A program made the translations under genes and the position numbers. From Macrostomum lignano (lineage: Eukaryota), in NCBI GenBank assembly GCA_002269645.1, contig NIVC01000143.1, positions 1 through 64,000 of the forward strand: 64,000 nucleotides of DNA, read 5' to 3'. The notes beneath the pieces were generated by a model. It was not told where the DNA came from and searched no databases. It was given only the letters and a program-made list of their open reading frames with translations. Positions 1 through 64,000 of this stretch are shown here, piece by piece (the stretch's first letter is position 1; the number at the start of each line of letters is the position of its first letter).

Positions 1-156
1 AAAATGGGTGCCAGCATTAGCTCGGGGTAATTGAGGGCGTGTGGCGACCTCCCACCCAGTCCTTGACTGAACAGCCGTACGCAGCCTTCAGATGCGCCGC
101 GCAATAGCTGCGGCTGAGCTGTCGGTGGCACATCTGCCCACTAGGGCAGGTGTAAT
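1..156 (+). mobile_element. 3' part of tRNA-derived CORE-like SINE (family 1)
   Basis: Near-identical to 20085-20262 and 28284-28437 (aaaatgggtgccagcattag...ctgaacagccgtacgcagccttcagatgcgccgcgcaa); the tRNA head lies upstream of the window start. Confidence 0.75.
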
Positions 157-637
157 ATAAAAGTAGTGTATGACGCTTCGATTCTTCAGCCTTTTTTCAG
201 CCATTGAATTATTTTCTAAGACACTTCCTACTTGAGCAGTTCTTATTTGCTTGTTTTCATTCCAGTGCTCGTTCAGTATAGGTTTATTCTACTATACTTT
301 ATGTAATAGTCGGTTGCTGTAAACTTCTAGCTAAATCGATTACAATTTTCCATTCTATTTTGCGTAGAGCTGGGAAATAAACGGTTAGTCTTCTAGCTAG
401 TCATTGCCTGGGAGCTAAATCCCTAGAGAAATACATCCTGCCTGTCACCCTCGTCCACTCGATCGGTTCTTCTGCTCAGCTTCAACTTTCATCCCTATTT
501 CTAATCTTCCCGTCCCCGTTGCCGTCAAATCCCAAGAGTCTGGTTATGTGTGGCCAGTAAATAGTTAATAGATGTTCTCATGGCGTGTTATGCAGACCTA
601 GTTTAGTTTTACGGAGAAGTAAGCCAAGGACTAGATT

Positions 638-934
638 CATACATGCGCAACCTCCAAAATTCGGTCGGCCGTGCGACTTAGTTTTAACAAAAAATGCGAC
701 GTAGTTTTTGGCCAAAAATGCGACTTACCTGTAAAAGAAACCCTTAAGCAAAATTAACGCAATTTTGGGTAAACGGCAGGAGTAACTATGACTGTCTTAT
801 AAGGGCTAAATGCCTCGTCATCTAATTAGTACTACGTATGATTCTTTCGGGTGGGCATTTTTGCGACTTACCTTGGTTGGCCGCCAAATCGGTCGGCCGG
901 ATCGGCCGACTCGGCCGACTGTTGCGCATGTATG
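638..934. mobile_element. Non-autonomous hAT-like MITE
   Basis: Perfect 14-bp TIRs CATACATGCGCAAC (638-651) / GTTGCGCATGTATG (921-934); 8-bp direct repeat ACTAGATT at 630-637 and 935-942; subterminal repeated motifs TGCGAC(T/G)TA and TCGGCCGA. Confidence 0.8.
767..841 (+). pseudogene. Degenerate 28S rRNA fragment (conserved domain IV segment around the R2/I-PpoI target site) inside the MITE
   Basis: GGGTAAACGGCAGGAGTAACTATGACTGTCTTATAAGGGCTAAATGCCTCGTCATCTAATTAGT matches the near-universal eukaryotic LSU segment GGGTAAACGGCGGGAGTAACTATGACTCTCTTAAGGTAGCCAAATGCCTCGTCATCTAATTAGT with few changes. Confidence 0.85.
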
Positions 935-1377
935 ACTAGATTCAAGGACAAAGCTGAATGACTGTGTAACAAAATGGGTAACACATTTCATTTTTTAATT
1001 TCTAGGCAGGACATGTATAATAAGGGATATAAAATGAATGTAAAATCCAATTTTTTAACCGAAACGTTTCATAAATATCAATAGAGCTATAAGAAAACCA
1101 ATACATATCAAATGATAAACGTTGGGTCTCCCTTCTATCAAAAGCAATAACAAATTTTGTGCTGAAAAATGAACCTTTTTGTCTCCATGATATATTTTTT
1201 CGGTAAAAACAAACATCCTAAAATTCTGCAAGAAACTCAGTTTTCTGTCCGTCTACTTAAGTAGTCCTTGAAGTAAGCTTGAAGAGACGTTTTAGAAAGC
1301 ACATAAATGGACATGAGAAGTTACTTACTTCCTCCGCCCAATGAAACATACTATCCTACAAGCTCTTTTAACTTTTT

Positions 1378-1566
1378 ATGTCTCAAAGTCGCAGCCTGTC
1401 TGAGGCGTTGGACTTTCTGGCATCGAAGCATCGTGGCCAGCCAGTTGACAATGACTTAGTCAAAATTAGTAACAGAGATGACCAATTGTGTCAGATGTAT
1501 TCGGTCTGCTTGGAGTTGACAAAAGAAAATCAACAATTAAATAGTTATGCAGAGCATTTGAAACAG
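1378..1566 (+). CDS. Putative first coding exon of a coiled-coil protein gene (may splice to 20385)
   Basis: ORF MSQSRSL...LTKENQQLNSYAEHLKQ ends at CAG|GTAAGC in phase 0, compatible with the phase-0 acceptor at 20385; helical charged composition. The linkage is inferred. Confidence 0.4.
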
Positions 1567-1789
1567 GTAAGCTTCTTAACTTGTGAATTTAACAAATATC
1601 ATTTTGTGTGTATTATTAATGTAAGAATTGTTGCCCACATAATTCTTCAAAATCATGGTAATGTCACGCGGTGATGTCATTATTCCCTGTCAAAAATTTC
1701 TGGAAATTTTAGTAAATTGCACTGTAAGCTACTAGTAGTAGTAGGTCACTGCCACCACCAAGAAAATTCGCGAAGAGCAATCAATCAGC

Positions 1790-2206
1790 TTTAAAGCGCT
1801 AACAAAATATGAGTATGTTTAAAAGAACTAGACCACAAATGAATTTATTTTCACTTGCAACCTTTCCACTGAGTAGGACACTGGGTCCAAAACAGCTACC
1901 AACAAAAACAGGAGAAGTCTGGTCATTAGCCACCAGGTAGGAAGCGGGCTTATGGATTTTTCCCTGGAGGTAACGATGCCTGGCGCATGGCAAAACAGCC
2001 ATGACCCGAGATGGCCATGGTCACCGCCCCAATGTCCCTGCGGTTGAGTCCAAGCAGGGCCCTTTGCAGGGCGGAGGAATGACAGGGAGGGGACAGCGGC
2101 GCTGGATTGCCTGAAGTCGGGGCGCGTTAGCCCACCTCGTCTGTCCCTTAAAGCCACTAGTTGATCCAAGTGGTGACGTCCAAAGGTTCTTAGCTAAGCG
2201 TCAACA
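1790..2206. repeat. Dispersed ~420-bp repeat, copy 1 (segment order B then A)
   Basis: 1979-2206 is highly similar to 12043-12272, and 1790-1912 is similar to 12262-12378. Confidence 0.75.
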
Positions 2207-2211
2207 TCATC

Positions 2212-4600
2212 TTAGCTAAGCGCCGGCCGGTTGTTGTCGCGGATGATCACCGCCGTGTTGCTGCCAGCTTGGACCACAAAGCGAGCGGTCTCGGCCGTTG
2301 CCCTGGAGCTTGGCTGGTAAACAACTGGTGCGTCGATCTCGAAGGTCATTGTCAGTGGACTCCTCAGCTGTCGGCCCATCAGCGCCGACGGGCTGCCCCG
2401 GCCGTCGCTCCCGCGCGTCGAACGGTAATTGAGCAGCAGCTTGGCCAGGTACGCTTCGAAGGAGCCGCGGTGCGCTGCAAATGCCCGGAGCCCGTGCTTC
2501 ACCGTCTGGACCATGCGCTCAGCACAGCGGCGAGTGCACCAGGTTGCACCCAATGCGCTGCAGCCACTGCTGAACGTCCTCGAGTTTTAGCACGTCAGTC
2601 TCTGTCCAATGGATGACACTCTCGACCACCTCCGGTAGCTCGGACTTCTCCTCGAACTCGAGTCTCGACATCGCGTCGACATGTGGGATGCTTCTTTCGC
2701 GGACGTACGCGATATCGTAGTCGAAAGCAGCCAGTTGGATCGCCCACCGCGTGATTCTCGCAGACGTGACTTTCGGGATCTCCTTGGCTTGGCTGAAGCG
2801 GCTGATGGTCGCAGTTCAGGGCGAACTTGGCGCTCAGCAAAAAGTGTCGTGCTCGCTGAGTCGCCCACACGATAGCGAGGGCCTCTCGCTCGATGTTGGA
2901 GTAGTTCTGCTCTGCCGCTGTGAGCCGTCAAGACAGGTAGATCACCGGGTGCTCGTCTTGAGTCAGAATGGCCGAGATCGCTTTCTCACTGGCGTCTGTT
3001 GTCAGTGTTGTGCGCTTCGAAGCATCAAAGATGCGCACTACTGGACACACTGCCAGAGCCTTCTTGAGGTCGTCGAATGCCTTCTGCTGGTCCTGGCCCC
3101 ACTTGAATGGTGTCTGCTTACTTCTCAGCTTCGTGAGTGGCTCGACCTGCTCAGCGTAGGCCTGGACGTACCGCGCGTAGTAGTTCGTGAGCCCAGAAAG
3201 GATTCGAGCTCCTGGCGGTTCGTCGGCTCACGGGTCTGCTGAACTTTTCCCACCAGCTTCGAGTCGGGCCGAACACCATCAGCGGAGATATTGTACCCGA
3301 GGAATGAGATCGCAGTGCTTCTGAAAACGCACTTACGCTCGTTGATCTGCATTCCGGCCGCCTTGAGCTTGCGCAAGTTTCTCGACCTTCTCGTCTAGCT
3401 CAGCCTCGGACCTGGCTCCGACACAGACATCGTCCTGGTAGATGACTAGGTTCGACACCAGACCACCGATCGTTGCTTCCATGGCCGCCTGGAACTGTGC
3501 GCTTGCCGTCTTCACGCCGTAGGGCATCCTTGTCCAGCGTAGCAGTCCAATCGGGGTGTTGATGGTGAGAATTTCCTTTGAAGCCTCGTTCAGCTCGAGC
3601 TGATTGTACGCGTCCGCCAGGTCGATGGTGCCGAAGTGAGACATTCCCGCAAGCTCGCAGAACGCCGTCTCGATGTTGGGCAGCGGATAGGAATCAGCAC
3701 AGATCTTGGGGTTAACCCCGATCTTGTAGCCGGCACAGATCCTGATGTCGCCGTTGGGCTTCCTAACGACCACGATCGGAGACGCCCACTGACTGCCGCC
3801 TGGCGCGACTGACTCCAGAACACCGCTGTCGGTGAGCTTCCGGATCTTCTGAACTTCAGTGATGGGACTCGCGGCTAGTAAAGGAATGAATCGGAAGACG
3901 ACTTCGCTCGGTGATCTTCATGGGTTGCGAAGTTTCGCGTCCTGCTCGCCTCGTCAAGCTACCAGACTCTCCTAGTGCTAGGTACACACCAGACCACATT
4001 GTCTGCTTCTCAGCAGTGCGCTGCCCTGCTTGAAGTCCGGATTCAGAATTCTTGAAGCGAGTCCAGGTACGCGTCCCTAGGTCTGCGCATTCCGCCCCAC
4101 GTAGGACTTCTTGTTCTCCACGATTTGTTCAGACTAGCATGACCCTGGATGCGAAAACGCGTCGCTTAGTTGAGGCTTCAGGTGAATGGCACTGGTCGCG
4201 CCTCGAAGTAACTCGGCCGGACATTGTCCCTCAGCAGGATGCGCGCCTTGAAGCCATTCAGCTTCCCGAGAGGCGTTTTCTGCGCATGCCCCACGTGGTT
4301 GAGGCAGAAAGCATCCAGATCGAACTGCAGGAGGTCCGTGTCGAGGAGATCGAGGGTCTTGCTGCAGGCCGCGACCGTGACTTCCACGCACGCAATCTTG
4401 TTCTCCAGTTCGACAGCCGCTGTGAAGCTGCCGAGAGTCTTGATGATCGAGCCATCAAACTGGCAAAGCTGGCGCCTGCACTTCCGCAGCCGGGGCTCAC
4501 CGAGCTGCTTCCAGAAGTTCTGTGGGATGATGCTGCTGTCCGATCCCGAGTCCAGCTGCATCGCCAGAGCGTGACCGTCGATCAGCACGGTCTTCAGGCT
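2212..4600 (-). pseudogene. Fragmented Gypsy pol (element 1): PR 4178-4588, RT ~3333-3858, RNase H ~2600-3300, IN tail 2212-2553
   Basis: Motifs DSG, YQDD, DHQPL, ERMVQTVK are spread over several frames; the integrase zinc finger and most of the catalytic core are missing; a ~310-bp insert lies at ~3859-4170. Confidence 0.88.
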
Positions 4601-5451
4601 GCTGGTCTTGTGCTGCTGGTGCTACTGACAGAAAAGATGGGTCCATCCTCCGTTGCCTCGGCCGCCTCGACTTCGTGAACTGATCTGGGGGCGGACTTGC
4701 ATACCGCCGCGAAATAGTTGCGCTTGCTGCACTTGTTGCAGGGCTTGCCTCGAGCTGAGCAGCGGCCGAGTTGGTGCTGCATTCCGCAAGAGCTGCAAGT
4801 TGCTCGTCCGTCCCGCCTGTTCTTGTCGATGCTGGCAATGGAAGCCGGCGCTAGGGCTGCAGTCTCCCCTGTCTTCTGACTGTCCGCGCCGCCGTACTGC
4901 TGGATCAACTCGAGTTGCTGGATGAACTCGACGCTGCTGTCGAGAACCACCGGCTGCGATGAGCCCTGAATGTGCTCCAGAATCCGGCTGCGGTGCTGCG
5001 CGTTGTGCAGCCCGCTGACGAGCATCGTCTGCATGAACTCGTCCTCGGCAGTCTGGTGGCTGTCCTCCGCATTCAACTGGTCGAATTCGCAGAAGCGGGC
5101 GGCATCCCGAAGTCTCTGTGCGAAGGCCTGCACTGACTCAGTGGGCTCCTGGCGCATCGACATGAATTTTGATCGTTCAGCAATGACAAGCTTCTTCTTT
5201 GGGAGAGTCTTCTCGATTATCAATTCTTTTATATCTGCGAAGTCCATCTCCTCCAGCTCCTTAGGCTTTGCCATGACGCTTACTATCCGCACTGCATTCA
5301 CGCCGGCTTTCGCCAGGAAGAGGTCAGTGACCTGCCGATTTTCTGCGCTGTCCATGAGATTTTTGCTTCGGCTGAGAGCAGCGAAGCTTCGTAGCCAAGC
5401 TTCCGTCATTGCGGGGTCGTTCAGCGGCAGTTCGTCTGCTCGCGTCGCCAA
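4594..5451 (-). pseudogene. Gypsy gag (element 1)
   Basis: 285-aa ORF with WLRSF, RQEPTESVQAFAQRLRDAARFCEF (retrotransposon gag motif) and Cys/His knuckle region. Confidence 0.88.
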
Positions 5452-6260
5452 TGTCGTGTCGTAGCAATAAGAAGGACTCTTTTCTATTTAAGAGAGAGCT
5501 GAGCCTAGAATACGCTACTTCAACTGATAGCCAAACCGGCCTTTATATTAACTTGAATACGACCGACGGCAACATGCCGCCTACATTACGAGTACAGCGC
5601 GATCAAACTTTAAGCTTTAGCATATAGATAGAAAGATGCAACGTGCCGCGCGTGCACACTGAGTACATTGGGAATGAGTACACTAGATATTAAGTACGCA
5701 GATACGCAAGGCGAGTCAGAGATAGTTGATGAGCCCCGCCAAGCGGCGCCACAGGGCGGAAAGGGAAGGAACGGCGGGCGCCTGTTCTGCTGGGAGAAAA
5801 GAGGGGATGAGCAGTTGCTTGGGGTGGGACTGCTACGTCCTAGGGGAGTGGGGAAGGGAAGTTTGTATACTCGTACTTCTAGCTGTACAAAGCTTCGTGG
5901 GAGAGGGAAGGCGGAACGCCTTTAAATGACTTAGACCAATTCAGGTCTATTTTTAAAACAGTGTTCAGTTACAACAGCAAGGGTATGCCGAGACCGGAGT
6001 CTAAAATTAGCAGGCAATGGCGGAGGAAGTTGACTTTTCCTTCGTTTATTTCTCTTCCCGGTGGGAAAAAATGGTCGCCGCGACGGCTTCTGTTTGTTGC
6101 GTTTACGACGGCGGAAACTCTGTTCGAGTGAACGCCGAGTTTCCGTCGCCACAACGGTCGCTGCGACGGCGGTCGGAAAACCCATTAGCGACTCTTATAT
6201 GCGTACGATACTACTTGTATCGTGTAGTAGTGTAGATGGACCATGATATATCCCACGAAA
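5452..6260 (-). repeat. Putative 5' LTR of Gypsy element 1
   Basis: Starts TGTCGTG next to the PBS; CACGAAA at 6254-6260 is a one-mismatch inverted terminus and coincides with a shift to AT-rich DNA. There is no second LTR to confirm the outer boundary. Confidence 0.5.
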
Positions 6261-7030
6261 TTTTTTATTTTTTCGGAATAAAAAAGAAACGAAATATAGA
6301 TGCAGTCTTTTTCAACAAATAAACATTATGTTGCTATGGGAAAGGCTTTTTAGCATTATATTTATAGAATTACCTGATTATTTAGTTCCTGCTAGAGAAG
6401 AAAAAATTCACCCATAGACATACTTCAAAAAAGTACAATAATATCAAACTGTTGTTTATTAAGCATACACGAAGCGTAAAAGAAAGCAATCGTTCACAAT
6501 ATTAAGTACAATAAAAGTCAATTGATTTAAAAGTTATAGTAAAATACCGAATGATATCCGTGTTATGATATGATGAATTACATGACTCCATCATTTTTGC
6601 ATGAAATGGTTTACTCGTATTTGCACATGAAGCTATTCAACAAACGGGAAAAATTAACTCTTTCAAACTATAAATGGCCTATAGGGTCCATTGTACCCCA
6701 CAGGCAAATAAGCAGTCATCAATAGAAATATGGCGTGCATTTAGCTAACTAATTTTCTGATTATGAACATTGAGCAACTACTCCAGATCAGAGCAGTACT
6801 CGAGTTCGAGCTCTTGCTCAACTCAGAGTTTGAGGTGAAACTTGCCAGTTATTGCTCACTTTATTCATACGGCCAAATGACTAATTCAATGGGCTGTCTA
6901 TGCACATAAAGTAATAACACTGTTATGTACAGAAGCTGCAATAATAGTCGATTTATGGGGTCAAAAAACTCATTATTTTTTAAACGTTTGGGGTTTAGAG
7001 TAAAAGATCAGCTGTATCATTTAATATATA

Positions 7031-7530
7031 AGGACACCTAATTTAGCGCCCCAAGGACATCTAATTTAGCGCCCCAAGGACATCTAATTTAGCGCCCCAA
7101 GGACATCTAGTTTGATCCCCTAAGGACACCTAATTTATCGCCCCAAGGACATCTAGTTTGATCCCCTAAGGACACCTAATTTATCGCCCCAAGTACATCT
7201 AGTTTATCGCCCCAAGGACATCTAGTTTAGCGCCCCAAGGACATCTAGTTTAGCGCCCCAAGGACATCTAGTTTAGCGCCCCAAAGACACCTAATTTAGC
7301 GCCCCAAGGACACCTAATTTAGCGCCCAAAGGACACTTAATTTAGCGCCCCAAGTACATCTAGTTTAGCGCCCCAATGACACCTAATTTAGTGCCCCAAG
7401 GACATCTAGTTTAACGCCCCAAGGACACCTAATTTAGCGCCTCAAGGACATCTAGTTTAGCGTCCCAAGGACACCTAATTTATCGCCCCAAGGACACCTA
7501 GTTTAGCGTCCCAAGTACATCTAGTTTGAC
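7031..7530. repeat. 23-bp minisatellite (GGACACCTAATTTAGCGCCCCAA), ~21 copies
   Basis: Direct tandem units visible with point variants. Confidence 0.95.
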
Positions 7531-8154
7531 CCCCACAGAGAATCGCTCGCTGTGAGAAGCGCCAATTGACAACTGCTTTCAGAAATTTTTCTTTGAGACT
7601 CACTGTATGAGAATCTCTTTCATGCGAGAATTGTCCCTTGCGAAGAACCTTGCAAAAATCGATTCGCAGAGACCCTAACCTGACGTTTTGATAACTCAAA
7701 TCTCCAATCCATAGGCGCGTATGGTAATTATAAAGCTTCCTCTCTGGTTCAATGGCCTCCAAAAAATTTAGAAAATGCTGTGGAAAAATTTCGGCATGCA
7801 GTTGGCTTTTGCGAATTTTCTTCTTGATGAATAGCTATTTGCATATGCCATTTTCTAACGCCCTATAAATATATTGTACAATCGGCTTTCGCGTGGCTAT
7901 ATCTGAGAATAAACATATTTTCAAGACAGCTAATTATGGAGGTGGGAACAGTAAAATGGGGCATCTTTGTGAGAAGGGCAACTGAACCACAAAAGGGAAA
8001 TTCTTAGCTTACTATATGCACCTAAAAATGAGGCATAGAAATGAGATTTTGAGATTGGGGGATTTTTGCGTCACCGATTGTCGGGGGATTTTCCGGAGAA
8101 TTCCCAGGGGGGCTTTGTTTTGACGGGAGGGTGATAGTTGTGCACATATGATGG

Positions 8155-10652
8155 TTAAGGCGATGGAGACTCGTCAGATAAGTCCTGCGAATCAGGATAG
8201 TGCCGCTTTCCGCTGCCCTGCTCGGGTGCACTTGGGCGCTTCTTCGCCTTCTTGCGCAGGTTGTCCCCCGTATGCTTAAGAGCCGAGATGACGTGTTTTT
8301 CTACATCTCGCTCAGATGGCCTCTCATGAGGCTTGTCGTCTTTGTACATCGTGGAAACGGCTCCTGGAATTGGATTGGTGGTTTTATTCTGTCAAATTTA
8401 TTCTACTCTATGCTCCATAGTCCCTACTTTAAGTAGACATTATTCACTTGAATTTGTCTAAATGTTTCATTCTGAACCAGTTTCATTGAAGAAACTATAC
8501 TATAAAATTAGGCAAAATGATTCTGATTCTAGATTTACAATTACACACTTTCGGATTTCTGTAAACTTACGCTTCAGAAGAGGAAGCAGTGTTGTCTGGA
8601 AGCCAAGGCTGTCATCTGTTCCCGCGCCGCCGGACCTCTCGGCCAAGCCTCGACCGCAATAGTTTAGCTGGGCCATCATTTCAGGGGTGATACACTTTAG
8701 CAGCATCCGTCGGATGGTGCTCGCAACACTGTCACCCCGGCAGCGTGCCAGTTGCGTGCGCAGAACTTTCTGTGCCTCCTTATCTGATGCCAGCTTTAGA
8801 TAGCCCGCCCACGAAGCAGCTGGTTGCCATTCAGCTTCGGGCAGCTCGATGATAGTGCCGCCAACAGTCGAGTTGCCCTGCCTGTTGAGGGCCGCCAGAA
8901 TCTCCCGCTGCTGCTGTTGTATTGTTGCGTCTCGCTGCTCTTGGAGCTGCTGGCCGCGCAACACCAGCAACAGCAGCTGCGAGATACCCTTCAGACTCCC
9001 CAAGTCACCGAACTTGGCTGTTAAGTCCATCATCAGCCTGCGAGCGGCTTGGTTCTCCAGTTGTAGGCCCACGCTTTCCCTGTTGCGGCTCTGGGTGCTT
9101 GAGCTAGCAGCTGTGATAGCAGCAGCAGCAGCAGCAGCAGTGAAACTCTGGTCATGTTGAGGCCCTGGTGTCGATGTAGCCGTAGCGGTATCTGTTGGCT
9201 GAATAGAATAGGGGTGGGGGACAAATCATTACACTCATTACTCCGGATCTGCGAATACATTTATGTCATTTTCTTGTATAAAGCATATACACCTTATACT
9301 TTCATAGTCTCGAATTCGTACTTAAAATTTAATGCGAACATAGCATAGCATTTATCAATCACAATTACTAATCTTGCACACTCATTTATTTATTACTTTG
9401 AAGTTGCTGCTGTCGAGACTATAGTGACTAAAATGATGTGCAAAGATGACCAGGGGACTGGATTAACCTTTCCCAAGAATTAAACATGTCAAGGCGCTCA
9501 CTATAGTATAAATATACCGTACCCAAGGCCAAGCGCCTGAGCGTTATAAATATTTTGTTGTACTTTTTATTTGCGACTCAGTTGTCATGATTTACCATAG
9601 AAAATTTCCTTTTACAATTCTTTCTCGCAGTTAAGTTTCTCGCTTCATATCTTCTCATCGTTTAACTCATAATATATATACTTGAATTCAGCCCAAGTTG
9701 ACCTATAATTTCACTACAGCGTAAATCTAAAAATTGGTTTGCCATGACATTTTCATCGTCAGGTAGTGAGACACAAGGTGTGCTATGCTTACCCGCACCG
9801 AACGATGCAAATCCGACGGAGAAGCGGCTGCTGCTGAAGGTGAAGCTCGGTTCTGCATGGGTAGTAGTTGACCCGCCTCCATACTCGGCTTAGGTACCAC
9901 AGAAGCTCCATGTGGATGGCTCGCGGATGCTGCTGGCTGCCCGGAACCGACATCAGCCTCTGAATCCATCGTGCCATGATCCGATTGGAGTGCCTGCACA
10001 GATAGATCGCATAGTATGGGAATGGATTATATAGTTTATCCAGGTGTATGATTATTTCAAAGCCCGAAATTATCTCACGTTATGCTTAGACTATAACGAC
10101 GCAACAGTGAAGGGAAAGGCCCGAATTATACTCATTTTTCTAAGCTAGCAGAATTATATTTTACCTGATGGCTTGTGGATAACTCCGTTAAAGCAGCCCT
10201 TGGCCTTAGCTTAGAGTTTATTCTTAGAAACGTACAAACAAAAAATAGGAGTAAAATCATTCTCCTTCCCTGTCCGCAACCGTTGTTTTTACCCATAATC
10301 CGCTCATTCCTTTCCACTCTGCCCTCCGACCACTCCCACACTTCCATTTGTATTTCTAAGAACGAATTCTTTCTACTGCACTGCAAAAAGACAGTCAAAA
10401 AGCTTTTTCGACGGCGTGATTTTTGGCTCCTGTTCTGATCGATAGACACCTGGTTTCTTAATAATTTAGTTTGGTAAATTATCTTTTACATACCTGCACG
10501 GGCTTCAGCAGCAGCCGCTTCTTCACTCCGGGACAAATAACGCGTGGCGAAACCTGAAGGAACATTCGCTTCGGGCGAAAGTCTTTTTCAAGCCGGCACC
10601 TGCGGCAGTACTGTATGACTCTTGTAAGATCATACCCGTCATCAAGCGATAC
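8155..10652 (-). CDS. Spliced gene for a DUF4806/BEN-like domain protein (exons 10652-10494, 9993-9793, 9198-8571, 8363-8155; 5' exons unresolved)
   Basis: Four exons with GT-AG boundaries join in frame (phases 0,0,1). C-terminus RCRGDSVASTIRRMLLKCITPEMMAQLNYCGRG...ERDVEKHVISALKH resembles DUF4806 proteins, often accessory ORFs of DNA transposons. Confidence 0.55.
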
Positions 10653-12042
10653 CTGAGAAGTAAGGATTGGGTGTAAATCTAAGTTGTCTAAATTGCAAGC
10701 ATAATGAAACTAAGTACTCATATAAAAATATACGCCATTCTGAGCACTTTGTACCCATTTCACAGTTGACTATAGGTGTATTTTAAATACCCAGGTATAA
10801 GATTTTAACTCCATTAGGCTGGCTGTAGCAGTGTAGACATATAAATCGTTGAATCTGATCAGCATCTAGAAGCCGGAACAAGTCAGCGATACTGCCATTG
10901 AGTTCCCAAATAGTTTTATACGATTCGATGACTTTTTAAGAGAGACAGTTATCCAGCGGGTAAAAACTATTACTATTAAGAAAGCTCATGAAAATTATTT
11001 GATTCGCTCATACCTGCCCTTAAATCCATGATCAGAACGAACAATTGATGAACAAGATTACAAGATATAAGTATTTGGAATTCGGCAACCAATCGCCAAT
11101 GAATTGTAGGCTGAGCCGGCCGCATAGCCTCCTTAGCAGCTATTTTGCCGGCAGAGTAAAGGCAATAAAGGTCCCACTAGACAGGGACACGTTTGAGACT
11201 AAGAACTAGCACTTGTATACAATATGTAACAGCATTTTCTAAGCCAGTTGAGCGTAGAAGCAAGCAATTTAATCCTCAGTAGGAAAATCAAGCTATGAAA
11301 GACTTGCTTTTCATTGTCTATGGGGATCTATGGAGCAACCTGCAACCAATTTGAGAATCTGGGCGCGTGTTCTTTATTTTCTCGCAGCTTTTTGCTACTT
11401 TTGGGTCTAGGCCACACAAAGGTGTAGTATGTAGCTTCACTTTTACTTAGCAGCATTTGGCTATATACACAGCCGGTAAAACAACCATTCCCTAAATTGT
11501 ATGGTATAAGTCGTCCCCGACTCCATTTTATTTGTATGCATTATATAGATGAAGGTAGCAGGCTGCGGGTCTTGATAAAGTGCGGACGGTTTTTATATTT
11601 TACGGAATACCTGCGGAATGGTGTAAAATATTTATGATGCGGACATTGTTTTGGCTCCAATGGCTTCCTCATCAAACGATGCAATATTTCCCCGCATTCA
11701 GCTAGATGCTATACCATCGTGGCCCTTGTTATATGCACTTTTCAATTTCCGAAAAATGTGCACTGCTCTATTTCCAGTAGTGTAGTCGGGCATAGGAATC
11801 ATAACAATCAAAGTGGAAAAACTGGTAGAAATTTCTGCTTCTTGACACGGTGGACTCAATTTAAACATTGTTATTGCATAAAGAGTCTGTTGTGGCAGTA
11901 ACAGGCTTTGAAAGCCCAGGAAAGCAATTATATTAAAGAATTTATTCTATTCCGCATTCCGGTTCCGCAGTTTATAACGAGCCTTTATAAAGGGCTGTTA
12001 GTAGTCTGTTGAGGTGGCATCCACATCTTTGTTTAGTTTGGG

Positions 12043-12378
12043 GTTGGCGCCTTAAAAACACCCATGACCCGAGATGGCCATGGTCACCGCCCCGATGTCC
12101 TTGCGGTTGAGTCTAAGCAGGGCCCTTTGCGGGCCGGAGGAATGCCAGGGGGGGGGGGGACAACGGCGCTGGATTGCCTGAAGTCGGGGCGCGTTAGCCC
12201 ACCTCCTCTGTCCCTTAAAGCCACTAGTTGATCCAAGTGGTGACGTCCAAAGGTTCTTGGTTAAGCGCCAACAAAAAAATCGGTAAAAACTACACGGATG
12301 AATTTTCTTTTCACTTGCAACAATTTCACTGAATAGTACACTGAATCCAAAATAACTACAAACAAAACCAGGGTAGGA
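12043..12378. repeat. Dispersed repeat, copy 2 (segment order A then B)
   Basis: Homologous to 1790-2206; segment A has short inverted ends GTTGGCGC(C)TTAA / TTAAGCGCCAAC. Confidence 0.75.
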
Positions 12379-13374
12379 GGTAATACGAAATTAATTAGCA
12401 CCTAAACTAGATAGCAGGAAGCTTGGTCGGAAGAAGTCGGGTCTTAAAATTCGAGAGAGACTCCGGTACTTGATTTTAAATAAAATGAATTGGTTCCACT
12501 GCAGTCTAGTCAGAACAGGTAACACACGGGTGGCGTCACAGTAAATCAAACAGAATGCGAAAATATTTATCAGGTAGTTCTCGTTAGTTGGAGAATGTAC
12601 AAACAAAAATAAATTCAGTGGCATCCACTGACTTGGAAAAGTATTAAAAGGGTAGCTGGCTACTTCATATACATTTCCTCTGTACCCTCAATCGTGCGAA
12701 AATTATTTTAGTTGCTCAAGGAGCGAGAAGTAAAGCAACCTGCTTGGTCTTCCTACGGCAACACTTGGTCTTCAGGTACACAAAAAGCGCAGTGAAAACA
12801 TGGTTTTTGAAATTTCAAATCAAGCGATTAATAATAATTGACTTAAGACTTTTGAGCGACAGCATTATTCGTCATGTTCAAAGCGCAAATAACTTTCAGA
12901 ACGGTAGAAGTTAGACTTAGGCAGGCCAGACGACACGATAACCAATACCAAACACGACTAAATATTTGCAAGTCGAGAAGAATTGGATCCATGCTTAACC
13001 CAGCATTTACATGCTCTATGGCATCATCAGTTCTAGCACAAATTGACTGACCATCTCCGGCTGGACTGGGAGTCAACACTGGCACATCAGAGACAGCTTC
13101 ATTATCGAATCAATCTTTGGCAATTGACTCAAGCACCAAATTTAAATCAGAGACCCCATCACTAGACTCCACACATCGCGAGCTGAACTTTGATATATTC
13201 AAATTACACGAGTGCACAAAGAATTGAAGACCAAAAACTCGAAAGGGGGGAATAATGTCAAGATAGGTCAAGCCTAACGACCAACCAATAAAATTGCGAA
13301 GTACACAAAGACATAAAATTGGATTTTAGAAAAAAATACTAGTAAGGCCGTCAGTTCTTGCGGTCTATGCAAGT

Positions 13375-14400
13375 CTAGACTGCAAAAATATTGTAGATCT
13401 CGGAACATTTGTAGTTTATGGCCCAAAAGTTGTCTAGAGCTGCAATGACTTCCTCTTGTGCATCGTCAGCCAGTTTTAGTCGCTTTGAGGACTTATCCGG
13501 ATCGATGATCTTGTCTTTCAAATATTCTGTCCCAAATCGATGGCGCATGAAGTCTCGGGTGAAATAATTCGGGCCTGACAGATTCAGACTCAAAAGACTG
13601 CACTGCTTGCCCTTAAAGGTGCGGATGAAGGAATCGATCCGATCAGGATACAGTCCTTCGAAACGGGAAGCACCTAGATTCCGAGGCAGTTGATTTGTCT
13701 CCTCACTTAATTTGACCAACTTCTTCAGCAGTGAAGTTTGAAGTCGGGATTCCAGTAGTAGCTGCGGATTTGCTTAGTGGAACTTGCTAACTGTTGATGG
13801 CGATGGCTGACTTTGCAGGTTTTCCTTGCCACCATGCACATACCGGTTACTAGCAGAGGATGGCCTGTTGCGTAATGCTGCTAATGGTGACAATTGATTT
13901 GGTAGGTCGTCGCGGCTGTCATGCAGAGTGAACTACTTTAAAGCCGCATCAACACTGGTAGAATGATCAATTATCTGCTTTTTGCTGACTTTGAAGATGA
14001 ACCAAAAGCCCTCTTACATGACTTGAACTTCCGCATCTCTTTGCTTTAAGACAGCAGCAGATAAACAATGGAGTGTTGGATACAATCCAGAACTTTCGCT
14101 AGTAACCTGAGCCTCCTCACCAGAGTCAGATCCACTGGACACCTCACTTTCACCCTCTTCCTTATCTTCAGCATCAAAATCAGGATTAAATGGAGGTGGA
14201 TGTGGACATGACTTTGTCACTGTTTCGATTTTTAAGTTTGTTTAGAATGGCATCGTTATCATTACCTCCTTGTTCAGCAAGGTCGTCAATGAACATGCTG
14301 ACCTTTCCAAATGAATCAATTGAGCCACAGTGCATCACCACACACTCCACTAGATATTACCCTTCTTTCACTTGAAAAAGGCTGCCTCTTTGAAGCAAGG
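13375..14400 (-). pseudogene. Degenerate ORF with BEN-domain-like C-terminus
   Basis: One frame runs from ~14220 to 13375 with a few stops (low-complexity acidic/Ser-rich region then ...YFTRDFMRHRFGTEYLKDKIIDPDKSSKRLKLADDAQEEVIAALDNFW), a pattern like BEN domains. Confidence 0.35.
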
Positions 14401-14639
14401 GGGCGCTTCACAAGGGAGGAGCAGATAGGAGCAATTAAAGGAGAAGTAAAAAAACCTGTACTTACTGAATGAGATCGGGGGCGCCGGCCCAGCGAGAGAT
14501 GGCGCCTAAATAATTGGCGCTGGGAAATTAGCGCCCAGGATGTCGTAGTGTTAACGTAAACGCAAAATCTGACGCTCGCCTTATGGCGCGCGACCGCGCG
14601 GAGGAGGATTTAATTATGAAAATACAATAAGCCTCGAAC

Positions 14640-16322
14640 CTCGAAGACCGTTCGACACGATTACCACATACCGGCAGGGGTCGTCTCCCGTGGCCTGCAC
14701 CGGCGCAGTCTGCTTTGCAATCAAGTGGAAGGTCTTCTCCAGCTGGTCTGGCGTACGGCGGATACTAGGGGCCAGCATGTATTTGGCGAGACAATGGATG
14801 GCATGATCGATCTGAGTGTTCATCTCTCGGGTCACATCGTCGTGCGAGAAAGTTTTTCTAGCTTTAGCTTCAGGCTTGGTGTTCTCCGCCTTGGCTGCCA
14901 TGACGGCTACTGGCCGGCACCACAGCGGGAGCCGGCCTCAACTGCCGCGCGTACCTGCGCTGGCGTGTACTTCTCAGACAGCAGACTGCCGTAGCGCAGG
15001 CAGTACGTCAGCTCATTCCATACGTCTCTCGGGATATTGCTCACCGCTGTGTTCGTAGCGTAGCGGCTCTGGTCCGCCAGCACATGCGTGACATCTTGAC
15101 AAGACTCCGCCCACGTGGTGAGCGTGTCCTCAACTCTAAAATGGCCACGTAGGCGAGCTTTGCCCCATTCCTCGGCGGGCGGCATGGTAAGTCTCCCTTT
15201 TAGGCATTGCTTGAACCACTTCTGGTCTTCGAGATCGTAATCTTCGTCTGCCTCGTACTTGGGCACTGCCTTCTCGGTCGCGACTGTAGTTGCCAGTCAA
15301 AGCATCTGCACGTAGCGCATGAACCGGGCATACTCGATTGGGTCGTGCAGCGTGTCCTTACTCATTTTCTCCATGGTCTTGCGCCACATGACTTCAGGAT
15401 CGATATCTGGAGCCGGGAAGCAGTGGAAAAGGTATGCAAGATCTAGTTTTGCCCTATCCGAGATGTCCAAAGCTTTGACTGCCTCATACCAGTCCAGGTT
15501 GATCACGCCAGATGCTTCGGTCACCAGTAACCTGTGCCGGACCTCACGTTTTACATCTAGCAGCTCTGCGACACCGCTCATTTCATTTTGCAGTATGGCC
15601 AGCTGTTTCTTCATGATCATGGCATAGAATCGCTAGTGGAAGAAGTTGCCGCTGCTCAGGTCTGAGAGCATCGAGCCAAGCAGCTTACGCTTGAGCTGCG
15701 AGAAAGCTGCGCATACGTCTCCTTGGCTAGTTCCTAGGGTTCCGACCAGGCGGTAGCAGCGGCAGTAGGCCTCGGACTGCTCCCAGAAGCGCATTATCGC
15801 TCGGAGGGCTTCAAGGGTACTGTGCTCGAAGACCCACATGACTTTGTCCCTCAGCACGTAGGTATTTCCCATGAACTGCCATACTCGGCAGCCCGGTAAG
15901 ACACCTTGGAAGAAAATATAATCTATTTCGAAGTCGCAAGGGGACAATTGCTCCATCTCTCTCAGCAGTCGCGCATGTGCGTCTCGTACTCTCCCAGGCA
16001 GGCCTCCTAGTAGCAGCTTTTCTGCTGCCTCTGCCATTAGCCATAAGGCCCTATGAGAAGGCTGGTCTAGCCGCTGCACTATTGAACACTCAATAGCTCC
16101 TTGCTGGCTGGCCTGCAAGCCAAAGGCTGAGGCCGTGGTGGCTGCAGCCAGGCTATTGCGAAACCTGCGGATGGCATTGGGCTTCGTGCCGACCTCCAAC
16201 CTGCCTGATTGGGCCATGAGCACGAAATGGTTTACGGCGTCCACGTCGCACCAAATGGCATGTGTATTCTCGAGAATGCCTAAAACGATCTGCGAGATCG
16301 CGAAAACGAAGTCTCGAATTCA
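14640..16322 (-). pseudogene. Endogenous viral element: fragment of a negative-strand RNA virus L protein (RdRp), probably qin-/yue-like Haploviricotina
   Basis: ORFs 15633-16244, 15297-15620 and 14907-15266 share one frame separated by two single stops; one frameshift leads to 14614-14901. The joined ~560 aa contains LAYLFHCFPAPDID (pre-A/GHP-equivalent region), AAKAENTKPEAKARKTFSHDDVTRE (motif F-like K-x-E-x-K...R) and ends at VIVSNGLRGS (motif A-like). Confidence 0.65.
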
Positions 16323-16683
16323 CATCCTTCTGCAGCCTTGAATATGCCGTCGCACACAGGCGTTGATGGCTTCGCCGGGCTGCTGCATGCAGTGCCGGAA
16401 TTCATATCGCACGAATACCGGGTTGTGCCTGTTCTTGAAGTACTCTTTGAGGGCGTCCAGGAGCTCTTCGAGGGTCTTGCCTGGCCTCGTGAGTTCTGCG
16501 TACGCTTCAGCCACCTGAAGCGTAAAGTAGAATCTCTCGTTGTTGACTTGCATCTGTTATGCCGCTTGCAGTCACAAAGCACTTGAATCGGTTGGCCCAT
16601 TCTGCCCACCGTGCTGAGAGGTTGTGTGGCTCTTTCTGAGTATCGAAAGGCTCAGGCGGGGGCAGTTGTAGAGGCACAGACAT
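16313..16683 (-). pseudogene. 5' half of a Gypsy gag (element 3), truncated at the junction with the viral fragment
   Basis: PPPEPFDT...WAEWANRFKCFVTASGITDASQQREILLYASG, then after a frameshift YEFRHCMQQPGEAINACV...GCEFE; typical Gypsy gag N-terminal motifs. Confidence 0.85.
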
Positions 16684-16701
16684 TCCTGCTAGCGATGCCA
16701 A

Positions 16702-16802
16702 TGTAGATTTGTTTTAGGGGTAAGAAAAGGCTTGGCGTTGCGCCTGATAAACAAGAAGCGTGCAAGCTGATTGGCTGCAGAGCGACGGGGGCAGGCATTA
16801 CA
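16702..16802 (-). mobile_element. Short (101-bp) 5' LTR of element 3 with adjacent PBS
   Basis: On the minus strand it reads TGTAATG...AAATCTACA, followed after 1 nt by TGGCATCGC (PBS-like) and gag. Confidence 0.65.
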
Positions 16803-16920
16803 CTTGAGGGTCAGAGAGTTAAACGGTGTACGGCCAACAATTGGCTATTGTCGTTTTTTGTATTGATTTATTTTTTCTATTTAACTTAAAGTAAGTTTCA
16901 ATTTAGTAGCAGCCTAGGGT

Positions 16921-17050
16921 TGTACTCGTAGCCTAGTGGTTAGAGCGTCGGACTCATGACTTTAAGGTCAGGGGTTCGATTCCCGATCCTCTCGGAACGA
17001 TTTGTGTCCTAGAGCAATACAATAACCTCTGCATTGCTTCAGTTCATCGC
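16921..17050 (+). mobile_element. 3'-truncated tRNA-derived SINE (family 1)
   Basis: A box TAGCCTAGTGG, B box GGTTCGATTCC, then TTTGTGTCCTAGAGCAA...TGCTTCAGTTCA as in the 19995 copy. Confidence 0.7.
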
Positions 17051-18720
17051 TTTCAAAAAACAAGGTGATTATGGAAAAGAGCTTTCTAACAAAAAGTAAT
17101 GAAACAAATTTGCGAAAACTGATGCTGCGTAATGAAATTTTGCTACTATTTAACAAGACTCAATTTGGCAGTTCACTAAATTTTACGAAAATGCTTTGCA
17201 CAGAAAAAGCCGAAAGACTAATTGACGGGAAACGACGCAAATTGTTTTAAAGCCAAACAAATGGGACTGTCACGAATTTTTTTTGTTTTAGTGATAATAT
17301 TATGTAGACTACTTTTTCATCATCGTATTTGAGACTTAATTTAAAGTATTAAACCCCTTAAGGAGCTACTAAATTTCTGATTAATATGGCGATCAGAAAC
17401 TTAAATTTGAACTAGTCTCTGCTCACTGCTCAAGCCACAAAACATTTTGTTCAATAAATGACGTACAACTTTCTACGAAGGCTTAAAAAGCAATGGGAGA
17501 GGCAATCTTGGATCTCAGGAATCGCACAAGTGTCCATTGGGGTTCTATCACATATCAGTTGTCCCCCGAGGGTCAAACATTGCAGTAGCAAAAATCTTCA
17601 TTTAACCCTTTGTCAACAAACTGCCTGGCAAATGTAGTTTGATGCCCGTGCAGCTGTGGCTGTGGCAAATGGAATGTCTGTCCGTTCTAACCAAGACATC
17701 GGGGGTTTTCAATGAAGCGTATATAGTCTTTCCACGTGCTTATCATTTCGAAAGTTGTCACTTGCACGACTTAAATTAGAATCTATAACAGATGACAGTC
17801 GCTTGATTTCCGAGTGATATCCAATGATCTCATTTGTTAGGGAATCTATTTTGGCGTCAAGTGTGCTGCTTATCATTGCAAACTCTTGAAAAATGCTCCG
17901 CTGCATGTAAAGCAAACCATGTCGGCTCTTCAACGGGAAATCAATGAGGCTTTTAATCTGCTGATGCATATTATCAAAGGGAGCACCGGGGAAGTCGGCT
18001 CTGTAGGCGTCGGTGCTCTTTCCGATATGCTAGTCAAAAATATTTCTGCTTGGACTTTTTTCAAGGCATTGAAATTGGTGTTTTTAGCACCGTAGAAACG
18101 TTGAAATCAACAGATTGTGCATCCCACGCCGACACCGCCGCAGACACCTACCTCATCGGGAACTGAAGTAGACGAAGCTGATGGAGACCCCTCATTTCTC
18201 CATTTCTCCAATTTCAAAAGCTTTTGAAAAAGTTCAGACAGGTGTACATCCCTATTCCCTTTGTGCGTATGAGTGTGACTGTGTACTGTATCCGTGTGTG
18301 TGCCCAGGGAAGACGGCGTCATGGGAAATCCTGCCCTACCGCCGGTTGTAGGACGAGGATGGAGTGATTCTTGGCGAGAAGATTGGCGAGGACACGCCAA
18401 TGGCTTTGCGCTAGCAAGTCTGTAGTCCCCTGCGAATAAAAATATAGACTAGTGGGTTCCGAGTTCCCGATGTCCTAAGGTATGAATCGGATAGCGTGAT
18501 TATTTTTCACAACAATTGATAAATCAAAACCATTGCAGCATCTATATAGAAAAATACCTATAATATAAAACCCCAGTACTTTCTCCAGTAATTAGCATGA
18601 AGATTCGATGGGTTAAATTAATTACTGCCACTAAAACGTCATGTACCATCTGCCGGGCGAGAATTAGTTGGATACTTGGACCCCTTGATTTCTTTTCTCT
18701 TACAGAAAAGGTCAATGAGA

Positions 18721-19032
18721 ATTACCCCCCGTCGAAACGCCCCCCCCCCGAAATTCTCCTCCCGAAAATCTGCCCCCCCGCGAAATTCTCCAACCCCAAG
18801 AATCACTCCTCCCCGTAAGAACTAGCTGTCCCCGTGAAAATCAGGCCCAAAAGATTCCCCCCACAAGAATAGCCTCCCCTGAGAGGAGCGATTCTCGGGG
18901 GCAAGAAAATTTTGGTGGGGGTCTTTGTCGAAGTATTCTCCGGGGGGGATTTCGGGGGGCAATTTTTTGGGGGGGGGGAGATTCTCCGGGGGTGATTGTC
19001 GCGGGAGGAGTTTCTCCGGGGTGCTAGGGTAA
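18721..19032. mobile_element. Foldback/MITE-like element with C-rich left arm and G-rich right arm
   Basis: Arms are built of short AATTCTCCCCC-like subrepeats in inverted orientation; a related inverted arm lies at ~8045-8136. Confidence 0.45.
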
Positions 19033-19994
19033 CACAAATTAATCAGGAGTCTCGCATGCAAGCCAGGATAAGGCAGACTTTAGAGGTTGTAATTCGGCCT
19101 AGATCGTTGTATATTAAGATTTGATATTTTACCTACCAATAGGAATGAAATGACCATCTATTTAAAAAGTAGCTATTCTAACGCTTTGTAAGTATTTAAA
19201 GGCGACTTAAGTTACGCTTTTATAAGCCATAAAAAATTCTTTGCCTGAGAAAGGCTAATGCGCAGCTCATACTACTGAGTAGTATTCTGCATACATGTGG
19301 GTCGCCAATTAGGCTAACAGTCGAGTGCCTGGCGACCCGGAGGATTACCCGAACCGTTTTAGTACCCGGGCGCCACCAGGCGGGATAACCTCTGATTAAG
19401 CGACCCTTTGGTGACCATGTCAAATCATTGATATTTCACTTGCTTAACCCCGAACTAAACATTAAACAGCCCGTTTTGAGTCATTTGTAGTACATTATAG
19501 TAACAGAAAAAAAGTTTCAACCCAAAATACGACGGACAGCCGTCGCAACTTCGTCGCTGCGACCATTTTTTCCTATCCGGTTGCTTTGTTCTTATTGGTG
19601 ACGCAGCCTGAGCTCTGCAGCTTGTCGAGAAATTGGGATGTGTCGGGTCTACGAGTATAAGCTCGCGATAAAATACCTTCGCGACTTCTCCATTCAGACC
19701 GGCCTGTTTTGTCTCTTTACTCATTTCCTTTGATGGTAAAACATTCGTATTCGATTTGTTTGGTACTGTGACTTCTTGTACTTTCGTTACAAAAAATGAA
19801 TATATCAAGCTATGTCGACAGTACGGGCATCACGGGCGCCTTTTAAAAATTCTTCACTGGGTATAAAAACGCTTTATCATAACACTGTTAAACAACATTA
19901 CTCAGGAAACTAAGAAAATATACACTCATTGAAGCAATGACTAGTCATTAAAAACAATGACGAAAGCTTTTGAACAAAAAAAACTACTTCCAAA

Positions 19995-20262
19995 GCTAGT
20001 GGTTGTAGCCTAATGGTTAGAGCATCGGACTCACGACTGATCAGAGGTCGGAGGTTCGATTCTCGTCCCACTCAGAACACTTTGTGTCCTTGAGCAAGAC
20101 ACTCAACTCTGCTTTGCTTCAGTTCACCCGATACCCAGCTATAAAATGGGTGCCAGCATTAGATGGGGTAATTCAGGGTGTGTGGCGACCTTACATTCCT
20201 TAGACTGAACAGCCGTTCGCAGCCTTCAGATGCGCCGCGCAATAGCTGCGGTAGCTGATGTA
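19995..20262 (+). mobile_element. Most complete copy of tRNA-derived CORE-like SINE (family 1)
   Basis: tRNA-like head (A box TAGCCTAATGG, B box GGTTCGATTC), central TGTGTCCTTGAGCAAGACACT...CTTCAGTT...TAAAATGGG resembling the MIR/CORE domain, and shared 3' tail. Confidence 0.8.
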
Positions 20263-20384
20263 GTCAATTGTTATAATTAAAATAAAGACAATCTATGAAA
20301 ACTTAAGAAAGCGGAGACAATGCAGACAATGCAAACAGTTGCTGATAATCCCAAACTATCCACAAACTCCCCGGGCACTCACAG

Positions 20385-22060
20385 ACTAGCGAGCAGCAGT
20401 TGGCATCGGCCTGTCACGAGTTGTCAGAAATTTGCCGACTACTCAGCGAAGCTGGCGAACTCTCAGGCACGCATCCGGATCTGTCCGAAGCGGATCAGAC
20501 GATTGGCAATTCTGCCGCCGCTGCAGCCGCCCCGGCAGCGGCGGCGGTGGCCCGTCTGTTACTGGAACGGGCGCGCCTGCTGGACTCTCGCGATGCCAAA
20601 GTCGCTTCGCTGGCCGATCGACTGACAGCCGAGAAGCAGCGCTACGTGCAGGACGTTGCCGAGCTTGAGGACCGGCTTGCCGAGCGGGAACGGGCGCTGG
20701 AGCAGCAAGAGGCCCGGCTTCATGAGCTGCATGCCAAGCTGGACTTGCAAGCTAAGGTTTGTGATAGGGTTTGGGTGTCTAATCTGTGTGGTTCAGGTTT
20801 ATCTCGTTGAGTCTCATCCCTCATCCCCTAAATGTTATCCCTCATCCCTAAATATTATCCCTCATCCCCTGAATCCCATCCTTCATCTCCTGAATATCAT
20901 CCCTCATCCCTTGAATCTCATCCTTTATCCCCTGAATCTTATCCCTCATCCACTGAATCTCATTCTTCATCCTATGAATCTCATCCCTCATGCCCTGAAT
21001 CTTATCCCTCATCCACTGAATCTCATTCTTCATCCCATGAATCTCATCCCTCATGCCCTGAATCTTATCCCTCATCCCCTGAATCTCATTCTTTATCCCC
21101 TGAATCTCATCCCTCATCCCCTGAATCTCATTCTTCATCCCCTGAATCTTATCCTTCATCCTCTGAATCTTATCCCTCATCCCCTGAATCTCATTCTTCA
21201 TCCCCTGAATATTATCCCTCATCCCCTGAATCTTATCCCTCGACCACTGAATCTCATCTTTCATCCCCTGAATCTTATTCCTCATTCCCTGAATCTCATC
21301 CTTCATCCCATGAATCTCATCCCTCATCCCATGAATCTCATCCCTCATCCCCTGAATCTCATCCCTCATCCCATGAATCTCATCCCTCATCCCCTGAATC
21401 TCATCCCTCATCCCTTGAATCTCATCCCTCATCCCCTGAATCCCATCCCTCATCCCCTGAATCTCATCCCTCATCCCCTGAATCTCATCCCTTATCCCCT
21501 AACTCTAAGGGTATTCCGCTCCCCAAGCGCAGGTGCAAGCGGACCTCAGCGGCACCCGAGCAGCTCTGGACACGGCCAAGCGCCGGCTCAGCGAAGAGAG
21601 CACCCGTCGGGTACGCGCAGAGTCTCGCGCCAGTCGCATTGGCGAGTCCAACGGCGAGTCGACCGCGACCTCTTCAGCAGCAGCGACGCCCGATTTGCAA
21701 TCAAATTATAATCGCCTTCGAGAAAAGTACACCAGATTGAAGCAAAAGTACAGCTTAGACAGGGAATCTTGGCGCCATAGGGAACAGCTGGCCGCTGTGC
21801 AGTTCGAATCCCAGTTGGGGGAAGCCAGATCTACTCATAAACTGTTGCTAGACGGAGAGAGGTCATTGCGGACCAGACTGCAGGCTGACTGTAAAGATTT
21901 GTCTAGTCGTATTCGCGAGATTACAGCGAGATTAGCCGAATCTGAGGCTGCATTTGCCGATTCAAAAGATCGCTGCGAACTGATGGAGCATCGAGTTGAT
22001 CATTTGGAAGCTGAGATTAATCGGTTGAGAAGTCTGGCTAAACGTGATGGAGCCTTGTGA
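20385..22060 (+). CDS. Coiled-coil protein, exons 20385-20756 and 21533-22060
   Basis: Acceptor CACAG|ACT, donor AAG|GT at 20756/7 and acceptor GCAG|GTG at 21532/3 join in phase 0; long heptad-rich L/E/R/Q sequence. No family recognised. Confidence 0.7.
20810..21500. repeat. Intronic 21-bp minisatellite (CCCCTGAATCTCATCCCTCAT), ~32 copies
   Basis: Tandem units; it explains the overlapping HPLNLIP, SPESHPS and MRDEIQG ORFs. Confidence 0.95.
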
Positions 22061-22677
22061 CTTGGTCACTGTTGTCGGGGATCTGACTATAAAACAATCA
22101 ATGATAATGACACTTGGTTAACATCTGAAAGTATTACAGTATTCTGTAGTAGACACTCTTGCCATTACATTTTCTTATTCTAAACCAGAAGGGTGATACA
22201 ATGTTTTAAAAGACTTCCTTGACTGTAAGTGTATTCTAGATTGATTTTTAATTTAGAAGGCTAGTCTTCTACTATAATTATTCTTGCTTCAATGAAAGCG
22301 TGACCTGTATTAAAGCTTTACAAAACTCTTATTAACATTCCATTTCTCATTGTCTTGCATGACAAAAGTGACTCTTTTTCTAAAGTGTCATTTCAGTTAA
22401 TTAAAACCTCATCCGGTTGGTGCTTCTCTGGCTTTTGCTTTGGTTACTTTTTGTACTATCAAGTCTGATGGCACTGCGGATTGCTTTAGCTCGAAATATT
22501 GTGTTTGATTTTTCCAAGCTCAACTTTCAATCTCGCTTACACTTATGATGATTTCATCTTGGTTTTAAAGATTACGGAGATAAATTGCGTATTAAAGTTG
22601 TTAACCTTTTAAAGTACTGATTTTGTTAATTAATTTGGTATTGTGCTACGATTAGGATACCTTGGTGAGTCACCATC

Positions 22678-23032
22678 TTCCAGATACCTAGTTTCTAGGC
22701 TAGCCTCCCAGATCCCCAGTTGCTGGGCCAGCCTCCCAGATCCTCAGTTGCTGGGCCAGCCTCCCAGATCCTCATCAGTCGCTGGGCCAGCCTCCCAGAT
22801 CCTCGTTGCTGGGCCACCAGCCTCCCAGATCCTCAGTTGCTGGGCCAGCCTTCCAGATCCTCAGTTGCTAGGCCAGCCTCCCAGATCCTCAATTGCTGGG
22901 CCAGCCTCCCAGATCCCCAGTTGCTGGGCCACCAGCCTCCCAGATCCTCAGTTTCTGGGCCACCAACCTCCCAGTGTCAGTTGCTGGGCCAGCCTCCCAG
23001 ATCCTCAGTTGCTGGGCCAGCCTCCCAGATCT
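22678..23032. repeat. 28-bp minisatellite (CCCAGATCCTCAGTTGCTGGGCCAGCCT), ~12 copies
   Basis: Tandem units ending ~85 bp before the APP-like ATG. Confidence 0.92.
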
Positions 23033-23116
23033 AAGTGATTATAACAGTCCTAAGTAAACTCCTAACTACTATTCAGTTAATCAATTAATTATCTAATTTT
23101 ATGAACTGTTGCTGCC

Positions 23117-25941
23117 ATGCCACGGATCAAGGCACTCGAAATCATCCTATCAGTTCTTCTCTGCCTGGCCGCCACTGCCGCAGCCCTGTCCTCCGTAGTT
23201 GCTGTGGACAGCAGCAATTCACGGCAGCAGCAGCAGCAGCAGCAGCAACATCAACACCAGGTAGCGTTTGCCTGTCCAACTGACTCCGCTGAAAACACGG
23301 ATGACCTGCCCGCTGTAGTGTGGCTGTCGGACCCAGCGGGTGGTCCAGGCCGATGGCACGCTGATCCCAGGCTCACCGGCTGCCCCGCGACCCCTTCTAA
23401 GCAGTTGGAGTTCTGCCGCTTGGCCTATCCTCACGTTAAAAATATTATCAATGTGGCACCAGCTGCAGAGACTGTCCCTGTGCCGAACTGGTGCCCGAGT
23501 GGCAGCTCCGCCCTTGACTGTCCAGCTCGAACTGTCACGCCTCAGCTGTGTCTGACTTCTGACTTCAAATCCGACGCTTTGCTTTTGCCGCCGAATTGTC
23601 GATTCGATCATCGATCGGCTGATAATCCGCGTAATCCGGACGAGTGTCGAACTTTTACCCAGTGGCGCCAGGTGGCCAGAGCCCGGTGCGCTAGCGTTGG
23701 CGAGGTGCTCAGGACTCACAGTTTGTTGCTACCCTGCTCAGCTGCTGGCAAATTTGCTGGCGTTGAATTTGTCTGCTGCCCCGAGACTTCTGCTGTGCCG
23801 TTTGCTGTGCCGTCTGTTGAGGATAGAGACAGGGAGATTGTACAGGTGAGTCTGTGGCCTGCCTTTTCGTTTTCCAGAGATGTTTTTTCTGGGTATTGTC
23901 GTGTGGTTCAGCTGGCGTCCCCTCTGTAGCTGGTGCCCGCTCTGTAGCAGGCGCCCCCCTCTGTAGCTGGCGCCCCCTCTGTAGCTGGCGCCCCCTCTGT
24001 AGCTGGCGCCCCCTCTGTAGCTGGCGCCCCATCCCTGTAGCCCGTGCCCCCCTCTGTAGCCGGTGCCCCCCTCTGTAGCTGGCGCCCCCCTGTAGCTGGC
24101 GCCCCTTCCCTGTAGCCGGTGCCCCCCTTTGTAGCCGGTGCCCCCCTCTGTAGCTGGCGCCCCCTCTGTAGCTGGCGCCCCCCCCTCTGTAGCTGGTGCC
24201 CCCTCTGTAGCTGGCGCCCCCTCTGTAGCTGGCGCCCCCCCTCTGTAGCTGGTGCCCCCTCTGTAGCTGGCGCCCTCCTCTGTAGCTGGTGCCCTCCTCT
24301 GTAGCTGGCGCCCCCCTATGTAGCTGGTGCCCCCTCTGTAGCTGGCGCCCCTTCCCTGTAGCCGGTGCCCCCCTCTGTAGCCGGTGCCCCCCTCTGTAGC
24401 TGGCGCCCCCTCTGTAGCTGGCGCCCCTTCCCTGTAGCCGGTGCCCCCCTTTGTAGCCGGTGCCCCCCTCTGTAGCTGGCGCCCCCTCTGTAGCTGGCGC
24501 CCCCCCCCCTCTGTAGCTGGTGCCCCCTCTGTAGCTGGCGCCCTCCTCTGTAGCTGGTGCCCTCCTCTGTAGCTGGCGCCCCCCTATGTAGCTGGTGCCC
24601 CCTCTGTAGCTGGCGCCCCCTCTGTAGCTGGCGCCCCCTCTGTAGCTAGTGCCCCCTCTGTAGCTGGCGCCCCCTCTGTAGCTGGCGCCCCCTCTGTAGC
24701 TGGCGCCATCTCTCTGTAGCTGGCGCCTCTTCCGCAGGTGAGTCTACATGTACCTCCACTGTGAAATGTCCAGTTGGTGAGTGAGTCGCCCCCATCCCGA
24801 CGCCCCGCAGCGCTACCTGGCACTGCCTACGCAGTCATCGGCCTCAGAGTCTGAGCGCTACTCCCAGGCTAGCGGCAGTCTCAACAGAATCAACCAGGCC
24901 AGCGAGGCCCGTTTGGAGTCTCAAATGTCGTCCGAGGAGAATCGAGTCCTGGACCAGCGCCGATCGAGTGCCAGTCGTCTTGTATCGGACATTTTAAATC
25001 ACTACAGACGCGCATACGAGTCTCTACAGCGTCAGGAGTCTTCCGAGCGCCAGCAGCTTGAGTCGGTGCACGAGGACCGACTGAGCGATGGCGTCAGCGC
25101 GAACTTGCAACGGCTGCGTCAGTTGCTTAGCAACGCCTTAGACGCTGGCAAAAGTTCGCAGGCTGTTGGATATCTACGCGAACTGGGTAGGATGACGGCT
25201 GCCGAGGCTACTCGCCTCGCTAACCAAGCTGTTACCATGGCAACCAACAATCAGCTGACCGACCAGAGGCTGGACTCCGCTAAGCAGCGTCTTAAGCAGC
25301 TTCGACAGCAGTTCGACGATGCTCGGAAGCGTCTACCAGCCTCTGAAGCCTCGGCTGATCATCTGGACGATTTCATCGACAGTCTGAGACACGCCGACCT
25401 CGCAATCGACCGATTGAAACCCAGCCGTTCGCCCAGCTCTGTTGACGAAGCCGCTCTGGCTGCTCGCTTCGCTGAAATACTTCGACGACACGCTGAACGC
25501 GACAGGCGCAGACTTGAGCAACAACAGAAGCAGCAGCAGCAGCCAGAGAGGCTGGAGGATCATCTAGCCCTGATGGAGCATCCGCATTCAGCTGTTGGCG
25601 GCATTCCCAGTCATGTCGGCGCCGGGCGCGCTGTCGCCTCATCGTCTGCCGCACTATCCGGCATTCTTGGCGGTCTGGCCACTCTGCTGATTATCGGCTT
25701 GGTTGCCATGGCAATCGTACGCGGCGGATGCTGCGGCGGAGGCGGCGGTAGCCATCGGCGAAGCTGCCTGCGTCGCTGGAGCATCGGGCAGAGAAGTGGC
25801 GGCGGTTGCAGCGGAGGCTACAAGCTGACTCTGGTGGATGAGCAGCCTCAGCAGCAGCCTCAGCAGCAGTCCAATCCTCATCTGGCCAATCTCCAAGCCA
25901 ACGGATACGAGAATCCCACTTATAAACTTCTGGAGGAATAA
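23117..25941 (+). CDS. Appl: Amyloid precursor protein-like (APP/APPL family); exons 23117-23845, optional 24720-24737, 24811-25941
   Basis: Signal peptide; E1 domain (LEFCRLAYP, VPNWC, LLPCSAAGKFAGVEFVCCP); helical E2-like region; TM GLATLLIIGLVAMAIV; C-terminal GYENPTYK motif; CAG|GTGAGT donor and CCCCGCAG acceptor in phase 0. Confidence 0.93.
23910..24737. repeat. Intronic 18-bp minisatellite (CTGTAGCTGGCGCCCCCT), ~44 copies
   Basis: Tandem units of 18-20 bp filling most of the APP-like intron. Confidence 0.95.
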
Positions 25942-26107
25942 AAGTTGTGACGCTTATGTTTGAGTAATGTTGGTTTCATTTGTCAGCTGATTTATTTGAC
26001 CCTAAGTCGAAAAGGTCGCTGTTTGCTTTTGATTGACCAAAACCTTACTGTCTGACTGTTTAAAATATTAGTTTTGTACATTTGCGAAGCAGCAGTTTCA
26101 CAGCCCT

Positions 26108-27010
26108 GCCCTTAAAATGATATGGCGCCCCCTCAGACTGATATGGCGCCCCCTCAGACAGATATGGCGCCCTCTCAGACTGATATGGCGCCCCCTCAGA
26201 CTGAATTATCGCCCCCTCAGACTGATATGGCGCCCTCTCAGACTGATATGGCGCGCCCTCACCCTCAGACTGATATGGCACCCCCTCAGACTGATATGGC
26301 GCGCCCTCACCCTCAGACTGATATGGCGCCCCTCAGACTGATATGGCGCGCCCTCAGACTGAAATGGCGCTCCCTCAGACTGATATGGCGCCCCTCAGAC
26401 TGATATGGCGCGCCCTTACCCTCAGACTGATATGGCGCGCCCTCACCCTCAGACTGATATGGCGCCCCCTCAGACAGATATGGCGCCCTCTCAGACTGAT
26501 ATGGCGCCCCCTCAGACTGATATGGCGCCCTCTCAGACTGATATGGCGCGCCCTCACCCTCAGACTGATATGGCACCCCCTCAGACTGATATGGCGCGCC
26601 CTCACCCTCAGACTGATATGGCGCCCCCTCAGACTGATATGGCGCGCCCTCAGACTGAAATGGCGCTCCCTCAGACTGATATGGCGCCCCTCAGACTGAT
26701 ATGGCGCGCCCTTACCCTCAGACTGATATGGCGCGCCCTCACCCTCAGACTGATATGGCGCCCCCTTCAGACTGATATGGCGCCCCCTCAGACTGATATG
26801 GCGCCCCTCAGACTGATATGGCGTTCTCTCAGACTGAAATGGCGCTCCCTCAGACTGATATGGCGCCCCCTCAGACTGATATGGCGCGCCCTCACCCTCA
26901 GACTGATATGGCGCCCCCTCAGACTGATATGGCGCGCCCTCACCCTAAGACTGGTATGGCGCCCCCTTCAGACCGATATGGCGCCCCTCAGACTGAAATG
27001 GCGCCCCCTC
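26108..27010. repeat. 21-bp minisatellite (CAGACTGATATGGCGCCCCCT) with 20- and 27-bp variants
   Basis: Tandem units with higher-order re-use of variant blocks. Confidence 0.95.
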
Positions 27011-28199
27011 AAAATAGACAGCGGGATTCGGGAGCCACTTTTCTGTTGCTAAGTAATAAGTCTTAGATTAGTCACTGTTAAACAATGCTCGCGATCTCAC
27101 TATGGCTGCTCATTGTTGTACGAGTATATTTATTATTTAATCGTGTGTAATGATTTATCGGACAGCAAAGCTTATAAACTTCATAATCAAACGCGTTTTA
27201 TGTTTAAACTCCGTTTTTAATCTCGAAAACTATTATTATTATTATTATTATTCAGATTGCACGCAAACTCCACTCGAAGTTAACTACTCAAAACACTGGC
27301 ATAGCATATTTCATTTTAATTTAGGAGTTCTCGAGAATTCACTTTAAGATACTGCCAATCATATTCGAATTCTACGTTCGTCTATGGTTAAAACACCGTC
27401 ATTGATATATTCCGTTGAATAATCCATTCCGTGACAACTCACTAGGGACTCTAGCGACAGAGAGACGTCACGTGAGTTGCAGAATCATAAAAAAGTCGTT
27501 AAAGAATCTGAGCACACCTCAAATACGGAGTCGTCAAGGGTCACTTCTTTCCTATTTAGCTACCTGTGTTACCTGCAACGGCTCTTGGAAGATGCAAAGT
27601 GACTTTGGGACACTTCTTTCGTTTCAACAAACTAAATCATTTGAAATCATCAAGTACAATTCTATGCTTTCTTCATACACGATTTTGGCCATAGACAATT
27701 GTCGAAGCGTTCGTTGAACTTTGGTTGGTCATATCCTAAATCGAATGCTTTTGACTTCCTAAATAAAATTAATAAAAATGCTGTGTTATGTAGCATGTGT
27801 TTTTTTACCTTACTAATATTCTCTTAGTTTTTTGTATCGTCTTGTAAAATCTCTTGTCTGTTCCTGTGATAGCAACTATTCACCCGAAGTTTTTATAAAC
27901 TTTTTATTTGTTAGTCAGCTTTTTGTCAGTCATCTTTTTTGGTTTGTTTCACCTCTATACACAGTTTGATAGCGTGTCTAAGCAGTGTGAATATTCAAAA
28001 AAAACCCTACCCGATTGTAGAATTCGTACTGGCAACTGGCAATAGTTTGTCTGTTATTCTCTGTCAGACTGTGCAATACAGACAGAAGACCCGTCTTCTT
28101 TTATCTGTTCATGGAAAGCACTTTTTTGTCGTTTTTTAAGCAGCACTGAGCAGTTTAATCACTGAGTAACAATCACTGTTGGTGTTGATGACTTTAATG

Positions 28200-28437
28200 T
28201 TGGGTTGTAGAGCGTTAGAGCGAGTTTTGTGTCATTTAGCGAGACACTCTAGACTCTGCATTGCTTCAGTTCACCAAGCTGTAAAATTGGTGCCAGCATT
28301 AGCTAGCTGGGGTAATTGAGGGTGTTGTTGCGACCCAGTCATTGGACTGAACAGCCGTACGCAGCCTTCAGATGCGCCGCGCAAAAGCTGCAGCTGAGCT
28401 GTCGGTTGCACATCTGCCTATTAGGGCAGCCGTAATC
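28200..28437 (+). mobile_element. tRNA-derived SINE (family 1), head partly deleted
   Basis: CORE-like segment and 3' tail match the copies at 1-156 and 19995-20262. Confidence 0.75.
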
Positions 28438-28784
28438 AATTATTTGCTACTCTTAAGTATTAGACACACACAATAGTTTAATAAAAGATTAGCACAAAAT
28501 CGAGATTAGATAAATTTCAAGTCGATTCTGTGTAGCGTGAAACTGACATTTAACAGCAGCAATTTCTGTTGCAGGTGGTTCTGTTAATTTTGGTAAAAAT
28601 TTGATACTTTATGCCAGAGTAGCTTTGTATTTATTTGAGAAGGAAAATAAGGGGCCGGTTAACCAAGTTGCTTTTTAATCAGTAGACCGCAGAATTTATA
28701 AGACCTTCAAATCTTTTGAACCGCTATGACTTGATGTTTCTTTCTTTATGTCCTTCATTAGCTTGATTAAAGTTCCTCTCAGCA

Positions 28785-29410
28785 TCACGGCTTCATCCGG
28801 ACCCACTCAGCCTCGCTGGACACCTCAGCGGGCACAGCGGCGAACTTCAGCAGGCGACACATCCGGCTCACAGATACAAAGGTGCAGCCCAGACAGTCCT
28901 GGCTGAGGTGGCAGGCCATCGCACACTGGATTTCCGTTATGGCACTAACACTGATGTGGGTGATGGAGCTGCTGGAGGCTGAGATGCTCGGCATTGACGC
29001 TACAGCCAGTTTCTTCATCCTAGTAGTAGGACCAGCTGTGGGTGTGACAGATTTTATCAGGTGTAAACAATTTCTGCAAGAGTCCTAGACATTGGAGATA
29101 TAAAACTGAAATTATTCTCAATCTTGTTCGAATTTAAGTTGTATTTTAAGTACAAATTAGGACTCACTGGCAGTGCAGTTGATTTCGTAAATCGAATTTT
29201 TTGAATTTCCACCGCACACCTGTGACGAGTTACCAGAGCAGGCAGAGCTGCATCTGCTCTCAGGAGCGACTCCGTGCAAAGCCGTAGGCGGAGCCGCAGC
29301 AGCAGTACCTTTGGCTCTGAGCACCGAAATAGCGGAACCGACCGTAGGCGCAGATTTGGCTGCACAGCTCCAGCGTCATTGCACTGTTATGCACGAAGGC
29401 CGGGTATGTA
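28785..29410 (-). pseudogene. WSC-PAN paralog A (WSC exon 5'-deleted and frameshifted; PAN exon open)
   Basis: MTLELCSQICAYGRFRYFG remnant at ~29170-29400; PAN/Apple-like exon CAMACHLSQDCLGCTF...CRLL at 28785-29018. Confidence 0.8.
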
Positions 29411-30373
29411 ACCTTAGTAAACCTTACTGCTTTTTCGACAATCGCGGCTTCTGTGATGTACCGTGTTTAAGCGAAAAGGCGGGTTGGGTGGATAAATGCA
29501 GCTCTGCTAATGGCATGCCAGTCAGTTCTGTGGACTCAGAGGAGGCTGATGATCCAGAAGTAACTCTATTTTGGTCCCTAATACGACTTGCTATCTTGCA
29601 GAGCATGCAAACCCATCCAGGATGGGTTGAGCTGAAGAAACTGTCGGGCTACCCATGGCGCCTTGAAGCTTCAGATCAGGCGCAGGACTTAAATTGACAA
29701 AGCAGAAAGAAAGAGCCAGCATTGCAAACACATGCAAATCTGGAGCTAACAACTTTTTCATCCCTAAAGGCCTTGGTTGTTTATTGCTGAAATCTGAAAG
29801 CTTTTTGGTAGCTGTAGGCCTATATACCACTGACAATGAGGCAGTCCTTTTTATGAGGTGGAACTTCTTGGCTTAAATTTCACACGTGTGAACCCTTTCC
29901 TTATTATCCCAAATACCAATTTTTCTTAAGAAGCATAGAAACTACTACTAGTATTGTAAAAGCAATCTTAACAACCTGCCTGTTATGTTACACTTGAACA
30001 CTTTCCAGGTTCGAAGACCCTAAATCTGTGGTATTTAGTATCTGTGGCCTGAACTGCAAACTTTCCTGTCCATTTCAAGATGACTGCTTTGTAATGCGGA
30101 ACAATGGTGCCACGAATTCAATGGTTGAAGTACGACTAATACAGTCAGTAAAACGCTAGGATTTCTTCTTGCAGATTGTCAGTTCTTTATTTTGTTAAAA
30201 TTCAAATTTTATTTCCAAATCAACAGACCAGCTTTGTCATATTTCAAACCACTGTAGACACAGTAAAGTTCTCACCTCAGGAAATCGGGGTACTCGAATA
30301 TGTACCAGAAAACAAAGTAGTTAAAGGTTCCAGACCTACTCAGCCTCACAGCTTCATCCGGAACCACTTAAAG

Positions 30374-31241
30374 TCACTGCAGCTTCATCCAGACCCACTC
30401 AGCCTCCCTGGCCACCTCAGCGGGCACAGCGGCGAACTTCAGCAGGCGGCACATCCAGCTCGAAGTCGCAAAGGCGCAGCCCAGGCAGTCCTGGCTGAGG
30501 TGGCAGGCCATCAGGCACTGGATTTCCGTCGTTGTAGCAATGCTGTGGTGGGTAACGGAGCTGCTTGTAGCCGAGATGTTCGGCGTGGACGCTGAAGGCA
30601 GCATCGTCAGAAACTGTCCAACTGCGGTTTACATGATTTAGCAGAAACCAAGATTTGCAAGATTTACGCTCGTATGTGCAAATGTAACAAATACACAAAT
30701 TTAGCCTCTGCTGCCCACAATAGTAAGTGCATGTAAATTTCATGCTTAAATTCAGAAGTGACTCCGCTCTTTGTACAAACACTAGACAGGTTAAAAAATT
30801 TACCTATCATGTCTTACTTGGTTGGTAGTTGATTTCGTAGATTGAATTTCTGTAGCCTCCACCGCACAACTGTTTCGAGTTACCAACGCAGGCAGATCTG
30901 CACTCGCTCTCAGGAGCTGCTCCGAGCGAGCCGTAGGCGGAACCACAGCAGCAGAATTCTCCAGCCTGAGCACCAAAATAGCGGAACCGACCATAGGCGC
31001 AGATTTGGCTGCACAGCTCCAGCGTCATGGCGGCACTGAGAACGAAGGCCGGCTCTCCAGAATGAGTTCGGTGTGGGCCGAAGGCTGCGACTCCTTGTAG
31101 TCCTGTTAAGTCTCTGACACCGAAATCATTATAGCAGCCGATGTAGCGAAATCCCAGAGGCTGCGGAGGCGCGGCAGCCGGGCAGCATGCGAAGATCACC
31201 CATGTCAGCAGAAAGGCTGTGAGCTGGAACCCAGCCTTCAT
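30374..31241 (-). CDS. Secreted WSC + PAN/Apple-domain protein, paralog B (intact; exons 31241-30818, 30621-30374)
   Basis: Signal peptide, WSC motif YIGCY...MTLELCSQIC...YFGAQAGEFCCCG...C..AC.GN..Q.CGG; phase-1 donor CCAA|GTAAG joins CGCAG|TT in frame to C-x3-C-x5-C-x2-C...C PAN-like exon. Confidence 0.85.
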
Positions 31242-31911
31242 CACTCAGCTCTATAGCTCGTGGTTTCTGAGAAACGACAGATTATCGCAACGAAAACAAC
31301 TGAAAGCACTTCCTCTCTCACTGCTTCTTATTGACAACCGCTGCCTCCTAGACAGTAAATATATGCCTCCCGGATCGTGTTTGAGTACCCATTAATGTGC
31401 CATCCGGGATGTCCTTGAAGCGGACAGAGCATGGATTGATAGTCACTTCTCTATAATAGTGTTTCTGTTTTCCTTAGTGTAATGGGGAATCATTTGCACT
31501 GAAAGCCAATAAAAGTTTTTTTTTAATTTTGCTTAACGTACCAGTCCTGTCATCAGGTCCTGTATCAGGTTTCTATGACGGCCGCTAAACTAAGAGCTTT
31601 TCACATGATTAATAACTACTGACCCACTCAACAGCCTTTGCTGATCGGCCCCACTTTGATAAAACGTTAAATAGTCTGTTTATTTATAGTTGTTATAGTT
31701 GTTTATAGTTTGTTTCACGCAACCCCCCACTCCACTGAGCAGTTCTCAGACTTCCTGAACTACGTTGGTGCATTATTTCATCGCATTGTCCCCACCCTTG
31801 ATATGTATCAACTATAAAGACCCTTAAAAGCGGAAACAGAATTAGGGCGTCCTGTGTACTCGCCCTTTGCAATGCCGTCATCGAGCGCCTGTGGCTTTTG
31901 TAAAAGTGCAA

Positions 31912-32084
31912 TGTGGTGAGCGAGAGACAAGCCAGTCGGGTTTAGTCCAACAAACAAAATTCAAACCCTCACCCGAAGGGTCGAGCTATTCTTATATTTA
32001 CTCGAGAACGCATGTACATCGCATCCCTTGACCCCCAAACACCGACTAGCAAAACAAACCAGTGAGTAAACTCACTTTACAACA
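31912..32084 (-). repeat. 3' LTR of Gypsy element 2
   Basis: Matches 36272-36444 at 170/173 positions; PPT adjacent. Confidence 0.95.
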
Positions 32085-32299
32085 TTCACCATCCTCCTTA
32101 ACAGTCACTAACTCCCTTCACAGCTGGCAATCAATGCGTCATGATCTGGCCGTACCACAACGGTGGTGCCCGCAGTCGCGTACTGCGCCGCAGCTCCGCG
32201 TCGGCCTCAGCGGTCGCCGGCGGCGGGTCTGTCGGACCTTCTGGCGCTGCCGGCTCTGCAGCCACTGGCGGCTGTTGTGGCATTGCCGTTGCCGAAGTC

Positions 32300-35299
32300 G
32301 TGCTGGCACCCTCGGGCTCCGCATGAGGCATACAGACGCTGGGTGTGCCACCTTGAGCCGTCCTCTAACCTGACGATCGTCGGGCTGATGATGTCGCTGA
32401 CCCGTAGAGGTGGTGACACGTGGCTCTGCAGCTTGCCTCGCATCCGCGGAGATCGCACTCGCACCAGGTCGCCGACCCGGAATTGGCGCGGCGGCCGCCG
32501 GGATCTGTTGAGCCGCTTGAACTGCCGTCTCTGCCGCTCCTAAATCTGATCGGCCAGTGGGTGCTCTCGAGTCGCTCGCTTCGGCTGCAGCGTCCACAGC
32601 GGCGTGGTGATCTTGCGGCCGAGCATCAGCTCCGCTGGCCTCACGCCGATCAGCGCATGCGGTGTCGATCGGTACGCCCACAGGATGGACTGCACCGCTT
32701 CCAGGAACGAGTAGCCGTCTTGAAGGTGGCTCTTCAAGCCCTCTTTGACTACACGGTTCAGGCGCTCCACTCCGGAATTTCCTTGAGGGTGGTAGAACGG
32801 AGTCTGACGATGATCGATGCCGTACGCCTTTAGAAAGTCGTTGAACTTCTGGGAGATGAACTGGGGTCCTCCATCGGTGGTGATTACGCGCGGAATGCCC
32901 CAGCGACAAAACAGCGCCATGAGACTCTTGATAATAGTCGCAGATGTCGCTGAAGAGAGGTAGACCAGTTCGGGCCACTTTGAATGCAGGTCATGTACAC
33001 CGAGTATGAAACGGCAGTTCTGTAGTGCACCCTCGTGCAGCTCTCCGAACAAGTCGATCTGCAGCTCTGTCCACGGTTCCTTCGGCCACTTGGTCGGGGT
33101 CAGCACTGTCCGATGCGGCTTGAAGCTCTTCTCACTGATGATGCATGCAGAGCAGCTGCTGACGAACCTCCGATGTCGCTGTCCATTTTGGGCCACCACG
33201 CGGTATCTCGGCAGTGATGCTTGGTCCTGCTGACTCCCTTGTGACCTTGATGCGATAAGTCGAGTATAACGGCGCGAGCTCCCATGGCCAAGCACCTGCC
33301 GTTGCTCGAAACAGTCAGCTCGTTCCTGACACTCCAGTAGGGCAGCAGGCGCTCATCGAGCTTTTTCTTGTCTGGCCAACCGGAAACTGTTAACTCTGCA
33401 ACTCGTGCCAGGAGCTCGTCCTTTGACGTTGCCTCCGCCAGTTCATCCTTGGTGACCACGGTCAGTGCTTCGGCCAGGAGCACTCTTTGGACTTCCAGAT
33501 CATCTGTTTCATCGCCTTCCGTCGGCTCGGCCGTGTCCTGGCAGCGCGACAGAAAGTCGGGCACGATGTTCTTGGCACCCGGGACGTACTTGACGGTGAA
33601 GGAGTAGTTTAACAAACGATCAGCCCAGCGATGCAGTCTGAGTGGCCGGTGTCCACTGCCAGATGATGACAGCAGCGTGGTGAGAGCCTGGTGATCGGTG
33701 TGGAGCTCGAACCGTCGGCCGTACAGGAAGAAGTTCCAGCGCTCACAGGCTAAGATTCAGGCCAGGGCTTCCCTCTCGCTCGCCGAGTAGCGGCGCTCCG
33801 TAGCACTCAGAGTTCGGCTCGCAAAGGCAACCGGGCGCCACTGGCCGTCGGAGTCTTGCTGGAGGAGCATCGCACCGAGAGCTGATGCTGAGCTGTCGCA
33901 GCTGACGATGATCTGCTGATCTGCGTCGAAAAACTTGAGGCAGGGTGGCTTGCACACTCCTGCCTTCAGCTGCTCAAAAGCCTGCTGGCACTCACTGGTC
34001 CACTTCCACGGCTCGTCCTTCCTCAGCAGTTTCATGAGGGGCTCTGCCGTGCTGGAGAGGCTGGGAATGAAGTTGCCGAAGTACTTCACGACGCCTAGAA
34101 AGAAACGCAGCCACTTCCTTGGTGTTCGTTGGCGGCTGTACCTTCTCGATAGCTTCGACGTGTGACTGCAACGGGCGGACTCCAGAAGCGCTCAGCTCAT
34201 AGCTTAGGAAGTTGACCTTGTCCTGGCGCCAGGAGCACTTGGCCGTATTGATAGTCACGTTGTGCGTCATCAGAGCTTGCAGCACCTTGTACAGGCGCTT
34301 GTCATGCTCTTCTCTTGATGCCGCGTGCACTACGATGTCGTCAATAAAGTGCACTGCGCCTTTGATGCCACTGAGGATCTTAGCCATCACCTTCTGGAAC
34401 GCAGCCGGTGCACTACTCAGGCCGAAGCACAACCTCCGATATCGATATAGGCCTCGCTCCGTCACGAACATCGTCAGATTTCTGCAGTCCTCGGCCAACT
34501 CTAGTTGCAGGTAAGACGAATTCAGGTCCAACTTGGAGAAGCATCGCGACCGGGCGAACTCGGCGGAGAGCTCCTCAAAGGTCGGAAGTGGGTATCTGTC
34601 CGGTATGATGCTCTTATTTGGGCCTCTCAGATCGTTGCAGATCCGGATCGAGCCGTTCGCCTTTGGCACCACGACTAGGTTTGACACCCAGTCTGAGGCG
34701 TCGACCTCCTCGATGATGCCTTGCTGCAGTAGCTGGTCGATCTCCTTTTGAACCGAATCCCTTAGGCTGAGCGGCACTCTGCGCAACGGTTGAGCAGTCG
34801 GTTGCACCGCGGGGTTGACTCGCGGCCTGTGCTGAAATCCTTTGATGTGTCCGAGTCCCTGAGTCAACTGGTCGAACCGGCCTGGGATCCAGTCAGGTAG
34901 GGCTCTCGTGCCGATTGTCTGCACTCGCTCACCGTCTGCAGTGACGATTCGCAGTCCCAGCTGATCCATGAGGTCGCACCCCAGGATGTCAGATCCGGTA
35001 TTGACCACGCTAAGGTTGACGTAAGGCACTACTTTGTCCTTGAGTTGCACCGAGGTCAGGATGTCACCAAGCACGCAGATCTTGCTGCCGTTGAAAGCGA
35101 CCAGCTTCCGGGATGACGCCTGCAGGGGCACGTTGGACAGAAGTCTGTTGTACGTCGTCTTGGTGATGATGGAGACTCGCGATCCGGAGTCAACGAGCAG
35201 CTTGACAGGCCTCCCGTTCAGCAGCACTTCGCAGAGCTTGCTTGCTGCCGCAGCTGTCGACACAGTGCAGATGGAGTACTCATCCTGAAGCTGTCGCAC
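32300..35299 (-). pseudogene. pol of Gypsy element 2 split by frameshifts (PR, RT, RNase H, IN)
   Basis: LVDSGS; WVSNLVVVPKANGSIRICND; FIDD; SCDSS...YSASEREALA; HQGH...CSAC; QIDLFG, TDGGPQF, GVERLNR. Confidence 0.92.
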
Positions 35300-36188
35300 T
35301 CGGTTGCCGCTCCTGCAGACTCTGGCGAAGTGCCCGCGCTTGCCGCAGGACTTGCACTTCTGCCCCTTTGCTGGACAAGTCTGTCCACCGAAATGCGCCG
35401 CTGAGCCACAGTAGCCCCAGCTCCGGCCGTCGGTTGTCGGCTTCAGTGCCTCGTGCTGTCTTGCCGCCGCTCCACTGTTCTTGGCCTTGCTAATCTGCTG
35501 GACTCCACACGAGCTGCTTGGGTCTACGTGGCTGGCTGCCTCCCTTGATGGCCTGGGCCTCCAGCAGTCCAGTTTCCAGTCGCTCCGCCAACTGCACAGC
35601 TGTCGCCAAGGTCAGCTCCGGCTCCATAAGCAGTCGCTCCCTGATGTGGTTGCTGAGCACTTTCTCGACGAGCTGGTCACGCAGCATCTCCTCCTGGAAG
35701 GTCTTGAAGTCGCAGTTCGAAGCCAGGTTTCGCAGCGCGGCAACGAAGTCGCTGATCTTTTCGCCCGGTCGCTGAGCTCTCTGTCGGAATCTGTGCCTCT
35801 CAGCAACTACGTTGACCTTGGGTCCGAAGTGCGTGTCCAGGAGCTTCAGCGTGTCATCAACTGTTGCTGGCGGATGCTCTCCTTCCTCCTGATTGCTGCT
35901 GGCCTGTAGAGACATATAGATGTTTTGTCCCTCTGCACCCAAGCAGTGGATGAGCAACGCTTGTTTTCTTTGCTCCGGCAGATCGATGGCTCCCGATGCT
36001 AGCAGGTAATTGCTGAACATTGCTTTCCATCGGTTTCATTCAATCAGCGGTGCTTCAGCGGCTGGCAGAAACGGCTGCGGTGGCGAAATGTTGACACTCA
36101 TTCTGTTGGCTGTATCTCTGCTTGATTGTTGGGACCCTCGCTGTGGGTCACCCATTGCACTTGCATTTGCACCTTCTGTGCTGCTCAT
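35290..36188 (-). pseudogene. gag of Gypsy element 2 (nonsense codon near 36040, frameshift before zinc knuckle)
   Basis: KQALLIHCLG, ERHRFRQRAQRPGEKISDFVAALRNLASNCDF; downstream knuckle region CxxCGKRGHFARVC in another frame. Confidence 0.88.
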
Positions 36189-36271
36189 GACTTGGCAGAT
36201 TTTAGAGTTTGCGCTTGTTGTGCTGAGTCACGCTGGCCCAAATCGATTGATTTCTCCGCGCGACGCCAAAA

Positions 36272-36444
36272 TGTGGTGAGCGAGAGACAAGCCAGTCGGG
36301 TTTAGTCCAACAAACAAAATTCAAACCCTCACCCGAAGGGTGGAGCTATTCTTATATTTACTCGAGAACGCATGTACATCGGATCCCTTGACCCCCAAAC
36401 ACCGACTAGCAAAACAACCCAGTGAGTAAACTCACTTTACAACA
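36272..36444 (-). repeat. 5' LTR of Gypsy element 2
   Basis: Matches 31912-32084; PBS adjacent. Confidence 0.95.
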
Positions 36445-36897
36445 TGCAACAGTCCGCATCTCCACCCCGCTCTGATAGCACTGCAAATCCCTATAAACGC
36501 CTACAGCTAGTCCCTAGTCCCATCCCTAATATCGTGTCTAATCATATGCCTAAAGCACCTGTATGAATCCAGTGTCCTTATACATAAAAGACATTAGAAA
36601 TTGCTGCTTTTTGTAGATAGACTAATATTCAAAAAATCCTACATCATATCAATGCTGTTGGTACATGTACTATTAACAGATCAAGATTTAAATGAAAGTA
36701 CACTCAAACTTTATGCATAAAAAGTACATGCATCAAAAGTAATATTTTGATATTTCGATTATGTTTCTGTAGTTGTGATGATGCAACATTCTGACTTGTC
36801 TACTGCGCGTTCTGCGAGTTGTCTCAAGTGTCTAGATGTACTTATAACTCCACTTGAGATTCTCCCTGTCTCACGCTTACACGCTGACTCTGGGATC

Positions 36898-37145
36898 ACC
36901 CTCTGTAGCTGGCGCCGCCTCTGTAGCTGGCGCCGCCTCTGTAGCTGGCGCCCCCTCCGTAGCTGGCGCCCCCTCTGTAGCTGGCGCCCCCTCTCTAGCA
37001 GGCGCCCCCTCTGTAGCTGGCGCCCCCTCTGTAGCTGGCGCCCCCTCTGTAGCTGGCGCCCCCTCTGTAGCTGGCGCCCCCTCTCTAGCAGGCGCCCCCT
37101 CTGTAGCTGGCGCCGCCTCTGTAGCTGGCGCCCCCTCTGTAGCTC
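36898..37145. repeat. Second array of the 18-bp CTGTAGCTGGCGCCCCCT minisatellite, ~13 copies
   Basis: Same unit as the APP-like intron array. Confidence 0.95.
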
Positions 37146-38617
37146 AGGTCGTCGGGACGCACTGGTTGGCGCTTGGAAGATACAATATGGTATTTAGTTA
37201 CGGTATACTAGCAATCAGCGCCCCCGTTGGGAGCCAACAAAGAATGCAATACAAGTTTTTAAATAAAATACATGTAGCTTCCTCTCTCAATACCCCAGCA
37301 ATTCCCCCCGTAAGCCTTGACATCTCAGCAATTCAGGAACTGCCGAAGATAGTTGCAATAAGTTTGCAATTTCACGCCCAAGGCACGCGAGAGAGTGGGA
37401 GGCTGGGAAGGAAGACTGAGAGCCCCACTCCAAACAACCGACCCACCGGTGATTCGAACAGGAGTATATAACGAAATAAGGGGGGTAAAATACATGGAGG
37501 TGACTCCACCAAGCTGGATGACGGGGTGGGTTACTCCTGCACTGCAAGAGTGCGCAACACAACACTCGGCTCCATGTCTCAAATTCATCCCAGATCTTCA
37601 TTCGATAACATAATCTTAGAGTACTATATCGCGATGGCTTTTTTGTAAATTATTAAAACAAAAAAGTTAGACCACAGCAAGGGTGTTTTGTAATGCGAAT
37701 CAGCAGGTAATGTTGCTGAAATTTAAGTTGTATTTGCTGTTCACCTTCTCAAGTTCTTAGCTATTGGATAGTTTGCTAAACCAATGGATAGTCACTTTTC
37801 TAAGAGAATTTAATAAATTAAAACTTACATACATGTTCAAAATTGCTCAAGAATTAAAGTTTACAGTACGTGACATATTAGTCATACTACATGTAGCCAG
37901 ACATTTGTATATTTGTTATTAACAAATCTTTACTAATGTGCGTACATAGACAAACAATTTGACCTACAATTTTTTAGATTAGTGGGTAAATAGATTCAGA
38001 CAATTTCAATAAGATATCAAATCTCAAAGCAAGCTTATTAGTTTTGACTGCTCCCTTACATCGCATCTGCACTAGGCTCGAATTTTTTCATTTTATAAGT
38101 ACCGGCGTAATTTAATTTATACGAAACGGGCTTCAGTTTGCATTTCTCAAAATCAAGTTACAATTTCGAGTTTCAGTTCCATGCCAGTTACAGTTTTAAG
38201 TTTATGAAATCAGAATGAAATATTTCTCAACGCACCTAAAAACATATTACTGTTCAGGCATCCAGTAACCTAGCCCTAAGATAAACTTCTATAACAAATT
38301 TTCTAAATTTTGTTTAAGATCCCAAGCTATATTAATACTTGATTTTTTGATAAAAATGAGAATTTTCCATCTTTAATAATTATTGAAAAAATCCTACAAT
38401 TAAGTTAACTTTTCGAAGTCAATTTTAAAAAGCATAAAATACCTAGCGAGTAGCTAATAAACTTTTGGATGATATCGTCTTTAAATAAACCAACTGACAC
38501 ACCAAGTAACAAGTATACTAATTTTCTAGTATATTCTATTCCTGCAGCTTTAACATCATACTAACAGCCTCATCCACACCCATTCAGCCTCACAGCTTCA
38601 TCCAGACCCACTCAGCC

Positions 38618-39343
38618 TCACAGCTTCATCCAGACCCACTCAGCCTCGCTGGCCACCTCAGCGGGCACAGCGGCGTACTTCAGCAGGCGGCACATCCGGC
38701 TCGAATTCGCGAAGGCGCAGCCCAGGCAGTCTTGGCTGAGGTGGCAGGCCATCAGGCACTGGATTTCCGTTCTGGTACGAACGCTGATGTGCATGATGGA
38801 GCTGCTGGAGGCTGAGATGCTCGGCAGGCTGGCAGCGGGCAGTCTCGTAAGAGTTGGTCCGACTGCAGTTTGATTTTAAAAAGTGTCAGCTCGAAAGTCA
38901 AGGTGTTTTCAATTATGAGAAAACATCAAAAATATTTCTCCTTACATGCAGGGTAGTCGATTTCGTAGACAGAATTTTTAAAGCCTCCACCACACTTTTG
39001 AGACGATTTTCCCCTGCAGTCGTAGTCGCATTGGCTTTCATTAGCGGCACCGTACGAGCCGTAGGCGAAGCCACAGCAGCAGAATTCTCCCGCCTGAGCA
39101 CAGAAGTAGCGGAACCGACCGTAGGCGCAGATTCGGCTGCACAGCTCCAGCGTCATTGCCTTGTTGTGCACAAATCCGAAACTTGTTTGGTGCGGGCCGA
39201 AGCTGTGACTCCGTACAGGCCTTGTCAAGTCCCTGACATTACTATCCTTATAAACCGATTAGCGAAATCCCAAGGCTGCGTAGGCGCGGCAGCCAGGCAG
39301 CATGCGAAGTCGTCCATTCAGCAGAAAGGCCGTAGCTCCTCAT
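38618..39343 (-). pseudogene. WSC-PAN paralog D (WSC exon frameshifted; PAN exon 38618-38862 open)
   Basis: Signal/WSC 5' part has small indels; MTLELCSRICAYGRFRYFCAQAGEFCCCG retained; PAN exon ends EAEWVWMKL*. Confidence 0.8.
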
Positions 39344-40379
39344 GGCGGATATGATTCTCATGATTCGAAAAATTTAGCAGACACTTTGTCTCTCACTTGC
39401 TTCTTTTTGACAATCGTGACTTCAGTAATTGCCGTTTTTAAGCTAAAAAGCAACGTGGGAGGATAATGCAGACTCTGCTCAATGCATGCAGATCAGTCAG
39501 TGCTGTGGACTCAGGGGAGGCTGAACCAAGCAGTAACTCCCTTTGTCACTAATTGCCTTCCTGCAGAGACCTGCGAGGACCCAGTGATGGGCGTGAGCTG
39601 AAGAAACTGCCAGGCTACCCATGGCGCCTTGAAGCTTCAGGCGCAGAAACAAAGACAAAGCAGAAAGAAGAGGCAGCGTTGAAAACAAACCCGTATGTTG
39701 GAGCTAACATCTTTTTTCATCCCTAAGCCGACGATAGTCTTGTTGGTCTAGAAATCTGAAAGCTTTTTTGGTAGCTGTAGGGGAGCGCTACTTGATCCCG
39801 AGCAATTGCATGTAAGCCTATTCCACTTACAATGAGACAGTGCTTTCTTCTCTCATTTTAAGGCCTGTGTCACTTCATATGAGTTGGGACTCTTTGCTTC
39901 TTTTTCACTGCAAGCCAGTAACAGGAGCGCGAATGCAAGCAGACTCTCTCCATCAATTTGATGCCTATGGTGTGGGCGGCTCTCCGGCTCTCTCACTTAA
40001 AAAGAATATCGATCAGATTGCGACTGGCGCCAATCTTCATCTTCTTTGACGGAGCAGCCTGCTGCACGCGTAGTGCGCCGTTGGTCTGGACAGGCTCTTG
40101 ATAAACATCCACACACTCCTCAAACATAGCGTCTCTTATTGTGGTTGGACGAGCTAGCTTATCAATCTCATTAGTTTCGGAAACTGCAGGATGATTCTGC
40201 GCCCGATCCACAGCCAGAGATGCCCGATACAAACTGCGATCACGACGCCTCGATAAGTAGCGCTTAACAGTTCGCTCACACTTTCGCCCAGTGATGAGCA
40301 TGATCTCCTGGTGGTCTGGCCACTGGCATCCAGGTCGCAAACTCTAGTTACTCTGGAGTCTGGAGTAAGCCTGCACATA

Positions 40380-40505
40380 TTAGCAATTCCTCCATAAGCC
40401 TTGACATCTCAGTAATTCCCCCCAGCTGTAAGCATTGACGTCTCAACAATTCCCCCCCAGCTGTAAACCTTGGCATCTTAGCAATTCCCCCATAAGCCTT
40501 GACAT
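40380..40505. repeat. Short ~30-bp tandem repeat (GCAATTCCCCC...TAAGCCTTGACATCTCA); related copy at ~37290-37335
   Basis: About 4 degenerate units; the same motif occurs at 37295-37335. Confidence 0.6.
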
Positions 40506-41773
40506 AATAGTGTATATGTATGTAAATTTCTAATCAATTTCACAGTCTACTGCAAGTCCATCTGAGACAAGGATTTGCACTTGTATTAGGAAACTTCACT
40601 TAGGACATTGGTCCTTTGTGCTCTATATTCACGTTAAATTCATTTCCAGCGAGTCGAGGTGGAAAGTTGTGAATAATCACAAATTGTTAAAGTGGCGTCA
40701 TTTTTGGATAGAATTGAGGTGGAACAAAGAGATACAAAGGGGTGGGAACCAAGGGGTGTGGATAATACCTCGTTAAAGACTGCACTCTGCCAAGACCCCC
40801 CCCCCTATCACGCTGCTTGAGTTTAGTCTGTTGGATTTGTGGGCTGTGAGGGCCACGACCGGGGTTGCACTACAAATAATTTCATTACAATAGTAACATA
40901 AAATAGTGTTACAGGTGTCTTATTAGTTCCTAATTAATCTACGAGCGCATCCCATTAATGCCACCAAGTAAGACAGCAGGTGAGGTTTATCCGCATATCC
41001 TGAATTTTTGGATCAATGGTAAAAAAACGCTGCATGTACTTTTGACTATTAATACTAGTAGACTCCTATCTGTGGCGAGGTAAGAGGCCGGCTGAGTTGC
41101 TCTTTGGACGGCCCCTTTGAGTTCCAGTAGTTTCAACAGTGCGCCAAAGTGGTCTACAAGCCCAATGCTGACGCTCGTTCCTCAATATGGATCATTTTGT
41201 TTCGAATCGAAGAACCGAGATGAAGATGGAGAATAAGCCATGCCCCATGGACGGGCTCTCTTAGTTTCTGCCTATGAGGACGGCAAAGACTAGCTGCAAC
41301 TGGCGAACCAATGATATTTTGTCAACCGGAAGAAATATAATTTATTACCGCAGCGCCAACCACCCCAGACTCTCCCGATGACAAAATTAAATGCCCTATT
41401 GCACTTATTTAAAGCTTATTTAAAGGTTCGAAGACCCCTGCAGAGAGGTTTCAGATTGAATTTGCTAGCCCGAACTTCAAAGCTTTCCTGTCAACTTCAA
41501 GTCGCCACGAACTCATATTTGAAAATAAAACAGTAAGTAAAACACCAGGATTTCTTGTTTGCAGCTCGGAAGTAAATATTTATTGCCAAATCAACGGGGC
41601 AAGCTTTCCCATGTGTCAAAGTCTTGAAGCCACTGTTTCCAATTCAAAGGAACCAATATATTGGAGTCAGGGAGCTGCTCTCAGCAAAGTTTTCAGCTCA
41701 GCACATCAGGGTATTAAAATCAGTGACAAAACGAAGCAGTTCAGGGTTCCAGGGTATCCAGACCCACTCGGCC

Positions 41774-42679
41774 TCACAGCTTCATCCAAACCCACTCAGC
41801 CTCCCTGGCCACCTCAGCGGGCACAGCGGCAAATTTCAGCAGGCGGCACATCCGGCTCGATGTCGCAAAGGCGCAGCCCAGGCAGTCCTGGCTGAGGTGG
41901 CAGGCCATCAGGCCCTGGATGTCTGTCCTTGCAGCAATGCTGTGGTGGGTAACGGAGCTGCTCGTAGCCGAGATGTTCAGTGTGGACGCTGAAGGCAGCA
42001 TCGTCAGAAACTGTCCAACTGCAGATCAATGTAAGGATTTGGCAGAAAACATGTTTTGCAAGTTTCATGACAACTTTAAAGTAGATTAGTATAAACAAAC
42101 GAAACTAACGAATAAATTTAGTTTTTGAAATCTACGAGAAAGTACATTTAGATGTAAAGAAATGGAAAATTTAAAAGTGACTCCGCTGTGTTATCATTTG
42201 ATTAAAATTTAAGAAACACGCTAAATAGGTAACAATTTCACCCATTATGTCTTACTTGGTTGGTAGTTGATTTCGTAGATTGAATTTCTGTAGGCTCCAC
42301 CGCACACCTGTGACGAGTTACCAGCGCAGACAGAGCTGCACTGAGTCTCAGGAGCGGCGCCAAGCGAGCCGTAGGCGGAGCCGCAGCAGCAGTATGATCC
42401 CGCCTGAACACCAAAGTAGCGGAATCGACCGTAGGCGCAGATTTGGGTGCACAGCTCCAGCGTCATGGCGGGACTGCGTACGAAGGCCGGGACACCAGAA
42501 TCAGTTCGGTGCGGGCCAAAGGTTTTGAGTTCTTGCAGGCCTTTTAAGTCCCTGACAACGGAATCAATATAGCAACCGATGTAGCGAAATCCCAGAGGCT
42601 GCGGAGGCGCAGCAGCCAGGCAGCTTTCAAAATTCGCCCAGGTCAGCAGAAAGGCGGTGAGCTGCCACCCAGCCTTCAT
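41774..42679 (-). CDS. Secreted WSC + PAN/Apple-domain protein, paralog E (intact; exons 42679-42256, 42018-41774)
   Basis: Same architecture and splice sites as paralog B; open frames, signal peptide and conserved cysteines. Confidence 0.85.
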
Positions 42680-43504
42680 GACGGATATGATTCGGGTTTT
42701 TTCAGCGAAAACTTCAGTCAGCAGACAGTTCCTATCTCACTGCTTATTTTTTGCAATCGCGGCTTCAGTTTTGGCCTGATCTGCATTTACATTCGATGCT
42801 CTGTGATGTCGCACCGTATTTAAGCGAAAATTCGAGGTGGGTCATGGATTAATGCAGCTCTGCTAATGGCATGCGGATCAGTCAGTGTTGTGGCCTCAGG
42901 GGAGGCTGAACCAGCTGTAGCTCCCTTTCGGTCACTGCACGAATTGTTTTCCTGCAGCGAATGCAGACCCAGGAGGGGCGTGAGCTCAAGAAGCTGCCTG
43001 GCTACCCATGGCGCCTTGAAGCTTTTGCGATTTAGAACGAAGTTGACAAAGCAGAAATAGCCAGCATTGCAAACAAATTCAAAACTGGAGCTAACATCTT
43101 TTGTCACCCCTAATCTGATGATATCTTGTTTGTTCTGCTGAAATCTAAAAGCTTTTCGGGAAAGCTGACAGATTCCAGGGCGCTGGCGTCAACAGCAGCG
43201 GCACCTCCTGCACCGGATGTAGACAGTGCGACTCGGTGCAGATTATGTGGCCTGTTTGATTGTTTGAATGAGCTATGCACCAACACTGTAGATTTTTCTC
43301 TGTAAGAAAAATTTCAGCTTTTCTAACACTACCAAATACAGTATCTCGTTTTATTTTGCCAATCGGGAAGATGAGTTTCTGACGACTGAAGGTATTTAAT
43401 GAGCCAGAAAGAGAAATCGACTCTCCATTGAGTGCGGACATTTTAATTTAACTGTCTTTGACAGTTGAGGTCGTCTGCGACATCCGGACAGGCTGTTGCT
43501 GTTG

Positions 43505-44070
43505 TTGTTGTTGTTGTTGTTGTTAGCGGAGTGCGGCTCCATCAGATGGGGGCCCAATCGAGGGCACCCAGGAGCCGCGCCACCGCGTGACCATCGGCCA
43601 GGTCGCTGAGGTTTTGCACTCCGTGCATGCGGCGAGTCGAGTCCAGGGCTGGACAGATCAGGATCAGGATCAGGATCAGAGAACTGGGTCACCTCGTCCC
43701 CGCACAGCCTGCAGGCGGCGTCGTCGGTCGTCCCGATGCGCTTCTTATAATAAGCCGAGGCCCGACAGTGGCCTGCACGGACTTGCGAGACGAGGACCCT
43801 CTGATTTCTGGGGCCGTCATGGTAGGTAAGGCTCCCCGAGTAGACATCGTTCAGATGTCCCTCCAGGACGGGCTGGTACCGGACGGACCTGCGCAGCAGA
43901 CTCCTGGACGCGGCTAGCGCTAGCGGAACGTGCTGTTGCGGCAGGCTCGTGGCCCGTTTGGCCTCCCGATCGGCCAGCTCATTGCCGTCGACGCCCACGT
44001 GCCCCGGGATCCACTGTATGGTAATAGCTGTGACCCGAGTAGCACAGCGAATGAGGCCCTTGAGCTCCTC
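43505..44070 (-). mobile_element. 5'-truncated non-LTR retrotransposon with RNase H (Ingi/I-group-like)
   Basis: QWIPGHVGVDGNELADREAK (RNase H), SQVRAGHC...RIG...CRLCG (C-terminal zinc-knuckle region), (AAC)n tail, and 14-bp TSD GGCTGTTGCTGTTG at 43491-43504 and 44071-44084. Confidence 0.88.
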
Positions 44071-45714
44071 GGCTGTTGCTGTTGCTGCAGGTCTATGAAG
44101 TTTGCTGGAATTTTACTAGGATGCATTTTTATAGAAAAGACATTAAAGATGCTCTTCAAATTGCATACTCACATATCAGAATATTCTGAGAACGTCATAA
44201 AAAATCAAAATATAGTTTCGCCAAACTAACCTGTTTTTAATAAATTTTCATAAGCATATATAGAACAACATCAAGTTTGCTTTCGGTGACTGTTTATCAC
44301 ATCATTTGATTGAACTCCACTTGGCCAGGCCAAGTAATGGAAAAATATTATTAGCTATATTCTTAATTTATTCATTTTTAGATATGCAAAACGACTTCAA
44401 ACTTGTTTCTTTGGCCTTGGCTGCACCTCATTCTGATTAAGATAAACAAATAAATAAACGGAGTATATTTTATACTTCCTTAACGGTTGCTTTGCTCGCT
44501 AAATTTCGTAAAGAATTTTTTTCGGCTAGCATATTTCGTTGCGGCGAGTATCGGCCTGGTGGTCAACACCATCGTGCTCTACGTGCCGCTTGACATCGGG
44601 GCTTGCGACTTTGTGCCGACGTTCACCGCGGGTTTACCTGGGTTGACTAATTTCTTTCGGTGAGGGCAGTCCTGCAGTTCGAGTCCCTACCTGACCGCCA
44701 GAGGGCGACGTTGTTCCAGTCGGTGGTCGAAATCTACCGGCTAATGCCGGAAGTAACCTCGTTGAGGGAGTAGAAGTGACCAAAGACTTCTACCTTTTGA
44801 ACGGAACAAGTCATTATGTAACGAGTCCACTTATCCTGACGCTCTGATTACTTATTTATCACGTGTTGCGGTTTCCAAATGCGCCCAAGGCTGCCACACG
44901 CTTACAGAAAAAAACTATAAGTTGCATGCTTAAATATGAGTCTAATTTCTTGGAAACGAAATCTACTTAAACAAAAGGTTTAAGTTTTTACTAAGGGAAA
45001 CAATCGCTTCAAATTCATAATTATCAAACCGTTACAATTAGGAGACTCACTGCCGACTTAGTCGCTTATGTATCGATGACAATTTCAATGAAACAAAAAT
45101 ATTCCTACGGGTCTACGGTAAACGCATTTGATGTATCGGCTCGCGTATGACGTTTTTTAAGGTCTTTTGTGAGGCTCGCCATACGTAGCAGCAAATCCCA
45201 AAAAGCTTCGCAAAAAACTACGCTCGTAGTTACGCAACTTCGGTTCGATGCAATTTAAGTAAAGCATTCTACGCAATTCGAGCTACAAATACTTCTCCAA
45301 AGAAAACGTACCTGACCTGATAATTGGTGCATGTACCTGCTGCTAGCAGAACCGTTCCCGAACGCTGCAATTTAAATTTTGAAGAATCAAAGATTAATCG
45401 CTGAAATTCAAGGTTTTATTAACGTAAACTTCACCAAGCCATTCTTCTAAAGATTCCCCTACTTCTAAACTATTGGATTACTCACTCAACATCTTTGCCT
45501 TTAGTTACTTCTATGTTTGATGGTTCCAACGCCGATATACTCGTATCGGAAAAACCTACCAATTCACGGTAAGTAATACTGAATTTTCCACAGTTATTTA
45601 ATATAGTATACGGCCCTCCAATTCATTTGAAAAAAAACGCTTACATGTAGCTTTATGCTTTGTTTCCAAACTATGAATCTAAAGAGTTCGCTTACCACAC
45701 TGGAAAGAGAGGGA

Positions 45715-45740
45715 AAGACAGAGAGAAAACGAGAGAGAAA

Positions 45741-45771
<31 letters not shown>
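45715..45771. repeat. (GA)n microsatellite
   Basis: Direct reading. Confidence 0.85.
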
Positions 45772-46687
45772 TTAAGTCTAGTTGTCTAAACACACGAACT
45801 CTCACTTCCAGACCGCAAGTCTGGGCACAGAATCTATAAGTGATCATTACTGTCGCGAGCTCCTCTTCTTATCGGGCAGATTCGTCGAGCTCGTCTCCTC
45901 GAAGTAGTTTTCCTCCAGAGTTTCCTGAAGTCGGCTGAGCTTGACAGCACGCCGTAACACTTAAATCCGTCGACGTTAATACATACCTTATGATCAGCAA
46001 TCAGAGATATCCGGGATCCGCCCAATTGTAATAAAATCAACTCAATAACGAAATCCTTCAAAAAGAGCGTCTTCTAGAAACTACGGCATCGGAGTCGTGT
46101 GCCCCTATCGGTTACAATAGGGTACCGAAATCACTCAAATCAAAAATCGTCTAGAAGTATCGGAATCGGTCCATTGGATCCTATTCAATCCATTAGGAAT
46201 AGGGAGGCCTAAAATTCAATAACTCAATAGTAATCAAATAATCAATTACGGCCGGCAATGACTCAGCTCTCAATAATCAAAGAACAAAAGCTTTGACAAA
46301 GGCTTTCCGATCGGTCACACACTTCTCTCAGAGATGTAGCCTCGTAGTTCTTGGTTGGTCTCAAGTTCTCTTGAAGCTGCTCCGAGTCGGGGATTTCAAC
46401 TCGGATTTTTCGTTTGTATTTATATCACAATTTTTGCGAGATATAGATAGTAACGTGATTAATCTTTTCGTTATAGATAGAAAAATGATTTATCTTTTTG
46501 TTATAAATAGTAACATGATTCATCTTTTCGTTATAAATAGTAAACATGGTTCATAGTTTAAGTTTTGCTGCGCGTGTCTGTGTTACTTTACTTACAGTAG
46601 CATTTTATGATTTATATGTACAAATATACCGCAACAGATTATAGCTCGTTAAGGTAAGTACAACTGCAACTGGAGTTTTTTATCAGC

Positions 46688-47462
46688 ATGAAAACCATGC
46701 TTCTGAAGAGCCTCATCATTGGCTTTCTGCTTCTGTGGACCACCACTGAGACTACCGTGCCCCTCTGACATTCCGCTACGTCGGTTGCTACAAAGACAGC
46801 ATTACATCAAGCAAAGACTTAACCGGTCTACAATGAGTCACTGCTTTCGGTCCTTATGCAGCGCTGGAAAAGGTATCCAAATTTGTTAGTAGCAATGCAA
46901 TGACTCTGGAACTGTGTAGCCAAATCTGCGCCTACGGTTGGTTCCGCTACTTTGGTGCACAGGCTCGAAGGTACTGCAGCTGCGGTTTCGCCTACGGCTC
47001 GCCCGGTGCAGCTCCCGAGAGTCAGTGCAGCTCTGCCTGCTCTGGTACCTCATCCCAGCTGTGTGGTGGATATTTCAAAAACTCGATCTACAAAATCAGC
47101 TACACTGCCAGTGAGTCTTTGTAGCTTATTGCTTCCAGTTTTATATATTTCACTGTCTTAGACACTTGCAGAAACCATTTACACCTGATTAAAACTGTCA
47201 CATCCACCAGTTGGTCCTTTGATGAAGAAGCTGCATGGCTGTAGCGTCAATGCCGAGTATCTCGGCTTCCAGCAGCTCCAACATCTACCGCAGTGTTAGT
47301 GCCATGACGGAAATCCAGTGCCTGATGATGGCCTGCCACCTCAGCCAGGACTGAGTGGGCTGCACCTTCGCGACATCAAGCCGGATGTGCCGCCTGCTGA
47401 AGTTCGCCGCTGTGCCGGCTGAGGTGGCCAGTGAAGCTGGGTGGGTCTGGATGAAGCTGTGA
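46688..47462 (+). pseudogene. WSC-PAN paralog F (frameshift and stops in both exons)
   Basis: Signal peptide then frameshift before FRYVGCY, a TGA in the WSC loop, and a TGA after CHLSQD in the PAN exon. Confidence 0.82.
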
Positions 47463-47735
47463 GGCTGAGTGGTTCTAGATGAAGCTGTGAGGCTGAGTGG
47501 TTCTAGATGAAGCTGTGAGGCTGAGTGGTTCTAGATGAAGCTGTGAGGCTGAGTGGTTCTAGATGAAGCTGTGAGGCTGAGTGGTTCTAGATGAAGCTGT
47601 GAGGCTGAGTGGTTCTAGATGAAGCTGTGAGGCTGAGTGGGTCTGGATGAAGCTGTGAGGCTGAATGGGTCTGGATGAAGCTGTGAGGCTGAGTGGTTCT
47701 AGATGAATCTGTGAGACTGAATGGGTTTGTGAGGC
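47435..47735 (+). repeat. 28-bp minisatellite derived from the PAN exon 3' end (GGCTGAGTGGTTCTAGATGAAGCTGTGA), ~10 copies
   Basis: Unit equals the last codons AEWVWMKL plus stop of the PAN exon. Confidence 0.9.
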
Positions 47736-48682
47736 TGACATGGGAGTACCAATGCTACTCAAAGTGACCGAAAGCAAAGCTACTTTACTCTACTTTTTCC
47801 TAGCCTGTCACAAGACATGTTTAAATTATTTCAATTTGCATTTGAGCAAAATACAGTCAGATAAGAAGTCTCAGACTGAGCATGTCAATTCCAATTTTCA
47901 TTTATTTGGTTACATTTTTTAAAAAAATTGCGTGTAGTGCGAATCTGCGAAGGAATTCTAGAATTATAAATTTCTTGCAGTTATTCTGTCTGCGCGATTC
48001 TCATGAAAATGTAATTGTCACCTGTCAACTTCTACCAAAAGCCTTGGGAACTTTAGTTTAAAAAAAAATACGAAAAATCGCAGCCGAAAGACTTCTTGAC
48101 ACCTGTGTGCTTCTGTTCTTTGCCATTGTTAATCTCTGGTCTACTTGTCACTCAATGCTTGGCTCAACGATGCCCAAGAACAGCAAGCAGCATGGGCTAA
48201 ATGATACCTCGAGTGCCTTCGGCGACAATGTACTGAACAGCGATGCAGACTTTCAGCTGATTCCCAAGCTCGATTCCCAGTGCAGTCACATTATAATTTG
48301 GGGCTAAATTGGAATCTCGGCTTGGCTCTGCTACACATGCAATTAACGCCATTGAGGGCCAACCCCCCAAGGCACAGTGAAGTGTACATGCCTAACGATA
48401 AATAAAGTTACGCCTACGTATCAGCGCGCTTCTGTGCCTGCTCAGGGAGTCGATGGAATGTGTAAAGACGCGGGACAAGAACCTGAAGTAATCTGTAAGC
48501 AAGCGACGTCTGAAAAAAACTGCTTCCAACCAGCGAGCATCGTCTGAATTCTTGGAGCCAATGACGAAAGTTTGGCATTTGGAAGAAGACAGAGGGGGAG
48601 AGAAACAGAAAAACATAAAAACAATAAATTGAACTGCCGCACAGTTTGTCTGTTTCTAACATTCTTTACCGATTCGGAAGCC

Positions 48683-49568
48683 ATGAATCCAAGGAGTTTC
48701 ATTGTCGAATTTCTGCTGCTGTGGTCGACCATTGAAGCTTCTGTTCATACACAGCCTCTGAGATTTCGCTACATCGGTTGCTATAAGGACGGCGTTAGTG
48801 GTAACAGGGACTTAACCGGCCTGCAAGGAGTCACAGCTGTCGGCCCGCACCGAACTCATTCTGGAACCCCGGCCTTCGTAAACAGTACCGTCATGACGCT
48901 GGAGCTGTGCAGCCAAATCTGCGCCTACGGTCGGTTCCGCTACTTCGGTGTTCAGGCTGGAGAATTCTGCTGCTGCGGTTCCGCTTACGGCTCGCACGGT
49001 GCCGCTCCTGAGAGTCAGTGCAGATCTGTCTGCACTGGAAACTCGTCACAGGTGTGCGGTGGAGCATACAGAAATTCAATCTACGAAATCAGCTACCAAC
49101 CAAGTACGAAGTTTACCCACTGCAAACTTTCTCTAAGTACATTTAAAAAGATGTAAAAGAAGTGGCACCCGACTTTCAGAAGTCAAATGTCTTTATTCTT
49201 AGTTATGCTTGTAATTTTGTCTACGTCATTTTTGCAGCTTAACTGAATTATTGTGGCAATGCCTATCGAAATGCAATCGTGTAGTGCCAAGCTTAAAAAA
49301 ATCTTGTAAACACGCACCCGCAGGTAGTCCTGCTATGAAGAAGCTGGCTGTAGCGTCAATGCCGAGCATCTCAGCCTCCAACAGCTCCATCACCCACTTC
49401 GACGCTACAGCCTATAGCGTTATTGAGTGCGTTTCAGTCTGCCAAAGCAGTCATGACTGCCTGGGCTGCGCCTTCACGCCATCGAGCCGGCTGTGTCGCC
49501 TGCTAAAGTTTGCCGCTGTGCCTGCTGAGGTGGCCAGCGAGGCTGAGTGGGTGTGGATGAAGCTGTGA
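48683..49568 (+). CDS. Secreted WSC + PAN/Apple-domain protein, paralog G (intact; exons 48683-49103, 49324-49568)
   Basis: ATG in MNPRSFIVEFLLLWS signal peptide; WSC domain; phase-1 donor CCAA|GTACG joins CGCAG|GT in frame to CVSVCQSSHDCLGCAF...CRLL exon. Confidence 0.85.
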
Positions 49569-50879
49569 GGCTGAGTGGGTCTGGATGAAGCTGTGAGGCT
49601 GAGTGGGTCTGGATGAAGCTGTGAGGCTGAATAGGTCTGGATGAAGCTGTGAGGCTGAGTGGGTTTTGATGAAGCTGTGAGGCTGGTTCCAGCTGGATGA
49701 AACTGTGTTCATGGGTGCAGTGGGTTTTCTAAGCAACATATTATAAACTTTATTTATTCATAGAGGTTCTCAATTTAAAGCGATTTTGTTGCCAGTGCCT
49801 TGTATTGAGTTTAATGTAAATTTTTGATAAACTGCAGATTAATATTTTTAAAGACTGCTTTAAAAAGTAAAAGGTTTCGTAGGTGTCAAAAGTACGAAAT
49901 AAAAACTGATGGAAACTCTGAAACTCTGTTTTTCGCTATTGAAAAAGTAGCTATCCGAATTTGGGTACTGAGTTGTTGTGGGCACTGTTAATCCGCGCTC
50001 AACTTCGTCATTTGAAGAGTCGAACGAGAGCAGCACTTTTAGCTACTCTTCATTCTCACCGATATTTATATTTTGACACCTGCTAAAATGAGTGTACTGC
50101 ACCCTCAGCTGCTTATTACAATACGCAGGCAAATTGTCTGACACTATATCCCGGTATTTTTTCGACGATGTGAGGAATGATTCACTTCAGCCGAGCTACG
50201 ACGCCGTCACGCGGACCTAGCATGACACTGGCGTCATCCGATACGCACATGACACATTTCGCACGGATGACATTGTACATGACACATTCAGTGACATAAA
50301 TTTGAGTTACCATGGATCGAATAAAAAATGACAGGAAAAGCGACAAAAAGCCTCATTAGTTGGAGCAGCCATAGAGTAGGCGACAAATGATGCAGTTCTC
50401 ACACGGCAGCTGGTCGAGATAAACGAACTGACATGGCATAATCACCTGGTAGTTTGAATGATGGGGAAAGTCGATGGGGAGAATGCTGATTGCTGTCATG
50501 AAGATGATTGAAGCCGCCTTGCTCTTGCAACTAGCTATATCGATGCATTAATGAACCAGGTGGTATTTCACACGCGCACCTATTCACGCATGGTGCTGAG
50601 CTGCCCCCCAGATGCTGCGACTTGAGAAACAGCAACTGATGGACGCGGGACAAGCTCAAAACCAAATTTATTCAATTTAAAGGAATTGAACAAGAGGACT
50701 TATGGCTCGAAAGTTTCTGTAAGAGCATGTAAGCTTCTACAGCAGGTAGATCGATGGGTAAAGGTGCAGTGGAGCTCCCACAGCATGTACTCGTGGAAGT
50801 GAAGGAAAAACTGCATAGTGAAATGTATAATATAATGGTAAAATTTTCCAAGAAATATAGTTCCTGTCCTTCTACATGG

Positions 50880-51255
50880 ATAGTCCTTTATTGTGGCTGT
50901 CTGGCAGCTGCTCCGCTGCAGCCTCCTCTGGGATTTCGCTACCTTGGTTGCTATTCCTTGAAAGGGACTTGAGACTTATAGAGACTTGAAAGGTCTGCTT
51001 GGAGTCACAGCTTACGGGCCGCACTCAGTTAAGCTTGACATACCAAATTTCGTAGGAAGCGCTGCAACGACTCTGGAGCCGGTTCCGCTACTTCGGTGCT
51101 CAATTCAGAGTACTGCAGATACGGCTTCGCCTACGGCTCAAAATGGCTCTGCTCCTGAGACCGACTGCAGCTCGGCCTGCGCCGGAAACCTTGCACAGAT
51201 GTGCGGTGGAGTATTTAAGAATTCAGTCTACGAAATCAGCTACCCGACCAAGTGA
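50880..51255 (+). pseudogene. WSC-PAN paralog H (internally deleted WSC exon; no PAN exon seen)
   Basis: PLGFRYLGCY...RDLKGLLGVTAYGP...CSSACAGNLAQMCGGVFKNSVYEISYP with the central cysteine block deleted or shifted. Confidence 0.75.
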
Positions 51256-51267
51256 GGTCGTGGCACG

Positions 51268-51450
51268 TTATTTATTTGATTTATTAGAGGCAGGGGGCTT
51301 TGTGCACCCTTGCGAACTTTATGCGACATTGTCACGCAACAGGCGAAAAGCATTACTGACTGCCCATTCCTACGGCGTCATACGCACTGGCACACACTTT
51401 CACAGGAGTGTAAGAGTGCCGCGCTTGACCACTGGGCTACGGCCACTCCC
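51268..51450 (-). mobile_element. Putative second tRNA-derived SINE (family 2)
   Basis: Minus strand starts GTGGCCGTAGCCCAGTGGTCAAGCGCG (A-box-like) and ends in an A-rich TAATAAATCAAATAAATAA tail; no clear B box. Confidence 0.45.
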
Positions 51451-51495
51451 ATACAAGCACATGGACTTGTACAAGTTTTTTTAGTCTGGGCCAAT

Positions 51496-53465
51496 TAGGC
51501 CAATTTCTTCTGGCCTTTGTTTGAATTTGTTTTTTTTGAGTGATCGTTGCTAAATATTTGCAATTTCTTCTGGCCTTTGTTTGAGTTAGTTTTTTTGAGT
51601 GATCGTTGTTAAATATTTGCGATTTCTTCTGGTCTTTGTTTGAATTTGTTTTTTTGAGTGATCGTTGCTAAATATTTGCAATTTCTTCTGGTCTTTGTTA
51701 GAGTTTGTTTTTTTGAGTGATCGTTGCTAAATATTTGCAATTTCTTCTGGTCTTTGTTAGAGTTTGTTTTTTTGAGTGATCGTTGCTAAATATTTGCAAT
51801 TTCTTCTGGTCTTTGTTAGAGTTTGTTTTTTGAGTGATCGTTGCTAAATATTTGCAATTTCTTCTGGCATTTTGTTAGAGTTTGTTTTTTTGAGTGATCG
51901 TTGCTAAATATTTGCAATTTCTTCTGGTCTTTGTTAGAGTTTGTTTTTTTGAGTGATCGTTGCTAAATATTTGCAATTTCTTCTGGTCTTTGTTAGAGTT
52001 TGTTTTTTTGAGTGATCGTTGCTAAATATTTGCAATTTCTTCTGGTCTTTGTTAGAGTTTGTTTTTTTGAGTGATCGTTGCTAAATATTTGCAATTTCTT
52101 CTGGTCTTTGTTAGAGTTTGTTTTTTTGAGTGATCGTTGCTAAATATTTGCAATTTCTTCTGGTCTTTGTTAGAGTTTGTTTTTTGAGTGATCGTTGCTA
52201 AATATTTGCAAATTATTCTGGTCTTTGTTAGAGTTTGTTTTTTGAGTGATCGTTGCTAAATATTTGCAATTTCTTCTGGTCTTTGTTAGAGTTTGTTTTT
52301 TTGAGTGATCGTTGCTAAATATTTGCAATTTCTTCTGGTCTTTGTTAGAGTTTGTTTTTTTGAGTGATCGTTGCTAAATATTTGCAATTTCTTCTGGTCT
52401 TTGTTAGAGTTTGTTTTTTTGAGTGATCGTTGCTAAATATTTGCAATTTCTTCTGGTCTTTGTTAGAGTTTGTTTTTTTGAGTGATCGTTGCTAAATATT
52501 TGCAATTTCTTCTGGTCTTTGTTAGAGTTTGTTTTTTGAGTGATCGTTGCTAAATATTTGCAATTTCTTCTGGTCTTTGTTAGAGTTTGTTTTTTGAGTG
52601 ATCGTTGCTAAATATTTGCAATTTCTTCTGGTCTTTGTTAGAGTTTGTTTTTTTGAGTGATCGTTGCTAAATATTTGCAATTTCTTCTGGTCTTTGTTAG
52701 AGTTTGTTTTTTTGAGTGATCGTTGCTAAATATTTGCAATTTCTTCTGGTCTTTGTTAGAGTTTGTTTTTTGAGTGATCGTTGCTAAATATTTGCAATTT
52801 CTTCTGGTCTTTGTTAGAGTTTGTTTTTTTGAGTGATCGTTGCTAAATATTTGCAATTTCTTCTGGTCTTTGTTAGAGTTTGTTTTTTTGAGTGATCGTT
52901 GCTAAATATTTGCAATTTCTTCTGGTCTTTGTTAGAGTTTGTTTTTTTGAGTGATCGTTGCTAAATATTTGCAATTTCTTCTGGTCTTTGTTAGAGTTTG
53001 TTTTTTTGAGTGATCGTTGCTAAATATTTGCAATTTCTTCTGGTCTTTGTTAGAGTTTGTTTTTTTGAGTGATCGTTGCTAAATATTTGCAATTTCTTCT
53101 GGTCTTTGTTAGAGTTTGTTTTTTGAGTGATCGTTGCTAAATATTTGCAATTTCTTCTGGTCTTTGTTAGAGTTTGTTTTTTGAGTGATCGTTGCTAAAT
53201 ATTTGCAATTTCTTCTGGTCTTTGTTAGAGTTTGTTTTTTTGAGTGATCGTTGCTAAATATTTGCAATTTCTTCTGGTCTTTGTTAGAGTTTGTTTTTTT
53301 GAGTGATCGTTGCTAAATATTTGCAATTTCTTCTGGTCTTTGTTAGAGTTTGTTTTTTTGAGTGATCGTTGCTAAATATTTGCAATTTCTTCTGGTCTTT
53401 GTTAGAGTTTGTTTTTTTGAGTGATCGTTGCTAAATATTTGCAATTTCTTCTGGCCTCTGTTTGA
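51496..53465. repeat. 58-59-bp satellite (GAGTGATCGTTGCTAAATATTTGCAATTTCTTCTGGTCTTTGTTAGAGTTTGTTTTTTT), ~33 copies
   Basis: Highly homogeneous tandem units varying mainly in T-run length; followed by short 15-bp ACCAGGGGCTTTAGC repeats at ~53498-53580. Confidence 0.97.
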
Positions 53466-53869
53466 ATTTTTTTAGTGAATAAATGTATAATTAATAAACC
53501 AGGGGCTTTAGCACCAGGGGCTTTAGAACCAGGCGCGCCAGCACCAGGAGCGGCGGCACCAGGGGCTTTAGCACCTGCTGACATGTGCTAGTTACAATAT
53601 TTACATGTAGTTTCAGTTGGATAATTCAACCCCTCATCAGATGGTTAGGAAACCAAATGGTTAAATGAAGAAGAAAAGGTTCTCCAACTTTTTTATGTCT
53701 ATTGTGTCCCACAGTTCAACGAAATTAATATTTAATAGTGAGAGCAACTTCAGTTCGTATTCCAGCAACGTAATTTCGATTTTACTAATAAACATTTTTC
53801 ACTTTGACTTCTAACAGATAAGAGCTATTATGAGTTGCTTTTGAGCATCTTTATGAAATATCTTTGCTT

Positions 53870-54130
53870 GCAATCAGTCTCAGCTTCATCCAGACACGCT
53901 CAGCGTCCCTGCTTCATCCGGACCCACTCAGCCTCACAGCTTCATCCAGACCCACTCAGCCTCACAGCTTCATCCGTACCCACTCAGCCTCACAGCTTTA
54001 TCCAGAGCCACTCAGCCTCACAGCTTCATCCGGACCCACTCAGCCTCAGAGCTTCATTTACACCCACTCAGCCTCACAGCTTTATCCAGACCCAATCAGC
54101 CTCACAGCTTCATCCGGACCCACTCAGCCT
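53870..54130 (-). repeat. 28-bp PAN-exon-end minisatellite downstream of paralog I, ~8 copies
   Basis: Reverse complement of the GGCTGAGTGGGTCTGGATGAAGCTGTGA unit. Confidence 0.9.
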
Positions 54131-54838
54131 CGCTGGCCACCTCAGCGGGCACAGCGGCAAACTTTAGCAGGCGACACAGCCGGCTCGATGGCGTGAAGGC
54201 GCAGCCCCGGCAGTCCTGACTGCGTTGACAGACCGAAACGCAATCAATGACGTTATAGGCTGTAGTGTCGCGGTGGGTGATGGAGCTGTGAAGCTGCTGG
54301 AGGCTGAGATGCTCGGCATTGACGCTACAGCCAGCTTCTTCATAGCAGGACTACCTGCGGGGCGTGTTTACAAGATGTTTTTAAGCTTGGCACTACACGA
54401 TTGCATATCGATAGGCATTGCCACAATAATTCAGTTAAGCTGCAAAAATTACATGAACAAAATCACAAGCGTATCTAAGAATAAAGACATTTGACTTCTG
54501 AAAGTCAAGTGCCACTTCTTTTACATCTTTTTAAATGTACTTAGAGAAAGTTTGCAGTGGGTAAACTTCGTACTTGGTTGGTAGCTGATTTCGTAGATTG
54601 AATTTCTGTAGGCTCCACCGCACACCTGTGACGAGTTTCCAGTGCAGACAGATCTGCACTGACTCTCAGGAGCGGCACCGTGCGAGCCGTAAGCGGAGCC
54701 GCAGCAGCAATATGATCCCGCCTGAGCACTGAAGTAGCGGAACCGACCGTAGGCGCAGATTTGGGTGCACAGCTCCAGCGTCATGACGGCACTGTTTACA
54801 AAAGCCGCGGTTCCAGAATGAGTTCCATGCGGGCCGAA
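54102..54838 (-). pseudogene. WSC-PAN paralog I (5'-truncated; 8-nt insertion frameshifts PAN exon); inverted duplicate of G
   Basis: WSC 3' half, intron and PAN exon are nearly identical to G in opposite orientation; homology is lost upstream of ~54838. Confidence 0.82.
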
Positions 54839-55369
54839 AATCTTCTTGCTTCAAGAAGAAGATTCTCTCTCTCTCTACTCATCAGTTGAGTGATGAGCAT
54901 AACCAGAGACTTCTGCAATGTAGTGTGGCTGCTCAACCCACGGACGAAGCGGTGCGTCAGCGCTATTTAACCGCATTGCCCAATGGCAAAGTAAAAAAAT
55001 TGGAGATCTGCAGACTGCATTGGCTTCCGGGAGCCAAAATGGTCAAAAGAAGAGGCGAAAACGTCCGGCTGATCCACCTACCGAGTTTGCTTGAATCGCG
55101 CGCAACTGCTGATGATAATCGATAGCTTGAACTGTTCAAGAAGACGCATTCCATTCCTATTAAGTTTCCAGTTTTCTGTCAAGAGGCGATTGAGAAGTTC
55201 AGTGCCAGCAAGGATTGGTTCAGTAAAAGAACCGACAATGAGCTTTGCTTATTTGTAACGAACCAATCTCCTGTCCTCCCGTTCTTTTGTTTCACCCGTT
55301 AGTTAATGCGTCCGTAGTTAGATTTTAGTGACCTATCCTTGGATATTTAACTTACTTTTTAGTAGGAAA

Positions 55370-58300
55370 AGCTGATAAATATAACATACGAGGCCAACTC
55401 CTCCGTTGGCGGAGTAAGGGGATAGAACTCCCATCGCCAGAATTTCATTCCCTGAAATCCATCAGCTGAATCCAATGACACGAATCCCATCGTCCAAATT
55501 CTTTCCAAATCCTCTATTAACCTCCCAAAAACCATGTTGTTTTACCTTTTTGCAAAAATTGACTGCCTGCCATTTTCCAGGCTGAGACTCTCGTCTGTCC
55601 CTCTCTCCTCTCCTTTATCTCCTCTCTGCTCTCTCGTCTCTCTACTTTCTCCCCTCTTCTCTCTCCCTTATCCTCTCGCTTCTATCTCCTCTCTCTCCCC
55701 TCATCTCTACTCATTTATCTCAATTCTCTCTCGTCTTTCGGCTCTACTCCCTCCTGTCTCCTCTTTCTCCTCTCTTACCCCCCTCTCCTCTCTCCTCTCA
55801 ATTCCCACATCTCTTCTATCGCCTTTATTCTCTTTTTTCTTTTCTCTAATCTGTCCCTTTTAATTCTCTCTTTTCATGTTCTCTGTCATCTAATCTTTTA
55901 TCTTCTCTCTCCTTTTCTCTTTTGTCTATTCCCTTTTATTTAGCTATTTCATCGTCTCCATGAAACAGATAGAATATCATCAAAATCCTCTCCGTTAAAC
56001 TGCAATCCATCGTATATCATCTCCTTCAAGCTACAATCCATCAATTTAAAAATATTATCTCTATCAAATTTCAGTCAATCAAGACTATTAAACTGAAGTC
56101 TATAAATACATGCTTTTTACTTGTCTGGGTATACATCAAAAAATCTTCCAAATCTTCCAAATCCTCCATAAAACCTCTGAAATATCATAGCATGTTTTCC
56201 CTGTTTGCAAAAATTGACTGCCATCGTCCAGACTGAGACTCTCTCCTGTCTCCTCTCTCCTCTTTGCTCCTTTATCTAATCTCTTCTCTCTGCTCTCATC
56301 TCCTCTCTCATCTTTACTCTTACTTTCTTATCAATCACCTCCCATCTCTCATCTCTCCTCTCTGCGCTCTTATCTCTATTTTCTCATCTCTATTCTCTCA
56401 TCTTTCGCCTTTGCTCTCTCATTTCTTTTCTCATCTCTCTCCTGAGTCCTCTCTCCCTTCTCTTCTCGCTTCTCTCTCTCCCGTCTTCTCTCTTATCTCT
56501 TCTCTCCTGTCTTCTCTCAATTCTCTCCTATCTCTCCTCTTCTCTCCCATCTCTCATCTCTACTCGCTTATCTATCGCCTCTCCTCTACCCTGCCCTCTC
56601 TCTCTTCTCTTTTCTCTCTCGTCTCTCCTCTCTGCTCTCATTTCTCATACTCCTATTTTCTCTCTTACCCTCTCCTTTTTCATCTCTCATCTTTCCCCTC
56701 TCCTCTCAACCGTCTCCTGTCTCATCTCTCTTCTCTCTCCTCTGTACTCTCTTATCCCTCTCTCCTCCCATCTTTCCTCCCTCCTTTGCTCTCTCATTTT
56801 TCCTCTCTCCCCTCCTTTCTTCCCTCTACATTCTCTTTTCTTCGCTCTCCCTCTTCATCATTCCCGCCTCACTCCCCTCTTCTCTCCCCTCTGTCGTCGA
56901 CTCGTCTTTAATCTCTCAGCTCTCATATCTACTGTCTTTTCTATCATCTTTCTATCCTCTCTTCTCCTTGAAATCTCTTCTCTCTACTCTCTTATCTGAC
57001 GGACTGAAAGCGCCGATAATCAAACCAATTGAAATTTATCACCCGCCTCCTCCATTACTGAAATTACTCAAATGATAGCTGGCTTGAATTTGTGTACGCA
57101 ACCTTCCCCCCCAACTACAATCTTGGCAGAAAGTTTAAAAGTATGGAAATCGTTTTTTTCAATGCTGTGCTTTTTGTTTTCATATTTAAAGCAAATAACT
57201 TATATCCCCAAACTCAGCGTTGCAAGATCTTTCTAGCAATATAAATTCTCTCTTCTCAAAGCTTAAAACTCAAGGAACAGTTGGCGTTTGAACTTCCCGA
57301 TTTAAAGCATTGAAGTATCGAGTGTACATTCACTGCCTGCTAGTAAGAGGCTCGCAAGTTTATTCATTGAATTTAGCTGCCCAGCTAATACACAGCCTTT
57401 CGAAAGACGCCGATAATAAAACCAATTGAATCTCGACACAGTCCTTATCTATCTGTTTACACAGTACATTGCTATGTACACTCAGCCCAAACCAACCCCC
57501 CTATTCCGGGGGAATCATTAAATTTTACTGCACCCCCAACATGCGGGGTTTTTATTAGCATTGAACCCAGAACACGCGTCACCCACCCCTCCAAAACACA
57601 GCGACCCGCGGGAGGAGGTTGGGGTGGTTGTTTTTAAAATTATGCCACTACCCCTCCACTGGAGAGGCAAAGTGGCCAAAGAAGGTTAAGAAAACAGTTT
57701 TCTGCTTTTTTAACGGACTTAATTTTGAAATTTTCAACATTAAAATAGCCTATTTGTTGCGTAGGAAAATTCTGCATTGACATATATAAGTCTCGCATTT
57801 GAGTTGCCAGCCGTCTAGGAGGAGATACGCGTTAAACCCGGCCGGTCGATCGATCGATCGACCCACTCAGCTTTAGATATAACGAGGCCAACTCCTCCGT
57901 TGGAGGAGAAAGGGGAAGAACTCCCATCATCGGAATCCATCAGCTGAATCCTATGACCCGAATCCCATCATCCAAGGTCTCTCTAAAATCCATCAAATTC
58001 CTCTCCATGAAACAGAAATCCATTAAAATCCTCTCTTTCAAACAGATTTTTATTCATAAAAACTCTCTCAGTCAAACAGATATTGATCAAAACTCTCCGT
58101 GAAACAGATATTCATCAAAATTCTCTCCGTGAAACAGAAATCCATTAAAATCCTCTCCGTGAAACAGAACTCCATCAAAATCCTCTCCGTGAAACTTAAA
58201 TCCATCAAAATCCTCTCCATGAAACTTAAATCCATCAAAATCCTCTCCATGAAACTTAAATCCATCAAAATCCTCTCCGTGAAACCGATATTCATCAAAA

Positions 58301-61300
58301 TTCACTGTTGAACGAATATCTATCAATATTATCTTTTTCAAGCAAAAATCCATCAATTTAATCAACAGACTCTGTTAAATTGGAGTGTATTAAAAACGCT
58401 TTCTAATTGTCTGGCTTAAATATATGCAAAGAAAAGGATTCAGTGGTTAGGGTTAGGGTTAGAGCTGCACAGTGCTTCCTGTTGAAAGGCACCGATAATA
58501 AAAAAATTGAACCAATTGAACCAATTAATTGCGAAATCTATTTTTCAGTCAGTCAGTATCAGTCTTAGTTAAATTTAACAAAATGATTGCGCAATCTAAA
58601 TCAACCCTCCAATAAACAGCGGCAGTTAGAAGTTGAAGCCCCAAATTTATCTATTGCGTCTCGAAAAAAGGAGTACAATCTTTGCAGAAAGTTAAAAGTA
58701 TGGAAATCGTTTTTTGAATGCTGTGCTTTTAGTTTTCATACTTAAAGCAAACAACTTATACCAGCATTGAAAGATCTTTCCAGCAATTTAGGTCTCTTCT
58801 CTCAAAGTTCAAAACTTGAGGAACAGTTTGTTTGAAATTTCCCAGTTTAAAGCATTGAATTTTTGAGTGTACATTCACTGCCTGCTACAGTGAGAGGCTT
58901 GAAAGTTCATGCATTGAATTTCACTGTCCACCAGTTAGCAAGGGTCCAAGTGTACACACGCAGCCACTTAGAACGCCCCCATCCCCCCACTGGAGAGAAA
59001 ATGCACTGCCCAGATAGGAAAAAAGTTGTGGCGCAATCACTCAAAATTGATGCAAATTTTCAGTTCAGAGCAGAAAAAGTGGCCAAAGAAGGTTAAGAAA
59101 ACAGATTTTTGCTTTTTTAACGGACTTGACTTTTAATTTTTCAACATTAAAATAGCCTATTTGTTGCGTAGGAAAATTCTGAATAGATATATATAAGTCT
59201 CGAATTTGAGTTGGCAGCCGTCTAGGAGGAGATACGTGTTAAACCCGGCCGGTCGATCGATCGATCGATCGACCCACTCAGCTTTAGATATAACGAGGCC
59301 AACTCCTCCGTTGGCGGAGTGAGGGGATGGAACTCCCATCGCCAGAATTTCATTCCCCGAAACCATCAGCTGAATCCAATCCAATACCATCGTCCAAATC
59401 CTTTCCAAATCCTCTATTAACCTCCCAAAAACCATGTTGTTTTACCTGTGTGCAAAACTTGACTGCCTGCCATCGTCCAGACTGAGACTCTCGTCTGTCT
59501 CCTCTCTCCTTTTTGCTCTCTCATCTCTAATCTCTCCTATCTCCTCTCTGCTCTCTCATCTCTAATCTCTGCTATCTCCTCTCTGCTCTCATCTCCTCGC
59601 TTATCTATCATTTCTCATCTCTACTATCTTATCTCTCCTCACTACTTTCTCCTCTTAACTTTTTCCTCTCTCCTATTTTATCGCTTTTCTCTCCTCTCCT
59701 TTATCTCCTCTCTGCTCTCTCGTCTCTCTACTTTCTCCCCTCTTCTCTCTCCCTTATCCTCTCGCTTCTATCTCCTCTCTCTCCCCTCATCTCTACTCAT
59801 TTATCTCAATTCTCTCTCGTCTTTCGGCTCTACTCCCTCCTGTCTCCTCTTTCTCCTCTCTTACCCCCCTCTCCTCTCTCCTCTCAATTCCCACATCTCT
59901 TCTATCGCCTTTATTCTCTTTTTTCTTTTCTCTAATCTGTCCCTTTTAATTCTCTCTTTTCATGTTCTCTGTCATCTAATCTTTTATCTTCTCTCTCCTT
60001 TTCTCTTTTGTCTATTCCCTTTTATTTAGCTATTTCATCGTCTCCATGAAACAGATAGAATATCATCAAAATCCTCTCCGTTAAACTGCAATCCATCGTA
60101 TATCATCTCCTTCAAGCTACAATCCATCAATTTAAAAATATTATCTCTATCAAATTTCAGTCAATCAAGACTATTAAACTGAAGTCTATAAATACATGCT
60201 TTTTACTTGTCTGGGTATACATCAAAAAATCTTCCAAATCTTCCAAATCCTCCATAAAACCTCTGAAATATCATATCATGTTTTCCCTGTTTACAAAAAT
60301 TGACTGCCATCGTCCAGACTGAGACTCTCTCCTGTCGCCTCTCTCCTCTTTGCTCCTTTATCTAATCTCTTCTTTCTGCTTCCTGCTCTCCATCTCCTCT
60401 CTCATCTCTACTCTTACTTTCTTATCAATCACCTCCCATCTCTCATCTCTCCTCTCTACGCTCTCATCTCTATTTTCTCATCTCTATTCTCTCATCTTTT
60501 CCCTTTGCTCTCTCATTTGTTTTTTCATCTCTCTCTTCTCTCCCTTCTCTTCTCGCTTCTCTCTCTCCCCTCTTCACTCTATCTCTTCTCTCCTGTCTTC
60601 TCTCATTTCTCTCTATCTCTCCTCTTCTCTCTCATCTCTCATCTCTACTCGCTTATCTATCGCCTCTCCTCTACCCTGTCCTCTCTTTCTCTCCTCTCTT
60701 TTCTCTCTCGTCTCTCCTCTCTGCTCTCATTTCTCATACTCCTATTTTCTCTCTTACCCTCTCCCTTTTCATCTCTCATCTTTCCCCTCTTCTCTCTACC
60801 GTCTCCTGTCTCATCTCTCCTCTCTCTTCTCTCTCCTCTGTACTATCTTATCCCTCCTCTCTCCTCCCATCTTACCTCCCTCCTTTGCTCTCTCATTTTT
60901 CCTCTCTCCCCTCCTTTCTTCCCTCTACATTCTCTTCTCTTCGCTCTCCCTCTTCATCATTCCCGCCTCACTCCCCTCTTCTCTCCCCTCTGTCGTCGAC
61001 TCGTCTTTAATCTCACAGCTCTCATATCTACTGTCTTTTCTATCATCTTTCTATCCTCTCTTCTCCTTGAAATCTCTTCTCTCTACTCTCTTATCTGACG
61101 GACTGAAAGCGCCGATAATCAAACCAATTGAAATTTGTCACCCGCCTCCTCCATTACTGAAATTCCTCAAATGATAGCTGGCTTGAATTTGTGTACGCAA
61201 CCTCCCCCCAACTACAATCTTGGCAGAAAGTTTAAAAGTATGGAAATCGTTTTTTCAATGCTGTGCTTTTTGTTTTCATATTTAAAGCAAATAACTTATA

Positions 61301-64000
61301 TCCCCGAATTTAGCGTTGCAAGATCGAGCAAAGCTTCAAAGCATTAAGTATCGAGTGTACATTCACCTGCCTGCTGTTTATTCATTGAATTTCACTGCCC
61401 AGCTAATATACAGCCAGGGCTGCCTTTCGAAAGGCGCCGATAATAAAACCAATTGAATCTCGACACAGTCCTTATCTATCTGTTTACAATGTACATTGCT
61501 ATGTACACTCAGCCCAAACCAACCCTCCGTTCTGGGGGGAATCATTAAGTTTAACTGAACCCCCAACACGCGGGGTTTTATTAGCATTGAACCCAGAACA
61601 CGCATCACCCACCCCTCCAATACACAGCGACCTGCGGGGGGAGGTTGGGGTGGTTGTTTTTACAACTAATGCCACTGGAGAGGCAAAGTGGCCAAAGAAG
61701 GTTAAGAAAACAGTTTTCTGCTTTTTTAGCAGACTTAATTTTGAAAATTTCAACAATAAAATAGCCTATTTGTTGCGTAGGAAAATTCTGCATTGATATA
61801 TATAAGTCGCGCATTTGAGTTGCCAGCCGTTTAGGAGGAGATACGCGTTAAACCCGGCCGGTCGATCGATCCACTCAGCTTTAGATATAACGAGGCCAAC
61901 TCCTCCGTTGGCGGAGTAAGGGGAAGAACTCCCATCGCCAGAATTTCATTTTCTGAAATCCATCAGCTGAATCCAATGACACGAATCCCATCGTCCAAAT
62001 CCTCTCCAAATCCTCTATTAACCCCCCAAAAATCATGTTGTTTTACCTGTTTGCAAAAATTGACTGCCTGCCATTGTCCAGATTGAGACTCTCGTCTGTC
62101 CCTCTCTCCTCTTTGCTCTCTCATCTCTAATCTCTCCTATCTCCTCTCTGCTCTCATCTGCTCGTTTATCAATCATTTCTCATCTCATCTCTTATCTCTC
62201 ATCTCTACTCTCTTATCTCTCCTTTCTGCACTCTCATATCTAGACTCTCTTCTTTCTCCTCACTACTTTCTCCTCTACTTTTTCCTCTCTTCTCTTTTAT
62301 CTCTTCACTCTCCTCTCCTTTATCTCCTCTCTGCTCTCATCTTTCTACTTTCTCCCCTCTCCTCTCTCCCTTATCCTCTCGCTTCTCTCTCCTCTCTCTC
62401 CCCTCATCTTTACTCATTTATCTCTTCTCTCTCGTCTTTTGGCTCTACTCCCTCCTGTCTCCTCTTTCTCCTCTCTTACCCCCTCTCCTCTCTCCTCTCA
62501 ATTCCCCCATCTCTTCTCTCGCCTTTATTCTCTTTTTCTTTTCTCTAATCTGCCCTTTTGATTCTCTCTTTTCATGTTCTCTTTCCTCTAATATTTTATT
62601 CACTCTTTCCTTTCTCTTTTCTCTATTCCCTTTCATTTAGCCATTTCATCCTCTCTATGAAACAGATATCATCAAAATCATCTCCGTTAAATGCAATCCA
62701 GCGTGTATCATCTCCTTCAAGCTACAATCCATCATTTAAAAAAATATTATCTCTATCAAATTTCAGTCACTCAAGACTATGAAACTGAAGTCTATAAAAT
62801 ATGCTTTTTACTTGCCTGGATATACGTCAAAAAATTTAAAAAATCCTCCATAAAACCTCTGAAATATCATAGCATGTTTTCCCTGTTTGCAAAAATTGAC
62901 TGCCAGGTCCAGACTGAGACTCTCTCCTGTCTCCTCTCTCCTCTTTGCTCCTTTATCTAATCTCTTCTCTCTGCTCTCATCTCCTCTCTCCTCTCTACTC
63001 TTACTTTCTTATCAATCACCTCCCATCTCTCATCTCTCCTCTCTGCGCTCTTATCTATTTTTTCTTATCTCTATTCTCTCATCTTTCCCCTCTGCTCTCT
63101 CATTTCTTTTCTCATCTCTCTCCTGAGTCCTCTCTCTCTTCTCTTCTCGCTTCTCTCTCTCCCGTCTTCTCTCCTGTCTTCTCTCAATTCTCTCTTATCT
63201 CTCCTCTTCTCTCCTATCTCTCATCTCTACTCGCTTATCTATCGCCTCTCCTCTACCCTGCCCTCTCTCTCTCTTCTCTTTTCTCTCTTGTCTCTTCTCT
63301 CTGCTCTCATTTCTCATACTCCTATTTTCTCTCTTACCCTCTCCTTTTTCATCTCTCATCTTTCCCCTCTCCTCTGTACTCTCTTATCCCTCTCTCCTCC
63401 CATCTTTCCTCCCTCCTTTGCTCTCTCATTTTTCCTCTCTCCCCTCCTTTCTTCCCTCTACATTCTCTTCTCTTCGCTCTCCCTCTTCATCATTCCCGCC
63501 TCACTCCCCTCTTCTCTCCCCTCTGTCGTCGACTCGTCTTTAATCTCACAGCTCTCATATCTACTGTCTTTACTATCATCTTTCTATCCTCTCTTCTCCT
63601 TGAAATCTCTTCTCTCTACTCTCTTATCTGACGGACTGAAAGCGCCGATAATCAAACCAATTGAAATTTATCACCCGCCTCCTCCATCACTGAAATTACT
63701 CAAATGATAGCTGGCTTGAATTTGTGTACGCAACCTCCCCCCAACTACAATTTTGGCAGAAAGTTTAAAAGTATGGAAATCGTTTTTTCAATGCTGTGCT
63801 TTTTGTTTTCATATTTAAAGCAAATAACTTATATCCCCAAACTCAGCGTTGCAAGATCTTTCCAGCAATATAAAATCTCTCCTCTCAAAGCTTAAAACTC
63901 AAGGAACAGTTAGCGTTTGAACTTCCTGATTTAAAGCATTGAAGTATCTATCGAGTGTACATTCACTGCCTGCTAGCTAGTAAGAGGCTCGCAAGTTTAT
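55370..64000. repeat. Macrosatellite of ~2.5-kb units (conserved modules separated by CT-rich tracts)
   Basis: Marker GAGGCCAACTCCTCCGTTGG recurs at 55390, 57884, 59295 and 61892 (spacings 2494, 1411, 2597); other modules recur at ~55950/60035/62640 and ~56996/61095/63627; unit 2 lacks the CT tracts and has a 30-bp tandem expansion (~58000-58330). Confidence 0.92.

Follow-up and report, generated by a model that had tools for sequence, protein, structure and literature searches.

The stretch of DNA analysed here (the window) comprises 64,000 nucleotides of Macrostomum lignano sequence, and the locus of interest lies on its minus strand. It starts at 16702..16839 with a TG...CA 5' LTR from a Ty3/Gypsy family present in many copies, the outer end of this LTR, at 16839, being exactly the family terminus; internal deletions of 60 nt and 2 nt have reduced the 200-bp family LTR to 138 bp. 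The initial annotation had recognised this TG...CA LTR, though with a size of 101 bp and a start at 16802 that must be replaced by the above values. One base past the CA lies the primer-binding-site-like TGGCATCGCTAG (16700-16689), also noted at that time, and the identical motif is present in the parent copies. The start of gag follows at 16310..16683, about 124 codons of what is a single 1326-aa gag-pol frame in the parent; indels near 16518 and near 16345, each of which breaks the frame, had escaped the initial annotation, and the gag frame is shifted after about 55 codons and once more ahead of the junction. The stub does end just past GCEFE, as originally described, with the gag / viral L junction at 16309..16310 rather than at ~16315 and no host DNA between the halves. 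The remainder, at 14640..16309, is an mRNA-sense fragment of a qinvirid L (RdRP) gene on the same strand as the stub, corresponding roughly to residues 90-653 of the protein from Hubei qinvirus-like virus 1 and ending at motif A. The description of a second frame of ~560 codons in the same orientation, with two stops and one frameshift, was accurate: there are about 556 sense codons, exactly two stops (15635-15633 and 15299-15297, minus strand) and one frameshift, between ~14922 and 14910. The viral part has a G+C content of 55%, the flanks 43% and 36%. Past the viral end the flank (14300..14639) is unique and carries no 3' LTR, pol or adjacent target-site duplication; a single matching 5-mer ~120 bp further on is at chance level. 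No second copy of the hybrid's LTR is found in the 64,000-nt window, and no empty-site allele of either flank was found, with the top 40 candidates scored in part of that search. Having only one LTR, the locus is a one-ended hybrid, and an intact element is excluded.

Elsewhere in the window, an amyloid-precursor-like host gene at 23105-25941 (plus strand) matches a Macrostomum lignano protein at 99% identity, which bears out the earlier reading of the host as a non-insect invertebrate; it is broken up by a tandem repeat region with an 18-bp unit. Two broken Ty3/Gypsy elements, at 3333-5487 and 32540-36035 on the minus strand, have the same orientation as the hybrid. The segment 16925-16995 is a very high-copy short repeat, with a summed contig depth in the thousands; it is tRNA-like by eye, without an ARAGORN call, and is possibly a SINE. 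A gene family whose cysteine-rich frame we take to resemble a WSC domain has dispersed and inverted copies at 29191-29697, 42245-42736, 46900-49156 and 54105-54847. The frames at 13375-14300 were considered as a second viral segment, an idea that found no support: the 132-aa frame there has no Pfam match and part of the region is a dispersed repeat.

The L fragment, with X at the two stops, was compared by phmmer with 1.84 billion representatives, giving 132 proteins at E<=0.001 and 18 at E<=1e-30, a similarity well past anything that chance would give. The best match is viral, namely the RdRP of Hubei qinvirus-like virus 1 (E 6e-56, 31% identity), and the 18 best are 26-34% identical to the fragment; with no near relative in the library searched, the suggestion of a possibly undescribed virus lineage is supported. 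Names were checked for 30 of the 132 matches, of which three carry virus names, three are "hypothetical" and 24 are unnamed; the three virus-named proteins are all from qin-named or ICTV-type qinviruses. The initial assignment to a qin-/yue-like L can thus be narrowed to its first half, which fits the top match and all of the virus-named ones, there being no yuevirus-named protein among those named. The match to Hubei qinvirus-like virus 1 L is colinear over residues 119-565 and then, past the frameshift, 569-653. Of the positions in its span that are invariant in an alignment of 20 proteins the fragment keeps 14 of 15, and of the near-invariant ones 23 of 26. The motif names used for the fragment (pre-A, F, A and so on) are those we presume to apply to L proteins. 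The three peptides originally singled out are all present; FHCFPAPDID aligns at about residue 400 of the reference L, ~170 residues ahead of the KxENTK...R block, and for that reason the label "pre-A" given to it does not fit. Ending at motif A and missing motifs B-E and the capping domain, the fragment cannot be a working polymerase. It stops short of motif C, which reads IDD in 77 of 79 full-length relatives; elsewhere in the genome, IDD is found in insertion B (described below), while C4188 is not fully IDD. Such an IDD motif C has been described as a qinvirid feature (PMC10101049).

The viral pieces match no Pfam family; PF00946 itself matches four of 20 full-length relatives, one of them above the cut-off. 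A PDB sequence search with the fragment gave no match under E 0.15, and a word-seeded search for longer homologues gave none, weak evidence that was overturned by phmmer. For near exogenous relatives of the motif-F piece, there were 19 pattern matches in viral contigs and 157 in metagenome contigs, none of which was confirmed. Qinvirids have a negative-sense RNA genome in two segments, with an N gene; the virus from which the fragment came turned up neither in the phmmer search nor in these contigs. Phylogenetically the fragment nests inside qinvirid diversity, lying between named qinviruses in a tree of 87 rows x 778 columns and among them in an IQ-TREE analysis of 29 rows x 181 columns; both trees are without a named yuevirus or mononegaviral outgroup, and their root is not a formal one.

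The LTR family that supplied the other half is young and multi-copy. A search of the worm's own genome gave at least 70 matches, and the gag part is common to at least 25 loci at 77-96% identity, in each case with the best 40 of 120 candidates scored. Intact LTR parents, which the initial annotation had proposed looking for, do exist: seven of the nine copies examined in full have two 200-bp LTRs, the pairs being 96-100% alike, and these seven represent four sites, with 5-bp target-site duplications at three of the four. In one parent copy a single intact frame of 1326 aa encodes, in the order typical of Ty3/Gypsy, a zinc knuckle, protease, RT, RNase H and integrase; the family shows the full set of Ty3/Gypsy features, with two TG...CA LTRs, PBS, PPT, TSD and the order gag-PR-RT-RH-IN. 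The hybrid's own gag stub matches PNMA in Pfam at E 1e-4, below the cut-off. Over ~528 bases it has 9-10 differences from six of 16 copies, 15-20 from nine and 48 from one, and its distance of 1.7-1.9% to the nearest parent copies agrees with the earlier view of a fairly recent event. Identity to the intact parent copy ends at 16310. Of 25 family loci tried, 20 matched the junction anchor, and in every one of these gag continues past that point. The join is coding to coding, in one polarity and with a spacer of 0 -- a direct retroelement-virus junction in host DNA. Parent gag has no extra similarity to the viral bases past it, 19-25% of control positions scoring equally. We conclude that a dead, one-ended Gypsy-qinvirid hybrid is real.

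Using tblastn with two L proteins, two more families of qinvirid L insertions were identified in the genome besides the window copy (A): family B in contigs C541, C1945 and C4700, and family C in C46, C321 and C4188. Mismatches between A and B are concentrated at third codon positions (55%, with 18% and 16% at the others), as are those between A and C46 (54%, with 29% and 28%), which indicates that A, B and C derive from different viruses and rules them out as copies of one event. Over shared stretches, identity is 58% for A-B, 55% for A-C, 36% for B-C and 40% for A to its best reference. A, B and C form a clade with SH 1.0 in the 87-row tree and UFBoot ~96 in the 29-row tree, where labels may shift on re-rooting; over 205 columns B is 31% identical to C and 30% to the references, hardly a difference, so that the clade rests on the likeness of B and C to A. 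A weak fourth qin-like L family (E ~0.002) is found at C3130:113545-113928 and in C247, C1377 and C4099. Mononegavirales-like L matches (PF00946, best E 1e-45) were also seen, at C498:62412-63841 and in C497, C1166, C1292, C4304, C838 and C56; in C498 and in C497 the surrounding frame is 720 aa long and stop-free within the match.

On its 5' side, family C opens with an LTR-like end, followed by 15 nt of the 18-nt tRNA-Lys3 PBS (sequence from the table of PMC1084362) and, within ~9 nt, by sense L. A 21-mer spanning this LTR end and PBS has eight exact matches in the genome, five of the eight at non-viral loci, and none for the reversed control; two of the five non-viral loci were read, one leading on into a gag-protease frame and the other into a DUF5641/integrase frame. 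The domains of the latter type are our ground for taking the LTR partner to be BEL/Pao-like. The 150 nt upstream of family C align significantly with one candidate parent, C273 (score 51.5, shuffled maximum 37.9), and not significantly with another, C1132 (29.1 against 48.4). Because it begins directly after a BEL/Pao-like LTR end and 15 nt of tRNA-Lys PBS, family C is a second independent retroelement-qinvirid hybrid, of the kind that the initial annotation had suggested seeking. In C46 it runs from 262843 downward and contains ~2.1 kb of qinvirid L in sense orientation, corresponding roughly to residues 380-1230; a second LTR was not seen in the 7.3 kb read, and a further piece of ~300 bp, 80% like the hybrid, lies ~2.9 kb downstream.

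Family B lacks an LTR and a PBS at its 5' edge. Insertion B starts (L045:1155-1181, C541) within ~27 bases of the L position at which the window copy starts (window 16310); this near-common edge of A and B, though they come from different viruses, could reflect a hotspot, an RNA end or chance. Family B (L045:1200-3250) is strongly depleted in CpG, with an observed/expected ratio of 0.15 where A has 0.87 and C has 0.82, and ~750 bases of L are missing. In two of its three copies (C1945 ~12175-14390 and C4700) a TG...CA element of ~2.2 kb lies inside the insertion, with short inverted repeats at its termini and what looks like a 4-bp duplication; similar sequence adjoins a truncated Gypsy parent copy in C630.

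The hybrid in the window was probably formed through capture of qinvirid L by template switching of an LTR reverse transcriptase. This was the initial proposal and is still something that we infer, strengthened by the genome's second hybrid. A qinvirid would have been present in a germline or stem cell, where a young Ty3/Gypsy element supplied the reverse transcriptase that copied the plus-sense viral L RNA; the enzyme would then have switched to the element's own RNA within gag and completed the copy through the PBS and LTR. The resulting DNA meets the chromosomal sequence exactly at the LTR end, where it was presumably joined by integrase. The other end may have been joined without an LTR or lost afterwards. 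Subsequent neutral decay has left ~1-2% substitutions, several indels and the two stops. Juxtaposition -- insertion of viral cDNA by a LINE reverse transcriptase or break repair, arrival of a Gypsy element beside or in it, and fusion of gag to L by deletion -- is an unlikely alternative, though one with which several observations are compatible: 3' LTR, pol and TSD are all absent, family B has no adjoining LTR, there are other Gypsy relics in the window, and the deletions suffered by the stub mean that deletion can also create joins here. It requires the removal of >4 kb of the element with zero host bases left and with matching polarities, whereas the two halves are equally decayed and the second hybrid, family C, is joined within a PBS.

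The divergence of the stub predicts 0.6-1.3 stops in L, and two are seen (P 0.14-0.37); both halves have decayed alike, and the lesion count in L fits neutral decay. This bears also on the idea of a domesticated, protein-coding gag-L fusion or an antiviral truncated polymerase under selection, to which the small number of lesions in 556 codons and the presence of an LTR promoter and gag ATG upstream of L lend some colour, but which is very improbable, with gag out of frame well before the join and L itself interrupted by stops and a frameshift in the numbers expected of neutral sequence.

Read contigs of four runs were compared with the locus. Contigs of runs X9 (14300-16339) and X5 (14447-16339), from two different studies, cross the junction with 0 differences, the former including host flank past the viral end, and a second X9 contig (16811-16934) carries the flank-LTR join, also with 0 differences. 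Both junction contigs extend 30 bases into gag, one under the bridging rule of 31 bases; these 30 bases would be the remainder of a k=31 graph at a repeat branch. Among 24 listed runs, from one organism and eight studies, 20 contain some of the stretch and 15 half or more of its words; the assembly itself may have been built from one of the runs with the stretch. Among the read-contig pieces listed, the stub's middle is represented by parent sequence alone, with its private variants spanned by none of them, and one-molecule continuity of stub and L therefore rests on the assembly. Contig C106, which is either a contig overlap or a haplotig, repeats the locus over at least window 5895-15905 (99.7% over the 10 kb compared) and ends at 15905 inside the viral piece, 400 bp before the junction, with indel errors rising there; the join of viral end and flank at 14639/14640 is present both in it and in the X9 contig. 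None of the runs listed as containing the stretch is an identified RNA run; X16 and X17, which are RNA by guess only, cover the locus patchily, X17 extending to the flank, a pattern that speaks neither for nor against expression. An assembly chimera, a possibility that the initial annotation had itself raised, or contaminating viral cDNA could draw on the early end of C106, the 30-base overlap and the unspanned variants, and is nevertheless the least probable of all the explanations given the two exact crossings, the included host flank and the number of runs containing the sequence.

That three germline insertions arose independently from one clade points to the flatworm as a real qinvirid host, a virus of the worm's food or symbionts being a less likely source, and the locus may be regarded as a fossil suggesting that qinviruses infect flatworms and that retrotransposons copy them into the genome. 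The hosts listed by ICTV are crustaceans, insects, gastropods and nematodes, with flatworms not included (PMC10721934), and in a 2024 paper trypanosomatids are the sole hosts taken as confirmed (PMC11108086); the main text of a flatworm virome survey has 0 mentions of "qinvir" (PMC9241645). No flatworm qinvirid or Macrostomum RNA-virus EVE was found in the literature searched, though supplementary EVE tables may already list these loci. Qinvirid hosts being mostly inferred from mixed samples, such insertions bear on the host range of an obscure family. A piRNA pathway has been reported in Macrostomum lignano (PMC8191739), and if the hybrid has any role the likeliest is as a putative template for small RNAs, which we put forward only tentatively. 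A broader and rather doubtful reading is that Macrostomum has its own unsampled qinvirid clade, repeatedly archived via Ty3/Gypsy and BEL/Pao-like LTRs, in part at a common break point in L, and that the hybrids feed Piwi small RNAs as a heritable antiviral memory; if true, such memory would exist in a lophotrochozoan, one that has adult stem cells. The value of the locus lies in a capture that has happened repeatedly, is resolved to the base and is found in a tractable animal other than an insect: as the element's parents are still living and the worm is a laboratory species that has both RNAi and piRNAs, the capture route and immunity become testable outside insects.

Compared with the L proteins of Qinviridae (Muvirales), such as those of Hubei qinvirus-like virus 1, Beihai sesarmid crab virus 4 (which we take to be a qinvirid) and Wuhan insect virus 15, the fragment is colinear over ~560 residues and keeps the conserved positions; it differs in being ~30% identical overall and 40% in the conserved stretch, in forming its own clade with families B and C, and in being truncated, integrated DNA. 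Both the template-switch capture route and arthropod qinvirid EVEs are already known. Endogenous qinvirid RdRP fragments have been reported, in another phylum, from the ant Camponotus floridanus (EVE7; PMC6540820) and the bristletail Monocondylia (table of PMC6955108), the text of the latter study reporting retrotransposons to be absent near its EVEs. Copy-choice capture, with a same-polarity bias, has been proposed for EVEs of Aedes (10.1101/127498) and a nodavirus EVE of a nematode (PMC5177903). The LTR-EVE hybrids of Aedes aegypti likewise have Ty3/Gypsy or BEL/Pao sequence beside sense viral sequence, but they sit in piRNA clusters, while the flatworm hybrid is known here from sequence alone, and rhabdovirus L-derived pieces are reported to be scarce there, whereas the flatworm piece is L (10.1101/127498). 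Similar in kind is eBxnv-1 of the nematode Bursaphelenchus xylophilus, an RNA-virus polymerase in an LTR element of a non-insect invertebrate: a positive-strand nodavirus RdRp in Bel/Pao, flanked by two LTRs and expressed, with no other copies of the element reported in the account of it (PMC5177903). Unlike eBxnv-1, the flatworm hybrid derives from a negative-strand virus and is one-ended and broken, and its live parents fix the junction to the base.
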